Shown: positions 1-64,000 of the stretch, in pieces
How positions within the stretch are numbered: the stretch's first letter is position 1
Layout of the letters: each line of letters starts with the position of its first letter
DNA from: Planctomycetota bacterium
GTDB lineage: Bacteria > Planctomycetota > JAJSAM01 > JAJVHW01
Direction: 5' to 3'
Assembly (NCBI GenBank): GCA_965248445.1
Contig: CBDFJG010000004.1
Location: 1,312,001 to 1,376,000, forward strand
Length of the DNA: 64,000 nucleotides
Position numbers and translations under genes: made by a program
Notes under the pieces: model-generated
Databases searched by the model: none
Told to the model about the DNA's origin: nothing
The model's input: only the letters and a program-made list of their open reading frames with translations

Positions 1-51
1 CGGAAAGCGCGGCGCAAGCAGCCTGCGCGAGCGGAGGGGAGCAGCCCGGGA

Positions 52-297
52 TCAGGCCGGCACGCCGCCCGCGGCGCGGACGGCGGAGAGAACCTCGCCT
101 TCGTCGGGGAACTCGCCGGTCTCGAGCTTCGAGTAGACGAGGTCGCCGTTCACGCTCACCTCGAAGCACCCGCCGCCGCTCGGGATCAGCTCGTACGAGG
201 ACACGTGACGCTTCAGCTCCGTCAAGAGCAGGTTGCTCAGGCTCACGGCCTGAGGCTCGTAGTTTCACATTGCGCAGTATTCGAGACGGATCTTCAT
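52..297 (-). CDS. Rdx (SelW/SelT/SelH) family selenoprotein, 81 aa, in-frame UGA in a CxxU motif
   Basis: From ATG 297 (GGAGG RBS upstream) it reads MKIRLEYCAM-TGA(267-265)-NYEPQAVSL..., continuing in frame into the track ORF 52..246 with the Rdx motif GGCFEVSVNGDLVYSKLETGEFP. Confidence 0.88.
236..254 (-). promoter_or_regulatory. Candidate bacterial SECIS hairpin
   Basis: Perfect 7-bp stem CUCAGGC/GCCUGAG with loop CGUGA, starting 10 nt after the in-frame UGA. Confidence 0.65.
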
Positions 298-368
298 CGT
301 GTCCTCCGGTGGTGGGCGGGCGAGTGTAGCAGCACTCTGAACGCGGTCGCTCGCTACCCTCTTCCCGC

Positions 369-1904
369 GTGAGCGCGCCTGAACTGATCGTCGTCGCCGC
401 CCGTCTGCTCGGCGCGCCCGGAAGCGCCGTCGCCGTGCAGGACGGACGCATCAGCGGCGTTGGCGACGCGCGCGCCCTGTTGAGGGAACGCGGCCCGCGC
501 ACACGTGTCGTGACGGCTCCGAACGGGCTGCTCTGCGCCGGTTTCCACGACGCGCACGTGCACGTCGTTCTCGCGGCGGCCTCACGCACGGAGGTCGACC
601 TGCACGGGCTGGACGGACCCGCGGTCGTGGATGCCGTGCGTGCCGCAGCGGCGGCGCGCCCGCCCGGGAGGTGGGTGATCGGCCGCGGCTTCGACCCCGC
701 GCAGTTTCCCGGCGTCGCAACGGCACGCACGCTTCTCGATGCGGCTGCACCGGATCACCCGGTGCTGGTGCGTTCGCACGACTACCACTCCGCTGCGCTG
801 AACACACCCGCTCTCGAGATCGCCGGAGTGCGTCACGACACGCCGGACCAACCCGGCGGACGGATCGAACGGGACGCGCACGGTGAGCCGGATGGAGTGT
901 TGCGCGAGGCGGCGGCGATGCGCGCGGAAGCACGCGCCGGAGATCTCACGGACGACGAACTCGCGAAGGAGACCGAGGCAGTTCTTCGTGAACTCGCCCG
1001 TGCGGGCTTGACGGCGCTGCACGACATGAGCGGGTCGCGATACGACCCAGTCCTTCGGTTGCTGGCCAGCGCGGACCGCCTCACACTTCCCCTGATCACC
1101 ACTGTATCACCCGGCGAGGCACCATGGTGCGGCGGGGGTCCGCGGCTGCGCTGCGGCGGCGTGAAGATCTTCCTCGACGGCGCACTCGGAACCCGAACCG
1201 CGCTCTTGTTGACTCCGTACGAGGGGGAGTCCGCTCATCGCGGAATCGCCGTGACGACGCCCGACGCGGCGCGAGAACGCGTGCTCGCCGCCGCCGCGCG
1301 GGGCCTGCCTTCTTACCTGCACGCCATCGGCGATGCTGCGGTTCGAACGGCTCTCGACGTGACAGAGGGTGTCGGTGCGCCGGACGGCTCTCCGCTGCGC
1401 CATCGCGTCGAACACGCGCAGATGGTGCACGGGGACGACATCGCACGCTTCGGCGCGGCGGGGATCGTCGCGTCGGTGCAACCGGTGCACATCGCGGAGG
1501 ACGCAACACTGGCGCACGAGCACTGGGGCGCGCGGTCGAACGAGGCCTTTCCCTTACGGCGACTCCTCGACGCGGGTGCGCCGCTGGCGTTCGGTTCGGA
1601 CGCGCCCATCGAGACGCCCGACGTGCTCGACGGTGTGCGCTGCGCTGTCACGCGCACCGGCAGGGACGGCACCGAACTGCATCCCGAGGAGGCGCTGACC
1701 GTCGAAGAGGCGCTCCGCGCGTACACGTCCGGCGCAGCATGGGCCGCTGGACTCGAGAACGAGTGCGGCGCGTTGCGGCCCGGTCTGCGCGCATCGCTGA
1801 CGTTGCTCAACCGCGATATCCTGACCCACCGCGAAGCACTCGACGACTGCGCCGTGGCGGCGACCGTCGTGGACGGCGACGTGCTCCACGAGATCGACTC
1901 GTGA
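369..1904 (+). CDS. Amidohydrolase, YtcJ-like (Amidohydro_3)
   Basis: GFHDAHVH, KIFLDGALG, HAIGD, HRVEHAQ and FGSDAP motifs. Confidence 0.9.
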   Translation: MSAPELIVVAARLLGAPGSAVAVQDGRISGVGDARALLRERGPRTRVVTAPNGLLCAGFHDAHVHVVLAAASRTEVDLHGLDGPAVVDAVRAAAAARPPGRWVIGRGFDPAQFPGVATARTLLDAAAPDHPVLVRSHDYHSAALNTPALEIAGVRHDTPDQPGGRIERDAHGEPDGVLREAAAMRAEARAGDLTDDELAKETEAVLRELARAGLTALHDMSGSRYDPVLRLLASADRLTLPLITTVSPGEAPWCGGGPRLRCGGVKIFLDGALGTRTALLLTPYEGESAHRGIAVTTPDAARERVLAAAARGLPSYLHAIGDAAVRTALDVTEGVGAPDGSPLRHRVEHAQMVHGDDIARFGAAGIVASVQPVHIAEDATLAHEHWGARSNEAFPLRRLLDAGAPLAFGSDAPIETPDVLDGVRCAVTRTGRDGTELHPEEALTVEEALRAYTSGAAWAAGLENECGALRPGLRASLTLLNRDILTHREALDDCAVAATVVDGDVLHEIDS

Positions 1905-3472
1905 GCGAGCTTCCCGCTGCGGGTGGGCGCCGTGACATGGGCAGCCGGGCGCTGCGGATCTCCATGGCGACCATGCTCTCGCGCGTGTGCGGCCTCGTGC
2001 GCGAGGTGATCCTCACGTCGCTGTTCGGCTCCGGCGCGTTCGCCGAGGCGTTCCGTGTGGCGTTCCGCATCCCGAACCTGGCGCGCGATCTGTTTGCCGA
2101 GGGAGCGCTCTCGTCGGCGTTCGTGCCGACGTTCACCGACGTGCTGACGAACCAGGGCCGCGAGCGCGCCTTCCAGCTCGCAAACGTCGTCGTCGGCGCG
2201 GTCCTGGTCATCGTAGGCACCTTCGCGGCGGTCGGGATACTCGCGGCGCCGTGGGTGGTCGACCTCCTCACGGCGTTCGACGGCGAGACGCGTTCTCTCG
2301 CGATCACCGGCACGCGCATCCTGTTCCCGTTCCTCCCGATCGTGTCCCTGGCGGCGGTGGCTATGGGCCAGCTCAACTCGCAGGAGCGCTACACCGCGCC
2401 CTCGCTGGCGCCCGTCACCTTCAACCTCATTGCGATCGCGTGCGGCGCCGTCCTGCTGCTGAGCGACGTCCCGCCGGAGACGGCGTTCCTCGCGTGGGCC
2501 GGTGCGACGCTGCTCGGCGGACTCGGCCAGTTGCTCGTGCAGGTCCCGTCACTCTGGAAGACCGGCTACCGTCCGCGCCCCGTACTTCGGTGGAGCGACC
2601 CCGGGCTGCGCCGTATCAGCCGGCTGATGGCGCCGGCGGTCGTCGGCCTTGCAGCGGTGAACGTGAACGTCATGGTGAACACGTTCTTCGCCACGCACGA
2701 GGAGGGCGCGGTCACCTGGCTCGAGGTTGCGTTCCGGATGGTGTATCTGCCGATCGGCATCTTCGGCGTCGCGATCGCAACCGTGTCGACGACACGCCTC
2801 GCCGTCCGAGCGGCCGAGGGCGACCACGACGGCATGCGTCAGACGCTCACGGACGGGTTGCGCCTCGTGGCGTTCCTGACCGTCCCCAGCACGGTCGGGT
2901 TGATCGTGCTGCGCGAACCGATCATGCGCCTGGTGTACGAGTACGGCGAGTTCAACGCACTGGACACCGTGAACGCGTCCGCGGCGCTCGCCATGTACGC
3001 GCTCGGGCTCGCTGCGTACGCGTCCGTGAAGGTGGCGGCGCCCGCGTTCTACGCGTTCGACCGGCCGAGGGTACCGCTCGCGGCGTCGGTCTCCGCGGTC
3101 GCGGTGAATGTCATTGCATCCATCACGCTGTTCCCGGTGCTCGGGTTTTCCGGGCTGGCGCTCGGCACCGCCCTCGGCGCGTTCGTGAACATCGGAGTCC
3201 TGCTCACAGCGTTCAGCCGGATCGTCGGCGGACTGCCGGCATCGGCTCTGCTCTCGCACCTCGCGCGGGTCCTGGTGGCCTCCGCGGCCAGCGGCGGGGT
3301 TGCCTGGGCCGTCTGGACCCGGCTCGAGGAGACGCTCGGAACCGCCGGGGCGGCCGCCCGGGCCGGCACGGTCGTCCCGGCCATTCTCGGCGGGACGCTC
3401 GCTTTCGCGCTGGTGGCCGCCCTCCTGCGGCTGCGCGAACTCCGTGACCTCCTCGCCTTCGTCCGCAGGTAG
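1901..3472 (+). CDS. murJ: Lipid II flippase MurJ (MviN)
   Basis: SRVCGLVRE, AFRIPNLARDLFAEGALSSAFVP, LPIGIFGVAIATV; many TM segments; GTGA overlap with the upstream stop. The N-terminal part of track ORF 1124..3472 is spurious. Confidence 0.92.
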   Translation: MSELPAAGGRRDMGSRALRISMATMLSRVCGLVREVILTSLFGSGAFAEAFRVAFRIPNLARDLFAEGALSSAFVPTFTDVLTNQGRERAFQLANVVVGAVLVIVGTFAAVGILAAPWVVDLLTAFDGETRSLAITGTRILFPFLPIVSLAAVAMGQLNSQERYTAPSLAPVTFNLIAIACGAVLLLSDVPPETAFLAWAGATLLGGLGQLLVQVPSLWKTGYRPRPVLRWSDPGLRRISRLMAPAVVGLAAVNVNVMVNTFFATHEEGAVTWLEVAFRMVYLPIGIFGVAIATVSTTRLAVRAAEGDHDGMRQTLTDGLRLVAFLTVPSTVGLIVLREPIMRLVYEYGEFNALDTVNASAALAMYALGLAAYASVKVAAPAFYAFDRPRVPLAASVSAVAVNVIASITLFPVLGFSGLALGTALGAFVNIGVLLTAFSRIVGGLPASALLSHLARVLVASAASGGVAWAVWTRLEETLGTAGAAARAGTVVPAILGGTLAFALVAALLRLRELRDLLAFVRR

Positions 3473-3481
3473 GCTTCCGGC

Positions 3482-4291
3482 ATGGGTGACCGCGAAGACC
3501 TGTTCGCCGAGATCGGGGCATTGCGCGCGAGGGGTGAGCCCGCGGCGCTGGCAACCGTCATCGGCACCCGCGGGAGCACTCCCGGCCGGTCGGCGATGAA
3601 GATGCTGGTGCGCGAGGACGGCTCGACGCGCGGCACGGTCGGCGGCGGGTCCATGGAAGAGGAGGTCCGCCAACTCGGTCTGGCCTCTCTCGCCGACGAG
3701 CGTTGCCGCCGCGGATCGTTCGAGCTGTCGACCGAGGCCGTGGACGACTCCGAGCTCATCTGCGGCGGAACGGTGGAGGTGTTCGTGGAACCGCTGACCA
3801 TCCCGACCTGTGTGCTGTTCGGCGCGGGACATCTCGCCATCGCGATCTCGCGCGTCGCCGCGGTCGCCGACTTCCGCGTCATCGTCGGGGACGACCGGGC
3901 GACCCACGCGAACACCGAGCGCTTCCCCGGCGCCGAGGAGGTGCTGGCGGCGCCATACGAGCTTCTGCTCGGGGATCTGGCCCCGCGGCTCGGCGGCGCG
4001 TCGTACTGCGTGATCGTCACCCGCTCGCACCAGCTCGACGAGCAGTGCGCTCTCGCGTGCCTCCGCACACCCGCCCGCTATGTGGGCATGATCGGCAGCA
4101 AGAACAAGGTGCGGACCTGCCACGAGTTCCTGCGCACCGAGGGGCTCCCGGACGAGGACATCGCGCGTCTCCGGGCACCGGTGGGTCTGGAGCTGGGGGC
4201 AGAGAGCCACGGGGAGATCGCCGTGGCCATCGTGGCCGAGCTGATCCGGGAGCGGCGGGGGGCCGCAGGAGCCGCCAGCAAGAGCCTCTGA
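3482..4291 (+). CDS. XdhC/CoxI family molybdoenzyme maturation factor
   Basis: GSTPG..AMKMLV, GTVGGG, LICGG, FGAGH, YVGMIGSKNK, APVGLELGAES. Confidence 0.88.
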   Translation: MGDREDLFAEIGALRARGEPAALATVIGTRGSTPGRSAMKMLVREDGSTRGTVGGGSMEEEVRQLGLASLADERCRRGSFELSTEAVDDSELICGGTVEVFVEPLTIPTCVLFGAGHLAIAISRVAAVADFRVIVGDDRATHANTERFPGAEEVLAAPYELLLGDLAPRLGGASYCVIVTRSHQLDEQCALACLRTPARYVGMIGSKNKVRTCHEFLRTEGLPDEDIARLRAPVGLELGAESHGEIAVAIVAELIRERRGAAGAASKSL

Positions 4292-4513
4292 TCGAGCCCC
4301 GAACGCCCACGCTCGTGGCAGGCGCGCGTATCCTGTGGGGGCCTGTCCCCGAGCACACCGACCCGACGCGCGCACTTAGAGCGTGCCCGCCGAACGGTCA
4401 CGACCATAGGATCGGCGGCTTCCGGAGCCCCAGCGACCCCGAGTCCCGCATGACTCGGAGCCCCTTGCAATCCCGTTATGGGGCCCGGAGACGCTCGGAC
4501 AGGAGAGACCCCG

Positions 4514-5740
4514 TTGCCCACGCATCACATCCGGCCCACACTTCACATCAAGCGCTCCGCGCTCGTCCTCGCAGTCGCGTCCCTTGCCCTGCTTGCCACT
4601 CCGGCAATTGCCGGCGACCTGGTCCTCACCAAGAGCGGCTGGCAGGGGAACCGCAAGGCCTCGGACCCACCCACCGCTGACGACTACGCCGGCAGCAACT
4701 TCACGGTGGTCCGCGAGGACATCGACTTCATCTACTACACGATCCCCGGCGTGGCGGATGAGCAGCGGATCTCGATGGACAAGGTGATCGAGATCTATCA
4801 CGAGCCGGCCAACACTCCGCGCGGTCTCGCGCGAGGCGAGCGGCTGGTCGACAACGCACAGTGGGCGGACGCCGCAGCGGAGCTCGAGGACGTCATCGCC
4901 GGCAGCACGACGCCCGCATGGGCGAAGGCCAAAGCCGCGTACCTCCTCGGCGTCGCGCACGCCGGTGCGGGCGACCACGCTAACGCCGCAAAGCTCTTGG
5001 ACGGTTTCCTCAGCACGTACTCGAAGTCGCGCTACATCCCGCGCGTCACGATGGAGCTCGCGCGCTCACACGTGGCGACGGGCGCGTACGACAAGGCGGG
5101 CGCGACCTTCAAGCGGCTGTCCGCCATGAAGGGCCTCAGCGAGGCCGACAAGATCGAGGCGCAGTACGGCTCCGCGTGGCTCGATCAGCAGATCGCAGAA
5201 GCCCGCAAGGACACCGCCGGACTCGAGAGCGCGCTCAAGGGCTACGAGTCCCTCCTGACCAAGATCCGCACCAACAAGAACATGAAGGACCTCGTCGGCA
5301 AGTGCACGATCGGCAAGGCCTCGTGCCTGGTCGGCCTCGGCCGCAGCGCAGAGGCGAAGACGCTCTGCGAGAAGGCGATCAAGACCTCGAAGGACGAGTT
5401 CGTGCGGGCCGGCGCCTACACGATGCTCGGCCGCGTCATGGTCCAGGGCGCCGCCGCGGGCGGTGGCGGAGACATCAAGGTCTACCAGGAGGCACTGCTC
5501 CACTTCCTCCGCGTGGTGACCCTCTACGGCAGCGCACCCGGAGCCGAGGAGTACATGGCCGAGTCGATGTACACGGCCGGCGAGCTCTTCTACGAGTTGC
5601 GCCCCACCAAGTCCGACTCCCAGGCGGACAAGGACCAGGCGCGCACCTATCGCAGCTACGCCCGCCGCGAGTGGCGGGAGTGCGCGATGCGCTACCCGAA
5701 CAGCCCGTGGGGCCGCAAGGCCGCCCAAAAGGTCAACTAG
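4514..5740 (+). CDS. Exported tetratricopeptide-repeat protein
   Basis: AGGAG RBS before TTG 4514; signal peptide ending PAIA; TPR-like helical repeats; C-terminal RYPNSPWGRKA. Confidence 0.7.
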   Translation: MPTHHIRPTLHIKRSALVLAVASLALLATPAIAGDLVLTKSGWQGNRKASDPPTADDYAGSNFTVVREDIDFIYYTIPGVADEQRISMDKVIEIYHEPANTPRGLARGERLVDNAQWADAAAELEDVIAGSTTPAWAKAKAAYLLGVAHAGAGDHANAAKLLDGFLSTYSKSRYIPRVTMELARSHVATGAYDKAGATFKRLSAMKGLSEADKIEAQYGSAWLDQQIAEARKDTAGLESALKGYESLLTKIRTNKNMKDLVGKCTIGKASCLVGLGRSAEAKTLCEKAIKTSKDEFVRAGAYTMLGRVMVQGAAAGGGGDIKVYQEALLHFLRVVTLYGSAPGAEEYMAESMYTAGELFYELRPTKSDSQADKDQARTYRSYARREWRECAMRYPNSPWGRKAAQKVN

Positions 5741-5930
5741 CCCAGACCGTCTGGGCTCGCCGCCACGGCCTCGGGAGAAGGACTGCCCCTCCTCGCGGCC
5801 TCACTCCAGGCTCCGCCAGGCGTCAGAACCGTTGTGTCCGGCCTCCCAGGATGCCGATGATGGCATTGCGTCCAGGTGTCCGGCCACCGGTCTCGACCGG
5901 CCGGTTCGATCGGACCTGCGGCGCGGCGTC

Positions 5931-7214
5931 ATGCCAGCACCGGTCCACCACCCGCCGACCTCTCCCGACCCAACCTCTCCCGACACCGGGGCGTCGGACC
6001 TGGCGTGGAGTTCGCTCACCGATTGGCGCGTCACGCGTGAGCGGCGCGAGAACCGGCGGCGACCGCGCCCTCCCTCGGTGACCCTCTCGATCCTCGTCCA
6101 CATCGCCTTGCTCTTGGTGCTGTCACTTGTCGATCTCGGGCTGCGCACGGCGCACCAGGAGGCCGACGTCCCCGCCACGCTGCAGTCGGACGCTCCGGCG
6201 CTCTCCGGGCACCTCGAGGAGTTGCCCCGTCAGCCCGCCGAGGCCGACCTCTCGGCCGAGGCGCCTCGTCGCGACGCCGTCGCCGTCGACGCCGAGTTCG
6301 CCGGCAGTGCAGCGTCGTCAGCGGTGGCTCCGTCCGCGGATCGTTTCGAGAGCATCGTCACGCCGTCGGATCTGACGGAGCGGCCGGTGCAACCGACGGC
6401 CGACGCAATCGCAGCGGCCACATCGTCGGTCGTGGGGGTTGGTGGGAACGCAATCCACATGGGACAGAGCTTCGGGAAGGACGGCGCGGCGGGCGCGATC
6501 AGCGAGGTCGGGGGCGCGCTCGCCGGGGACCCGTACGCCGGACGCGTGCTCAAGAAGGTGCGCAGCGGCTCGGGCGGCGCGCGGATCCTCGTCCTGCAGG
6601 GTGAGTTCGACGCGGCCGAGGACGTGCTCGCGGAACTCGGGATCCAGTACCTGCTGCTCGACCCCGCTGTGCTCGCCACCACCCCGATCCCCGCCGAGAC
6701 CCGCGCGCTCATCGTCGACTGTAGTCCGCATCCGCTGCCGGCTCAGGCCCTGCGACACATCGTCCAGTTCGTCGAACGGGGCGGCTACCTGTTCACGACG
6801 GACTGGGGAATCGAGACGGTGCTCGACCGCGCGTTCCGCCAGTACGTGCAGTGCCGGCGCGACGGCAAGCGAGTCGCCATGCTGAAGGAGCGCGTCGTGA
6901 ACGTCCGCGCGGTCAGCGACCACGCGTTGCTACGCGGCGTTCCCGACGGGAAACGGATCGCACGCTGGTGGCTCGAGGACTCCACGATCCCGGTGACCAT
7001 CAACCACCCCTCGGCCGTCGAGATCCTGCTCGAGTGCCGCGCGCTCGCGTTGACCCACGACGCCCCCGCCGCGGCGCTGACGTTCCGCCACGGCCGCGGC
7101 CGTGTCGCCCACGTGCTCGGGCACGTCTACCAGAAGGAGGGCAACCTCCGCGGCGTCTACGTCGTGCACCGGTTGCTCCTCAACTTCCTGCGCGAGTCGC
7201 TCTCGGCCCGGTAG
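5931..7214 (+). CDS. Membrane-anchored hypothetical protein, possible class I GATase-like C-terminal fold
   Basis: TM segment SVTLSILVHIALLLVLSL, Ala/Pro linker, then FVERGGYLFTTDW and GRGRVAH motifs; start uncertain. Confidence 0.55.
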   Translation: MPAPVHHPPTSPDPTSPDTGASDLAWSSLTDWRVTRERRENRRRPRPPSVTLSILVHIALLLVLSLVDLGLRTAHQEADVPATLQSDAPALSGHLEELPRQPAEADLSAEAPRRDAVAVDAEFAGSAASSAVAPSADRFESIVTPSDLTERPVQPTADAIAAATSSVVGVGGNAIHMGQSFGKDGAAGAISEVGGALAGDPYAGRVLKKVRSGSGGARILVLQGEFDAAEDVLAELGIQYLLLDPAVLATTPIPAETRALIVDCSPHPLPAQALRHIVQFVERGGYLFTTDWGIETVLDRAFRQYVQCRRDGKRVAMLKERVVNVRAVSDHALLRGVPDGKRIARWWLEDSTIPVTINHPSAVEILLECRALALTHDAPAAALTFRHGRGRVAHVLGHVYQKEGNLRGVYVVHRLLLNFLRESLSAR

Positions 7215-7230
7215 CGGCTACCCTGCCGCG

Positions 7231-7923
7231 ATGCCCGCTGAGAGCGCTCTGCTCGCCCTGCTCGTGACCGCCGTCGCCGCGGCGCTCGCGCGACTCCTCC
7301 GCGCGGTCGACGGTGGGGGGGCCGCCGCGGGCATGGGCATCGGAGCTCTTGTGAGTGTTGCGCTCGGCCTGCCAGGACTCGCAGTCCTCGGCACGTTCTT
7401 CGTCGTGGGCTCGCTGGCCACGCGCGTCGGCTGGCGGAGGAAGATCAAGGACGGCACGGCCGAACGCGGCGGCGGTGCACGAGGAGCCAAGCGCGTGCTC
7501 GGCAAGGGACTGGTGGCCGCACTCGCCGCGCTGCTGCCGGCGCCGTTCGCGCCGCTCGCGCTTTCCGGCGCCATGGCCGCGGCACTCGGCGACACGCTGG
7601 GTACCGAGATCGGCACCCTGTCGCGCGGTGCCACGTTCTCGCTTCCCGCATGCCGCCGCGTGCCGGCGGGCACGCCCGGCGGCGTGTCCGGCCTGGGCAC
7701 ACTCGCCACGCTGGCCGGTGCTGTCATCGTTGCACTCGTCACACTGTGGGTGTTCGGCCTCGGCGCGCTCGCGACCGGGTGCGTTGTCTTCGGCGGCTTC
7801 GTCGCGTCGGGCATCGAGTCGATCGCCAGGCGTGGATCCATGCCTGGCTGGACCTGGAATCTCGTCACGACCGCCGTCGGTGCAACACTTGCGACGCTTC
7901 CGTACTGGCACTGGAACCCATGA
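7231..7923 (+). CDS. DUF92/TMEM19 membrane protein (VTE6 phytyl-phosphate kinase-like)
   Basis: FFVVGSLATRVG, ERGGGARG, AAALGDTLGTEIG, GTPGGVSGLGTLA. Confidence 0.8.
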   Translation: MPAESALLALLVTAVAAALARLLRAVDGGGAAAGMGIGALVSVALGLPGLAVLGTFFVVGSLATRVGWRRKIKDGTAERGGGARGAKRVLGKGLVAALAALLPAPFAPLALSGAMAAALGDTLGTEIGTLSRGATFSLPACRRVPAGTPGGVSGLGTLATLAGAVIVALVTLWVFGLGALATGCVVFGGFVASGIESIARRGSMPGWTWNLVTTAVGATLATLPYWHWNP

Positions 7924-8846
7924 ACGTCGGCACGATCTGGCGGCTGTCTCGGCCGTTCACGCTGCTCGCCCCCGCGACCGGTGCGCTGGCCGCGGCACTC
8001 GCCGCACTGGGTTACACGGGTGGATCGCTAAGAGACCCGGGCGTGCTGCTCGCCCTCGTCCTCGCACCGGTCGCGGCGGCGATCCTGAACGTCGCGAGCA
8101 ACGCGGTGAACCAGATCTACGACCTCAAGGTCGACCGCATCAACAAACCGGACCGGCCCCTGCCCTCCGGCGAGATGTCGGTGGGCGCTGCATGCGTCGT
8201 GATGGTCGTCGCGTACGTGCTGGCTGCGGCGGCGGCGTACGCGATCAACTTGCTCCTGGTGCTGATCGTCCTGTTCACCGCCTTCGTCACGTACGCGTAC
8301 TCGGCGCCACCGTTCCGGACCAAGCGGCACTGGCTCTTGGCCAACCTGACAATCGCGATTCCGCGTGGGTTCCTGCTCCCGGTGGCCGGCTGGGCCGCGA
8401 TCTCCGGTTCCGCGGATCCACTCGTGCTCGGCGACGCGCTGCCGAGCGAACTCCTGACCTTCGCGGCAGCAGCGGGGCTGTTCGTGCTGGGCGCGGCATC
8501 CACCAAGGACTTCGCGGACCTCGCCGGAGACGAGGCCGGCGGCTGCATCACGCTTCCGCTCCGCTTCGGCGTGCCCACCGCCGCCCGCGTGATCGCACCG
8601 TTTCTCGTGGTGCCATGGCTGCTGCTGCCCGTCGGCGTCCAGCTCGGGTGGATGACCGGACGACCCCTGGTGCTCTCGGTGGGCGGCGCGGGGCTCGCCC
8701 TGATCGGTGCGCGTGCCGCGTGGCTGCTGGTCCGCGACCCGGATGCGCTGACCAAGGACAGCACGCATCCGGCGTGGGTGCTGATGTACCTCCTGATGAT
8801 CGCGTCGCAGCTCGTGTTCGCCGCCGCGTACGTGGGCCTGCGATGA
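7920..8846 (+). CDS. UbiA-superfamily prenyltransferase
   Basis: Asp-rich motifs NQIYDLKVDRINKPDRPLPSG and KDFADLAGD; YSAPPFRTKR; ATGA overlap with the DUF92 gene. Confidence 0.9.
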   Translation: MNVGTIWRLSRPFTLLAPATGALAAALAALGYTGGSLRDPGVLLALVLAPVAAAILNVASNAVNQIYDLKVDRINKPDRPLPSGEMSVGAACVVMVVAYVLAAAAAYAINLLLVLIVLFTAFVTYAYSAPPFRTKRHWLLANLTIAIPRGFLLPVAGWAAISGSADPLVLGDALPSELLTFAAAAGLFVLGAASTKDFADLAGDEAGGCITLPLRFGVPTAARVIAPFLVVPWLLLPVGVQLGWMTGRPLVLSVGGAGLALIGARAAWLLVRDPDALTKDSTHPAWVLMYLLMIASQLVFAAAYVGLR

Positions 8847-9409
8847 CCGATGCGCGCGAGGACCGCCGACAGTTCGTCCATGCCGGGATGACGCTGTTCG
8901 CACTGACGCTGCGCTGGCTGACACCGCTCCAGGCCGCGGTCTGTGCAGCGGCGGCCATCGGGCTGAACTGGCTGATCCTGCCTCGGTTCAGCGGCGCGCC
9001 GGCCGGTGAGCGACGAGGCTTCGGAGATGGAGTCCGGATCTACCCGATCGCCGTGCTGCTGCTGATCGTGGTCCTGCCGGCGCCCCGCGCGGCGGCGGCG
9101 TGGGGCGTGCTCGGCATCGGGGACGCCGCTTCGAACCTGATCGGCCGCCGCTTGAGCGGGCCTCGCCTGCTCGGCCGGCCGGACCGCTCGCTCGGGGGCA
9201 CGATCGCGTTCGTGCTACTCGGCGGCGCAGCGGCGGCCGGGCTGTGGGCGTTCGTCGGAGAGCGCGCACTGGACGCCGACGTCGTCATCGCGTCGTTCGC
9301 AGCGGCGGCGGCCGGCGCCCTCGCGGAGCTCCTCTGGCGCCCCAAGTGGCTGGACGACAACCTGCCGATCGCCGCGGCCGCGGGCGCGGTGCTGCTGCTG
9401 TTGCCGTGA
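8843..9409 (+). CDS. Phytol/dolichol kinase-like membrane protein (VTE5/CTP_transf_1 family)
   Basis: RRQFVH, GIGDAASNLIGR, RSLGGTIAF, LDDNLPI; ATGA overlap with the UbiA gene. Confidence 0.78.
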   Translation: MTDAREDRRQFVHAGMTLFALTLRWLTPLQAAVCAAAAIGLNWLILPRFSGAPAGERRGFGDGVRIYPIAVLLLIVVLPAPRAAAAWGVLGIGDAASNLIGRRLSGPRLLGRPDRSLGGTIAFVLLGGAAAAGLWAFVGERALDADVVIASFAAAAAGALAELLWRPKWLDDNLPIAAAAGAVLLLLP

Positions 9410-9555
9410 AGTGGTCCGCGCGCTAGCGCGAGCGAGGAGCGGCGGGACGATTGCGGAGCAATCGGCGGGACGCCCCGCAGCGAGCCCACGTCCGTCGGAG
9501 ACCGCGTAGCAGGGAGACACGTGAGGGCTCGTTGGGCGCGCCGCGGCCGGCGTGC

Positions 9556-10110
9556 CTAACGAGCGCGAACCATCTCCATGCTGAAGATACCGGCGTTGTC
9601 CTGGCGGTAGCGGACCAGGCCGGCGCCGGGAGCGAACCACCACGTCTCCTCGACGCGCAGCTCGTCGCTTCCGCCGATCGTTCGAACCCGCGCCGCGTCC
9701 ACGGAGCCGCCGCCCGTGTCGACGCGCTCCCAGCCGTCGAACACGACCTCCTGGCCTCCGCTCGCCCACCGCGTTCCAGGCGGCGCGCCAACGCGGATCA
9801 GCTCGACCGCCGTGCCGGGCCCGGCGCTGAACGCTATGCCACTCGGCGTGCGCGAGAGATCGATCCGGCGCCCACCGGCACCCGCTCCCTCGATGTGGAG
9901 CACCCCGCCGACGGGAGTCGTCGCCGTCCGCACCGTGACACGCCCCGCCGGGCGCTGCACGAACTCGACCGTCGACGGGCTGAACGGGACAAGATCCGCC
10001 GACATCGCGGGACCGTCCCCTGCCGTCCGCGGGGCAACTCCCCGTGACGACGTTTGCGCACAGGCGGTGACGACGAAGAACAGGGCGAGAACTGCGATCA
10101 GCGGGCGCAT
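9556..10110 (-). CDS. Putative lipoprotein
   Basis: MRPLIAVLALFFVVTAC lipobox; beta-rich body ending ETWWFAPGAGLVRY. Confidence 0.7.
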   Translation of the reverse strand: MRPLIAVLALFFVVTACAQTSSRGVAPRTAGDGPAMSADLVPFSPSTVEFVQRPAGRVTVRTATTPVGGVLHIEGAGAGGRRIDLSRTPSGIAFSAGPGTAVELIRVGAPPGTRWASGGQEVVFDGWERVDTGGGSVDAARVRTIGGSDELRVEETWWFAPGAGLVRYRQDNAGIFSMEMVRAR

Positions 10111-10249
10111 GGGCGGCCAGTCTACCGGGCACTCGCGCTCCGATGCGGTATCCGATGAACCACAACTTCTAGGGGATAAAAGATCGTTCATCCACAATGT
10201 GTGCACATCGGATCGATGTCCCGCATCCCCCTGCCGCAAGTCGTCGAAC

Positions 10250-10423
10250 ATGCACCGGAACGGCCTTTTCACCCGATTGCGTCGCCTGCTCGCACGCCTC
10301 ATTCCCCGACGTCTCCACACACGTCGCATGACTGCGCGCGCCCGCGTCCTCGAGTTGTCGCCCGACCAGCGTGATCGCCTCCGCCGCAACCTCGAGGGCA
10401 TCCTGCGCCCCGAAGCCGCGTAG
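10250..10423 (+). CDS. Small basic hypothetical protein (57 aa)
   Basis: Fills the intergenic gap; GC3-biased 3' half; no family recognised. Confidence 0.35.
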   Translation: MHRNGLFTRLRRLLARLIPRRLHTRRMTARARVLELSPDQRDRLRRNLEGILRPEAA

Positions 10424-10450
10424 CGTGATTCGCCGGGTACGATGACGCGG

Positions 10451-11113
10451 ATGCGAATCCGCGCCCCCGCCTTACACAAACTGGCCGCTGCCCTCGTCGT
10501 CGCCAGCGTCTGCGTGCTCGCGAACGCGACCGTCGTTCTCGAGGCCGGCGTGACCGAGCTCGCGGACGAGTGCGCGCTCGCCGTCCTCGGCAGAGTGCGC
10601 GGGGTCGACACGGTGCTCGAGCGCAGACCGCTCCGCGTCTGGACGGAGATCGACCTCGAGGTCGAGGAGACGCTGCTCGGCACCGCCACGGAGCGCATCA
10701 CGATCAGCGTCCCGGGCGGCACGGCCGGAGGGCTCTCGCAAGACGTGCACGGCACCGCGCGCGTCGCGACCGGTGAGCGAGCGGTGTTCTTCCTCTGGAA
10801 AGAGGGCGACCGCCACCGGGTGCTCGGCATGTCGCAGGGCTGTCTGCACGTTCGCACGGTCGGCGGCAAGGATGTGTGCCGCGCCGACGTGAGGCACCTG
10901 ACGGTGGTGCGGCGGGAGCGCCCCGCCACAGCGTCGAAGCACGGTCCGATCCCGCTCGCCGATGTGCGGCGCGAGGTGCACGACGCCGTGAAGCGACGGG
11001 CCGAAGCAGAGGAACGCAAGCGCAAGCGCATCGCCGCGCGCCTCGCCCGCGCCCGCGAGAGCGCCGAGCGCAACGCCGAGCGCACCCGCGGCCGGCCCGG
11101 CGGATCGCAGTAA
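10451..11113 (+). CDS. Exported hypothetical protein with C-terminal coiled coil
   Basis: Signal peptide; ITISVPGGT...GERAVFFL motif; alternative start at 10442. Confidence 0.65.
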   Translation: MRIRAPALHKLAAALVVASVCVLANATVVLEAGVTELADECALAVLGRVRGVDTVLERRPLRVWTEIDLEVEETLLGTATERITISVPGGTAGGLSQDVHGTARVATGERAVFFLWKEGDRHRVLGMSQGCLHVRTVGGKDVCRADVRHLTVVRRERPATASKHGPIPLADVRREVHDAVKRRAEAEERKRKRIAARLARARESAERNAERTRGRPGGSQ

Positions 11114-11125
11114 GCTCTCCCTCCC

Positions 11126-12001
11126 ATGCCAGACCGCATCGTCATCACGGGGCTCGCCGTCAACACCGTCATCGGGCTGTATGCCTGGGAGCGCCTGGTA
11201 CGGCAGACCATCGAACTCGACCTCGAGCTGACGTGCGACCTGCACGAAGCAGGTGCATCGGATCGCGTCGGGGACACGGTCGACTACAAGACGCTCACCA
11301 ACACGGTCCGCGAGCGGATCGCGTCGAGCGGCTACCTCTTGATCGAGGCGCTCGCCTGCGACGTCGCCGAGACGTGCCTTGCCCACGAGCGCGTACGGCG
11401 CGCACGCGTGACGGTCCACAAGACGGGCGCCCTGCGCTACGCGAAAAACGTGGCGGTCGTCGTCGAGCGGGAACAGGGCGACACGCGGATGCGGCCTCGG
11501 CACCGCGCGTACGTAGGAGTGGGGAGCAACGTGGACGCCACGACCCACGTGCGCAAGGCCCTCCAGGCCCTCCACGAGCGCTTCGGAGCCCTGCGCGTCT
11601 CCCCCATCTACCGCACCCGCGCAGTAGGGGCTGAGGGCGCCGACGACTTCCTGAACGCCGCGGTCGAGATCCGCACCAGCGCAGCCCCGCACGAACTACG
11701 GGAGCAGCTCCACGAGATCGAGGCTCAGGAGGGCAGGGAGCGGACGGACGACCGCAACGCCCCCCGGACGCTGGATCTCGACGTGCTGCTCTACGACGAC
11801 CTCGTGCACTCGGAGACAGAGCACGGGCACGCGCTCCCCGATCCGGGGATCGAGGAGTCCGCGTTTGTGCTCGTGCCGCTTGCGGATATCGCCCGCCCGG
11901 TCGTGCATCCGGTTCTCGGCGTGACGATCGGCGCCCTGCGCGACCGCATGCCGCGCACCATCGACGGCGTCAGCCGGTTCACCGACGAGGTCCTCTACTG
12001 A
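11126..12001 (+). CDS. folBK: Bifunctional dihydroneopterin aldolase / HPPK
   Basis: FolB motifs IGLYAWER, DTVDYK, LIEALA; FolK motifs VGVGSN, FLNAAV, RNAPRTLDLDVLLY. Confidence 0.92.
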   Translation: MPDRIVITGLAVNTVIGLYAWERLVRQTIELDLELTCDLHEAGASDRVGDTVDYKTLTNTVRERIASSGYLLIEALACDVAETCLAHERVRRARVTVHKTGALRYAKNVAVVVEREQGDTRMRPRHRAYVGVGSNVDATTHVRKALQALHERFGALRVSPIYRTRAVGAEGADDFLNAAVEIRTSAAPHELREQLHEIEAQEGRERTDDRNAPRTLDLDVLLYDDLVHSETEHGHALPDPGIEESAFVLVPLADIARPVVHPVLGVTIGALRDRMPRTIDGVSRFTDEVLY

Positions 12002-12018
12002 GCAGTAAACTGGTGCGC

Positions 12019-12990
12019 ATGCTGCGGCGACTTGTGGTGCCGGCCATCCTCTGCTTCGCGACGATCGCGGCGGCCGAGGACGATCCCCCGCCTCCGGAGA
12101 CGCAGGCGCTGCTCGCGGTCGCACAGGACGCCAACAGTCCTTGGCGTGCGCGTGCAGCGGCGTTACGCGTGTTGAGCAAGGCAGAGGAGGTGCCCGCCGC
12201 TCCGCTCGCGGCGCTGGCGCGCGACGACGAGCGTGCGGCGCTGAGGCGGCTGGCCCTCGCCGCGCTGGTTGCCACCGCGGGCGACGAGCCGGTTGGCAAG
12301 GCGGTGACACGGGCTCTCTCCGACCATGCGGCGGGAGTACGCCGCGAGGCCTTGGTCGGAGTAGCCGCGCGCGCGGCGGCGTGCGGCGGAACGCGTGACG
12401 CCGTGATCGGTCTGCTCCGCGACGACGAGCCCTTGCTGCGCGCGCACGCGGCGCGCGCCATCGCCGCCCTGGGCAACGAAGCGATCGACGTGCGTGCCGC
12501 CGCGGGCGCCCTGTTGCCGCTGCTCGCGGACGAGGACGCGGGGCCTCTCGCCGCACGCGCGCTCGTCGCGGCGCGGCCGGACGCCTCGCAACTCGAAACG
12601 CACTCCGACGCGCTGCGTGCGCTCGTGCGCGCGCGCGGCGGACCGGTGCCGGCCGCCATCGTCCTGAGCGCGGCGGCCGGACGACGCGGGCTGATGTGGG
12701 AGAAGACGCTGCGGGCATATGTGGAGACCGGCAGCCCGGCCGTGCGTCAGGCCGCGTGGGCCGCCATCGCCATCATCTTCGCATCGCGAATGGACCACGG
12801 CATGGCGCCCCCCGGAGTATGGGAGGCCGCCGCGGGACCGGATTCGCTCATCGTCGCCGCGGCGTTGCGTCTGCACCGCGGCCGGCGGCTGCCGTACTCG
12901 GCGCAGCACCTCGAGCGACTGAAGCGGCACGACAGCAAACTGGTCCGGACCCTGGTGACCCGACTCCTCCCGAAGGACGAGGATCAGTAG
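12019..12990 (+). CDS. Exported HEAT-repeat protein
   Basis: Signal peptide; repeats such as LSDHAAGVRREAL and LRDDEPLLRAHAARAIAALG. Confidence 0.7.
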   Translation: MLRRLVVPAILCFATIAAAEDDPPPPETQALLAVAQDANSPWRARAAALRVLSKAEEVPAAPLAALARDDERAALRRLALAALVATAGDEPVGKAVTRALSDHAAGVRREALVGVAARAAACGGTRDAVIGLLRDDEPLLRAHAARAIAALGNEAIDVRAAAGALLPLLADEDAGPLAARALVAARPDASQLETHSDALRALVRARGGPVPAAIVLSAAAGRRGLMWEKTLRAYVETGSPAVRQAAWAAIAIIFASRMDHGMAPPGVWEAAAGPDSLIVAAALRLHRGRRLPYSAQHLERLKRHDSKLVRTLVTRLLPKDEDQ

Positions 12991-13727
12991 CGGCCGCCGT
13001 CCACCGCGAGACTCTGGCCGGTCACGTAGCCGCCCTCGCACGCCAGCCAGTACACGGCCTCCGCGACGTCTCCCGGCGTCCCGGTCCGCCGCAGCGGGAT
13101 CTCGGCGGCCAACCGCGCGAACGTCTCCTCGTCGCCGCCGGCCGGCAGCACGGCGCCGGGTGACACCATGTTCACTCGGATGCCCGGGGCAAGCGCGCGG
13201 GCGAGAGACCGCGTGAGTTGCGCCAGCGCCGCCTTCGACGCGCAATACGTCACGTGCCCGGGCCGATCGAGATACGCATCCCCGATGTTGACGACCGCCC
13301 CACGGCCGTTCCTGGCGAGAGTCCCGGCGAGCGCCTGCGTCAGGAGCAGCGGCGCCCGCGCGTGCAGCGCGTGATCCGCGTCCGCGGCCGTGGCCAGGTC
13401 AGCGGCGGACGCGGCCAGGCCGACGTTCTCGAACCGCGATGCGTTGTTCACGAGCACGTCGACGTGCCCGAACGCCGCGATCACCTGGGCGGCGAGCGAC
13501 GTCACCTGAACGACGTCGGCCAAGTCCGCCGCAAAGACCGATGCCGCTCCGCCCGCCGCGCAGATCTCGCCGGCCACGGCGTCGGCCTCCTCGCGGGAGC
13601 GATGGCAATGCAGCGCGACGGCGTGACCGCGTGCCGCGAAGAGCAGCGCTATGGAACGACCGATGCGCCGCGCCGCCCCTGTGATCAGGGCGACGGGGCG
13701 CGGTTCGGTGTCAGATCGCGCAGACAT
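12984..13727 (-). CDS. SDR oxidoreductase, pteridine reductase (FolM/PTR1)-like
   Basis: TGAARRIG, LVNNAS, YCASK, RVNMVSPG; located near folBK. Confidence 0.82.
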   Translation of the reverse strand: MSARSDTEPRPVALITGAARRIGRSIALLFAARGHAVALHCHRSREEADAVAGEICAAGGAASVFAADLADVVQVTSLAAQVIAAFGHVDVLVNNASRFENVGLAASAADLATAADADHALHARAPLLLTQALAGTLARNGRGAVVNIGDAYLDRPGHVTYCASKAALAQLTRSLARALAPGIRVNMVSPGAVLPAGGDEETFARLAAEIPLRRTGTPGDVAEAVYWLACEGGYVTGQSLAVDGGRY

Positions 13728-13755
13728 TGTGCGCGATTGTCATACCCGCTCGGCG

Positions 13756-13944
13756 CTAGCCGATCGAGCGGCGAATTCTGCGTTGCGGCCAGTCCGTCAG
13801 CCGACCCCGGCGTGCGGGCACGGGCATGGGACGAACACGATCCAGGCGCTTCGAGCAGCACTCGCATACGAGGTGCGTCCCGAGGTCGAGGAAACGGCGC
13901 GTCCGCAGACAGCTGCTGCAGTAGCGGTTCATCCGTCTCAGCAT
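13756..13944 (-). CDS. Small zinc-ribbon protein (62 aa)
   Basis: AGGAGGTGA RBS before ATG 13944; CSSC-x14-CECC. Confidence 0.62.
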   Translation of the reverse strand: MLRRMNRYCSSCLRTRRFLDLGTHLVCECCSKRLDRVRPMPVPARRGRLTDWPQRRIRRSIG

Positions 13945-14248
13945 CCGATCACCTCCTCTCGGGAGACCGGACCGATGGCTCGCGCGTCCACCTGGATCCG
14001 GTGGTCCGCGGGTCATATCGCACGCCCTATGCCAATGGCGAACAGGCGTCCGGAGCGCTCCACCGTCGAAAAAGACGCCACCGTGACCTCACGAGTGACA
14101 TCGGGCGTCTACGGCGGACCGCACCCGCTGCAACCGAAACTTGACTACGCTCGCGACAGGGGGCGCTCGGATCGATTTGCACGTCGCGCGAGCAACGGCC
14201 CGCGCGGGCACATACAACACCTATCGGTAAACTCGGCGTCCAGCCTCG

Positions 14249-15040
14249 ATGAGTTCTGCAAAGAAGTCGTTCACCCTGTGTTGGCACTGCGGTCTGCGCG
14301 TGCCCGCAAAGCGCGCTCGGATGGAATCCGTGTTACACACGCGGACCGCCGCGGAGGGCGGACCGTACCGCAGTTTGCGCTGCTCTGGCTGCGGCGCTGA
14401 CAACGGCGTCATCGAGAACTCGAAGGCCGTTCTGCCCCATCCACTGGAAGGACTGACCGAACCGACGCTGCTGGATCGCATCGTCCCTCGGCAGAGCCGC
14501 GAGCTGTTGCGCAGCGCCGAGGAGTGGTGGACCCGCAATTCCGTCTCGGTGCAGAAGTTCCGCGCGGAACAGAAGAGCGCTCCGCCGCGACCCTATCGCC
14601 AGCAGCCCGGCCCCCATCGCCAGGGCAACGGTCCGAAGCGACGGCGACCGGCGCCTCCGCCACAAGAAGAACCAACGGCGGAGCCACGCCATTCCGCACA
14701 GGGTCCGTCCGCAGAGCGCCACTCCACACAGCGCCACTCCACACAGCGCCACTCCACACAGCGCCAGTCCGCCACCGGCAACGACGAGCCGGACAGAGCC
14801 GAAGCGCCGCGAGAGCCACCGACGCCCTTCGACGATCGAGCGCCTCACGAGTTGCTGGGGATCACAGAGGACGCGGACGAAGCGACGATCCGGTCGGCCT
14901 ACCGGGCTGCGCTGAAGCTCTGCCACCCGGATCGCGTGGCCAACCTGGACCCCGAGATCCAGGAACTCGCCAACACAAAATCCAAGGCGCTCCGCCGCGC
15001 GTACGAGCGGCTCCTCTCCCTCCGCCAAGCCGGCGGGTAG
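14249..15040 (+). CDS. Zinc-ribbon plus C-terminal J-domain protein
   Basis: CWHC...CSGC; low-complexity linker; PHELLGI...IRSAYR..LKLCHPDRV. Confidence 0.8.
   Translation: MSSAKKSFTLCWHCGLRVPAKRARMESVLHTRTAAEGGPYRSLRCSGCGADNGVIENSKAVLPHPLEGLTEPTLLDRIVPRQSRELLRSAEEWWTRNSVSVQKFRAEQKSAPPRPYRQQPGPHRQGNGPKRRRPAPPPQEEPTAEPRHSAQGPSAERHSTQRHSTQRHSTQRQSATGNDEPDRAEAPREPPTPFDDRAPHELLGITEDADEATIRSAYRAALKLCHPDRVANLDPEIQELANTKSKALRRAYERLLSLRQAGG
14716..14760 (+). repeat. 15-bp tandem repeat x3 (encodes RHSTQ)
   Basis: gcgccactccacaca x3, exact. Confidence 0.95.
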
Positions 15041-15073
15041 CCGACTCGCGCCAGCGCACAGCAACCCCTGCGG

Positions 15074-16045
15074 CTAGCTCGCCGGCGCGACGAAGCGGTC
15101 GCCCGGCGCGAGCGGACAGCCGTTCTGGAACTCACCCGCGGTGAGCACCCGCTTACCTGGGCGCTGCAACTCGAGCAACCGCACCGTGCCCGCGCGCGCT
15201 CCGATCACGATCCCGCCGCGCCCCGCTGCGAGCACGACGCCCGGTCCGCCCGCGCCGGCCTGCACCACGGCGCGGTGAACGTGCACGGGGACCGGACTCC
15301 GCCCGCGTCGTTCGATGACGGCGCGGCAACCAGGGCTGGCCGCCAGGGCGCGTACTCGACGGACCAACTCCGTAGCCGTCTCCGCTGGCGCGTCGAGCCG
15401 CCCGTCTTTCGCACGCAGTTTCTTCGCGTACGTTGCCCTGCTCTCGTCTTGCTGCTTCCCCCGCAACTCCTCGCCGGCCAGGAGCCGAGTCGCCACGTCC
15501 ACGAGCACCGCGCAGCCGATGGCCGTCAACCGCGACCGCAACTCGGGCGCGAACTCATCGGATCCGATCGGCGTCGTGCGCTCTGCGAGCACCGGCCCCG
15601 CGTCGAGAGCGGCAACCATGCGCTGGACGCACACCCCGGTCTCCTCGTCACCGGCGAGGATCGCGCGCCGCACCGGCGCCGCGCCGCGCCAGCGCGGGAG
15701 CAGCGAGAAGTGCACGTTCAGCGGCCCGAGCGGCGCGATGTCGAGGACGTCGTCCCGCAGGATCTGTCCGAACGCAACCACGACGAGGAGCTGGGGAGCG
15801 TGCAACCGCAACCACGCGAGCGAATCCTCGGTGTTCACGCTCGCCGTGGCCAGCAGCGGAAGCTCGTGATCGCTCGCGTACGCACCGACCGGCGTGGGCG
15901 TGGGTTCGCCGCCGCGACCGCGGCGCCGCGCGGGCGGTGTCACGACGACGCATCGAAGCGCCGCACCGACGAGCGCCGAGAGATGCGCGGCGGCGCAGGC
16001 ATCGGTACCCAGGAACGCGATCTCCGTCGCAGCATCGCCCGTCAC
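15074..16045 (-). CDS. fmt: Methionyl-tRNA formyltransferase
   Basis: VVAFGQIL, NVHFSLLPRWRGAAP, LDAGPVL, TYAKKL. Confidence 0.92.
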   Translation of the reverse strand: MTGDAATEIAFLGTDACAAAHLSALVGAALRCVVVTPPARRRGRGGEPTPTPVGAYASDHELPLLATASVNTEDSLAWLRLHAPQLLVVVAFGQILRDDVLDIAPLGPLNVHFSLLPRWRGAAPVRRAILAGDEETGVCVQRMVAALDAGPVLAERTTPIGSDEFAPELRSRLTAIGCAVLVDVATRLLAGEELRGKQQDESRATYAKKLRAKDGRLDAPAETATELVRRVRALAASPGCRAVIERRGRSPVPVHVHRAVVQAGAGGPGVVLAAGRGGIVIGARAGTVRLLELQRPGKRVLTAGEFQNGCPLAPGDRFVAPAS

Positions 16046-16056
16046 AGCATCGCCCG

Positions 16057-16824
16057 TCAGCCCGACGTCTCCGCGGTAGCGGTCTCCGTCGGATCGCAGC
16101 CGATCACGACGATCTCCCCGAACTCTCCGTCCTGTTGCACGTCGATGCGGCCTTGCTTGAGTAGTTCGAGGAGGGCGAGCAGCATCCCGATCGCGAAACC
16201 GCGCGTCGCGTCGCGCGGCAGGAGGTGCCGGAATTCGAGACGTGCTCCGGCTGGCAGCAGCGCTTCGACACGCGCAAAGTGCTCGGAGAGCGGCGTGTCG
16301 TCGACCGTGACGACGTAGTCGCGATGGGGGCGGATCTCGCGCAACAGCCGGGCGAATGCGCGGAACAACAATTCGACGTCGGCTTCCCCGGCGCGAAGCG
16401 GACGACTCGCGCGTGGCGTCTCGGCCATCTCCGGGTGCATCCCACGAGGGAAGCGCCGGGCGGCGTCTTCGCGGCGGGTCGCCAGCAGATCGGCGACCTG
16501 CTTGTAACGGCGGTACTGGATCAGTTGGCGGACGAGGTCGAAGCGCGGATCGAGCTCTTCGTCATCAAGGACCTGCTCGTCCTCCGGCAAGAGTGCCTGT
16601 GACTTCATGCGCAGGAGCGTCGACGCCATCACCAGGAAGTCGCCGGCCGAGTCGATGTCGATGCGATCGAGGTCCTTCACGTACTCGAGGAACTGGTCGC
16701 AGACCCGTGCCACGGGGATGGTCACGGCATCGAGCTCGTCTTCGCGCAGCAGGTGCAGCAGCAGGTCCATGGGACCGCTGAACTCCTCGAGCTGAACGTG
16801 GTAGGCAGGACCGGTCTCGATCAC
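16057..16824 (-). CDS. scpA: Segregation and condensation protein A (SMC kleisin)
   Basis: FSGPMDLLLHL, GDFLVMASTLLRMKS, LLALLELLKQG..Q...FGEI. Confidence 0.92.
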   Translation of the reverse strand: MIETGPAYHVQLEEFSGPMDLLLHLLREDELDAVTIPVARVCDQFLEYVKDLDRIDIDSAGDFLVMASTLLRMKSQALLPEDEQVLDDEELDPRFDLVRQLIQYRRYKQVADLLATRREDAARRFPRGMHPEMAETPRASRPLRAGEADVELLFRAFARLLREIRPHRDYVVTVDDTPLSEHFARVEALLPAGARLEFRHLLPRDATRGFAIGMLLALLELLKQGRIDVQQDGEFGEIVVIGCDPTETATAETSG

Positions 16825-16946
16825 GAGCGGAGGTTAGCAGCCGCCGTCCCCGTAACGGAGTCCGCGCGAGGCCGCCTCGGCCCGCAAGCCGCGTTGCGGC
16901 GCTGTCCCCCCGACCAGCGGGCAATGGCGGCCCAGGGGAAGGTAGA

Positions 16947-17849
16947 GTGAGGGTTCACCTGGAGGGGGTGAATGGGGTGGTTAGTTCCGGCGGGTCCGAG
17001 GTCGTCTTCCGCGCGCTGCGCGCCGGAGACTCTCCGCGCCGAGTCGGCGAGAGCGCGGTCATGCGCGCATTCGTCGAGGTGCTCGACCGCGTCGCCGCGG
17101 GAGACGCAACGGTGGCCGTGGAGGGCGAGCGCGGCAGCGGGCGGCGCAACGCCGCGGACCGCATCCACTTGCGGTCGGCCCGAGCGCAGGGGCCGCTGAT
17201 CGAACTGAACGGTCGCGCGGCCGTCGCCTCGGGTGACGCCGCCGGCGCCTTGGAGGACGCATCGAAAGCGGCCGCCGGCGGATCCCTCATCGTCCGGCAC
17301 GCGGCATCGCTCAGCGCGCGCGAACTCCGCTGCGCGGATCCGTTGGACGCCCGGTTGCTGCTGCTCGTGGCCCCCGGGGAGGCGGAGCGCGCCGCGCACG
17401 GACACGGCGTCGTCAGCGTGCGTGTGCCGCCCCTGCGGCAGCGCAGGGAGGACATCCCGCTCCTCCTCGAAGCGCTGCTGGCGCCGTACGGTGAGCGCGC
17501 ACCGGCCCTGACCGCCGACGCACTCAGACGGTTGTCGGAATACCGCTGGCCCGGCAACGTCGCTGAGCTCTCGGCCGTTGCGCGGCTGCTCGCCTTGCGG
17601 CACCCGGACGGAGCGGTCGACGTTGCCGCCCTGGACGCGACCCTCCTCCCCGCGGGGGCGCCCTTGAGCCTGGCGGACCTCGAGCGACAGCACATTCTCG
17701 GAATCCTCGCCTCCTGCGACGGCAATCGGACGCAGGCTGCGCGCCTGCTGGGGATCTCTCCCCGGACGCTCTACAACCGGCTGCGCCGCTACCATGGCGG
17801 CGACGGCGAGCAGGATGCCGCCGAACGCCGCTCCGGCCAGCCCAGCTGA
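16947..17849 (+). CDS. Degenerate NtrC-like regulator with Fis-type HTH
   Basis: VPPLRQRREDI, YRWPGNVAEL, GNRTQAARLLGISPRTLYNRL; Walker A degenerate, GAFTGA absent; start uncertain. Confidence 0.75.
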   Translation: MRVHLEGVNGVVSSGGSEVVFRALRAGDSPRRVGESAVMRAFVEVLDRVAAGDATVAVEGERGSGRRNAADRIHLRSARAQGPLIELNGRAAVASGDAAGALEDASKAAAGGSLIVRHAASLSARELRCADPLDARLLLLVAPGEAERAAHGHGVVSVRVPPLRQRREDIPLLLEALLAPYGERAPALTADALRRLSEYRWPGNVAELSAVARLLALRHPDGAVDVAALDATLLPAGAPLSLADLERQHILGILASCDGNRTQAARLLGISPRTLYNRLRRYHGGDGEQDAAERRSGQPS

Positions 17850-17858
17850 CGAGGACCG

Positions 17859-18866
17859 ATGGAGCCCACTGAATACGAGGCAGCGCGCCCCGAGGACGAC
17901 GACGTCGCATACGGCCGCAGCGTGCTGCGCGCCGAGCTGCGCGCGATCGAGGACCTCGTGCCCCAGCTCGACCGCCGCTTCGCCGAGGCGGTGCAGATGC
18001 TCACGTCGTGCAGCGGCCGCGTCGTGGTCACCGGTGTCGGGAAGTCCGGGCTGATCGGACAGAAGATCTCGGCGACCATGGCGAGCACCGGCACGCCGTC
18101 TCTGTTCCTGCACTCGGGTGAGGCGGTACACGGGGACATGGGACGCGTGCTCGAACAGGACATCGTCCTCGCGCTGTCCTACAGCGGCACGACCGACGAG
18201 GTGATGCGGCTGGTCCCCATCATCAAGAAGATCGGCGCCCCCCTCATCGCGATCACGAGCACGGCCGACAGCGCTCTCGGCTCAGTCGCCGACACGTGCC
18301 TGCCCCTGGGGCGCATCGAGGAGGCCTGCCCCATCGGACTCGCTCCGACGTCCAGCACGACCGCGATGCTCGCGCTCGGCGATGCGCTGGCCATGACGGT
18401 CGCCGAACGCAAGCACTTCGACCGCGAGAGCTTCGCTCTGTTCCACCGCGGCGGAGCGATCGGCCGCGGACTCGTCACCGTCGGCGAAGTGATGCGCCCG
18501 CTCGACAGGCTGGCCTGCGTGCGCCCCGGGACGCCCGTGAGCGAAGCCCTCCAGGCCCAGGCGGCGGCGGCGTGGCCCCGCAGCGGCGCCGTGCTGGTGA
18601 CCGACGACCAGGGCCTCCTCCTCGGGATCTTCGCCGGCGGCGACCTGCGGCGCGGACTCTTGGGGGATCCCGGCCTCCTCACTCGTCCCATCGAGCAGGT
18701 CATGACCGGCGAGCCCAAAGTGGCCCGCGCGACCGACCTGCTGGCGGATGCCTACAACCGGGTGAAGGAGCACAAGATCGACGAGCTGCCGGTCGTGGAC
18801 GGCACGGGCCACGCCGTGGGTGTGCTCGACGTTCAGGACGTCGTCGAGTGGGGCGTCGCGCTCTGA
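17859..18866 (+). CDS. kdsD: KpsF/GutQ arabinose-5-phosphate isomerase (SIS plus 2 CBS)
   Basis: TGVGKSGLIG, EAVHGDMG, LAPTSST, FHRGGAIG. Confidence 0.92.
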   Translation: MEPTEYEAARPEDDDVAYGRSVLRAELRAIEDLVPQLDRRFAEAVQMLTSCSGRVVVTGVGKSGLIGQKISATMASTGTPSLFLHSGEAVHGDMGRVLEQDIVLALSYSGTTDEVMRLVPIIKKIGAPLIAITSTADSALGSVADTCLPLGRIEEACPIGLAPTSSTTAMLALGDALAMTVAERKHFDRESFALFHRGGAIGRGLVTVGEVMRPLDRLACVRPGTPVSEALQAQAAAAWPRSGAVLVTDDQGLLLGIFAGGDLRRGLLGDPGLLTRPIEQVMTGEPKVARATDLLADAYNRVKEHKIDELPVVDGTGHAVGVLDVQDVVEWGVAL

Positions 18867-19054
18867 GGGCCCGCGCCCCTCTTCCGGCATTCCCTCTTCC
18901 GGTCGGTGATCGACCGGACAATCGACCCGACCCAGCGCCCATCGCGCGCCTCTTTGCCAACCGTGAGCGACCCCGACCTCACCGCCGAACACGCGCCGAC
19001 GACGCCAACCTGGCGCCGCGTCTCGCGTGATCCGAGCAGGCACGAGCAGATGTC

Positions 19055-22003
19055 ATGAAGTTCACGACGTTGCGGCGCGTGACGATCTTCGGCGTCGTGT
19101 TCGGCGGGCTGATGGCCGCCGTCGCGTGGCAGGCGGGAGGCATCCGCGGCAACAAGCCGCACAGGACGGTCTCGGCGGCGCGACCCGACGAGCCCACTGG
19201 CATCGTCACGATCGGCGGCGACGCGGGCATCGGTCGCGGCCGTGGCGTACGCGTCTTCCGGGACGGCGTCGCTCCGGTGGACGGCGCGCCGGTCATGTTC
19301 CGCAAGTGGGAAGCGTGGTGGGAGAAGCAGACCCCCCGCGAAGGCGACGGCCCGGACCGGCACGTCTTGCTCTGCGAGGACTTCCACGTCCTGTTCTTCC
19401 ACGCCGTCCCGGACGAACACGACCCGCGTCCGCGCGCGGTGGAGGGCCCGAACACCACGCGCATCGACGCAACACGCGCCGAGATGGACTCCGGCTCCGC
19501 GCAGAGGGAACTCCGCGCCGACCTGATCGAGAACGTCGTGATCACGCACCATGGCGTCGAGAGCGATCTCGTCCTCAAGACGCGGCGGCTCTTCGTGGAG
19601 GAAACCGCCGAGGGCGGTCGTGAGCGCCAGATTGCGCGCACCGACGAGCCCGTCACGATCACGGGGCCCAGTCTCGAGCTGACCGGCACGGGCCTCGACT
19701 TCGAGCTCGACGCGCGCCCGGTCGTGACGCTCAGACGCGATGTGCGCGCGGAGTTCGTGACGCAGCGCGCGCTCGTCGGTGCGCCGACGACGACGCTCGC
19801 GGGCGAGACCGCAACGGCCGTCATCACGTGCTCGGGGGCGGCGAGCATCGAGGCACTCGAGGGCGCGCGGCGGCGCAACGTGCGGCGGCCCTGGAAGATG
19901 ACGTTCGAGGGCGACGTCGTCGTGAAGCAGGCGGGCGGGACACTCTCGGCGGATCGGCTGGAGATCCAGTTCCTGACCGGTGGTAACCGCGAGCGGAGCG
20001 AGGACGACCTCATGTTCGTGCTGGCCGACGGCAATGTCGTCGCCGGAACGGAGAAGAGCGCGGACGGCAACGCGTGGACCGTGCACACCGCGCGCATGCG
20101 CACGACGCGCGGCGTGAAGTCGGAGTACATCTCGACCTTCGACGGCGGCACGACCATGACCTTCAACGGCGCGCTCGGCGAGACGGACGGAGCCGGGCGA
20201 ATCGAGGTGCGGTCGAGCGGCCCCGCGACTCTGAAGACGGACCGGGCGCCGCCGCGCCCGGAGTCACCAACACGAACTCGCGTGCACTTCACAAAGGACG
20301 CCGTGTTCCGGCAGTGGGACGCGGCGGAGGTCATGACGGGAGAGGTGACTGCGCCCGAGATCATCCTGCTCGGTACGCGCGTGATGGACGCGGACGGGAC
20401 CGTGCGCCCAGAGCCCGACTCACTCACGGCCATGGGCAACGAGACGACGCCGGTGAAGATCTTCCATCGGGGCGTGCGCGTGTCGAGCCGCGTCGCCACC
20501 TGGCGCACGATCGGTGACAAGGGCATGGAGCGACTGCTGCTGAACGGCACGCCGCGAGCGGAGTTCGCGGATGAGTCCGGCTGGAACCCACTCGGGGGCA
20601 GCAAGGCGCTGCGGCCGGCCGTCCTCGAGTTGACCGCCGGAGAAGCGATCGAACTGATGACGATTCGGAAGACGCCGAACGGGGACCCGGCCGCGACTGA
20701 GCGGCCTACGGCCCACGCCGAGGGCGGCGTCACCTTGCGCCGCGTCATGGACGGCCAGGAGACGTACCGGCTCGACTCGAGGAACCTGGACGTCGGCTTC
20801 GACACCGCGCGCCGGCCGGCACACCTACGCGCGTACGGCGACGTGCACCTCGTCGGACGCGGCGAAGCGCCGGGCTCCCCGCGCGTTGAGTTGCTTGGCG
20901 AGCGCCTCCAGGCCGTCCGCGAGGGCGAGGGCGAACCGGGTCCGCAAGGGCTGTGGACTCAGACCCGGCTCGGCGTGTACGGGGACGTCGGGAATCCGGC
21001 GCGCGCGCTGTTCGACGCGCCAACGGACAAGGACGGGCCACGGCGAGCGCATCGCGTCCGCGCGCAGGAGATCACCTACGAACAGAACGGCTCCACGCTC
21101 ATCGCGCGGCGGGACGCGGTGGCGGAGATCAACCGCCGCATGGACGGCGGGGCACCCTCGGGTGTCGCCGACGACGCGACGGTTCGTGGCAACGAACTGC
21201 GCGCCGTGCTCTCGCCCAAGCGCAACCCCACCGACACGGCGGAACTGTTGCGCGTCGTTGCAAGCGGCGCCGCCGTGGTCACAACAAAGACGTTCACGGT
21301 CACCGGCGACTCCGTCACATACGACCACCGAGCCGGCACCGCAACCGTGGAGGGTCGGCCGGCACGCGCCGTCATGCGTGACCGATCCGGACGCACAACG
21401 CGCTCCGGGACCCCTCACGAGTCCACGGTCGTCTCGGAGCGGATCGTGGTCGAATTCGACGGACGGCTCATCGGAGGCAAGGGCGCCGAGCCGCGGCGGA
21501 TCCGCTGCAGCGGCGGACGCATCGTGCTCTACACGACACCCGATGATCGTGCGACGGCGATCGTCAAGCGCGTCTCCGTGGTCGCAGCGGGCGCGATCAA
21601 CGTGCAGCGGGGCTTCGCCAGCGCCGAATGGGACGTCGCGGTGACGTGGGAATCCGAGATGCGTGGCGGCAGCTGGCAACGCGACGCGCGGCTCTCGTGC
21701 GAACGCGTCAACCTGACCATCGACCCACAGGCCGACGCGAACTTCACGGGCCGCATTCGGCACGCGACGGCGATCGGCACCGAGGATGCGCCGGTACGGG
21801 TGGAGAGCGGACGCGTGACCGCGTTCACGGATCGCGTCGAGGCCGAGGGTGCGTGGCTGAAGATGTCGTCGCCGTGGGGCCGCCGCACCCGAATCATCGA
21901 GCGCTCCTCGAACGGGGAGACGTCGGAATTCGAGTTCGACAGCGGCTGGTGGAACTACTTCACCAACGAGTGGCACAACTTCAAACGCGTGGAGTACCGT
22001 TAG
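19055..22003 (+). CDS. Large membrane-anchored protein with LptC/LptA (OstA)-like repeats
   Basis: N-terminal TM; TDEPVTITGPSLELTGTGL (LptC-like); VTGDSVTYDHRAGTATVEGRPA (LptA-like); follows kdsD. Confidence 0.6.
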   Translation: MKFTTLRRVTIFGVVFGGLMAAVAWQAGGIRGNKPHRTVSAARPDEPTGIVTIGGDAGIGRGRGVRVFRDGVAPVDGAPVMFRKWEAWWEKQTPREGDGPDRHVLLCEDFHVLFFHAVPDEHDPRPRAVEGPNTTRIDATRAEMDSGSAQRELRADLIENVVITHHGVESDLVLKTRRLFVEETAEGGRERQIARTDEPVTITGPSLELTGTGLDFELDARPVVTLRRDVRAEFVTQRALVGAPTTTLAGETATAVITCSGAASIEALEGARRRNVRRPWKMTFEGDVVVKQAGGTLSADRLEIQFLTGGNRERSEDDLMFVLADGNVVAGTEKSADGNAWTVHTARMRTTRGVKSEYISTFDGGTTMTFNGALGETDGAGRIEVRSSGPATLKTDRAPPRPESPTRTRVHFTKDAVFRQWDAAEVMTGEVTAPEIILLGTRVMDADGTVRPEPDSLTAMGNETTPVKIFHRGVRVSSRVATWRTIGDKGMERLLLNGTPRAEFADESGWNPLGGSKALRPAVLELTAGEAIELMTIRKTPNGDPAATERPTAHAEGGVTLRRVMDGQETYRLDSRNLDVGFDTARRPAHLRAYGDVHLVGRGEAPGSPRVELLGERLQAVREGEGEPGPQGLWTQTRLGVYGDVGNPARALFDAPTDKDGPRRAHRVRAQEITYEQNGSTLIARRDAVAEINRRMDGGAPSGVADDATVRGNELRAVLSPKRNPTDTAELLRVVASGAAVVTTKTFTVTGDSVTYDHRAGTATVEGRPARAVMRDRSGRTTRSGTPHESTVVSERIVVEFDGRLIGGKGAEPRRIRCSGGRIVLYTTPDDRATAIVKRVSVVAAGAINVQRGFASAEWDVAVTWESEMRGGSWQRDARLSCERVNLTIDPQADANFTGRIRHATAIGTEDAPVRVESGRVTAFTDRVEAEGAWLKMSSPWGRRTRIIERSSNGETSEFEFDSGWWNYFTNEWHNFKRVEYR

Positions 22004-22094
22004 GGCGGAGCGACCGACTCCGGGCCTGCGCTGTTCGTGCCCGAGAGCGAGCGGTCGCTGAGCAGGGCGCTGACGCCAGGGAGCCGACCACGTC

Positions 22095-22433
22095 ATGGAT
22101 CTGGGACTGGGCGAGATCATGCTGGTCTGCTTCGTGGCGCTGATGGTCTACGGGGGGCGCCTGCCCAAGGTCGCGCTCGCAGTCGGCCGCAGCCTCGGCG
22201 AACTCAAGCGAGGACTCCGCGAGACGACCGACATGGTGCGTCGAGAGGTCGAGGACGTCGATCCGCGCCCCGTCGTCCGCCGCGCCATGCGAGAGATCGA
22301 GAAGACGACGGACGAGGTGAAGCAGGCCGTCGACCTGGACAGTGCAGATCCGGACAGCGCAGACCCGGACAGCGCAGATCCGGACCGGCCACGACCCGGC
22401 GGCGAGTCACTCGAGGAGGTCGGGTCGGGCTGA
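22095..22433 (+). CDS. tatA: Twin-arginine translocase TatA/TatB family subunit
   Basis: LGLGEIMLV...LMVYGGRLPKVALAVGRSLGELKRG. Confidence 0.85.
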   Translation: MDLGLGEIMLVCFVALMVYGGRLPKVALAVGRSLGELKRGLRETTDMVRREVEDVDPRPVVRRAMREIEKTTDEVKQAVDLDSADPDSADPDSADPDRPRPGGESLEEVGSG

Positions 22434-22453
22434 CCCGGTGTTGGTCCTCGGGG

Positions 22454-23347
22454 CTACTCCTCGGCGAGGTTGCCATCCGCTTCGTCGAACATCGACTCCC
22501 AGCCGCCACCGGCGGCGGGCGGAGCCGCAGCCGGCGCGACGGGGTCGGTGACCGCGGCCGGCAGATCCAGTGATCGCTTCGTCCGGACCCTTGCGGCCAC
22601 GCGGCCGAGCGCGCCCGCGGACGCGACGTCAACGCCGAATCCGGTCGGCGCAGGTCCGAGCGCGAGAACGGCCGCCGGGAGTACCCCGAGAACCCCGACG
22701 CCAACCCGGGCGGGGGCGGAGACGGGCGCGGCAACCTCGGGCACAGCGTCCGATGCACTGCCCGGCGCGGCCTCCGGCGAAGCGGGCTCGGCAGCATCCG
22801 TGGCGGCCGGCGCTCCGTCTGCGGCATCCTTCTCGGCCTTCTTCCGCGCCGCCTTGGTGGCGTCGACCTTCGCGGTGCGGGCGCGCCTCTTCTTGGCGTC
22901 CTTCTCCCACCCGTCGAGCACATCCATGATCGGGCGACGGGCGCCGACGTAGAGGAAGGGCGCCTTGCCCGACTTTTCCTCGATCTCCGCCAGCACGTGC
23001 TCTCGCGGCATCTCGACCACAGCGAATGTCGCGCTGTCCCCGAACACGTCGATCGGGAGGATCTGCATGTCGCGGCAGAACTCGACACTCAGCAGATCGA
23101 CGGCCGCCCGCGGGATGTCGTACGATACGACGTCGATGAAGGGCAGCCCGTAGTGCGTCGCCACGAGCCTCGCGAGGTCCCACTCGTCGATGGCTTGACG
23201 GTCGAAGAGGATCTCCGAGAGAGGCCTCCCGGTGGTCTGCTGCTCGGCTAGGACCTCCTCGGCCGTGGCGCGGTCCATCAGCCCTTCGTCGAGCAGCACG
23301 TCGTCGAGACGGGTGCGCGCGAGCTTCGTGAGCAGTTTGCGGTACAT
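22454..23347 (-). CDS. Stand-alone GspE-N/MshEN-domain protein
   Basis: RLDDVLLDEGLM...VLAEQ, PLSEIL, HYGLPFID; no ATPase motifs; Ala/Pro-rich tail. Confidence 0.7.
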   Translation of the reverse strand: MYRKLLTKLARTRLDDVLLDEGLMDRATAEEVLAEQQTTGRPLSEILFDRQAIDEWDLARLVATHYGLPFIDVVSYDIPRAAVDLLSVEFCRDMQILPIDVFGDSATFAVVEMPREHVLAEIEEKSGKAPFLYVGARRPIMDVLDGWEKDAKKRRARTAKVDATKAARKKAEKDAADGAPAATDAAEPASPEAAPGSASDAVPEVAAPVSAPARVGVGVLGVLPAAVLALGPAPTGFGVDVASAGALGRVAARVRTKRSLDLPAAVTDPVAPAAAPPAAGGGWESMFDEADGNLAEE

Positions 23348-23500
23348 CTGACATGGCCTCCCGCAGGCCCCGCGTCGTCTTGGCGTGGCCCTCGCGGACT
23401 CATCGGCAGCAGGCCAGGCTCCGGTTGAGGTCCCGGGCGCCGCTTCAGCCCGGAGGCGTTGCCCGAGCCTGTACCGCCTCGCCGAGTTGGAAGCGCGAAC

Positions 23501-25972
23501 TCAGATGTCGAGCTCGGCGACGTCCAGCGCGTGCGCCTCGATGAACTGCCTGCGGGGCTCCACCTGCTCCCCCATCAGCACCGTGAAGATGTGGTCCGCC
23601 GCGACGGCATCCTCCATCCGCACGCGGAGGAGCGCTCGCTTGTCGCGCCGCAGGGTCGTGTCCCGCAACTGCTCGGCGTTCATCTCCCCGAGACCCTTGT
23701 AGCGCTGCAGGTCGATCGAAGCCTCGCCGATCGAGTACAGACGCTTGACGACGCCGCGCAGGTCGGAGCACGCATGCAGGTCCTTCTTGGTCTCGACGCC
23801 AAAGCGCGGGTTCCCGTCGTCGCGACGGAAGTCCTCCGCCGCAAAACCGAGCGCATCGAGTCGGGTCAGAAGGGCTGCCAGGTTGCCGCGCCAACGGAAC
23901 TCCGCGACGTAGACGTCCGGCGGTTCGAGGGCCGGCGTGTCCTCTCCCTCATGGAACCAGCGCACGTCGCGGTCCAACTGCGCGGCGGTGTCTGCCCCGT
24001 ACTGCTCGAACTCCTCCTCCGAGTGCAGGAAGAGTGTCTCACCCTCGGGGCGGCGCAGCCGGTAGAGCGGCAGGTCCCCCGCGGAGTTGCGCCGCTCGAG
24101 GAACGCGGCGAGGGTGAGACTCCGGCGATTGAGGCGCGCCTCCACCGACCCGAGGCCCTCGAGCACCTCGATCAGCTCCCGCACCGCGTCTCCTTCGATT
24201 CGGTCGCCGGCCGGGCGGCCTTCGTGGTCCACGCTCAGCACACACGACGCCTTGGCGCCGCCCTCGAGGAGGCGCGCGCGCATCTCGGATTCCGAGAGGA
24301 TGTACTCGACGACCCGGTTGTTGCGCTTCACGCCGTAGAGCGGCGGCTGCGCGACGTAGATGTGCCCACGCTTGATCAACTCGGGCATGTGCCGGAAGAA
24401 GAACGTCAGCAGCAACGTGCGGATGTGGCTGCCGTCCACATCGGCGTCCGTCATGATGATGATCTTGCCGTAACGCAACCCCTCGATGTCGAACGTGTCG
24501 GTGCCGATGCCGGTCCCGAGCGCCTGGATGAGCGTCTGGATCTCGCGGTGCTGCAGCATCTTGTCGATGCGCGCCTTCTCGACGTTCAGGATCTTGCCGC
24601 GCAGCGGCAGGATGGCCTGCGTCCGGCTATCGCGGCCGCCGCGCGCGGTGCCGCCGGCCGAATCACCCTCGACGAGGAACAACTCGGTCTCGTCGCGGTT
24701 GCGGCTCCGGCACTCGTACAGCTTCGTCGGCAGGCCACCTGAGAACAGCGCCGTCTTGCGCCGCACGAGGTCACGGGACTTGCGCGCCGCCTCGCGCGCC
24801 CGCCGTGCCAAGATCGCCTTGCTGACCATGCCCTTGGCGACGCGGGGATTCTCCTCGAGATACGTGGAGAGGCCCTCGGCCACGATCTGCTCGACCGGGC
24901 GCTGGATCTCGCGGCTGCCGAGGTTGCGCTTGGACTGCCCGCCGAACTGCGGCTCCGGCATGCGAACAGAGATCACCGCCACGAGCCCTTCGCGCCAGTC
25001 CTCGCCACCGGGCATCTCGTCGTCCTTCTTCACGAGCCCCGAACTCTGCGTGTAACGGTTCATCGTGCGCGTCAGCGCCGAGCGGAACGCGGAGAGGTGC
25101 GTGCCGCCCTCGTACGTGTTGATCGCGTTCACGAACGAGTAGATGGTCTCCGTGTAGGTCCCGTTGTACTGAATGGCGACATCCACCTCGAACGGTGGCT
25201 GTGCACCCGTCAGGTGGATCGGCTCCGGGTTCACGGGCGTCTTGTTGACGTTCAGGAACTTCACGAACGCAGCGATGCCGCCCTCGTACTGGAAGTCGAC
25301 CTCGTGCTCGCGATCCGGTCGCTCGTCCGTGAGCTTGATGTGCAGGCCGGGAGTCAGGAACGCGAGCTCGCGCAGTCGCTGTTGGAGCGTGTCGAAGTGG
25401 AAGTCGAGCTCGGAGAACATCTCGGGGTCCGGCAGGAAGTCGATGTACGTGCCCGTCTTGCTCGTCGCCTCGCCGACCTGGAGCTCCTGCGAGACGTCAC
25501 CCCGCTCGAACTCCATTGTGTGGACGTGTCCGTCCCGGTGCACCTCGACGCGCAGCCGGAGCGAGAGGGCGTTGACCACGGACACACCGACGCCGTGCAG
25601 CCCGCCGGAGACCTTGTAGGCCTGCTGGTCGAACTTACCGCCGGCATGCAGCGTGGTCATGATGACCTCGAGCGCGGGCTTGTTCGCCGTCTTGTGCATG
25701 CCGACCGGGATGCCCACGCCATCGTCGGTGACGCGGCAACTGCCGTCGGCCTTGATGGTGACGGTGATCAGGCCGCACCGGCCGGCCATGGCCTCGTCGA
25801 TCGAGTTGTCGACGACCTCGAACACCAGGTGGTGCAGGCCCTCGGTGGCCGTGTTCGGGACGTACATGCCCGGCCGCTTCCGGACCGCCTCGAGGCCCTC
25901 CAGGATCTTGATCTGGTCGGCGCCGTACTCGCGCTCGTCGTCCGACTGCTCGTGTGGGGTCTCGTCACTCAT
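23501..25972 (-). CDS. gyrB: DNA gyrase subunit B
   Basis: EAVRKRPGMY, EVVDNSIDE, LVEGDSAGG, PLRGKILN, MTDADVDG, RYKGLGEM. Confidence 0.97.
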   Translation of the reverse strand: MSDETPHEQSDDEREYGADQIKILEGLEAVRKRPGMYVPNTATEGLHHLVFEVVDNSIDEAMAGRCGLITVTIKADGSCRVTDDGVGIPVGMHKTANKPALEVIMTTLHAGGKFDQQAYKVSGGLHGVGVSVVNALSLRLRVEVHRDGHVHTMEFERGDVSQELQVGEATSKTGTYIDFLPDPEMFSELDFHFDTLQQRLRELAFLTPGLHIKLTDERPDREHEVDFQYEGGIAAFVKFLNVNKTPVNPEPIHLTGAQPPFEVDVAIQYNGTYTETIYSFVNAINTYEGGTHLSAFRSALTRTMNRYTQSSGLVKKDDEMPGGEDWREGLVAVISVRMPEPQFGGQSKRNLGSREIQRPVEQIVAEGLSTYLEENPRVAKGMVSKAILARRAREAARKSRDLVRRKTALFSGGLPTKLYECRSRNRDETELFLVEGDSAGGTARGGRDSRTQAILPLRGKILNVEKARIDKMLQHREIQTLIQALGTGIGTDTFDIEGLRYGKIIIMTDADVDGSHIRTLLLTFFFRHMPELIKRGHIYVAQPPLYGVKRNNRVVEYILSESEMRARLLEGGAKASCVLSVDHEGRPAGDRIEGDAVRELIEVLEGLGSVEARLNRRSLTLAAFLERRNSAGDLPLYRLRRPEGETLFLHSEEEFEQYGADTAAQLDRDVRWFHEGEDTPALEPPDVYVAEFRWRGNLAALLTRLDALGFAAEDFRRDDGNPRFGVETKKDLHACSDLRGVVKRLYSIGEASIDLQRYKGLGEMNAEQLRDTTLRRDKRALLRVRMEDAVAADHIFTVLMGEQVEPRRQFIEAHALDVAELDI

Positions 25973-26386
25973 CTAGAACACTCCCAATCGGAACCGAAGG
26001 CCCGTCACGCGCGCCGCTCGAGAGGCCTTACTGCTGCCGGCCGGCACCGTGTCCGCCGCGATCAATCGCTCCAGCAGGGCCTCTCGGCGAAACCCCTGCA
26101 ACTCATGCACCAGCGCCGCGCTACGCGCTTCGACGATCAACTCGCCCCGCCGAATGGCGATCGCTCGTGTCTCGGCCGCCAACTCCTCGCCGACGACCCG
26201 CGTCCAGAGATCCTCCACCCCGGTACGACGCTTGGCCGGGCGCATCCCCCGCGAGACTCGCTTCAGGATGGCGTCGATGCGCTCAGGGGAGCCGCCTCTC
26301 GAGTCGCCGTCCGTCCGTGAACCCGCGCCAGCCCCTGAACCCCCAGGCGCATGAGGACCCTCTGACCCGGGAGCTACACCGTCCAC
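25973..26386 (-). CDS. dciA: DUF721/DciA family helicase-loading factor
   Basis: LWTRVVGEELAAETRAIAIRRGELIVEARSAALVHEL; lies between dnaN and gyrB; start uncertain. Confidence 0.78.
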   Translation of the reverse strand: MDGVAPGSEGPHAPGGSGAGAGSRTDGDSRGGSPERIDAILKRVSRGMRPAKRRTGVEDLWTRVVGEELAAETRAIAIRRGELIVEARSAALVHELQGFRREALLERLIAADTVPAGSSKASRAARVTGLRFRLGVF

Positions 26387-26438
26387 TGTTGCCCGATCAC
26401 TCCCTGCCCCATCACACCCGGCACTGCGACTCCCGCGG

Positions 26439-27545
26439 TTACTCGAGGCTGACAGGCATCACGACATAGGTGTAGTCGCCCTCGGTGATCTTTCCGGGGG
26501 CGGCATGACCGTTCCATTCGAACGACACGTTGTCACCCTCGAGGACACCCAGCGCGTCGAGGAGGAACTCCGGGTTGAACCCGAGCATCTCCTCACCCCC
26601 GTCGTACTCGCACGAGAGCGTCTCCTCCGCCGAGCCCTCCTGGGAGCGCGCCCGGACGGTCAAGCCCTCCGGATGGAACCGCAGCTTCACCATCTGCGCG
26701 TCTCGGCTCGTGACCAAGGATGCCCGTCGGAGCGCCGCGTTGAACGCACCACGGGAGATCTGAGCGCGGTGGCTGCAGTCCTGCGGGATGACGTCCTCGT
26801 AGCCCGGGAAGCTGCCCTCGACGAGCCGCGACACAACCGTCGCGCTACCCGTCCGACCGCGGAAGTGGTTGTTGCCGATCGAGATCCAGACACTTGCGTC
26901 CGCGTCACCGAGGATCTTGTCGAGCTGCAACAGTCCTTTGGTGGGGACAATCGCTCGCAGCGTGACGCCACCGGGGTTCTCGCAACCCCCTTGCACGATC
27001 GCCAAACGGCGTCCGTCCGTGGCGACGAGTTCGATCGTCTCACCCTGAACCTGCAGCAACAAGCCGTTCAACGCGAATCGCATGCGCTCCTTGGCTGCAG
27101 CGAACGCCGTGCGCTTGATCATCTTGCGCAAGTCCCCGGCGCGTACGGCGATCTCTTCGGCGCCACCGACGTCCGGGATCTCCGGGAAGTCCTCTGGCGA
27201 GGGACCCTGCAGTCGGAAGTCACCTCTTCCAGCCTGCAAGAGGCACTCGCGACTCTCCCCGTTCCAGTCGAGGATCACATCGCCTTCGGGGAGTTCCCGG
27301 AGGATGGCCGCCAAGCGCTGTGCCGGCACAACGGCAGTCCCACCGTTCTCGACCGTCAAGCCGCCGTCCATCCCGACCACGACCTTCATCCCGATCTCGA
27401 GGTCCGTCGCTTGAAGAGTCAGATCTGTCTCACCTGTTGACAGACGCACACTCTCGTACACGGGGTGCACGCCCTTGGACGCCACTACACCGAGAACGGA
27501 CTGCACTGCCTTGTGCAGTGCATCGCGCTGGCATCGAAGCCGCAT
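26439..27545 (-). CDS. dnaN: DNA polymerase III beta clamp
   Basis: ATDLEI, VATDGRRLA, SRLVEGSFP, FNPEFLLD, YVVMPV; GGAGG RBS before ATG 27545. Confidence 0.97.
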   Translation of the reverse strand: MRLRCQRDALHKAVQSVLGVVASKGVHPVYESVRLSTGETDLTLQATDLEIGMKVVVGMDGGLTVENGGTAVVPAQRLAAILRELPEGDVILDWNGESRECLLQAGRGDFRLQGPSPEDFPEIPDVGGAEEIAVRAGDLRKMIKRTAFAAAKERMRFALNGLLLQVQGETIELVATDGRRLAIVQGGCENPGGVTLRAIVPTKGLLQLDKILGDADASVWISIGNNHFRGRTGSATVVSRLVEGSFPGYEDVIPQDCSHRAQISRGAFNAALRRASLVTSRDAQMVKLRFHPEGLTVRARSQEGSAEETLSCEYDGGEEMLGFNPEFLLDALGVLEGDNVSFEWNGHAAPGKITEGDYTYVVMPVSLE

Positions 27546-28087
27546 CGCTTCCTCCACGCCGTGCGTCTTCAACACGCCCGGCTTCTGGTTGGATCCTCTT
27601 TTGTCTTAGTAGTAGCAGTAAGGGCCGTGGACGGCGGGGATCCACGCCTTCAAGAGACGCGTAGATGGTGCTCCGCGTCGCGTGTGGGCCACTGTCCCCA
27701 GTGTTGTCCACGGTGGAGTCGCGGAGCGCAGTGCGCGGCGTACTCCGTGGAGTTTGCCCCCGGCCCTGTGACCCCGTGGACGGCTGGACGATTCTACCGG
27801 GCTGCGAACACCCCCTTGAAGGGACTTCGCACACGAGAGAGCACTGATTCGTGATCCCTCGACGAGCGGTTGATGATCCGGTGGAGAAACGGCTCGTAAG
27901 CGGGGAATGCCGGTGGAGAACCAGCGCTCGGCGCCTCCCTGGCGGCGGCCGGCCGACGTGGACGGTCCGTGGACCCGGCGAATCGACGCTGTGGAGAACC
28001 GGTGGGCGCGCTGGGGAGGGCGGTTGACAGGCGAACCAGGGATCGCCGCGCGCAGGGGCGGGGCGCCCGATCTCATCCAGCGCGGCC
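27546..28087. other. Putative oriC
   Basis: dnaA-dnaN intergenic region; DnaA-trio run TAGTAGTAGCAGTAA (27607-27621) followed by GGGCC and box-like CGTGGACGG; box-like TTGTCCACG (27704), GGTGGAGAA (27880, 27912), TGTGGAGAA (27990). Confidence 0.8.
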
Positions 28088-29752
28088 TCATCCGCCGCTG
28101 CGGATGCGGCGGCAGACGATGTCCACGTCCTCCTGCAGCCGCGCGTTGACCTGCAGTTCGCGGGCGATCTTCTCGCAGGCGTAGATCACGGTGGAGTGAT
28201 CCCGGCCGCCGAAGTGGGCGCCGACCTCGACCAGGGACTTGTCCGTCATCCGGCGAGCCAGGTACATCGCGATCTGGCGCGGGCGCGACACTGACTTGTG
28301 ACGTCGCTTCCCCATCAGATCCGAGGGTCGCTGGGCGAAGTGCTCGGCGCAGACGCGGATGATCGTCTCGATCGAGACCGTGCGTTCGCGCGACTGGATC
28401 ACGTCCCGCAGGGCCTCTTGCGCCGACTCGAGGTTCAGCGGCCGCTCGCAGAGCGTCGCATGGCTGCACACGCGCACCACGGCGCCCTCGAGCTCGCGCA
28501 CGTTCGCCGTGATGTTCTCCACGATCAACTCGATCACGTCGGCCGGCAGCGCGACGCCGCGCTGCGCGGCCTTGGTCCGCACGATCTCGGCACGTGTCTC
28601 GTAGTCGGGTTCGAGGATCTCGGTCACGAGTCCCCACTTGAACCGCGACACCAGCCGCTCCTCCAGCGTCGGGATGTCCCGCGGCGGGCTGTCACACGTG
28701 ATGATGATCTGCTTTCGTGAGTTGTAGAGAGAGTTGAAGGTGTGGAAGAACTCCTCCTGCGTCCGCTCCTTGCGGGCCAGATCGTGGATGTCGTCGATCA
28801 GCAGGAGGTCGACGTTGCGGAAGCGGTACCGGAAGTCGCGCAGCGCACCCGAGCGCACCGCAGCGACGAACTGGTTGACGAACGACTCGCAGGACAGATA
28901 GACGACGCGCGAGTCCGGGCGCTGCTCGAGCGCCCGTACGCAGATCGCCTGCAGAAGGTGCGTCTTGCCGAGACCCACGGAGCCGTGCAGGAACAGCGGG
29001 TTGTAGTTGTCGCCCGCGCCGTTGGCGACCGCCATGGCCGCCGCGTGCGCGAGCTGGTTGCTCGGACCGCTGATGAATGTGGCGAAGCGGTAGTTGTCGT
29101 TCAGGATGACGTCGGAGAGGAAGTGCCGGTATCGCGGGTTACCGAACAACTCCGTTCCCGTGTCGCTGAGCCCGATCGGCGCCTTGACCGGGCGGATCTC
29201 GTCACGCGCGCTGGCGGCTCGATGCACCGTGTCCTGGCCGCCGGCGAGCACCCCCCTCGGGTCGGCGATGGGCGGGTCGGCGATGGGTAGGTCGGCCATG
29301 GGATCTGAGATCGGATCGGGCTCGCCGGCCGCCGCGGTCATCACCGGCGCCCCAGTGTGCGCGGCGGGCGCGGCCTCGATCAGCACGCGTCGCTCCGTAC
29401 CGACGACGGAGGTGACCGCGGCGCCGATCACCGAGAGGTAGTAGGCGTCGATCCAGTCCTTCATGAAGGAGTTCGGTACGTTGAACACGTAGGTCCCGTC
29501 GCTCTCGAGGCGGGCGAGGCTCATGGCGCGGAACCACGTGTGGAACTGCTGCGGCGTCACGTGATCGCGCAGATACGCGCGAATGGGATCCCACTGTCCC
29601 GCACCGCTGAGCCCGGAAGCATCCAGCCCGGAGACGCCCAGAACCGGTCGGCCCGGCGATGGTTGGTGCTGGCCGGAGCGCTCCTGGCCGGAGTCCTCCC
29701 GCTCAGATCCCGAGGGCTTGTCCCGCCCCGGGGTAGTTGGCACGTCCGACAT
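28088..29752 (-). CDS. dnaA: Chromosomal replication initiator DnaA
   Basis: YNPLFLHGSVGLGKTHLL, LLIDDIH, QEEFFHTFN, NVRELEGA, GGRDHSTV; start uncertain (29752 or 29821). Confidence 0.97.
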   Translation of the reverse strand: MSDVPTTPGRDKPSGSEREDSGQERSGQHQPSPGRPVLGVSGLDASGLSGAGQWDPIRAYLRDHVTPQQFHTWFRAMSLARLESDGTYVFNVPNSFMKDWIDAYYLSVIGAAVTSVVGTERRVLIEAAPAAHTGAPVMTAAAGEPDPISDPMADLPIADPPIADPRGVLAGGQDTVHRAASARDEIRPVKAPIGLSDTGTELFGNPRYRHFLSDVILNDNYRFATFISGPSNQLAHAAAMAVANGAGDNYNPLFLHGSVGLGKTHLLQAICVRALEQRPDSRVVYLSCESFVNQFVAAVRSGALRDFRYRFRNVDLLLIDDIHDLARKERTQEEFFHTFNSLYNSRKQIIITCDSPPRDIPTLEERLVSRFKWGLVTEILEPDYETRAEIVRTKAAQRGVALPADVIELIVENITANVRELEGAVVRVCSHATLCERPLNLESAQEALRDVIQSRERTVSIETIIRVCAEHFAQRPSDLMGKRRHKSVSRPRQIAMYLARRMTDKSLVEVGAHFGGRDHSTVIYACEKIARELQVNARLQEDVDIVCRRIRSGG

Positions 29753-30432
29753 CTGCTTCCGCCTGTCTCCCGCGAGCCCGCCCGGCCCTTTGGCCAGGCG
29801 CGCTCCCGCGCCCACGCTCAACCGCCACGATCTTCACGCGCCCCCGCCGAGAGTCCCCGGGCTCTTCAGCCCCGCTCTCCCAGCGCCGGCGAACATCCGC
29901 GTCCTCGTCTTGGGCGGCAGACGGCCACCGGCGGCGCCCCACGCTCTGCGCCACCGCGCGTCCCACAGGGTCCGCGGTCCGATAGCCCGCGTCCAACTGT
30001 CGATGCGCCGTTCCGCGAGCCGCGGAGCAGCAAGGACCAATCTGCCCGCCGGGACCTGAGCCAATCCCTTGCGGACGCCGCCCTTATGCCGATCTGCCCA
30101 ATACCGAACCCACACCGAGAACCCGGAGCCCCGCAACGCGGGACCCGGCCCGGACGCCGATCACCGTCCCCCGCGTGTGCTCCCCTACGCGTCCTAAACT
30201 GGCGAAGGTAGGCACTCGAGAGGCGGGTCGCGGCTCACGTTCGACCGCGCTCCTGTCGCGCCGGACTCTCGGGTGTCGTGCATGTCGTGCCATTGGCGCA
30301 CGGTGCTTCGCTGCCCTGTTGTCCTGCGCTGCCCGCCGCATTGCCTTACGCGTCTGCCTTGGCATCTGCCTAATGCGTCTGTGGCGGGCTATCTTCGTTG
30401 CGCGGTGTCCTGTGACGTTCACCGGGTGCGAA

Positions 30433-30460
30433 ATTCTAGCGAGCGGCGGCGCAGAGTCAA
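30433..30460 (-). promoter_or_regulatory. Sigma-70-type promoter facing dnaA
   Basis: TTGACT-N16-TAGAAT on the minus strand. Confidence 0.55.
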
Positions 30461-30551
30461 ACGCGTCGCACAAGATTCGTCGCGCGCGTAAAGGCCGTTG
30501 ATTTGCTGCATCTCGGCGCGATGCGTCGTGCAATGCGCGAGAGTTTCCGGG

Positions 30552-31754
30552 CTAACTTTTTTCTTGTCGCGTTCCGACCGCCCGCACCCGCGGCACGATG
30601 ACGCGCAGTGCGTCGACCAACGCGAACACGTTGCGCGTCGTTGTCGTCTCCCCGAGTGAGACGCGAAGCACCTCGGCGACGCATGTCGCGTCGCGTCCCG
30701 CCGCGAGTAGCACGGCTGGCGGCGTGCGTGCGCCGCTGGCGCACGCGGTTCCGGCCGACACGCGAACCCCGACCTGGTCCAGCGCCGCGAGCACGACGTC
30801 GCCACGGCACCCCTCGAAGCGCACCGCCACGATGCCCGCAGCGCAGGGTTGCGTCGTGATGACCTCACCCCCCGTCGTCGTGCGAACGAACTCGAGAAAC
30901 GGCGCAAGTGCCGCTCTCCAGCGAGTTTCAGTGAGCGCCCGCGCTGCGTGCACGGCCTCGGCGGCCGCTCCGAACGCGGCCAGCAGCGCGGCGGCCTCGG
31001 TACCGCCTCGCCGCCCACGCTCCTGTGCGACGTGACCGCCCGGCGCGGCGAACGGCGCGCCGTCGCGCACGATGAGTGCGCCGGTCCCCGCGAGCGCACC
31101 GAGCTTGTGCGCGGACAGCGACACGAATGCCGCCGGCCGCAGCAGCGGCGCCATGTCCACGCGTCCCGCGGCCTGCGCGGCGTCGACATGCAGCGCGCTT
31201 CCGTCGGGCAGTGCGGCAGCGAACTGCATGACCGGCTGGACGTTTCCCGTCACCGGCTCGACGAGGGGAGCGGTTGCGATGCACGGCGACGACGGCGCGT
31301 CCGCGGCAAGAGCCGCGACGTCGATGCGTGCTGTGGCGTCGACGGAGAGAAACCGTACGTCGTGACCGGAGTCGCGCCAGCTCTCCGCCAGCGCGACGGT
31401 CGACGCATGTGATGCCGCGGTGAGCAAGAGCGGCGCATCGCCGAGCGCCCGACGCGCGCCGTGAAGCGCCAGCGCGTTCGACTCCGTGGTCCCTGACGTG
31501 AACACCACCTCACGCGGCGCTGCGCCGACCAGTGCCGCGACGTGCTCGCGAGCCTCCTCGACCACGCTGCGCAGGCGACGTCCCGCTGCGTGTGCGCTGC
31601 CCGGATTTCCCGGGAGCAGATCGAGCGTACGCAGCAGAGCTTCGCGAGCGGCCGGCAGCAGCGGCGCCCCCGCCGCGTGGTCGAGGTAGGCGTCCGGCGG
31701 GCGTGCTGGCGATCCCAGGGATCGGGAGCCTTGGCGGGATATCTCAAGCGGCAA
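30552..31754 (-). CDS. Cysteine desulfurase (NifS/IscS class V aminotransferase)
   Basis: YLDHAA, FTSGTTESN, HVDAAQ, SAHKLG (PLP Lys), SAGTACASG; start uncertain. Confidence 0.88.
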   Translation of the reverse strand: MPLEISRQGSRSLGSPARPPDAYLDHAAGAPLLPAAREALLRTLDLLPGNPGSAHAAGRRLRSVVEEAREHVAALVGAAPREVVFTSGTTESNALALHGARRALGDAPLLLTAASHASTVALAESWRDSGHDVRFLSVDATARIDVAALAADAPSSPCIATAPLVEPVTGNVQPVMQFAAALPDGSALHVDAAQAAGRVDMAPLLRPAAFVSLSAHKLGALAGTGALIVRDGAPFAAPGGHVAQERGRRGGTEAAALLAAFGAAAEAVHAARALTETRWRAALAPFLEFVRTTTGGEVITTQPCAAGIVAVRFEGCRGDVVLAALDQVGVRVSAGTACASGARTPPAVLLAAGRDATCVAEVLRVSLGETTTTRNVFALVDALRVIVPRVRAVGTRQEKS

Positions 31755-31854
31755 CCCCCCCGGGCTCGATGAGGAGATGTCGTCTCGCCCGTCGCGAGGA
31801 GGCTGTCCCGGAGGCTGACTCGGTGCCTCCGGGTGACGATCGGATGAGCTGCGC

Positions 31855-34173
31855 ATGAGTGTGATCAACCTCCGCGAACGGACGCTCGACGCCAAGATCG
31901 TCTACTACGGTGCTGCCCTCTCGGGCAAGACGACGAGCCTGAAGCACGTCCATCGTGTGATGGACCCTGATCGTCGCACGGAGCTGGTCTCCCTCAACAC
32001 CGAGGGCGACCGGACCCTCTTCTTCGACTTCCTCCCGATCCCGCTCGGCAGCGTCGGGGGGTTCAAGGTCCGGCTCCAGGGCTTCACCGTGCCCGGTCAG
32101 GTGAAATACAACCTGACCCGTCGCTTCGTGCTGCGGGGCGCCGATGCCGTCATCTTCGTGGCTGACTCCGGCGCAGAGGCGTTCGAGGCCAACGTGCTGT
32201 CGCTGCGATCGCTGCACGAGAACCTCGCTGTGAACGGCCTCGAGGCCACCGGTCTCCCGATCCTCATTCAGTACAACAAGCGCGACCTGCCCGACCCCGT
32301 CGAGATCGAACGCCTGCGTGAGGCTCTCAACGACGCAGGGTGGCCCGAGTACCCGACGACCGCGACGACCGGCGGCGGCGTGTTCGAGGCGTTCCGCCAC
32401 GTCTCGTGCGACATGCTCGAGTCACTGGCGCGCGAGTACGGGTTCAGCGAGGGCGAAGCAGCGCGCGAGGAGGTCGCGACTCGTCTCACGACTGTTCAGC
32501 GCGCGTACGACGCGCTGCCGGCCGACGAGTTCGAGGTCACCGCCAACGCGCCGTCGCCGCTCGCTGCTGACGACGGGGCCGACGAGGCACGTCTGGCACC
32601 GGTGATCGAGGTGTCGGGATCGCCCGACGAGGGCGAGGCGAACGTCGAGGAGCTGCTCGAACGTGCCGTGGACACGCACATGGAGGCCGCGCGCCTCATG
32701 TCGGAGTTGCACGCGACGCGCACGGATCTCTCCGACCGCGTGAATCAGCTCGCGGCTCTGCACGAGACGGGCGTGCTCATCTCGAGCGAGCTCGACGGCA
32801 AGAAGCTCCTCGAGCGGATCCTCGACCGCGCCCTCTCGACCGTCGGCAGCAAGTACGGCAGCGTGCTGCTGGTCGATCCCGTGGACGGCCAGCTCACCAC
32901 GGATCTCGTGCGTGGGTACACCTGCGACCCACTGGCGCTCGCCGGCGCCGCGCCGCCGGAACTCGCCGAGCGCGTGCTCGCCGGAGAGGCGTTCGCGGTG
33001 CGTTCCCAGCTCGAGCCCGGGCTGTTGAAGGCGCCCTTCATGAACGTGGATCCCCCCGCACTCGCCCTGATCTCCCCGATCGTGCACCAGGCCGAGGTGC
33101 TCGGCATCCTCACTGCGTACTTCCCGACGGATCCGGGGGACGACTGGGCGCGCAACCGCGCGCAGTTCCTGTCGGCAGTCTCCGCCCAGGCCGCGGCCGC
33201 GCTCGTCAACTCGCGTCTCTACGCGCGCATCGAGGGGTTCAACCGAGAACTCGAGCGCAAGGTCCGCGAGCGCACTCGCGCGCTACGCCGCGCATATCGG
33301 GACCTGCAGCAACTGGACGGCCTGAAGGACGACTTCCTCGCCTCCATGAGCCACGAGTTGCTGACGCCGCTCACGTCGATCACCGGCTTCGCCGAGATCC
33401 TCGAGACGACCGCCGCGGACGAGGGCGGCGACGCCGCGGAGAACCGGCACGAGTTCGCCACCATCGTCCGTCGGGAGGCGGGCAACCTGACCGCTCTCGT
33501 ACAGACCGTTCTCGACCTGTGCACGCTGGAAAGCGGACAGGCGCCACTGCGCACGGGCATGGTGAACGTGCGCGACACGCTCGAGGGCGCGTATCGAGAG
33601 ATGCGTGGCGCGTTCAAGGACCGGGCGATCCGGGTCCGCGTGCGGGTCGAGGAGAACATGCCTCTGGTCCATGCGGACGCCGCCTGGCTCGAGCGCGTCT
33701 TCGCGTCGCTGCTCTCGAACGCCCTCAAGTTCTCGCCGTCCGGTGGCGAGGCGTCGGTCTCCATCCGGCGCCACGGCACGAACGTCTTGGTCGACGTGAC
33801 CGACGAGGGTCCGGGTGTCCCCGCGGCACTCCGAAAGGTGATCTTCGAGAAGTTCAAGCAGGCCGGGGACCTCCTGACCGAGAAGCCCGAGGGGCTGGGC
33901 CTGGGTCTTCCCATGGCGCGGCTCATCGACGAGGGCATGGGCGGACGCATCTGGTACGAGACGCCGGAGGGCGGCGGCAGCGCGTTCGCCTTCATGTTGC
34001 CGATCGAGGCGCCGCCGGAGCCGTCCGGACCGCCCGCCCCCCGCCGGGAGGACGCGATCGACCTGGAGGACCTCGACGACGATCTGGACGAGGAGTCCGG
34101 GGATGCGGTGACCTCCCCGAGCCCACTGTCGTACGACGGGGCCGAGCCCGCCGCCAAGTCGCCCGCCGAGTAG
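31855..34173 (+). CDS. MglA-like GTPase-GAF-histidine kinase fusion
   Basis: KIVYYGAALSGKTT, DRTLFFDF, TVPGQ, NKRD; GAF-like middle; SHELLTPL, SNALKF, DEGPG, GLGLGL. Confidence 0.92.
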   Translation: MSVINLRERTLDAKIVYYGAALSGKTTSLKHVHRVMDPDRRTELVSLNTEGDRTLFFDFLPIPLGSVGGFKVRLQGFTVPGQVKYNLTRRFVLRGADAVIFVADSGAEAFEANVLSLRSLHENLAVNGLEATGLPILIQYNKRDLPDPVEIERLREALNDAGWPEYPTTATTGGGVFEAFRHVSCDMLESLAREYGFSEGEAAREEVATRLTTVQRAYDALPADEFEVTANAPSPLAADDGADEARLAPVIEVSGSPDEGEANVEELLERAVDTHMEAARLMSELHATRTDLSDRVNQLAALHETGVLISSELDGKKLLERILDRALSTVGSKYGSVLLVDPVDGQLTTDLVRGYTCDPLALAGAAPPELAERVLAGEAFAVRSQLEPGLLKAPFMNVDPPALALISPIVHQAEVLGILTAYFPTDPGDDWARNRAQFLSAVSAQAAAALVNSRLYARIEGFNRELERKVRERTRALRRAYRDLQQLDGLKDDFLASMSHELLTPLTSITGFAEILETTAADEGGDAAENRHEFATIVRREAGNLTALVQTVLDLCTLESGQAPLRTGMVNVRDTLEGAYREMRGAFKDRAIRVRVRVEENMPLVHADAAWLERVFASLLSNALKFSPSGGEASVSIRRHGTNVLVDVTDEGPGVPAALRKVIFEKFKQAGDLLTEKPEGLGLGLPMARLIDEGMGGRIWYETPEGGGSAFAFMLPIEAPPEPSGPPAPRREDAIDLEDLDDDLDEESGDAVTSPSPLSYDGAEPAAKSPAE

Positions 34174-34273
34174 CGCCTCCCCCATCAGCGCGTTGAACAA
34201 CTCGACGGGCCACGATCTCGGCCACAATCGGGGCTCACGCCGACTTCTTCAACGCACTGCTATCCTCTCGTCG

Positions 34274-34888
34274 TTGCGCGTTCTCCTTGTCGACAACTAC
34301 GACTCGTTCACCTGGAACGTCGTGCAGGCCCTCCGCACGTTCGGGGCGGATGTCGTCGTGCATCGCAACGACGCGATCGACGTCGGCGGCGCACTCGCAC
34401 TCTCCCCGGACGCTATCATCGTCTCGCCGGGTCCGTGCACTCCGGCGGAAGCGGGAGTCTCCGTCGATCTGGTGGTCGCCGCGGCGGAGCACGGCACGCC
34501 ACTCCTCGGTATCTGCCTCGGGCACCAGGCCATCGGTGTGGCGTTCGGCGGCCGCGTGGAACGCGCGTCGCGCCTCTTGCACGGCAAGACGAGCATCGTG
34601 CACCACGACGGACGCGGTGTGCTGGCCGGCCTGCCTCCGCGGTTCGAAGCGATGCGGTACCACTCACTCGTCGTTGCCGAGCCGCTGCCCGCGGTGCTGG
34701 AGCGCTCCGCGTGGACCGAGCCACCCTCCGCCGTGGACAGCGAACTGATGGCACTGAGACACCTGGAATGCCCAGTCATCGGCGTACAGTTCCATCCTGA
34801 GTCGTATCGCACGCACGAGGGTCCGCGGCTCCTCGAGAACTTCCTCGCACTCGCAACCACCGAAAGCCCCCGGAGGTCCCCGGCATGA
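34274..34888 (+). CDS. trpG: Anthranilate/ADC synthase glutamine amidotransferase subunit (TrpG/PabA)
   Basis: VDNYDSFTWN, SPGPCTP, GICLGHQ, RYHSL, QFHPES. Confidence 0.9.
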   Translation: MRVLLVDNYDSFTWNVVQALRTFGADVVVHRNDAIDVGGALALSPDAIIVSPGPCTPAEAGVSVDLVVAAAEHGTPLLGICLGHQAIGVAFGGRVERASRLLHGKTSIVHHDGRGVLAGLPPRFEAMRYHSLVVAEPLPAVLERSAWTEPPSAVDSELMALRHLECPVIGVQFHPESYRTHEGPRLLENFLALATTESPRRSPA

Positions 34889-35811
34889 CGGTTTCCGACT
34901 CCTGGCCCGCGCGCCTGCGCGCGGCGTGCCGCACCAAGTCCTCGGTCGTGTGCGTCGGCATCGATCCGCGCATCGAGATGCTCCCGTCGGAGTTCACGGG
35001 CAGCGGACCGGTGACGCACGAGGAGAAGGCCACAGCAGTCGGCGACTGGGCCACGGAGTTGCTGGACGTGATCGCCGACGTCGCGGTCGTTGTGAAGCCG
35101 CAATCCGCGTTCTTCGAACAGTTCGGGCCGGCCGGGTTCGCGGCGCTCGCCCGCACCATCCGCGCTGCGAAGGAGCGCGGCCTCCTTGTACTCCTTGACG
35201 CGAAGCGCGGGGACATCGGGTTCACGGTCGAGGCGTACGCGCGCGCGCTGCTCGACGATGAGGGCATGGGGGCCGACGCGCTGACGGTGAACGCGTACCT
35301 CGGCCGCGAGACGCTCGCGCCGTTCATCGCGCGAACGCGCGAGAGCGGCAAGGGACTGTACGTCCTGGTCAAGACCAGCAACCCCGGGTCCGCCGACCTG
35401 CAAGACCTGAACGTGGACGGGACCCCGCTGTATGAGCATGTCGCGCGGATGGTCGCCTCGATCGGTGACGAGACGCCCGTGGACGAGGGGGGTTGGAACT
35501 CCGTCGGCGCGGTCGTCGGCGCGACGTACCCCGAGGAACTGGTGCGCCTCCGCGAGCTCATGCCGCACGCGCCGATCCTGGTGCCGGGCTACGGCGCACA
35601 GGGCGGTGGCGCGGCCGATTGCCGAGGAGCATTCGGCAGCGACGGCCTGGGCGCGATCGTCAGCTCGTCGCGCGGGATCATCTTCGCGCACTCGCGGGAA
35701 CCCGGTGCGAGCGCACACGGCGATGGTGGTTGGCGCGCGGCCGTGCGCGACGCCGCCGCGTCCATGCGCGACGCGCTGCGCGCGGTCGGCGCGGGCGCGC
35801 CGCCGGCGTGA
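34885..35811 (+). CDS. pyrF: Orotidine-5'-phosphate decarboxylase
   Basis: CVGIDP, KPQSAFFE, DAKRGDIG, VKTSNPGS, PGYGAQGG. Confidence 0.93.
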   Translation: MTVSDSWPARLRAACRTKSSVVCVGIDPRIEMLPSEFTGSGPVTHEEKATAVGDWATELLDVIADVAVVVKPQSAFFEQFGPAGFAALARTIRAAKERGLLVLLDAKRGDIGFTVEAYARALLDDEGMGADALTVNAYLGRETLAPFIARTRESGKGLYVLVKTSNPGSADLQDLNVDGTPLYEHVARMVASIGDETPVDEGGWNSVGAVVGATYPEELVRLRELMPHAPILVPGYGAQGGGAADCRGAFGSDGLGAIVSSSRGIIFAHSREPGASAHGDGGWRAAVRDAAASMRDALRAVGAGAPPA

Positions 35812-35833
35812 CCATGCCGTGGTGACGCATGAC

Positions 35834-36571
35834 ATGATCCCTCCGAGTGATCCCGATTGGTTCGTCTCGGCGTTCGGCCGCGAGTACCTGCGCGTCTACG
35901 CGCACCGCAGCGACGCCGCGGCGAGGCAGGAAATCGATTTCGTGGCGTCCGCGCTCTCGCTCGGCGACGGGGATGCGCTGCTCGACGCGGGTTGCGGCGC
36001 AGGCCGGCACGCCCGCGCGCTGGCCGCAGCCGGGGCGCGCGTGATCGGCCTCGACCTCTCCCTCGACTTGCTGTCTCGTGCGAGCGACGCGGGCGGCGGT
36101 CCAGCGTACGTGCGCGGAGACTTGCGCGCTCTCCCGTTCGCTGATGCGGCGTTCGCACACGTCGCCTCGCTGTTCACGTCGTTCGGGTACTTCGACGACG
36201 CGGGCAACGCGGGACAACTCCGCGACTTCCGGCGCGTGCTGCGCGCTGACGGCCGCTTGTTCCTCGATTACATGAACGCCGAACGCGTCCGGGCGACTCT
36301 CGTACCGCGCAGCGATCGCACGGAGGACGGTGTCCGTTTGCTCGAGGAACGGCGCATTCGCGCCGGCCGCGTCGAGAAAGACGTGCGCGTGGAGCGCGAG
36401 GGTGAAGAGACGATGACGTGGACCGAGTCCGTCCGGCTCTACGACTGCGACGAGGTGCAGGCGTTGGTGCGCGGCGCACGCTTCGAGGTTCGCGACGTCG
36501 CGGGTGACCTGTCGGGAGCGCCGTGGACGAGCATGTCGCCGCGCACGATCATCGTCGGAGTCGCGGCGTGA
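35834..36571 (+). CDS. Class I SAM methyltransferase (candidate bacillithiol N-methyltransferase)
   Basis: LDAGCGAGRH, LFTSFGYF; stop overlaps the bshC start (GTGA). Confidence 0.8.
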   Translation: MIPPSDPDWFVSAFGREYLRVYAHRSDAAARQEIDFVASALSLGDGDALLDAGCGAGRHARALAAAGARVIGLDLSLDLLSRASDAGGGPAYVRGDLRALPFADAAFAHVASLFTSFGYFDDAGNAGQLRDFRRVLRADGRLFLDYMNAERVRATLVPRSDRTEDGVRLLEERRIRAGRVEKDVRVEREGEETMTWTESVRLYDCDEVQALVRGARFEVRDVAGDLSGAPWTSMSPRTIIVGVAA

Positions 36572-38130
36572 CGGTCATCCCCCCCGCCGATCTTCTCGCG
36601 GAGGACACGCTTGCGCGCGCGCTCGTGACGGGCGACCCGCGCGTTGCCGGGCTCGTGCGCGGCGCCGATGGCGACGAGGCCGCCCTGCTTGCGGCGGCGC
36701 GGGAGGCCGCGACGCGCGACATCGACAGGACCGCACTCGTGGATGCGCTGGTTGCCGGACTGGACGACCTGGACGCCCCCGACGGGGCGCGCGCCGCCGC
36801 GCGGCGGTTGGGAGAATCGGGTGTCGTCGCCGTCGTGGCGGGTCAGCAGCCCGTTCTGCTCGGCGGAGCCGGAATGGTCCTGACCAAGGCGCTCGCAGCT
36901 GCCGCCGTCGCGGCGCGTCTCGAAGCCCACGGCATCCCCGCGGTGCCGGTCTACTGGCATGCGAGCGAAGACCACGACCAGGGCGAGGCGGACCACGTCA
37001 GGCTCCTGACGGCCGACTGCGAGTCGTTCGACTCGTTCCGGCTGGCGTTGCCGGAGGACGGACGAACGCTCGCAGCGACCGCGCTCCCGCCCGGCACCGG
37101 GGATCTCGTCGCGACAGCGACCGCTCGGCTCCCGGACGGTGACGCCCGCGAGCGCATCCTCGAGTTGCTGGCGCCGCGCGACGGCGACACGTTCGGCCGT
37201 TGGACCGGCCGGCTCGTGGCGGGACTGCTGGGGCCACTGGGCATCGTCGTCGTGGAGCCCCACCGGCTGCGCCGGCTCGCCGCCGGGGTGACGCAGCACG
37301 AGCTGACCCATCCGCACGAACTGCACGCACGGGTCTCGGACGTCCTGCGCCGCCTCGAGGCGTCGGCGCCGGAGATCACGCCGCCCCTCGATCTGGCGCG
37401 CCCCGAGCTCTTGTTCCTTCTCGACGACGGCGTGCGGAGGGCCATCACGATCGACGCGGCGGCGGGCACGTACGCGACGCGGGCCGGGCCGGCCGGAGAT
37501 CTCGCGGCGCTGCGCGCCCGTGACCCGTCGGAGTTCTCTTGGAACGTCGTGGCGCGGGTCCTGGCTCAGAACACGGCCCTGCCCGTCGCGGCGCAACTCT
37601 GCGGACCCTCCGAACTCGGGTACGTCGCGATGTTCGGCGATGCGCACGAGGCCCTCGGACTCTCCCAGCCGGCCACACTGCTGCGTCCGGGGCTGACAGC
37701 CGTGCCGCGCAAGGCTGCCCGGGCGGCTCGGGCGCTCGACGTCGACACCGCTGCGGCGGTGCGCGGGGCGGCGGACGCGCTCAGCCCCGCCCTTGACGGA
37801 CCCGCGGCGGAGGCGTTCGGGGAGGCGCTCCGCGCACTCGAGGCGCTCCCAGAGGGCCGCAGTCCGGCGGTCGAGCGGCGGCGGGCTGAGCTCCTGCGCC
37901 GGCTGTCGCTGTTCGAACAGGCCTACCGCAGCGAGTACGAAGACCTCGACGCGACCCGCAGGAGACGCCTCCGCTGCCTGAGGACGTCCCTTCGGCCGCG
38001 CGATGGCCTCGCTGAGCGCACCCTCTCTCCCCTCACCTGGCTTGCCAGAGAGGGCCTCACGGCGCTGCCGAGGGTGCGCGACCTCCTGGACCGGCTCGAT
38101 GGCGGGCACGTGGTGGCGGAACTCGGATAG
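36568..38130 (+). CDS. bshC: Bacillithiol biosynthesis protein BshC
   Basis: VVAGQQP, VPVYWHASEDHD, FSWNVVAR, GPSELGY. Confidence 0.85.
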   Translation: MTVIPPADLLAEDTLARALVTGDPRVAGLVRGADGDEAALLAAAREAATRDIDRTALVDALVAGLDDLDAPDGARAAARRLGESGVVAVVAGQQPVLLGGAGMVLTKALAAAAVAARLEAHGIPAVPVYWHASEDHDQGEADHVRLLTADCESFDSFRLALPEDGRTLAATALPPGTGDLVATATARLPDGDARERILELLAPRDGDTFGRWTGRLVAGLLGPLGIVVVEPHRLRRLAAGVTQHELTHPHELHARVSDVLRRLEASAPEITPPLDLARPELLFLLDDGVRRAITIDAAAGTYATRAGPAGDLAALRARDPSEFSWNVVARVLAQNTALPVAAQLCGPSELGYVAMFGDAHEALGLSQPATLLRPGLTAVPRKAARAARALDVDTAAAVRGAADALSPALDGPAAEAFGEALRALEALPEGRSPAVERRRAELLRRLSLFEQAYRSEYEDLDATRRRRLRCLRTSLRPRDGLAERTLSPLTWLAREGLTALPRVRDLLDRLDGGHVVAELG

Positions 38131-38204
38131 CGTGTTCGTGCGTTCCCCCCGGGAACGACACGCCACCGACCGTCACACCCCCCGACCGCTAAGACCTCGA
38201 GGAG

Positions 38205-38939
38205 ATGACCCAGATGATCGACGTGCTCGCCTTCGGAGCGCACCCCGACGACGTGGAGCTCGCCATCGGCGGGACCATGCTCCGGCTGCGGGATGCCGGG
38301 CTCGCGCTCGGGGTGGTCGACTTCACGCGGGGCGAGCGCGGGAGCCGCGGTACCCCCGAGACCCGCGCCGCCGAGGCCGCGAAGGCGACGGAGATCATGG
38401 GGCTGGCCTTCCGTGAGACGCTCGACTTCCCCGACACCGAGCTCCAGCCGACCCTCGAGCTCCGCCGGGCCGCAGTCGAGGCGATCCGCCGCCATCGGCC
38501 GAAGATCATCCTCGCGCCTCTCTCGCACGACCTCCACCCCGACCACGCGGCTGCGGGGCAGGCCGTTCACGACGCGTTTTACCCTTCGGGCATGCGCAAC
38601 GCTGACGCCGCGGGGGAGGCGTACCGGCCGCTGCGGCTACTCCAGTTCGCGATGCACCACGAGGAGGGCAACGGGGTCGTGGTCGACGTGACGTCCGTCT
38701 GGCAGGAGAGGTTGGAACTCGCGCAGTGCTTCGCCAGCCAGCTCCACGCGCCGCCGCCCGGCACCGAGGGGGCTGACTTCCCCACCCTGATCGCCCGCGG
38801 TGACTTCCTGTCGCGAATCGCCGCGCGGGCGCAGGTCTGGGGACGCCGCGCCGGCGTCGTGTTCGGCGAACCGCTCTATCCGCTCGGCGCGCTGCCGATC
38901 ACCGACCCGCTCGCACTGCTCGTGGAGCCTCTGTCGTGA
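38205..38939 (+). CDS. bshB1: GlcNAc-malate deacetylase BshB1
   Basis: AFGAHPDDVELAIGGT, TRGERGSRGT, HPDH. Confidence 0.9.
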   Translation: MTQMIDVLAFGAHPDDVELAIGGTMLRLRDAGLALGVVDFTRGERGSRGTPETRAAEAAKATEIMGLAFRETLDFPDTELQPTLELRRAAVEAIRRHRPKIILAPLSHDLHPDHAAAGQAVHDAFYPSGMRNADAAGEAYRPLRLLQFAMHHEEGNGVVVDVTSVWQERLELAQCFASQLHAPPPGTEGADFPTLIARGDFLSRIAARAQVWGRRAGVVFGEPLYPLGALPITDPLALLVEPLS

Positions 38940-40075
38940 GCGATCGCCTGCGCATCGGGATCTGCTGCTACCCGACGTACGGCGGCAGCGGCGCCGTCGC
39001 CACCGAGCTCGGGCTCGCGCTCGCGGCGCGCGGCCACGAAGTCCACTTCCTCTCCTATGCGCGCCCGGCCCGGCTCGCGGGGTTCCACGCCAACGTCACG
39101 TTCCACTCGGTCGAGGTCTCGCAGTACCCGCTGTTTCGGTACCCGCCCTACGACCTGGCGCTGGCGTCCGTGATGCGCGACGTAGCGGCTCATCACGATC
39201 TCGACGTGCTCCACGTCCACTACGCGATCCCCCACGCGGTCTCAGCCATCCTGGCGCGCGAGATGCTCGGCGGTGGCCGCCGCCCGCGCATCGTGACCAC
39301 CCTGCATGGCACGGACATCACGATCGTGGGCGCGGAGTCGACCTACGTCCACCCGACGCGCTTCGGAATCGATCGCAGCGACGCGGTCACGGCGGTCTCG
39401 GGCTGGCTGCGCAAGGAGACCGACCGGATCTTCGCGCCGAAGAACGACGTGCAGGTGGTCCCCAACTTCGTGGACGTCGAGCGCTTCAAGCCGATGCGGT
39501 GCGAGGCGACGCGCACGGGTCTCGGCTTGTGCGACGAGCTCTGTCTGGCCCACGTGTCGAACTTCCGCCCGGTCAAGCGTGTCGAGGATGTGGTCCGCAT
39601 CTTCGCCCGGGTCGCGCGCGAACTCCCCGCACGCCTCGTGCTGGCGGGCGACGGTCCCGAGCGCACCCGCGCCGAGGCGATCGCTCGCGAGGAGGGTGTG
39701 TTCGATCTCTGCCGGTTCCTCGGCGAACAAGAGGAGATCGAACGCGTGCTCGCGTGTGCGGACCTGTTCGTGCTCCCCAGCGAGTCGGAGTCGTTCGGAC
39801 TCGCCGCACTCGAAGCGATGGCCTGCGGCGTACCCGTGCTCGGGACGCGTGCGGGGGGGCTGCCCGAGGTCGTCGCCGACGGCGAGACCGGCATTCTGTT
39901 CGAGATCGGCGACATCGAGACAGCGGCGCGCGAGGCGGTTGCCCTGCTTCGTGACGACGCGCGGCGCACGAGGATGGGTGCGGCGGCGCGGGAGCGCGCC
40001 GTCGCGCGCTTCGCCGAGAGCGACGTGGTTGCGCAGTACGAGTCGCTCTACCGCGGCGCCGCAGCGCTCGTCTGA
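38936..40075 (+). CDS. bshA: GlcNAc-malate synthase BshA
   Basis: CYPTYGGSGAVATELG, HVHYAIPHA, TTLHGTDIT, SNFRPVKR, ESFGLAALEAM. Confidence 0.95.
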   Translation: MSDRLRIGICCYPTYGGSGAVATELGLALAARGHEVHFLSYARPARLAGFHANVTFHSVEVSQYPLFRYPPYDLALASVMRDVAAHHDLDVLHVHYAIPHAVSAILAREMLGGGRRPRIVTTLHGTDITIVGAESTYVHPTRFGIDRSDAVTAVSGWLRKETDRIFAPKNDVQVVPNFVDVERFKPMRCEATRTGLGLCDELCLAHVSNFRPVKRVEDVVRIFARVARELPARLVLAGDGPERTRAEAIAREEGVFDLCRFLGEQEEIERVLACADLFVLPSESESFGLAALEAMACGVPVLGTRAGGLPEVVADGETGILFEIGDIETAAREAVALLRDDARRTRMGAAARERAVARFAESDVVAQYESLYRGAAALV

Positions 40076-41319
40076 GCAGCGCTGGTCTGATCAGTGCTCG
40101 TCGGAGCAGCGTTCGTCGGGTCCGAGGTCGCTGCGTCGAGCAGTTCGGCGAGCATCCCGTCCGCCAGCTCGAAGCCCCGCGCCGTGAACGCGACCCACGG
40201 CCCCGTCTCGCTCTCCTGCACCGTCAGGAGGCCCGCGTCTGCAAAACGGCTGAGATGCGCGTCAAAAGCGTGTTTGACGTCGATGCCGTGCCGTCGCTCC
40301 AGCAGCGCCAGCGGCGCCCCCTCGCGGGTCCGCAGGCGCAGCATCAGTTCCTCGGCGAGCGCGTGGACCGGCGTGAGTGGGCCGTCCACCTCACCGGTCG
40401 CTTCGCCGGTCGCGAGGGCACGGCTCTGCCAAGTGCGCCAGTCGGCGACGTTGCGCCGCCGTGTGCGGTCCGTGTGGGTCACCGCGGAGGGACCGAGGCC
40501 GATGTACTCGCCGTTGCGCCACGTGGCCTGGTTGTGCCGGCATGTGTGACCCGGCCGAGCGAAGTTCGACACCTCGTAGCGCAGAAGTCCAGCCTCGCCG
40601 AGGCGGTCTTCCGCGATGCGCATCATCGAGAGTTCTTTCTCGTCGTCCTCGGGCGTGACGAGGCCCGCATCGCGCTTCGCCGTCAACGCCGTCCCGGGTT
40701 CGTAGATCAGCGCGTACGCGGACACGTGATCCGTCCCGAGACGCACCGCTTCGTCGAGATCGCGGCGGAACGTGTCGACACCCTGTCCGGGAATGGCGAA
40801 CAGGAGATCAACCGAGACGTCGGTCGCGCCGGCGGCGCGCGCGATCTCGACCGCGCGACGCGCTTCGTGCGGCGTGTGCACGCGCCCCACCGAACGCAAC
40901 ACGTCAGCGTCAAAGCTCTGAACACCGATTGAAAAGCGCGTTACACCCGCATCGAGCATCGCGCGCGCCTTCTCGGCGGACAAGCTGTTCGGGTTGCACT
41001 CGACAGTCCACTCGTGCAGCCGTCCGGAACGTTTCACGTGAGACAAAACCAGCGCGAGCATCGCGTCGAAATCGGGCATGTCGAGAGCCGTCGGTGTACC
41101 GCCTCCGATGAACACGGTTGCGGGCGCGAAGTCATGCGGAACGCGGTGTTCTGCCTCGCGTGCGAGCGCGTCCACGAAGCGGTGCGACGTCACGTCGCCG
41201 CGCGCGACGGAGTAGAAGTCGCAGTAGCTGCACTTCGCCTCGCAGTACGGAACGTGCACGTACAGTCCCGGTGCGTCGCGGGTCTCGCGCGCGGCCAGTG
41301 CGTCGAGTGGATCGCTCAC
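40048..41319 (-). CDS. hemW: Radical SAM heme chaperone HemW
   Basis: LYVHVPYCEAKCSYCDF, IGGGTPT, SIGVQSF, YEVSNFA, HNQATW; GTGA overlap with the sigma gene stop. Confidence 0.85.
   Translation of the reverse strand: MSDPLDALAARETRDAPGLYVHVPYCEAKCSYCDFYSVARGDVTSHRFVDALAREAEHRVPHDFAPATVFIGGGTPTALDMPDFDAMLALVLSHVKRSGRLHEWTVECNPNSLSAEKARAMLDAGVTRFSIGVQSFDADVLRSVGRVHTPHEARRAVEIARAAGATDVSVDLLFAIPGQGVDTFRRDLDEAVRLGTDHVSAYALIYEPGTALTAKRDAGLVTPEDDEKELSMMRIAEDRLGEAGLLRYEVSNFARPGHTCRHNQATWRNGEYIGLGPSAVTHTDRTRRRNVADWRTWQSRALATGEATGEVDGPLTPVHALAEELMLRLRTREGAPLALLERRHGIDVKHAFDAHLSRFADAGLLTVQESETGPWVAFTARGFELADGMLAELLDAATSDPTNAAPTSTDQTSAAQTSAAAPR
41030..41045. promoter_or_regulatory. parS-like site inside hemW
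   Basis: CGTTTCACGTGAGACA; one core mismatch to GTTTCACGTGAAAC. Confidence 0.65.
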
Positions 41320-42149
41320 GACGCGGCGTCGTCGTCGCCGGCGAAAGCGACATTCAGCTTGCGTAGCGCGCGGCTCTCGATCTGTCGCACACGCTCGCGG
41401 GAGATCCCAAATCGCTCGCCGATCTCGCGCAGCGTCAACGGCCCTTCCTCTTCCTCGATCCCGAAGCGCAACTTCAAGATCTCCGCTTCGCGGGGATCGA
41501 TGGCCTCGAGCAACTGACCGAGCTTCTCGAGTTCCTGCGTGTCGAGGAGCCACTCGTCGGGCGGTGTCACGTTGCGATCGGGGATCGTGTCGCGCTCTCC
41601 GGCGAGCGCCTCGATCGAGACGGGTTCCTTCTCGTTGCGCGCCGCCCGTTCGGCGCGGCGCACGAGGCCGATCTTGGACTCCTCCACACCCATCAAGCTG
41701 GCGACCTCGTGGATCGTCGGCTTGCGATGGTGCTCCTCCTCGAACTGCAGCGACGCCGTCTTCCAACGGGAGATCAGCTCGACCATGTACGACGGCACGC
41801 GGATCGTCTTCGCCGTGTTCACGATCGCCCTGCGGATGGACTGTTTGATCCACCAGGTGGCGTAGGTGCTGAAGCGTGTCTCGGCATACGGATCGAAGCG
41901 CTCGACCGCCTTCACGAGACCGACGTTGCCCTCCTCGATCAGGTCGAGGAGGGACAGACCGCGGCGCCGGTAGCGCTTGGCGATCGAGACCACCAGGCGC
42001 AGGTTCGCGCGGATCATGTGCTCGCGCGCCTCGGGGTCCCCGGACTGGACGACGATCCCGAGCTCGTGCTCCTCGTCGGCCGTGAGGAGCGGCACTCGGG
42101 CGATGTCCTTCAGGTAACTCTCGAGCGCGTCGTCGGGGGCTCGGCTCAG
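41316..42149 (-). CDS. Sigma-70 family factor (RpoD/RpoS-like, regions 1.2-4), probable CTG start
   Basis: ESYLKDIARVPLLT, ANLRLVVSIAK, DLIEEGNVGL, FSTYATWWI, SRERVRQIE. Confidence 0.9.
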   Translation of the reverse strand: MSRAPDDALESYLKDIARVPLLTADEEHELGIVVQSGDPEAREHMIRANLRLVVSIAKRYRRRGLSLLDLIEEGNVGLVKAVERFDPYAETRFSTYATWWIKQSIRRAIVNTAKTIRVPSYMVELISRWKTASLQFEEEHHRKPTIHEVASLMGVEESKIGLVRRAERAARNEKEPVSIEALAGERDTIPDRNVTPPDEWLLDTQELEKLGQLLEAIDPREAEILKLRFGIEEEEGPLTLREIGERFGISRERVRQIESRALRKLNVAFAGDDDAAS

Positions 42150-42224
42150 GGCGTCCTCCGCAGGAGAGAGCGCGCAGGCAGCGGGTGCGCGATGGGGCGC
42201 GTCATTGTGCGCGCCCAGGCGCCG

Positions 42225-43631
42225 TCAATAGGCGTTCTTCCCGATCAGGACCTGCACGGTCGTGCGTCCCAGGATCTCGATGTCGAACAGCAGGCTCCAC
42301 CGATCGATGTACTCGAGGTCGTAGCGCAAGCGGTCCTCGAGCGAACTCCCCCCGCGCAGTCCGTGCACCTGAGCCCAACCGGTCATCCCGGACTTGACAG
42401 AGTGGCGTAAGTTATAGCCAGGAAAAGAGTTGTGGAACTCTTGTACGAAGGTCTCCCGCTCGGGCCGGGGCCCCACGAGGCTCATGTCTCCGCGGAGGAC
42501 GTTCACGAGTTGAGGCAGTTCGTCGAGCGACAGCCGGCGCAGCACGCGCCCGAGTCCCGTGACCCGCGGGTCACCCTTGTGAGCGAAGACCGGCCCGCTC
42601 GCGGACTCGGCACCCGCCCGCATCGTGCGGAACTTCAGCATCCGGAACCGTCGACCGTCGAGCCCCATGCGTTCCTGCGCATAGAGCGCCGCCCCCCGGG
42701 ACGTCAGACGCACCAGCACCGCGAGCAGCAGGAGCAACGGCGAGAGCACGACCAGCAGCGTCAGGGCGAGCAGGATGTCGATCGCGCGCTTGAGACCTGC
42801 CCGCGCTCCGTGCAGCGGTCGCTCGCGCACCGAGACCATGGGGACGCCGCCGATGACGCCAGCGGTCGCGTTGACCAGGACCGCGCCTCCGAGATCCGGC
42901 GCTACATGTACATCGACTGTCAGGTTTTCCAGACGACTGAGCCATGCGGGAGCCTGGGCGAACTCCGAGGCAGGCGGCGCGAGGATGACCTCGTCGATGC
43001 GGTCTTCCTCGACCCGATCGATCAGGGCGTCGAGGCTCGCGAACCGCTCGGCCTCCGACCAGGCGTCGACCTCTCCATCTACTGACCAGACGCTGGTCAC
43101 GGCGCCGCCGTGGAACGGATCGTCGGCGAGCGCCGTGGCCAGGCGAGTGGCGGTGGCTTGCCCCACCACGACGGCCACCCTACGCCGGCGGCGGGGGTCG
43201 CGGCGCAGCCGCGCAACGAGGCCGGTCGCGGCGCTTCGTAGGAGCCACGCCAGGGGCACGAACAGCGTCGCGCCGAGCGCGAGCGTGACGCGGCTGTACT
43301 GGAACACGTCCTCGTAGAGCACGCGGGTCGACAGCAGCAGGGCGCCCAGCAACAGGCCGGCGCGCAAGCTGACCCGCAGCTGCCCGTCGCGGCGGAGGAC
43401 CTGCGGCCTGTAGGCGCCGACCAGGGCAGCGGCGGCGATCGCCAGCACGATGATCGCGGGCAGCGCCGCCGCGTAGTGCGCGGGCAGGATGTCGGTCCGC
43501 CCGGTGACCGGGATCCAGGCCTCGAGGGGACTGTGGAAGCGCAGGGCGTAGGCGGCGCCGCCGGCGAACGCTGCGGCTAGTCCGTCAGCCGCGAGCAGGA
43601 GGAGGCGGGGCAGATTGCCGTGGCGACGCAT
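42225..43631 (-). CDS. Polyprenyl-phosphate glycosylphosphotransferase (WcaJ-like)
   Basis: KRAIDI, KFRTM, DPRVT, SLDELPQ, MSLVGPRPE, GMTGWAQV. Confidence 0.9.
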   Translation of the reverse strand: MRRHGNLPRLLLLAADGLAAAFAGGAAYALRFHSPLEAWIPVTGRTDILPAHYAAALPAIIVLAIAAAALVGAYRPQVLRRDGQLRVSLRAGLLLGALLLSTRVLYEDVFQYSRVTLALGATLFVPLAWLLRSAATGLVARLRRDPRRRRRVAVVVGQATATRLATALADDPFHGGAVTSVWSVDGEVDAWSEAERFASLDALIDRVEEDRIDEVILAPPASEFAQAPAWLSRLENLTVDVHVAPDLGGAVLVNATAGVIGGVPMVSVRERPLHGARAGLKRAIDILLALTLLVVLSPLLLLLAVLVRLTSRGAALYAQERMGLDGRRFRMLKFRTMRAGAESASGPVFAHKGDPRVTGLGRVLRRLSLDELPQLVNVLRGDMSLVGPRPERETFVQEFHNSFPGYNLRHSVKSGMTGWAQVHGLRGGSSLEDRLRYDLEYIDRWSLLFDIEILGRTTVQVLIGKNAY

Positions 43632-43760
43632 GACCGGTCAGGCCCGGCAATCTAACTCCCCGGGCACCGCCTACGCCCAGCGCAGTGTGACTCCAGAGCA
43701 ACGGGGACTCCCGTGCAACTCTGAGTTCCGCGCAAACTGGGCCTCCCCGCAACCGGGGAG

Positions 43761-44486
43761 TCAGTCGCCGACCTTGATCCTCTCGGCGAGGGGTGCAGGG
43801 AGCCCGGCGGCCAGGATCTTCGCCGAGGCGGCTTCGATGTCGTACTCGACGCGGTGCAGCGTGACCCGCCGCTTCACCGTGTCGTAGATCGCGAACGCGG
43901 CGAGCGGGTTCTTGTCTCGCGGCTGGCCCACGCTGCCTGGATTGACGATCGCTTTCTCCACTCGGGTGAGGTCGATCACATCGGCCCACGTGAAGCCGAC
44001 ACCGCCCCGCTCGAGAAACGTGATGGGGATATGAGAGTGCCCCACGAAACAGAGCGGTTTGGCGAGCGCCTTCATCGAGAGGATCGCGTCGTACGAAGTC
44101 AGCAGGTAATCGAAGTTCGCCGGATCGTGCACGGTGCTGTGGACGATGAGCGTCTTGCGATCGACGTCGGCCTGGAGGGGCCGGTCCGCAAGCCACTTGA
44201 TGTCGTCCGCCGAGAGCTGTTCCCGGGTCCAGTGGATGGCCGCCCGGGCGTGCGCGTTGAAGAACTCCATCGACAGGGTGCCGGCCACCGCCCAGTCGTG
44301 ATTGCCGGCCACGGTGATGTCGCAGAGCTCGCGGATGCGGTCGAGGCAGTGCTTGGGGTCCGCGCCGTAGCCCACGATGTCGCCGGCACACACGTAGTGG
44401 TCGATCCGCTCGCTCTCGAGCGCGGTGAGAACCGCCTCGAGGGCTTCCCGGTTGCTGTGGATGTCGGCGAGAACGGCGTAACGCAA
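43761..44486 (-). CDS. Calcineurin-like metallophosphoesterase
   Basis: DIHSN, GDIVGYG, GNHD, GHSH, NPGSVGQPRD. Confidence 0.9.
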   Translation of the reverse strand: MRYAVLADIHSNREALEAVLTALESERIDHYVCAGDIVGYGADPKHCLDRIRELCDITVAGNHDWAVAGTLSMEFFNAHARAAIHWTREQLSADDIKWLADRPLQADVDRKTLIVHSTVHDPANFDYLLTSYDAILSMKALAKPLCFVGHSHIPITFLERGGVGFTWADVIDLTRVEKAIVNPGSVGQPRDKNPLAAFAIYDTVKRRVTLHRVEYDIEAASAKILAAGLPAPLAERIKVGD

Positions 44487-44599
44487 CGACCGCGTGCTCC
44501 CTTATCCCGATTGACCCCCACCCACTTCTGCCTGCATGGAGGTTACGACAGCGCGCGCGGCGTGGTCAGAAGAACGCGCGGAAACCGCTCGCCGGACCC

Positions 44600-45412
44600 T
44601 CATCTCGTGGAGGCGTCGCCACGGCGCGCAACGACATACGACGCGAACAACCACAGCCCAGCGGCTTGCACGAGCGCGGCGGCCGTAGCGAGCAGGAGTG
44701 CGCTCGATGGTGGAAGGGCCGCGCGGGCCAGTTGCCTCGAGACGTCGAGCCTCCCCGGGTCCGGCAGGATGCTGCGCAGTGTAAAGCCGTCTGGCGATGC
44801 GGGGAGCGCGCGGAGGGCGAGCACCGCTCCCGCCGCGAGGACGGCACCCGCACGCGCCCCGCTCAGCGATCCGAGCGCCATGCCCAGGGTGAGGGCGAGG
44901 AGGGCACTCACGCCTGACGTCGCGACGAGCACACCGAGCGCGCTCGCGTCCAAGGCGCCCTCCCCGCCTCGGTGCAGGACGAGAGCCAGCGCCCCGACGA
45001 GTGTCAGGCCGAGCAGGCCTGCCCCCACCGCGCCAAGCGCTCCCAGGAGGCGCGCCAGCAGGAGCGTAGGAACACCCAAGGGCGAGGCGCGCAGGCTCGC
45101 CGAGGCACCGAATCCGGCCTCGGGGTCCACCACGACCGCGCCGCTCGCCGCGGCAGCGAGGCCGGTGACCACCAGCACCGTTGCTGCCACGAGTTCCCGG
45201 GCGAGCAGACCGCCGTCGTCAAGCGCGCGTACTGTGGTCGCCGGGAGAACGAGGAGAAGGGCCGCAGCCGCGACGAACAGGAGCCGCACGCCGGGACGCC
45301 GGACCAGATCGCGCAGCGTGGCGGTTGCCAGCGCGCCGACGGCCGCAGGAGCGCCCGGGCTGCTCGCGCCGGAAAACACGACATGTTGAGGTGTTTCACG
45401 TGAAACGGTCAA
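44600..45412 (-). CDS. ABC-2-type permease-like membrane protein
   Basis: Hydrophobic; ALATATLRDLVRRP, ASPLGVPTLLLARLLG; start uncertain. Confidence 0.55.
   Translation of the reverse strand: MTVSRETPQHVVFSGASSPGAPAAVGALATATLRDLVRRPGVRLLFVAAAALLLVLPATTVRALDDGGLLARELVAATVLVVTGLAAAASGAVVVDPEAGFGASASLRASPLGVPTLLLARLLGALGAVGAGLLGLTLVGALALVLHRGGEGALDASALGVLVATSGVSALLALTLGMALGSLSGARAGAVLAAGAVLALRALPASPDGFTLRSILPDPGRLDVSRQLARAALPPSSALLLATAAALVQAAGLWLFASYVVARRGDASTR
45392..45407. promoter_or_regulatory. parS site
   Basis: TGTTTCACGTGAAACG, upstream of parB. Confidence 0.88.
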
Positions 45413-45514
45413 CCGGTAGTCCCTTCTTCCCAGCGTCCCTCCGGCATTCTACGATGTGGGCCCACCGGACGAACGCGGCCACCCTGGCCGACGTGACAGC
45501 GCAGGAGGTGTTGC

Positions 45515-46372
45515 TTGGTGCAACGTAGACTCGGACGTGGACTCGATTACCTGATCTCTGGACAGTCCCGATCCGCGGCGACGGACGAGGTCGTGCAGCT
45601 CGAGGTGAAGGAGGTCAGTCCGAACCCCTTCCAACCTCGCCGTGTCTTCAGCGACGAGCAGTTGGAGGAGCTCTCGAACTCGATTCTCGAGCACGGGGTC
45701 CTGCAGCCGGTCGTGGTGCGCCGCACGAGCGGCGGCTTCGAACTGATCGCCGGCGAGCGGCGGGTCCGCGCCTGCCAGCGGGTCGGACGGGAGCGGATCC
45801 CGGCGATCGTGCGGACGGCGACCGACGACGAGATGCTCGAGCTGGCACTCGTCGAGAACCTGCAGCGACAGGATCTGAACGCGGTCGAGACGGCCATCGC
45901 CTTTCGGGCGTTCATCGATCGCCTGGGCCTCACGCAAGAGGAGGCGGCACACCGTCTCGGCAAGAGTCGGTCCGCCATCGCGAATACGCTCCGGCTCTTG
46001 GAGCTGGCCGACGAGATCCAGGAGATGGTGGTCTCCGGCGCTCTGTCGAGCGGGCACGCGCGGGCACTCCTCGCGATCGAGGACCCTGCCGAGCGGGTGG
46101 CGCTCGCCAGGCAGGTCCGGGCGAAGGGGCTCTCGGTGCGCGATCTCGAGCGGGTCGGCCGGCGGGGCAAGGGCGCGACCGACGGCAAGTCCCGCAAGGA
46201 CTCGTTGTCGTCCGGTTCATCCGCCTACTACGAGGACCTCGAGACGCAGTTGCGGCAGTCGCTCGGGACGCGCGTTCGGCTTCAGCCGCGGGGCAAAAAG
46301 GGCCGGATCGTCATCGAGTACTTCTCGGCAGAGGACCTCGAGCGCCTGCTCGGGGTGCTGGTTTCGGACTGA
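45515..46372 (+). CDS. parB: Chromosome partitioning protein ParB
   Basis: LGRGL, PNPFQPR, GVLQP, IAGERR, LVENLQRQDLN, SAIANTLRLL. Confidence 0.96.
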   Translation: MVQRRLGRGLDYLISGQSRSAATDEVVQLEVKEVSPNPFQPRRVFSDEQLEELSNSILEHGVLQPVVVRRTSGGFELIAGERRVRACQRVGRERIPAIVRTATDDEMLELALVENLQRQDLNAVETAIAFRAFIDRLGLTQEEAAHRLGKSRSAIANTLRLLELADEIQEMVVSGALSSGHARALLAIEDPAERVALARQVRAKGLSVRDLERVGRRGKGATDGKSRKDSLSSGSSAYYEDLETQLRQSLGTRVRLQPRGKKGRIVIEYFSAEDLERLLGVLVSD

Positions 46373-46393
46373 TCCGAGCCTGAGAGGGGCCTG

Positions 46394-46429
46394 AACGCCG
46401 TCTCCGGTCAGCTGACCGGAGACGGCGTT
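46394..46429. terminator. Perfect 36-bp palindrome between convergent genes (likely bidirectional terminator)
   Basis: aacgccgtctccggtcag|ctgaccggagacggcgtt. Confidence 0.7.
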
Positions 46430-46441
46430 TCACGTGAAACA
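46426..46441. promoter_or_regulatory. parS site
   Basis: CGTTTCACGTGAAACA, downstream of parB. Confidence 0.88.
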
Positions 46442-46448
46442 AGGTCCT

Positions 46449-47780
46449 CTACTCGTCGTCGTCCTCGATGCCGGCGCCGTCCTCGTTGCCACCGTCGTCG
46501 TCGGTGCCCTCGTCCGCACCCTCGTCGCCGTCGCTCGACTCGTCGTCGTCACCCTCGTCTCCGGTGTCGTCGTCGTCCTCGTCGTCACTCCCGCGATCCT
46601 TGACGAACTCCTTGGGCAGCGGGTCTTCGCCGCGCGTGGCCTCCCAGGGCTCCGGCTCGTCGCTCGCCTTGCGCGAGGTGTCCCACGTGTGACCGTCCTC
46701 GAGCCTCTCGTTTTTCCAGACGCTCACGCGCCGAATGAGGACCGCCGGATAGGGGTGATCACGCATCCGGAACGTCCCGGTCTGCTCGGAGGTCTTTGGA
46801 TTGGTGTCGTAGGTGGGGGCGCGGGCGATGCGGTCGAGGGTGTCGAGCGAGCCCTCCTTGTCGAGCACCGCAGCGAACGGAGAGGTGTCTCCGTCGTACC
46901 GCGCGATGCCCTCCTCCGCGGTGATGATCGTGAAGCGCTGATCGCTCTCGCCGGAGGGCATGTTCACGGCTGCGACGACGCGCTTCTTGTGCTTCACGGT
47001 GTAGCGCGAGTCCTCCACCTCTTGGGTGTGGAGCGGTTCGTCCCGGTCATGCTCCGCCGGATCACGGGTGCCGATCTCGGAGTGCGAGGCGCGGGAGCCA
47101 GCGCGGACCAGTTGCGGCGCGCCGTCGGTGCCGGTGCGGATCTCGTAGAACTGAGTCCCGTTGTAGTCGCCGGCCTTGGCGTGCCCGATGAACGAGCCCA
47201 CATGGTCCGGTGCGTCGTCGCCGTAAAAGCCCACCCAGAGGTTTCCGACGCTCGTTTCGATCAGCGCCAGGCGGTCTTCGGCCGGCCAGCGGTGTTCGTA
47301 CTTGGTCTTCGCGGTCCAATCGGCCTCACGCACCATCACGTCCTGGAGGCGTTTCGAGAGCGAGGTCCCCCCGGCCTTCCCGGTGGATGAGATCGTGTTC
47401 AGCCCGAAGTCGGGGAAGCGGGACTCGAGGTCCTTCAAGGCGTCGACGGCCTCACCGAACTCGGCGGCCTCGCGATGGGTGTTCACCATCGCCGAAAGAG
47501 CGAACGGCGTGACCGGATCGTCGGGGTAGTCGTTGGTCAGCAGCTGGAGGCGGCGCAGACGCTGCGCGCTGTCGAGCGTCCCGCGGTCTCCGCCAGAGAC
47601 GACATCGTGATAGCGGGTCCACTGGTCGTCCAGGCGGGACTTGTGGTAGTGCCGCACGCCGAGGACGGTCAGTGTGACCGCGGCGATGAGGATGCCCGCC
47701 GCCCAGAGCTGCTTCTTGTAGGGGTGGTAGTAGACGTCGAAGAAGTTCTCGCCCACGTGGTCTTCGGGGAACACTTTCAC
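46449..47780 (-). CDS. Membrane-anchored TPR plus cyclophilin-like protein with acidic tail
   Basis: N-terminal TM and TPR-like helices; IETSVGNLWVGFYGDDAPDHVGSF..AKAGDYNGTQF; Asp/Glu-rich tail. Confidence 0.72.
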   Translation of the reverse strand: MKVFPEDHVGENFFDVYYHPYKKQLWAAGILIAAVTLTVLGVRHYHKSRLDDQWTRYHDVVSGGDRGTLDSAQRLRRLQLLTNDYPDDPVTPFALSAMVNTHREAAEFGEAVDALKDLESRFPDFGLNTISSTGKAGGTSLSKRLQDVMVREADWTAKTKYEHRWPAEDRLALIETSVGNLWVGFYGDDAPDHVGSFIGHAKAGDYNGTQFYEIRTGTDGAPQLVRAGSRASHSEIGTRDPAEHDRDEPLHTQEVEDSRYTVKHKKRVVAAVNMPSGESDQRFTIITAEEGIARYDGDTSPFAAVLDKEGSLDTLDRIARAPTYDTNPKTSEQTGTFRMRDHPYPAVLIRRVSVWKNERLEDGHTWDTSRKASDEPEPWEATRGEDPLPKEFVKDRGSDDEDDDDTGDEGDDDESSDGDEGADEGTDDDGGNEDGAGIEDDDE

Positions 47781-47936
47781 GTCTCACCTCGCCGCGGACC
47801 GTTCTCCGCGTGATCGCTGTAACCTCTTAGCTGATAACGACTTATGGCGCTAGACACGAAGCCGAACCGACTACGTTAACGCGCCGCCTCGCGCGCGCGC
47901 AAGGTTCGCCGCAGCGTCGGGTATCTTCGCACGCCC

Positions 47937-48686
47937 ATGACGTCGCGGGAGTTCCGTCTCCGTTCCCTGTCAACGCCCGCGCGGTGTCTGGTCGCGGCGT
48001 TCCTCCTCGCCGTCGCAGCGGGGATGGCCGCGGCCCACGTTAACCTGCACCTGCAGCACGCCGGCCGCGACGGCAAGCCCGGTCTGTCCTATGACGACGT
48101 CGTGGCGGCGTTTCACGGCAACCCCGATCGCACGCTGCTTGCCGCGAAGATCGACGGCGGCTCGATGGAACGGTACGTCCCGCGGCCGGTCGATCAGCTG
48201 GCGCTACTCGAGTGGGCGGCTGCAGGCGCCGAGGAGCCCGCCTTCGAGCCCGCGAAGGAAGTGCTGGATCGTCAGTGCGTGCGGTGTCACCACCCGGCGG
48301 GGGAGATGGCCTCCGTTCCCTTCGCGCCAAGTCGTCGCGCGGGTTCCGAGCACGCGATGGTCACCAACGTCACAGGGCCCGACCCGGGAACGTCGCTTCC
48401 GACGTTGGCCAGGTCGAGCCATGCGCATCTGTTCGGAATGGGAACTCTGTTCGCTCTGACGGGTCTGATCGTCCTCGGAACGGACCTGCGCGCGCGGTGG
48501 AAGGCGCTCTTGGCGGTGTTGCCCTATGTGGCGATGTTCATGGACATCGGCTGTTGGTGGTTGGCTCGCCTCGCGCCCGAGTTCGCATTGGGCGTCGTAG
48601 GGGGCGGCGCTCTGATGGGACTCGCCGTGGCGGCCCAGGTCGGTCGGTCGGTCTTCGAGCTGATCACACCGACTATATCGTCGTAA
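47937..48686 (+). CDS. Membrane protein with a single c-type heme motif
   Basis: CVRCH in a loop; SHAHLFGM; about 4 TM segments. Confidence 0.7.
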   Translation: MTSREFRLRSLSTPARCLVAAFLLAVAAGMAAAHVNLHLQHAGRDGKPGLSYDDVVAAFHGNPDRTLLAAKIDGGSMERYVPRPVDQLALLEWAAAGAEEPAFEPAKEVLDRQCVRCHHPAGEMASVPFAPSRRAGSEHAMVTNVTGPDPGTSLPTLARSSHAHLFGMGTLFALTGLIVLGTDLRARWKALLAVLPYVAMFMDIGCWWLARLAPEFALGVVGGGALMGLAVAAQVGRSVFELITPTISS

Positions 48687-48738
48687 CTACCGCCAAACTT
48701 CGATAGTTACGACCGTCAGCAGATTCTGACGGGCGGCG

Positions 48739-49965
48739 CTAGCGCTGCGATTCGGGGATCGGGAAGTACTCCGAGAGGTGCGCAAGCTCCCCGACTTCCT
48801 TGATCAGGTTGCGCGCGATCACGAGGCGCTGCACCTGGTTCGTGCCCTCGTAGATCTGCGTGATCTTGGCGTCGCGCATGTACTTCTCGACGGGGTAGTC
48901 GCGCATGAAGCCGTAGCCACCGAACACCTGCACCGCGTTCGTCGTGACTTCCATCGCGACGTCCGTCGCGAAGCACTTCGCCATCGCGGCGAACTTGTTG
49001 CCCTTCTTGCTGCCGGCGTCGATGTGACGCGCCGCGGCGTACACGAGCTGGCGCGCCGCCTCCACCTTCTGCGCCATGTCGGCCAGAAGCTTCTGCACCA
49101 TCTGTTTCGACGTGATAGGGGCCCCGAACTGCTCGCGCTGGCAGGCGTACACCAGCGCGAAGTCCAGAGCGCCCTGGGCGCACCCGACGGCCTGGGCGGC
49201 GACTCCGGGCCGCGCCTTGTCGAGCGTCATCATCGCGTGCTTGAAACCCAGTCCGGCCCTGCCCCCGATCAGGCGATCCGCCGACAGCCGGAGGTTGTCG
49301 AACTCGAGCTCGACGACCGGGATGGCCCGGATGCCCATCTTGTCCTCGACCTTCCCGATACGGAAGCCGGGCACCTCACCGATCTCCTCGCCGCTCCCGG
49401 GCCGTTCGATCACGAACGCGCTGATGCGGCGGGACCGCGAGTTCTGATCCGTGACGGCGAAGATCGTGTTGATGTGGGCCACCGCGCCGTTGGTGTTCCA
49501 CTTCTTGTGGCCATTCATGACCCACTCGTCGCCGTCCTGGACGGCTGTGCAGGCCATGCCACCGGCGTCCGAGCCGGCGTTGCGCTCGGAGAGCCCGAAC
49601 GCCACCAGCCGATCGCCGTTCGCGATGCTCGGGAGCCACCGCTCCTTCTGCTCGTCGGTCCCGCCGATCATGATCGGGAACGACCCGAGTGCGTTGACGG
49701 CGAAGCCCACGCCGATGCCGCCACACGCCTTGGCGAGCTCCTCGACCACCAGGCAGAGATTCAGGACGCTCCCCGAACTGCCGCCGTGCTCGGGGGGCAC
49801 GAAGACCTTGAAGAGCTCGTACTCCTTCAACCGCGCCTGGACCTCCCAGGGATACTCCTGCAGACGGTCGTACCGCCACGCGACAGGCCGGATGTACTTG
49901 TCGGCAACTTCGCGCGCGCGCGTACGCCACTCGAGGTTGTCCGTCGACAGGGTGGGGTCGCTCAT
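48739..49965 (-). CDS. Acyl-CoA dehydrogenase
   Basis: FGLSERNAGSDA, KMGIRA, REQFG, QVFGGYG, QIYEGTNQVQR. Confidence 0.93.
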   Translation of the reverse strand: MSDPTLSTDNLEWRTRAREVADKYIRPVAWRYDRLQEYPWEVQARLKEYELFKVFVPPEHGGSSGSVLNLCLVVEELAKACGGIGVGFAVNALGSFPIMIGGTDEQKERWLPSIANGDRLVAFGLSERNAGSDAGGMACTAVQDGDEWVMNGHKKWNTNGAVAHINTIFAVTDQNSRSRRISAFVIERPGSGEEIGEVPGFRIGKVEDKMGIRAIPVVELEFDNLRLSADRLIGGRAGLGFKHAMMTLDKARPGVAAQAVGCAQGALDFALVYACQREQFGAPITSKQMVQKLLADMAQKVEAARQLVYAAARHIDAGSKKGNKFAAMAKCFATDVAMEVTTNAVQVFGGYGFMRDYPVEKYMRDAKITQIYEGTNQVQRLVIARNLIKEVGELAHLSEYFPIPESQR

Positions 49966-50195
49966 GGGGGCTCCGCTCGGGTTCGGGTCACGGCGTGCCG
50001 GTATGGCCGCGCGGCACTGTTGTCTTCCGGGATGATGGGCGGCGGATTGTAGCAACGCCGTCGCGTCAATCTCGCGCCTCGTCGCGACACAACCCATGCT
50101 GCTGAGCCCGGCGGTTCCGCCATCCCAAACCCCCACCCGCCCTCGAGGGGAAGGACGCGCCGTGCGGGCTCGGGGTTACAGCGCGGGACGCGGAA

Positions 50196-51890
50196 TCAGC
50201 CGCGCTCGACGAACACCCAATCGCCGATCACGACCGCATCGAGTCCGCTGCGCATCAGCACGTCGAGAGCTTCGCGCGGTGTGTTCGCGATGGGTTCACC
50301 GCGCAAGTTGAATGACGTGTTCAACAGCACGGGGACGCCGGTTCGCGTCCCGAAGGCGCTGAGGAGTTCGTGGAAGCGCGCGTTCTCGTCCGCGGTGACG
50401 GTCTGCACTCGTGCACTGCCGTCCACGTGCGTGATGGCCGGGACATGTTGCCGGCGATCCGCGCGTACCGGGAACGCGAGCAGCATGTACGGCGACGGAC
50501 GCACGTCGTCGAACCACTCCGCAGCGTGTTCGAGCGGCACCGCCGGCGCGAAGGGCCGGAACGCCTCGCGGAACTTCACATCGCGGTTGAGACGCTCACG
50601 CATCGACGGGTCGCGCGGGTCGGCCAAGATCGAGCGATTGCCAAGTGCGCGCGGTCCGTACTCCATGCGTCCCTGCATCCAGCCGACGATGGCTCCGTTC
50701 GCGAGCAGCTCCGCCGTGTGGTCGGCCACGTCGTCGACGCGCTCGCCCGTCACGCCGAGCGCCGCCGCGGCGGCCGCGACGTCCTGTTCGCGACAAGCGG
50801 GACCGAGGAAGGCGTGACGCTGTCGTTCGCCGCGCGGCGCGCCGAGCGTCCGGTGCGCCGTGAGGAGCGCAGCGCCGAGCGCTGCGCCGTTGTCGCCGGC
50901 CGCCGGTTGCACGAACACCTCTTCGAACGGCCCTTCGCGCACCAGTCGGCCGTTCGCGACACAGTTGAGCGCTACGCCGCCGGCCATCACGAGACGACTC
51001 TCACCGGACTCTTCGTGCAGGCGGTGCGCGAGTGCGAGCACGACGTCTTCGGTCGCCGCCTGTAATGCGAACGCCACGTCGCGGTGCCGGTCCTCGATCT
51101 CACCCTCCGCGGCGCGCGCCGCACCGAACGTGCGAACGAACCTCTCAGAGACGAGCTGCTGTGCGCCGTACTGGAACGTGAAGTACGAGAGGTCGACGGC
51201 GAACCCGCTCGTCGCGTGGGGCGCCAAGACTTCGCGCATCGCCGCGACGTACGTCGCGGCGCCGTGCGGAGCGAGGCCCATCACCTTGCCTTCGTCCTCG
51301 GTCGGGCGCCAGCCGAGCCAGTCGGTCACGGCCTCCCACACCTTCCCCACGGAGACTGGGTAGTTCACCGTCAAGTAGCGGTGGTGCGTCTTCTCGTCGA
51401 CGCGTGCGAGCACGGTGGCGGCAGCTTCGCCGGCACCGTCAATCGTGAGCGCCGCCGCGTGCGCAAAGCCCGACGGCCAGAACGCACTGTCGATGTGCGC
51501 CGCGTGGTGATCGACCGTGTGAAAGCGACCGCGGAACCCGCTCGCGTCGCGGAACCGGCGCTCCACACCCATGAAGCTCTTCCAGAGTGCCGGTTCCCGT
51601 CCGAGGTAAGAGGCGCTCTTCGGGAAGTGCCTCAGGAAGTGCCAGGCGCCGCGCCGGAGCCAGAGCCGTGGGTTCATGTAGAACGCGACGTGCTCGAGCT
51701 CGTCCCACGAGGACCCGGCGTGGGTCAGGCAGAGCGCCATCGCCCGGTCCGGTCGCCCGAAGTGGTGCTTCACGCGGGAGAGCCGCTCTTCCTCGACGGC
51801 CATCAGCACATCGCCTCCGCGCACGATCGCGGCGGCCGCGTCGTGGGTCGAGTTGAAGCCGAGGACGAGCTGAGTGCCGGACGCAGCCAT
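50196..51890 (-). CDS. Carbamoyltransferase (NodU/CmcH/TobZ family)
   Basis: HDAAAA, EEERLSRVKH, HHAAH, EGKVMGLA, GPRALGNRSIL, FRPFAP, NTSFN. Confidence 0.92.
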   Translation of the reverse strand: MAASGTQLVLGFNSTHDAAAAIVRGGDVLMAVEEERLSRVKHHFGRPDRAMALCLTHAGSSWDELEHVAFYMNPRLWLRRGAWHFLRHFPKSASYLGREPALWKSFMGVERRFRDASGFRGRFHTVDHHAAHIDSAFWPSGFAHAAALTIDGAGEAAATVLARVDEKTHHRYLTVNYPVSVGKVWEAVTDWLGWRPTEDEGKVMGLAPHGAATYVAAMREVLAPHATSGFAVDLSYFTFQYGAQQLVSERFVRTFGAARAAEGEIEDRHRDVAFALQAATEDVVLALAHRLHEESGESRLVMAGGVALNCVANGRLVREGPFEEVFVQPAAGDNGAALGAALLTAHRTLGAPRGERQRHAFLGPACREQDVAAAAAALGVTGERVDDVADHTAELLANGAIVGWMQGRMEYGPRALGNRSILADPRDPSMRERLNRDVKFREAFRPFAPAVPLEHAAEWFDDVRPSPYMLLAFPVRADRRQHVPAITHVDGSARVQTVTADENARFHELLSAFGTRTGVPVLLNTSFNLRGEPIANTPREALDVLMRSGLDAVVIGDWVFVERG

Positions 51891-51995
51891 TGCGGGCAGC
51901 GTACCGGAGGAGTGCGCTCCGGTGCGCCTCCGCTCGCGGTGCCGGAATCCTCTTTCAGTCGGCCTCTCGCGTCCCCATCCTGCGCGCACCTCGAC

Positions 51996-52895
51996 GTGTC
52001 GCTGTTCGACTCCCTCATTGCCGCCGCCCTGCCGATCACCCCGCGCTTCATCGTGGGGCGCGTCGCGCGCAAGTACATCGCGGGTGAGTCGATCGCGGAC
52101 GCGGTCGAGACGATCCGCCGCCTCAACGCCGCGGGCGCCTGTTGCACCGTGGACGTGCTCGGGGAGTTCATCGAGGAGTTCGCCGCGGCGCGCCTCACCG
52201 CCAAGCAGTACGGGGACACTCTCGATGCAATAGAAGCCAACGGCCTGGACGGCAACATCTCCGTCAAGCTGACGGCGCTCGGACTCCTCCTCGACGAGGG
52301 CGCTTGTACGGCCCTCGTGCGCGATCTGGCTGTGCAGGCACAGGGTCACGGGAGCTTCGTGCGCATCGACATGGAGGACTCGCCGGTCACCGACGCCACT
52401 CTTGCGCTCGTGCGAACGTTGCGCGCGGAGGGTCTGCCGGTCGGCGCCGTGCTCCAGGCGTATCTGCACCGAACGCGCGCGGATGCGCAGCAGCTCGCCG
52501 ACGCCGATGTGCCGGTGCGGCTGTGCAAGGGCATCTACAAAGAGTCGGAGAACATCGCGTTCCAGGGTCGTGAGGAGATTCGCGAGAGCTACCGCGATTG
52601 CCTGCGCATCCTGCTGGCGGGTGACGGACAAGTGGGGATTGCGACGCACGATGAGGTGCTCGCCACGTACGCGCTCGAGTGCGTCGCAGAGATGCGGCCC
52701 ACGCGCGAGAACGTCGAATTCCAGATGCTGCTCGGCGTGCGGGAATGGCTCCGCGACGAACTACTCGCCAAGGGCCACGCCGTGCGGATCTACGTGCCGT
52801 TCGGTGAAAGCTGGTACGGCTACAGCAAGCGTCGGCTGCGCGAGAACCCCGAGATCGCAGGGCATGTGTTTCGGGCGATGCTGGGGTTCAGGTGA
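51996..52895 (+). CDS. Monofunctional proline dehydrogenase
   Basis: YIAGE, DVLGE, SVKLTALG, RIDMED, RLCKGIY, IATHD, EFQMLLG, YVPFG. Confidence 0.92.
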   Translation: MSLFDSLIAAALPITPRFIVGRVARKYIAGESIADAVETIRRLNAAGACCTVDVLGEFIEEFAAARLTAKQYGDTLDAIEANGLDGNISVKLTALGLLLDEGACTALVRDLAVQAQGHGSFVRIDMEDSPVTDATLALVRTLRAEGLPVGAVLQAYLHRTRADAQQLADADVPVRLCKGIYKESENIAFQGREEIRESYRDCLRILLAGDGQVGIATHDEVLATYALECVAEMRPTRENVEFQMLLGVREWLRDELLAKGHAVRIYVPFGESWYGYSKRRLRENPEIAGHVFRAMLGFR

Positions 52896-53148
52896 TCGCG
52901 CGAGTGTGCGCGATCACCTGAACGGGCGCGGCCCGAGCGCGCGTGTCAGCGCGCGGGGGAGCAGACGCCATCGGCAATGGCGTCTGCAGCGCCACGGGAG
53001 AAGCGTAGGCGCGCGAGTGTGCGCGATCACCTGAACGGGCGCGGCCCGAGCGCGCGTGTCGGCGCGCGAGGGAGCAGGCGACATAGGTAATGGCGTCTGC
53101 AGCGCCACGGGAGAACTGTGATCGCGCAGCGATCACTTGAACCGGCGC
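52886..53148. repeat. Intergenic palindromic repeat array, 113-bp period (2 copies plus a partial)
   Basis: Units start at 52898 and 53011; 16-bp stem 52886-52901/52908-52923; 11-bp stem GCAGACGCCAT/ATGGCGTCTGC. Confidence 0.85.
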
Positions 53149-53317
53149 CCAAGCCACCTCCGGGTCCCACCCGCCCACGGGGGAGGACGCCCGGCGAGTC
53201 CGGTTGGTTACAGCCGTTTGCGGGCGGGGGCAGCGCCCCGCCCCTAAAGCCGAGCTGCTCTCGAGATGCAACCAACGGGTTGCTGCGCGAGCCGAAGGCC
53301 GCGCGCCCGGGCGCTCG

Positions 53318-54157
53318 CTACCTGGAGTCGCCGCCGGTGATGTACCCGTCGTTGTTCTTGTCCATGCGCTTCCACGCGGCTTCGGTGCCCTTCCACTCCT
53401 TGCGCGAGACCTTGCCGTCCTCGTCGGCGTCCATGGCCGCGATGACGTTGGAGTCCTCGAGGGTGGGGGCCATCTCCATGCCGCCCATCGCACGGCCGGT
53501 CGCCTCGTAGTAGTCCACGACGCCGTCGGAGTTCGCGTCGTGCTTGCGGAACGCGCGCATCGGGCCGTCGTACTCGGCCTGGCTGATCTGACGGTCGTAG
53601 TTCAGGTCGAACAGGTCGAGCATCTCGTAACGGCTCGGGTTGCGGGCGCGCTTCTTGAGGTCGTCGAGCTGATCCGACGCCATGCGGAGAAGCTCTTTCC
53701 ACTCGTGGTAACCGTTCTTGTTCCGGTCGAACTTGCGGAACATGTTGTCGTCGCCGGGGAACTCCTCTTTGGAGACGACCCCGTCCTTGTCCTGGTCGAA
53801 ACGCAGCGAGCTCAGTGCGTGCGCGCGGGTGTCGCGCAGGATCAGCAGTCGGCGGAAGCCCACCGGTCGCGCCATCACCGCGAGGAACTCCTTCTTCGAC
53901 ACGTCCTCGTCGCCGTCACGATCGAAGCGGTCGAGCCAGCCCTTGGGGACCTCGTCGCCGCGGAGCTTCCCGTCGCGACTTGCGTCGATCTTGACGAACT
54001 GCTTCTCGAGCGCGGCGAGGCGTTCCTTCTCCGAGATCTTGGGAGCCTCGGCCTTCTTCTTGACGTCGTACTCGTGATGGTCGGCCGACGCTGCGGGCGC
54101 GAGCAGGGTCACGAAGACCGCGGCGGCGAAGGCACCGAACAACGTTGCGCGTGTCAT
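53318..54157 (-). CDS. Exported multi-EF-hand protein
   Basis: Signal peptide; loops DASRDGKLRGDE, DRDGDEDVSKKE, DQDKDGVVSKEE, DANSDGVVDYYE, DADEDGKVSRKE and others. Confidence 0.85.
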   Translation of the reverse strand: MTRATLFGAFAAAVFVTLLAPAASADHHEYDVKKKAEAPKISEKERLAALEKQFVKIDASRDGKLRGDEVPKGWLDRFDRDGDEDVSKKEFLAVMARPVGFRRLLILRDTRAHALSSLRFDQDKDGVVSKEEFPGDDNMFRKFDRNKNGYHEWKELLRMASDQLDDLKKRARNPSRYEMLDLFDLNYDRQISQAEYDGPMRAFRKHDANSDGVVDYYEATGRAMGGMEMAPTLEDSNVIAAMDADEDGKVSRKEWKGTEAAWKRMDKNNDGYITGGDSR

Positions 54158-57100
54158 CTCTTGTCCTCCCGGCCCCCGAGGGGGTCCCCGTCCGAACCTG
54201 AACTGCTCTCGAGACCCGTGACCGGGACGCCGAGCACCCGCAGGAACTCCGCCTGACTGAGCCAGCGAGCTCCCTCGTGGCTCACGTCCATGATAGGCGC
54301 TCCCGAAGCGTCGACTGTCCGGTCGAGAGGGAATTCCTCCATGCCGATGTCGAAGCTCCCCCTCAGGGTCGGTACCGAGGCCAGATTTCTGACCTCATCG
54401 GGCCGGCCGAGGTCCGTCAGCGTCGCGCCGCCCTCGCCCGCGGTGATCGCGAAGGTCCGCAGGAACGGCTGGTTGTACATGCTCGCGATCGTGAGTGAGC
54501 GAGGGTCGCCCCCGATGGCCACCGACCCACGGGGTCTGGGGGTCGCCGAGTCGGTGACGTCGAGAACCCCGAGGCGATTTGGGGCCAGCCAGACGATCAG
54601 GTCGCGTTCCTGGGTGGGGATGGCGCCCCCCTCGCTGCCGAGCTCGTAGAGCGTCGTGATGGCAACGTCCCGGATCTCGCCTGCGCCCACCCGCATGATC
54701 ACCGTCGGTCGCCTGGGCTCCGTCACGTCCATGAGCCACAGTCCGCGCCGGAGCGTACCGACGGCCGCCAGGGCGCGCGCGCGGGTTCGGCGGCCCTCGA
54801 GCTTCTCCGCGCTCGGGCGCGAGTACTGGAACAGGATGCTGATTCGCGTCGCTGTGACCGTCGCCGTGTCCGAGCCGTTCATGTCGAGCGAGGCGAGCAG
54901 GACGCGCGGAGCCGCCGGGTCGCGGACGTCGATCGCGGCGAGCCCCTTGGGGCCGGACGCGACCCAGAGCGTCGGCGTTTCGAGGTGGAGGTCGTACGCG
55001 GGGATGTCGGGCAGGTGGGAGATCTCGCGGGGCTTGGACGGCTTCGAGATGTCGAAGATGCGCACGCCGGCCGCGCCGTCCGCGACGTACAGCTTGCCGG
55101 CACGGATCATCATCCTCTGCGGGTCCTCGACTGCTTTCTTGACGCGTCCGAGCGACTTCGGAAACCCAGGTGATCGCGCGTCGATGATGACGAGCTCCCC
55201 CTTCGCGGTGGCGGCGAAGACCTCCTGCATGTACCCCGAGAGCCGGTCGTTGTGGACGGCGATCGCCTGCACGTCGGGGACGGCCACGACCGAGAGCAGC
55301 GCGCTGTTGGCGGGGTTCTTGCGATCCACGCTGAGGAAGCGGATTCCCTGGCTGCCGCCGGTGACGGCGAAGTCGCGCGCCAGCCGGAAGTTGTTCGTGC
55401 CGCGGCCGTACGTCGACGGCGCGCGGTGGCACTCGATGCACGTACGCGCCCGCGCGGTCGTCGTGTGCGTCTGGTGGTGGATCATCGTCATGCCGGAGAG
55501 CCCTGCGCGCGTGACGGGCAGCGCCTGCTCGAGGACGAGTTCACCCTTGTCGTCGTGGACGGTCGCCATGCTCGAGAAGCCGACCATGTACGGAGCGATC
55601 TTCCCGTGGCTGTTCCAGCCCAGGTAGTAGTGCTTGAACGTGGAGAACACCTTCTCCTGCGTCGTCACGCGACCCTGCGTGCGCGCGCCCGACAACATAT
55701 CCAGCTGTGTGAACGCCTCGTTCCGGTCGAAGTGGAAGCCGAAGAAGTTCGGGTTCCACCCGCTGTGGCACGAGTAGCACTCGAGGTTCTTGTGGTCGTC
55801 GGACATCGCGAGTGCGGCGTGCGAGTTGAAGTCGTCGCTGCCGGGCCGCACGACGTTGCGCGCTTGCTTGACGCGGTGCCGCTTGCCAGTCACGCGACTG
55901 ACCAGGAACACCTGGCCGTCCTCGTGTTCGAGATGGGCGAGCTTCTTGCCCTTCTTCGTGAGGCCCGTTGCGACCGCGGCCCACGTCCCGTGACACGTCG
56001 TGCACTGGATCTCGATCGCGTCTTCCATGCGGGCGTACAGGTTCCCGTCGCCCATCGTGTCGTCGCGCGTGTGGCAGTCGACGCAGTGCATGCCGCGCTG
56101 ATGGTGCACGTCGGCCGGCGTCGAAGCGGGATCGTCGATGTAGTACACGCCGTTCAGGCGCTTGCGGTGAAGGCCCGGTGCGTCCGGTGTCTGCGGCATG
56201 CCCGGTACGGGCTGCGCGAGCCCGCGGAAAGACAGGCCGATCGACGCGTCGCCGTAGTGGCAGCGCGTGCACGTTGCCGTGTCCGCGAACCGCACCATCT
56301 TGTGTTCCTTGGGATGGCCCGGCTCGAAGTGGTCGATCGTGCTGTCGCGCGAGAGCGAAAGACCGTCATCGGTATAGGGCACGTGGCAGGCCGAGCAGCC
56401 CTCGCCGCGGTAGTCACCATCCATGCCGGCGCGTCCGCGCATCGCGCGCCCCGGCGACCAGAGGTGACACTGCATGCAGGCCTTGCGCGGCAGATCGGAG
56501 AAGTGCGTCGACACGCGGTCGTCTCTGCCGCTCCGGAACCCCGGAATCTGCTTCAGTACCAAGACGGCCGAGTCCGGTCGGACAACGCTTGCGTCCCGCT
56601 CGTCCTTCACCGGGAAGACGGAGTAGAGCGGGTGCCGCTTGGCCACGACGCCGTTCTCGTAGAGGCCGTCGCCCAGGTGTCCGGCCGTGGACGCATGCAG
56701 CGAGTGGTGCACGTCATGCACGGCGTCTGCGTGACATGGTCCACACGACTTCTCGACGATGCGCAGGTTGCCGGGATCGAGGAATCGCAAGTACGCGGGA
56801 TCGACTCCGCGGCCGAGTACGCGTTCGTCGGTGGGCAGGCGCCCGCGCGGCTTGACGTGCGCCTTCTCCGCGTCCCCGGCAGTCGCGTCGCCGCCGTGAC
56901 ACTGCACGCACGTGACCGGCGAGAACGGGTGCATGTCCTCGATCGCTTCGTGGCACGTGCCGCAGGTGCCGTTCTCGGACGACCCGGCACCGCCTGCCGC
57001 GGGGCCGCCCATGCCGCCGCCCATGTCCTGGCCGACGACGGGAACAGCGAGGATGACTGCGAGCGCGAGCGCGAGCGAGAGCGCCGCGGCGACCACGAAT

Positions 57101-57183
57101 CTCACGGCACCAAACCCCCCGTCATCCGAACGCACTTCACCGCTGCCTTGCGGGTGTGTCGCGCGCGCGAGCCGCTTCGCCAC
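54154..57183 (-). CDS. Multiheme cytochrome c (10 CxxCH) with C-terminal LVIVD-type repeats
   Basis: CGTCH, CVQCH, CGPCH, CMQCH, CSACH, CTRCH, CVDCH, CTTCH, CYSCH, CIECH; LYVADGAAGVRIFDISKPSKP repeats. Confidence 0.88.
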   Translation of the reverse strand: MAKRLARATHPQGSGEVRSDDGGFGAVRFVVAAALSLALALAVILAVPVVGQDMGGGMGGPAAGGAGSSENGTCGTCHEAIEDMHPFSPVTCVQCHGGDATAGDAEKAHVKPRGRLPTDERVLGRGVDPAYLRFLDPGNLRIVEKSCGPCHADAVHDVHHSLHASTAGHLGDGLYENGVVAKRHPLYSVFPVKDERDASVVRPDSAVLVLKQIPGFRSGRDDRVSTHFSDLPRKACMQCHLWSPGRAMRGRAGMDGDYRGEGCSACHVPYTDDGLSLSRDSTIDHFEPGHPKEHKMVRFADTATCTRCHYGDASIGLSFRGLAQPVPGMPQTPDAPGLHRKRLNGVYYIDDPASTPADVHHQRGMHCVDCHTRDDTMGDGNLYARMEDAIEIQCTTCHGTWAAVATGLTKKGKKLAHLEHEDGQVFLVSRVTGKRHRVKQARNVVRPGSDDFNSHAALAMSDDHKNLECYSCHSGWNPNFFGFHFDRNEAFTQLDMLSGARTQGRVTTQEKVFSTFKHYYLGWNSHGKIAPYMVGFSSMATVHDDKGELVLEQALPVTRAGLSGMTMIHHQTHTTTARARTCIECHRAPSTYGRGTNNFRLARDFAVTGGSQGIRFLSVDRKNPANSALLSVVAVPDVQAIAVHNDRLSGYMQEVFAATAKGELVIIDARSPGFPKSLGRVKKAVEDPQRMMIRAGKLYVADGAAGVRIFDISKPSKPREISHLPDIPAYDLHLETPTLWVASGPKGLAAIDVRDPAAPRVLLASLDMNGSDTATVTATRISILFQYSRPSAEKLEGRRTRARALAAVGTLRRGLWLMDVTEPRRPTVIMRVGAGEIRDVAITTLYELGSEGGAIPTQERDLIVWLAPNRLGVLDVTDSATPRPRGSVAIGGDPRSLTIASMYNQPFLRTFAITAGEGGATLTDLGRPDEVRNLASVPTLRGSFDIGMEEFPLDRTVDASGAPIMDVSHEGARWLSQAEFLRVLGVPVTGLESSSGSDGDPLGGREDKR

Positions 57184-57195
57184 GTCTCCCGACCG

Positions 57196-58404
57196 CTAGG
57201 CGAAGATCGGCTTGATGACGTTGCCGCGGGCCTCGTCAGGGTCCGTTCTGAACAGCTGCGCGATGGTCGGGCATACGTCGAACGAGTTCATCGACTTGGT
57301 GATCGTCTTGCCCGTCTTGAAGTCCGGACCGGCAGCGATGATGAAGACCTTGCGGAGGTCCTCGGAGCCATCGCCGTGGTCCAGGCCGTTGCGCTCGTTC
57401 AGGTTGGCGTCGCGACCGAACTCCGGGAGGATGAAGATCGAGGTCGAGTCCCGGAGCTCCGGGTCGGCCTGCACGGATTGCCAGAGCAGCCCGATCTCCT
57501 GGTCGTTGCGGCGGATCGTGTCGACGTAGGCGTTGTAGCTGCCGTGCGCCACGTCCGCGTTCTGCAGGACGATCGAGATGAGCTTCGGACGGAAGAGACG
57601 CAGCAGGTTGCGCGCGACGCGGATCGACTTGGCGTCGCCCGAACCCGGCCCCGTGATGCGCGACGTGTCGCCACGCAGTTCCTCGAGGATGTAGCGCTGA
57701 ATGCGCAGCGCGGTCTCGGGGTCGTTCTGGAACTTCTTGTCCCGTGCGCCCTCGAGCCACTTCTTGTCGAGTGAGCCCATGAGGCGCTCGACGCGCTTGG
57801 CCTCCTCGTCCGACGGCAGCGATGCGTTGCCGAACTTCCCGATCAGGTCGCGGAACTCGGCGTTGAACAAGCCGTCCGTCGAGATCAGGTTGGCCCCGTA
57901 CTCGGCGCCGTAGTCGGGGTTGTTGCTGTACGCGTAGTTCAGCGTCTGCGCGCCGGCGGTCGTCGAGAGCCACACCTGCTCGGGCGGCAGCTTCGCGTCC
58001 TTGCGGAGGTACTCGAAGATCGTCGGCCGCGGGCCGCGACGGTTCTCGCGGATGCCGCGCGCGTCGGGACAGCCGGTGAAGATCGCGAGCGCCGCGCCGT
58101 AGTGGCCGAGGTTCGCAGCCTTCACGTTCGGGCACACGACGCCCTTCTCGGCGATCGCAGCCATGTTCGGGATGTTCGACATCGTGCCGACGCACTCGCG
58201 GGCGCGGACGCCTCCGGCGAACGCGATCAGGATCACGTGCTTGGTCTTGTAGACCTTCTTCTTGGCGGCGAGCGCTTCGGTGCTCCGGCCGAGAATCGTG
58301 GCACCGGCGAGGGCGCCTGCTCCGGCAACGGCGCCGGCGCGGAGGAAGTCCCTGCGACGCATCGCCTCCAGGCGTTCGCGAAGAATCTGGTCGTTGCGCT
58401 GCAC
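57196..58404 (-). CDS. Tat-exported alkaline-phosphatase-superfamily / DUF1501-like protein
   Basis: RRRDFLRAG Tat motif; KHVILIAFAGG, DVAH, PEFGRD, GLDH; alternative start at 58440. Confidence 0.7.
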   Translation of the reverse strand: MQRNDQILRERLEAMRRRDFLRAGAVAGAGALAGATILGRSTEALAAKKKVYKTKHVILIAFAGGVRARECVGTMSNIPNMAAIAEKGVVCPNVKAANLGHYGAALAIFTGCPDARGIRENRRGPRPTIFEYLRKDAKLPPEQVWLSTTAGAQTLNYAYSNNPDYGAEYGANLISTDGLFNAEFRDLIGKFGNASLPSDEEAKRVERLMGSLDKKWLEGARDKKFQNDPETALRIQRYILEELRGDTSRITGPGSGDAKSIRVARNLLRLFRPKLISIVLQNADVAHGSYNAYVDTIRRNDQEIGLLWQSVQADPELRDSTSIFILPEFGRDANLNERNGLDHGDGSEDLRKVFIIAAGPDFKTGKTITKSMNSFDVCPTIAQLFRTDPDEARGNVIKPIFA

Positions 58405-58593
58405 TGCGCCCCCTTGCGGTGTCCCGATACCCGTGTCCATTCAGTCTATCGGCATCGCGCGGCTGCTGGTAGGGGGGCAGATGTGACCGGAGGGGGGTTT
58501 CGGCCGTCCTTCCACTGGCAGATACAGCCTCGGAGGCCGCTCGGCTCCGGTTCGGGGCCCTCCCAGGCTCGCGTGGGGGTACGCTCCCCGGCC

Positions 58594-59262
58594 ATGGCAA
58601 CGGACAGAAGTGTGGCGGGAGGGGTGCTCTGGGACCTCGATGGGGTCGTGATCGACTCCGAGGAGCTCTACTTCCAGGCCTACGGCCGTGTACTCAGGGA
58701 GTGGGGGATCTCGGTCTCGAGGCCGCTCTACGGCCGGATCTGGGTCGGTGGGGGACGCGGCGCGGAGTGGGCGGTCGAGACCTTCGGGCTCCCCGTGGAC
58801 GCAGACGAGCTCAAGCGCCGTCGGCGGCCGATCTACCAGCAACTGCTCGAGGAACGCATCCGGTTGATGCCGGGGATCGAGGCAGCGCTCGCCCGGCTCG
58901 GGGCCTCGTGGCCCATGGCCGTGGCGACGAACTCGCCCTCGTCGGCCGTGGACTTCGTGATGGAGAAGTTCGAGCTGCGGCATCACTTCCAGGACGTCGT
59001 GACGCGCGAGCGCTACCAGACACCCAAGCCCGCACCGGACGCGTTCCTCGCCGGCGCCGAGGCTCTTGGGCTGCCCCCGTCACGCTGCGTAGTGATCGAG
59101 GACGCCAACAAGGGTGTGCGCGCAGCGCACGCGGCCGGCTGCCGCGTCATCGCCGTTCCGCACACGTTCACGCGGCGGAACGACTTCTCGCTCGCGGACC
59201 GAGTAGTCGATTCCCTCGACGACGTCACGCCGGCGCTCGTGACCGAGCTGCTCGCGTCCTGA
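58594..59262 (+). CDS. HAD-family hydrolase (beta-PGM/CbbY-like)
   Basis: WDLDGVVIDSE, KPAPD, VIEDA. Confidence 0.9.
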   Translation: MATDRSVAGGVLWDLDGVVIDSEELYFQAYGRVLREWGISVSRPLYGRIWVGGGRGAEWAVETFGLPVDADELKRRRRPIYQQLLEERIRLMPGIEAALARLGASWPMAVATNSPSSAVDFVMEKFELRHHFQDVVTRERYQTPKPAPDAFLAGAEALGLPPSRCVVIEDANKGVRAAHAAGCRVIAVPHTFTRRNDFSLADRVVDSLDDVTPALVTELLAS

Positions 59263-59272
59263 CCGATCCCCG

Positions 59273-60016
59273 TCAGGTGCGCGCGACGATGACAGCCCGG
59301 TTAGCGCCGAGATCGAACGGGGCGCCGTGGACGTCGCCGTACCACGAGATCGCGTGGAAGCCGGCGTCGTGCAGCAGATGCGTCAGCTCGCGCACGCTGT
59401 AGACGCGCATCGAACTCGTGCGCGTGTCCTTCTCGCTGCCCCTTGCGAGTGTCCAGTCCACCTCGACGCGCCCGGCGGCGGCGTTCCAGCGGCGCGCCTC
59501 CTCGATCACGAACTCGCCGAGCTCCGCCCGGTCCGACTCCGAGAACTTGGGGAAGAGCGTCTCCGTGACGTGTCCGTCGAGCAGCATCTGCCCGCCCGGC
59601 ACGAGCGCGCGGGCTGCCCCGCGGAACTGCTCGAGGTTCCCGACGTCGTCGAAGTACCCGAAGCTGCCCCAGTAACAGACCACCGCGTCGAACTCGTCGC
59701 TGTACGGCAGGTGCCGCACGTCATGCCGTTCGAAGCGGATGTCCGCTCCGGCCTCCTTGGCGCGGGCGTGGGCGGCGGTCAGCAGCGCCTTCGACAGATC
59801 CGCTCCCGTGACCTCGCAGCCGAGCGCGGCCAGTCCGCGCGCTATGCGTCCCTCGCCGCACGGCGCATCCAGAACGCGAGAACCCTGCGGGAGACCGAGC
59901 ATCTTCGCGATCGCCGCGGAGTGCTCGGGGCCGGCGTCCCCGATCTGGGGGCCGAGCTGCCAGTCGAGCCAGAGGCCCTCGAAGAACGACTCCCACCAGT
60001 GTCCGCCGTCCGTCAT
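59273..60016 (-). CDS. Class I SAM methyltransferase
   Basis: LDAPCGEGRI, WGSFGYFDD. Confidence 0.85.
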   Translation of the reverse strand: MTDGGHWWESFFEGLWLDWQLGPQIGDAGPEHSAAIAKMLGLPQGSRVLDAPCGEGRIARGLAALGCEVTGADLSKALLTAAHARAKEAGADIRFERHDVRHLPYSDEFDAVVCYWGSFGYFDDVGNLEQFRGAARALVPGGQMLLDGHVTETLFPKFSESDRAELGEFVIEEARRWNAAAGRVEVDWTLARGSEKDTRTSSMRVYSVRELTHLLHDAGFHAISWYGDVHGAPFDLGANRAVIVART

Positions 60017-60786
60017 CGAATCCTCCGGGGTCCCGCTCGTTCATCGTGCCACTCCGGCAGCGCCTTCTCCACGATGCTCCGCAACCGCGCGAAGTGTGCA
60101 CCGCGCCAGAAGACCCGGTCGCACGCCGCGCAGTGCCGGAACCGCGTGTACGAGCGCCGCGTGCCGGGGCGCAGGCGGTGCAGCACCTCGCGCTTTTCGA
60201 TGTCGACGACCAGGCCGTTGCAGCGCAGACAGCGAGTGAACGGGTGCGCACGCGTCGCGAGGCCGTGTGCCGCAATCACCTCCCGGAGTTGATCTTCCGG
60301 GTTGGTTGCGCGCACGAACCGGCCGTGCACGACGAGTGAACGCTTGAGCAGGCCGCGGTCGCGGGTCAGCAGGATGCGGTGCTCTTCTGCCGCGACGCTT
60401 GCGAGCTCTGCGTCCTCCGCGTCCTGCCACCATCGCGAGTCGAAGCCGAGAAGGCGCAGATACACCGCCAGCCGGCGCATGTGGGCGTCGAGCACGTACC
60501 GTCGCGGGTCCGGCAGCGGCGGAGACGCGCGGTCGCCCGGCGCCGGGGACGCACCCGTCTCCGGGGAGAGGTCGACATGCGTGCCGTCGGGCACCGGCGC
60601 GGAGAAGTCAGCCGCCGATCCGCTGATCGTGACGTATGCAATCTCGGGGTGCGGGACGCCGAGCGATTCGACCACGTCCTTGACCGATGCGTGCGCCGGG
60701 AACTCGTGTTCGAACGCCACTCCCCGGCGGCCCGCCGGCAGGAAGTCGGCCAACTCCCCGTGGAACCGAAACGTCGCGCGGCGCAT
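60013..60786 (-). CDS. Mut7-C RNase-domain protein with N-terminal ubiquitin-like domain
   Basis: FRFHGELADFL, SVKDVVESLGVPHPE, LRLLGFD, ILLTRDRGL, RCLRCNG, CAAC..FWRGAH. Confidence 0.85.
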   Translation of the reverse strand: MRRATFRFHGELADFLPAGRRGVAFEHEFPAHASVKDVVESLGVPHPEIAYVTISGSAADFSAPVPDGTHVDLSPETGASPAPGDRASPPLPDPRRYVLDAHMRRLAVYLRLLGFDSRWWQDAEDAELASVAAEEHRILLTRDRGLLKRSLVVHGRFVRATNPEDQLREVIAAHGLATRAHPFTRCLRCNGLVVDIEKREVLHRLRPGTRRSYTRFRHCAACDRVFWRGAHFARLRSIVEKALPEWHDERAGPRRIR

Positions 60787-60803
60787 GACCCTACGATGTT
60801 CGC

Positions 60804-61268
60804 ATGAGTGAGCAGTCACTGCAGGATCGGTACGCGGCCCCGATGAAGTGCTTCGGATGCGGCCCCGCGAACGAGAAGGGCCTCCGCATCAAGAGCTTCG
60901 TGCGGGGGGACGAGTGTGTCGCGACGTTCCACGCGGAAGACCACCACCAGGCGTTCCCCGGCATGCTGAACGGCGGCATCGTGGGCACACTGCTCGATTG
61001 CCACCTGAACTGGACCGCGGCGCATCATCTGATGCAGCGGGCCGGGGCGGATCATCCGCCGTGCACGGTCACGGCCGAGTACACCGTCAAGCTGCGACGC
61101 CCGACCCCGATCGAGGAGGAGATGACCGTGCGCGCGCACGTGGTCTCATCGGAGGACGACCGCGCCACGGTCAAGGGGACGCTCGAGGCCGGCGGGAAAG
61201 TCACAGCTACCTGTCGCGGCGTGTTCGTCGCGGTGAAGCCCGGTCACCCCGCGTACCACCGCTGGTAG
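60804..61268 (+). CDS. PaaI-family thioesterase (hotdog fold)
   Basis: CFGCGPANEKGL, GMLNGGIVGTLLDCH, RPTP. Confidence 0.85.
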   Translation: MSEQSLQDRYAAPMKCFGCGPANEKGLRIKSFVRGDECVATFHAEDHHQAFPGMLNGGIVGTLLDCHLNWTAAHHLMQRAGADHPPCTVTAEYTVKLRRPTPIEEEMTVRAHVVSSEDDRATVKGTLEAGGKVTATCRGVFVAVKPGHPAYHRW

Positions 61269-63056
61269 TCACTCGTCGAGGTCGAGGTACGTGCGCACGA
61301 CCTGGCCGTCGTCGTCGACCACGACGATGCGGGGACCCTCGGCGAACGCTGTGCCCACGCCCGGGATGACGGCGCTCGGGGGAATGCGCGTATCGTTGCG
61401 AGCCGGGCGCAGCACGCGCCGGGCGCCGGTGTTCAGGTTGAGCAGTTCAGATCCCGTGTGGCGCGAGCTCTTCCACTTCCTGAGCATGAGCCAGGAACCC
61501 GTGGTCGGGGTCGCCCAGACACCGTCGCTTAACCGCGCTCCTGGCTCCCTTGCGCCGAATGGTCCGAACTGCGGCCGCCCGGTCAGCGCATTCACGATGC
61601 GCACCGTCGCGCCTCCTTCTGGATAGCGCTCGCTGACGACCAGCGAGCGACCTCCGTTCGCCAGGGATACGCGGCAGTTCGCCCCGATCACGGGAAGCTC
61701 GAAGAGGCGCGCTCCCGTGAACAGGTCGTCACGGACGAGGAGGCCGCGTTCTGGCTGATACAGCACATGCCCGCGGCTCGGGGCGAGTGACGCGAAGCCG
61801 TGCGTGGTGAGCGTAGCGAGGTGCTGTCCCGCGACGTGCACGCGGACCTGGAGTGGCCACATCGCCGCTTGTGGCCGCTTCGCCGGCATCGGGTCCCAAT
61901 CGAACGTTGCCCACGGAGCGTTTCGCGCGCGCGCGGCCTTCCTCGCCTCCCTTACCTCGCTCTCTGGAACCAGGCGCACGGTGCGGCCGGTCGTTGCGTC
62001 GATCCGGCGGTAGGCCACGACGCGGCTGTGGTAGTCGAACCAGCGAGAACCTTCGTAGTAGTACCGTTGCCTGAGGGCAAGCTCCGCGACGTTCACGGAG
62101 CCGTCCTCGGCGAACCCCCACACGTCGTTCGTGCGGCCGGGGAGTTCGAGAACGTCGCTCGTGGCTGTATCGACGATCCAGACACGGCGCTGCTCCTGAC
62201 CCGCGCGCGAGACGGTCAGCGCCACGCGGCTTCCGTCCGGAGACGCGGCGATCGACAGGATGCGTGTCTCGGGATCGCCGGGCGAGAGGCTCGTGCGTGC
62301 GTATGCGGCGGTGGCGAACGTGACACTCGCCAGTGCGGCGAACGCCACCAGGCTGGAGGACACGAGCCTCGCGCGCCGGGCGAGGGACGACGCGTGGGCG
62401 GCGCCGCGCGCGAAGACGAGGAGCACGCCGAGTGCGAGTGCGACGCCGAGCACCGCCGCCGCGAGGAACGCGTCCGTGCGCGTGAACGGTTCGAAGCCGA
62501 ACAGGAGGAAGTCGGCCTTCGACCCGCCGTAGGCGGCTCCGCATGCGAGGACGATGCCGGCGAGCGCGGCGCTCAGTCCGCGCGGGAGCAGCATTGACCA
62601 GAAGAACGAACATCCCGCGATCGCGAGGCTGATCAACACAGTCCGTGGAGCGATCTCGAACATCTCTTCGGCGACGGCGAGTGCGCCGTCGGGCACGCCC
62701 ATGAACCCGTGCAGCAACACGGCCGTTGCCGCGATCCAGACGGTGAACGCCGCGATCGCGGACAGCGCGAACAACACCTTCGCCGCCCAGTGCGCGGCGC
62801 CCGGCACAGGGAGCAGCGCGAACGTGCCGGCACGGCGGGAAGTTCGTTCATCGGCGGCGAGATCCGAGCAGACGACGGCAGCGAAGAGCGCGACGACCGC
62901 GGGCACCACGATGCGGCCGGTGAGTTCCGGGTGACGCCACTCTCCGAACACACCCTGGATGACCCAGACGGCGGCCACTGCGAGAACGGCCGTCCCGATC
63001 ACCAACACGCGGGCGTTGCGCCACTCCTTGTCGATCAGGGTCAGAAACGCGCGCAC
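61269..63056 (-). CDS. ABC-2-type permease fused to a C-terminal beta-propeller-like domain
   Basis: LIDKEWR, LLPV....WAAKV, multiple TMs, then SPDGSRVAL. Confidence 0.6.
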   Translation of the reverse strand: MRAFLTLIDKEWRNARVLVIGTAVLAVAAVWVIQGVFGEWRHPELTGRIVVPAVVALFAAVVCSDLAADERTSRRAGTFALLPVPGAAHWAAKVLFALSAIAAFTVWIAATAVLLHGFMGVPDGALAVAEEMFEIAPRTVLISLAIAGCSFFWSMLLPRGLSAALAGIVLACGAAYGGSKADFLLFGFEPFTRTDAFLAAAVLGVALALGVLLVFARGAAHASSLARRARLVSSSLVAFAALASVTFATAAYARTSLSPGDPETRILSIAASPDGSRVALTVSRAGQEQRRVWIVDTATSDVLELPGRTNDVWGFAEDGSVNVAELALRQRYYYEGSRWFDYHSRVVAYRRIDATTGRTVRLVPESEVREARKAARARNAPWATFDWDPMPAKRPQAAMWPLQVRVHVAGQHLATLTTHGFASLAPSRGHVLYQPERGLLVRDDLFTGARLFELPVIGANCRVSLANGGRSLVVSERYPEGGATVRIVNALTGRPQFGPFGAREPGARLSDGVWATPTTGSWLMLRKWKSSRHTGSELLNLNTGARRVLRPARNDTRIPPSAVIPGVGTAFAEGPRIVVVDDDGQVVRTYLDLDE

Positions 63057-63058
63057 GG

Positions 63059-64000
63059 CTACTCCTCGTTCCTCGGCCCGTAAAGCACGCGGTGCTCCCC
63101 GGTCCCGGCGTCGAACAGGAGCAGGCGTCCGCCGGGAGCGACGAGCGCGTAGTCGCCGTCGTGGCGGACCTTGACGAGGTCCCACGGAGCGCCGAGTCGG
63201 TTCGGGTCGGGAGCGAGAGGAGTCCGCGTCCCGTCCCGCAGGTCGATGAGCAGGGTCGGCTGGTCGCGGTGGTACGCCACGACATGGTAAGGAGAGCCGC
63301 CGCCGGGGAACGCTGTTCCGTACGGCGGTTGAACTCTGTGCGCGACGCGTACGTGCTCGAGGTCGATGATCATGCGCCCATCGGGCCGCGTCGCGACGGC
63401 GTAGCGTCCTCCCGGCGAGAGATACACACTGCCGTGTCCCGGGGTCACGTAGGTGATCGTGCCGTCGTCGAACGATCCGACGTAGAGGTCGCCGCCGTTG
63501 CGATTGCTCCGCAGGAGCAGCCGCCCGACCATGCTCTGCGTCGAGATGACCGTCAGGTCGTCAGGCACGAACAGGGATCCCCCGGCGCGGCGATCGGTCC
63601 ACCGGAGTCCACCCTCGACGGTCTCCGACGCGAAGTGATCGTCGCGCTCGAACACCGACTTGCCACTCGACTCCAACTGCTCCACCGAACGTGTGCGGAC
63701 CGTCTCTCCGGTCGCAAGATCGAATTCATGGACGAGCGCGTCCGGGTTCTTGAACCAGCCGCTTTCGACAAACCGTGCGCCGGCGTCGGTCCAGGCGAAG
63801 CCGCTCGAGAGCTCCATGCCCTTAACGGGGAGCGGTGCGATGGCGCCGCTGCGGACGTCGAGGGACCATACGCGGTGGATCGCGTGCGGGTTGTCGGCAC
63901 GGGCGGCAATCAGCAGCAGATGCCGTCCGTCTGGGCTCCAGCGCAGCGGGTAGACGGTCACGCGTGGATCACCGACCTCGACCTGTGCGCGATCGTGCAG
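63059..64000 (-). CDS. Partial CDS running off the window; beta-propeller-like C-terminus similar to the downstream gene
   Basis: Frame open to the window edge; WSPDGRHLL, LSPGGRY. Confidence 0.6.
   Translation of the reverse strand: MHDRAQVEVGDPRVTVYPLRWSPDGRHLLLIAARADNPHAIHRVWSLDVRSGAIAPLPVKGMELSSGFAWTDAGARFVESGWFKNPDALVHEFDLATGETVRTRSVEQLESSGKSVFERDDHFASETVEGGLRWTDRRAGGSLFVPDDLTVISTQSMVGRLLLRSNRNGGDLYVGSFDDGTITYVTPGHGSVYLSPGGRYAVATRPDGRMIIDLEHVRVAHRVQPPYGTAFPGGGSPYHVVAYHRDQPTLLIDLRDGTRTPLAPDPNRLGAPWDLVKVRHDGDYALVAPGGRLLLFDAGTGEHRVLYGPRNEE

Follow-up and report, generated by a model that had tools for sequence, protein, structure and literature searches.

Bacterial small GTPases and two-component systems communicate with one another through separate proteins, as in RomR/Frz and the conservons. 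What, then, is an MglA-type GTPase doing at the N-terminus of a histidine kinase, within one and the same polypeptide? The question is posed by a gene in a 64,000-nucleotide stretch of a Planctomycetota genome (GenBank assembly GCA_965248445.1, contig CBDFJG010000004.1, positions 1,312,001 to 1,376,000; hereafter the window), for which an initial annotation, made from the sequence alone, had proposed a GTP/GDP switch wired directly to two-component phosphotransfer. Several questions follow; is the fusion genuine, what joins its parts, in which direction does the signal run, and does the GTPase have work of its own? Here we report that the gene encodes a genuine and conserved fusion in which two known signalling modules are joined in a way apparently not described before, and we weigh the ways in which they may be coupled.

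Architecture of the fusion protein

The gene is a single uninterrupted frame from ATG to TAG (Table 1). The initial annotation had read it as one frame running through an acidic, helical linker and a GAF-like domain into an intact kinase, and Pfam bears this out, with GAF (residues 316–450), HisKA (491–561) and HATPase_c (608–718) each over its curated cut-off and the H, N, G1, F and G2 boxes all intact. Pfam detects no receiver domain in the protein, and no COR domain or LRR at E-values up to 0.1. The peak 19-residue hydropathy, 1.52, falls on the GAF strands, from which we conclude that a transmembrane helix is absent and the protein soluble; on both counts, receiver and membrane segment, the first reading was right. 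The full-length AlphaFold2 (AF2) model (87 sequences; mean pLDDT 85.4, pTM 0.62) arranges the G domain, a helix at 200–220, a disordered linker, a helix at 264–311 that enters the GAF domain, and a helix at 429–519 that leads from GAF to DHp. Foldseek matches this model to MglA (6izw and 6h17, TM-score on the target 0.91–0.93), and also to HK853-type kinase cores and WalK.

Table 1. Features of the fusion gene and its surroundings, in window coordinates
Feature	Position	Strand	Basis
dnaA, then dnaN, dciA, gyrB; context common to the gene and its kinase-less orthologues	28088..29821	-	Pfam, locus comparison
Divergent aminotransferase class V gene, IscS/NifS-like, its 5' end approximate; constant upstream neighbour	30552..31690	-	Pfam, locus comparison
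Whole gene: MglA-type GTPase, coupling helix (candidate), GAF, HisKA, HATPase_c; 772 aa	31855..34173	+	ORF, Pfam, PDB match, AF2
Group 1 MglA-type G domain, aa 1–192: K25/T26, R53, T54, D58, TVPGQ82, NKRD, clade-specific K84	31855..32430	+	5ymx E 4e-56; Foldseek; 77/77 core sequences
Lengthened helix 5 and extra helix 200–220, aa 193–230; region shared with kinase-less short orthologues	32431..32544	+	AF2 helix 200–220, pLDDT ~92–97
Variable acidic linker, aa 231–261, predicted disordered	32545..32637	+	pLDDT <50 at 234–247; low conservation
Conserved candidate coupling helix, aa 262–311, motif LLxxAVxxNxxxAxL, continuing into GAF	32638..32787	+	Conservation, motif distribution, AF2 aa 1–300 pTM 0.86
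GAF domain, aa 312–455; conserved G-x-x-x-DP motif	32788..33219	+	Pfam GAF/GAF_2
Signalling helix, GAF to DHp, aa 456–490	33220..33324	+	AF2 unbroken helix 429–519
HisKA/DHp; phospho-acceptor H500 at 33352–33354; H-box HE(L)(L/M)TP	33325..33537	+	Pfam; H500, E501, T504, P505 in 77/77
HATPase_c catalytic (CA) domain; N, G1, F, G2 boxes	33676..34008	+	Pfam, motifs, conservation
Acidic disordered tail without conservation	34015..34170	+	Conservation, AF2
Downstream block: glutamine amidotransferase (trpG/pabA-like), pyrF, methyltransferase, bshC, bshB-like, bshA-like; co-oriented	34193..40075	+	Pfam, locus comparison

A genuine and old fusion

A homologue search with residues 1–300 gave 1666 matches among 8000 candidates, and from the best 81 of these 1666 we assembled a core set of 77 full-length fusions (the query included), leaving out four truncated or frameshifted rows; where source names are given, which is for few of these homologues, they are Planctomycetota. 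All 77 keep K25, T26, R53, T54, D58, Q82, N141, K142 and D144 in the G domain, and H500, E501, T504, P505, N622, D650 and the G1 and G2 glycines in the kinase, and distances measured on the two modules correlate across the set (r 0.88). The fusion is carried by all eight genomes of the family and by 15 of the 17 of the order, one copy being cut by a contig end; the two order genomes without it are 79% and 90% complete. Judged from these sequences, the fusion is old and co-inherited.

Contigs from three of four runs (one each) span the gene with zero differences; all belong to one sample, which may be the source of the assembly, so the independent proof of genuineness comes from the homologues. 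With hundreds of independent full-length homologues in two phyla, a conserved locus and continuous contigs, an assembly chimera is ruled out, and we give practically no credence to a recent accidental fusion without functional coupling.

An MglA by motif, with a remodelled surface

The four MglA motifs claimed for the first ~190 residues are all in place: GAALSGKTT at 19 (the P-loop GxxxxGK[TS] reading GAALSGKT at 19–26), DRTLFFDF at 52 with the intrinsic R53, TVPGQ at 78 and NKRD at 141. Residues 1–193 align without a gap to Myxococcus xanthus MglA (PDB 5ymx, E 4e-56). Group 1 MglAs are defined by an intrinsic Arg next to the G2 Thr (PMC4316618), and here R53-T54, like K25/T26, is found in 77/77 core sequences; the G3 TVPGQ and G4 NKxD signatures of Group 1 are present as well. 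Size and gene context differ: a Group 1 member is a single domain of 150–240 residues, and mglB lies within four genes for 390 of 449 family members (PMC4316618), whereas this protein has 772 residues and its gene has no mglB within that distance. By sequence motif, then, the G domain is a Group 1 MglA, albeit one outside the group's size range and its coupling to mglB.

In M. xanthus MglA, as described in PMC6876712, GTP brings about a three-residue register shift of β2/switch 1, MglB places R53 and inserts no residue of its own, and spontaneous nucleotide exchange is slow; that account and PMC6785124 conflict over whether MglB accelerates exchange. The face of MglA that meets MglB consists of F56, F57 and F59, and the pocket for the MglB C-terminal helix of L64, I67, K181 and K185 (PMC6785124). 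In the clade to which the fusion belongs, the aromatic face is retained and the basic pair is gone; the fusion protein has R181 and C185, and across the clade position 181 is mostly V, T or A, versus K (58%) or R (16%) in other MglAs. Additionally, K84, V/T42, N48 and Y91 take the place of residues conserved in other MglAs.

One clade in five forms

Of 295 G domains placed in a tree, the 83 with GAF and/or kinase parts all group within one clade of 96 (SH 0.968) that is separate from 199 other MglAs; the remaining 13 clade members are short forms, fragments or unassigned. By these sequences the clade spans Planctomycetota and Thermoanaerobaculia-like Acidobacteriota. A single MglA-Ser/Thr-kinase fusion (L051) sits among the ordinary MglAs, a position that indicates a separate origin.

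The clade holds five forms. The first is the G-GAF-kinase arrangement of the 772-residue protein. The second is a large acidobacterial-type set (named Thermoanaerobaculales or Holophagae where named, in 4 of 120 rows), in which 117/117 full-length homologues keep every GTPase residue and the N, G1 and G2 boxes, and in which the phospho-acceptor His is kept in 20 and lost in 97. Pseudokinases of the DivL type have their phospho-acceptor His replaced, an analogy that applies to these 97 relatives; the 772-residue protein itself has H500. The third form, GAF-less kinases, retains the His and has mostly lost R53 (S 54%, A 33%, T 12%; 24 rows), which means that the hydrolysis cycle is not required in every member. 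The fourth comprises G-GAF proteins that terminate after GAF, and the fifth the GTPase only.

How far do the reduced forms extend? A profile of the clade, run against 401 sampled genomes of the phylum, matched 38 at E 1e-75, and we fetched 19 of the 25 matches outside the order plus one earlier match; 17 of these 20 proteins have 218–226 residues, one is G-GAF and two are GAF-less kinases. Another 95 short proteins came from a database search; 80 of them bear the clade signature, and R53 and Q82 are each kept in 79 of these 80. The 17 kinase-less orthologues occupy the same dnaA-iscS locus in four other families, none of which belongs to the window's class, itself made up of just three families. 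The short forms branch from within the kinase-bearing clade (FastTree 0.962; IQ-TREE clade support 98.5), and a topology that places them outside it is rejected, if only modestly (AU p 0.037, on 48 of 132 rows with a simple model), so that secondary loss of the kinase is the likelier history on this phylogeny. No split-off helix-GAF partner gene was found in the short-form genomes, where the best match (E 2e-8) contrasts with 1e-37 to 1e-76 for true orthologues. What looked like a two-gene form at acidobacterial-type loci was in fact a complete fusion with a separate kinase gene upstream of it.

The clade-specific K84 is also present in the kinase-less short forms, and thus does not serve helix docking alone. 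More generally, a G domain kept with all its catalytic residues after loss of the His, or of the whole kinase, argues for a kinase-independent role; on these sequences, the GTPase must have a job of its own beyond kinase input.

A candidate coupling helix

What could carry a signal between the modules? Helix 262–311 goes with the kinase. Its motif occurs in 209/210 G-GAF-CA and 17/26 G-CA proteins, in 12/24 G-GAF proteins without CA (mostly read as fragments or degenerate kinases) and in 1/13 unassigned proteins, and it occurs in 0/20 short forms, 0/198 outgroup MglAs and 0/11 clade proteins ending after GAF; many of the positives had gone into building the profile, which makes the positive counts partly circular. 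In the GAF-less relatives the same helix passes straight into DHp, leaving the G domain as the only recognisable sensor there. We regard this helix, at residues 262–290, as the best candidate for the coupling element on its distribution.

Structure prediction points the same way. AF2 run on residues 1–300 (150 sequences) gave a pTM of 0.86 despite ~30 disordered residues, where by our estimate an undocked helix would give ~0.7, and we read the value as a confident predicted placement of the helix on the G domain. A two-chain prediction of the G domain (1–225, with GTP and Mg) and residues 256–470 scored 0.41, against 0.01 for the best control, with at least 65% of contacts common to runs and a partner pLDDT of at least 78. 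In the benchmark this mark was attained by 116/157 solved complexes and 2/215 mismatched pairs, with just 18 of the 157 solved complexes, but both mismatches, at 0.60 or under; we take the prediction as weak backing for docking. Mean-field direct coupling analysis (DCA; effective depth 94–128) gave scattered G-domain/helix pairs and no coherent contacts.

Some further observations concern this region. The linker is long and variable, which would also suit plain tethering and to that extent speaks against gating. Helix 200–220 was considered as a mimic of the MglB C-terminal helix, but an apparent clustering of its contacts on the pocket for that helix did not recur when the alignment was enlarged (1 of the top 10, p 0.8), so that mimicry is a lead only; the DCA pairs V67-F197 and L64-S198 scored within noise. 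A fold search with residues 1–300 returned G domains only, and hence barely probed the extra helices.

The locus and its missing partners

The initial annotation had placed the origin ~2 kb away and called any link to it speculative. The position stands: the dnaA start lies ~2.1 kb upstream of the fusion gene, and the cumulative GC-skew minimum of the contig falls in the 20-kb bin that contains it. Similarly, dnaA lies within 4.2 kb of 10 of the 15 fusion loci (the remaining five loci run into contig ends) and of 15 of the 17 short-form loci (two are cut), all 17 of which have the iscS-like gene. The pyrF, trpG-like and bsh genes are equally conserved at the locus, and dnaA is not adjacent in four further members of the clade or at those acidobacterial-type loci that were examined. 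Conserved synteny establishes orthology and is no proof of a replication role; the link to the origin is synteny only, shared by housekeeping neighbours. Canonical DnaA boxes are few; the dnaA–dnaN interval has four sites with two mismatches, where the window averages 0.34 per 525 bp. An operon with the trpG-pyrF-bsh block was also considered and rejected; in each of the 17 short-form loci, as in the GAF-only locus, these genes run on the opposite strand, so a functional operon with the kinase is probably absent. We found no Rfam match within 25000–42000 and no sigma-70-like promoter facing the fusion gene.

That no roadblock (MglB) or response regulator gene is adjacent holds for the whole window, in which none of the genome's three roadblock and none of its 33 receiver matches lie. 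All three roadblock genes are on another contig, C1, at 410.5–413.8 kb, where they flank a second MglA of 388 residues with a hydrophobic C-terminus. Of the 38 clade-carrying genomes tested, 35 have roadblock genes elsewhere; no roadblock gene turned up in the remaining three, which are 90, 91 and 97% complete and in which the short form was the sole MglA detected.

A cognate response regulator, absent from beside the kinase here, is present beside some distant relatives. Among 79 acidobacterial-type loci, 44 had at least 8 kb, and 40 of these held the full gene. Of the 21 His-bearing loci, 19 have beside the gene either a receiver gene or another kinase whose start resembles a receiver (judged by eye), as against 0/19 His-less loci with a two-component neighbour; the 40 loci are probably two lineages rather than 40 independent cases. 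One candidate regulator in the window's own genome, 46% identical to the regulator beside acidobacterial fusions, was rejected because it already has an adjacent kinase of its own.

A proposed mechanism and its alternatives

A helix that tracks the kinase, together with a G-domain surface that is remodelled yet kept, leads us to infer a switch acting in cis on the kinase plus a second, external partner. The G domain would fold back across the flexible linker and dock on helix 262–311, which is predicted to run on into GAF and the DHp coiled coil; the GDP/GTP switch, through the three-residue β2 register shift, would alter this contact and shift the coiled coil; and the shift would set the kinase/phosphatase balance at H500 toward an unlinked response regulator, with GAF as a putative second input. 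The G domain would also bind an outside partner through its remodelled surface (K84, V/T42 and Y91, with K181/K185 lost), and such an older or parallel job may explain its survival after loss of the His, the kinase, or kinase plus GAF. GTP hydrolysis may be triggered in trans by roadblock proteins encoded elsewhere, or by the outside partner. We put the probability that docking on the helix gates the kinase/phosphatase balance, making the protein a soluble, dimeric, G-protein-gated histidine kinase, at about 0.5. In favour of an input role are the N-terminal position of the G domain, the GAF-less relatives, the kinase-linked helix and the predicted docking, and to this extent the original proposal of a wired switch is upheld; that the G domain is kept without His or kinase tells against wiring as the whole story.

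Could the G domain instead serve as an address? It would then localise the kinase in a GTP-dependent manner to a pole, a membrane landmark or another partner, like MglA-GTP, while GAF and local partners set activity. The flexible, variable linker would suit this, as would a G domain that persists alone with its remodelled surface conserved, the retention of the MglB-facing F56, F57 and F59 (PMC6785124), and the presence of DUF4388 genes next to 16 of the 19 loci without the His, and also in the mglAB cassette of the window's own genome. The helix, however, goes with the kinase and not with GAF, the predictions dock it on the G domain, and the GAF-less forms have no other recognisable sensor, so we consider localisation rather unlikely as the main function.

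Alternatively, the signal may run in the opposite direction, from a regulatory GAF-DHp-CA dimer to the GTPase as output. Binding of a ligand, of ATP or of a phosphorylated regulator would move the helix, which could act as a built-in GAP, GEF or inhibitor or could pair two G domains, recalling the kinase-GTPase cooperation of the actinobacterial conservons. The G domain is the most conserved part of the protein (top-residue frequency 0.74, versus 0.54 for GAF and 0.64–0.68 for the kinase); the GTPase and ATP-binding residues persist in all 117 acidobacterial-type homologues and the His in only 20; the GTPase outlives the kinase, with a placement of the short forms outside the fused clade rejected just modestly; and roadblock genes were not found in 3/38 carrier genomes. 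H500 is nevertheless invariant in the clade of the 772-residue protein, retention of the His follows neighbouring regulators, and a GAF-less clade that keeps the His and drops R53 fits a G-to-kinase direction. We hold such a reversed flow to be less probable still than localisation.

A third alternative, that nucleotide exchange is unaided by any protein regulator and the G domain informs the kinase of the state of the GTP/GDP (or ppGpp) pool, would fit the lack of an adjacent GAP or GEF gene, the loss of the K181/K185 pocket and the existence of R53-less kinase forms. R53 and Q82 are invariant in the clade of the 772-residue protein, though, which implies triggered hydrolysis on sequence grounds; roadblock genes are present in 35/38 carrier genomes, and M. 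xanthus MglA exchanges slowly by itself (PMC6876712). We deem this improbable. The localisation, reverse-flow and nucleotide-pool readings are not mutually exclusive.

Comparison with known systems

Against Group 1 MglAs of M. xanthus and Thermus thermophilus (5ymx, 6izw, 6h17, 3t12), a comparison set that includes the orphan members SofG and Bdellovibrio MglA, the fusion is alike in fold, G1–G4 motifs, R53, TVPGQ and F56/F57/F59 (PMC4316618, PMC6785124). It differs in being no stand-alone protein of 150–240 residues, in lacking a coupled mglB, in the extra helix after helix 5, in the lost K181/K185 pocket and the K84, V/T42 and Y91 substitutions, and in its covalently attached GAF and kinase. 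The closest working analogue, by comparison of parts, is the conservon (CvnA-D), which likewise pairs an MglA-family GTPase with a histidine kinase; CvnA8 undergoes autophosphorylation on His, and the four core genes, as those accounts give them, include no response regulator (PMC13343842, PMC4316618). Unlike the fusion, conservons have separate genes, a Group 2 GTPase (GTPGQ, no intrinsic Arg), a roadblock protein and CvnC from the same operon, and a C-terminal LPxR in the kinase, where the CA domain of the fusion ends in LPIE. Nor does the four-gene operon (kinase, roadblock, CvnC, GTPase) recur here, the neighbours being iscS-like, dnaA, trpG-like and pyrF.

Roco proteins (Roc-COR, LRRK2-like) also place a Ras-like G domain and a kinase in one chain, with a Roc-COR tandem and often LRRs. 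The likeness that the initial annotation drew to them stands as a concept and no further; the fusion has no COR domain or LRR, its kinase is a His and not a Ser/Thr kinase, and its G domain is MglA-type, not Roc-type. With soluble GAF-HisKA sensor kinases it shares the order GAF, signalling helix, DHp, CA (HK853 and WalK matches), and it differs from them in the N-terminal GTPase, the orphan gene and L/M at His+3, a position usually occupied by Arg in HisKA kinases. What we take to be the E-x-x-T phosphatase motif is present.

Significance and outlook

In agreement with the initial annotation, we found no description of an MglA-kinase fusion in the full-text literature, a search whose scope took in few subscription papers. 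The survey that defined the MglA groups excluded sequences longer than 240 residues, which would have made such fusions invisible to it; its supplementary file 1 may list the long ones (PMC4316618). By sequence, the kinase-less orthologues form an MglA subfamily that has apparently gone undescribed and that, in some genomes, seems to lack MglB.

What might this mean for these organisms? A speculative and, in our own estimate, improbable extension would be that the fusions make up a so far unrecognised class of G-protein-gated histidine kinases, spread over two phyla and founded on an MglA subfamily independent of MglB, in which the dnaA-side GTPase, with or without a kinase, couples its GTP switch to replication initiation or cell-cycle polarity in uncultured Planctomycetota and the kinase broadcasts the state of the switch into two-component signalling. 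Closer at hand, a GTPase and a kinase in one chain represent a purifiable system in which to ask if, and by what means, phosphotransfer can be gated by a Ras-like switch; and in its His-less, Arg-less, GAF-less, kinase-less and GTPase-only versions, the family brings its own natural controls.

Other GTPase–kinase architectures

The Thermoanaerobaculia-like fusions form two sets, one with the phospho-acceptor His and one without it. The His-bearing genes are located in two-component clusters that contain a receiver-like kinase, the fusion, a single-domain receiver and a RimK-like ligase, whereas the His-less proteins are pseudokinases whose genes adjoin a DUF4388 gene. A set of GAF-less MglA–kinase fusions carries Ser, Ala or Thr in place of the catalytic Arg53, and at L050 a receiver–GGDEF gene follows. 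Another clade member, the 934-aa protein P0202, has GAF and PAS domains ahead of a degenerate kinase core. Genome G013 carries a second fusion copy away from dnaA; residue 53 of this copy is Lys, its H box differs, and a response regulator gene adjoins it.

A Ser/Thr protein kinase domain is fused to an ordinary-clade MglA in G037; this single occurrence, in a gene cut by the contig end, is a GTPase–kinase fusion of independent origin and is closer in spirit to Roco.

Features and loci (L, loci; P, proteins; G, genomes; G000, the window's own genome, with contigs C1 and C2)
Feature	Location or members	Strand	Content
MshEN-domain protein	window 22454-23347	-	Ala/Pro-rich tail
dnaA–dnaN intergenic region	window 27576-28100
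Bacillithiol-type block	window 34193-40075		bshC, bshB-like deacetylase, bshA-like glycosyltransferase, with pyrF and trpG-like gene
Second MglA cassette	L034:4839-11804 = G000:C1 about 406.8-413.8 kb
Apparently split response regulator gene	G000:C2 about 486.3-488.5 kb
Second fusion copy, G013	L049:8994-11838
MglA–Ser/Thr kinase, G037	L051:2-2185	-
GAF-less fusions	P0090, P0096, P0100, P0102-P0120 (part); L179, L181, L050
Thermoanaerobaculia-like fusions	P0274-P0389; L195-L267
Short MglA subfamily	L162-L177, L180; G087, G248, G234, G341, G315, G144, G289, G354, G220, G127, G367, G206, G027, G109, G176, G328, G191

MglA and regulator genes elsewhere

A stand-alone, kinase-less MglA subfamily of 218-226 aa adjoins dnaA and an iscS-like gene, and no mglB lies near these genes. 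Three genomes yielded this short form as their sole MglA and gave no roadblock match.

The second MglA cassette of the window's genome encodes a DUF4388/TPR/beta-propeller protein, a TPR-roadblock protein, a roadblock protein, a 388-aa MglA that combines a low-complexity tail and a hydrophobic C-terminus, and an MglB whose C-terminal helix is acidic. Elsewhere in this genome, a sigma-54-type response regulator gene is apparently split over two reading frames, possibly by an assembly frameshift.

The dnaA region

The MshEN-domain gene directly follows gyrB, a position kept in several relatives. In the window's class, the bacillithiol-type block runs in the opposite orientation to that seen in the other families examined. 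The dnaA–dnaN intergenic region, likely part of oriC, holds three copies of the GTGGAGAA repeat and an additional DnaA-box-like site.
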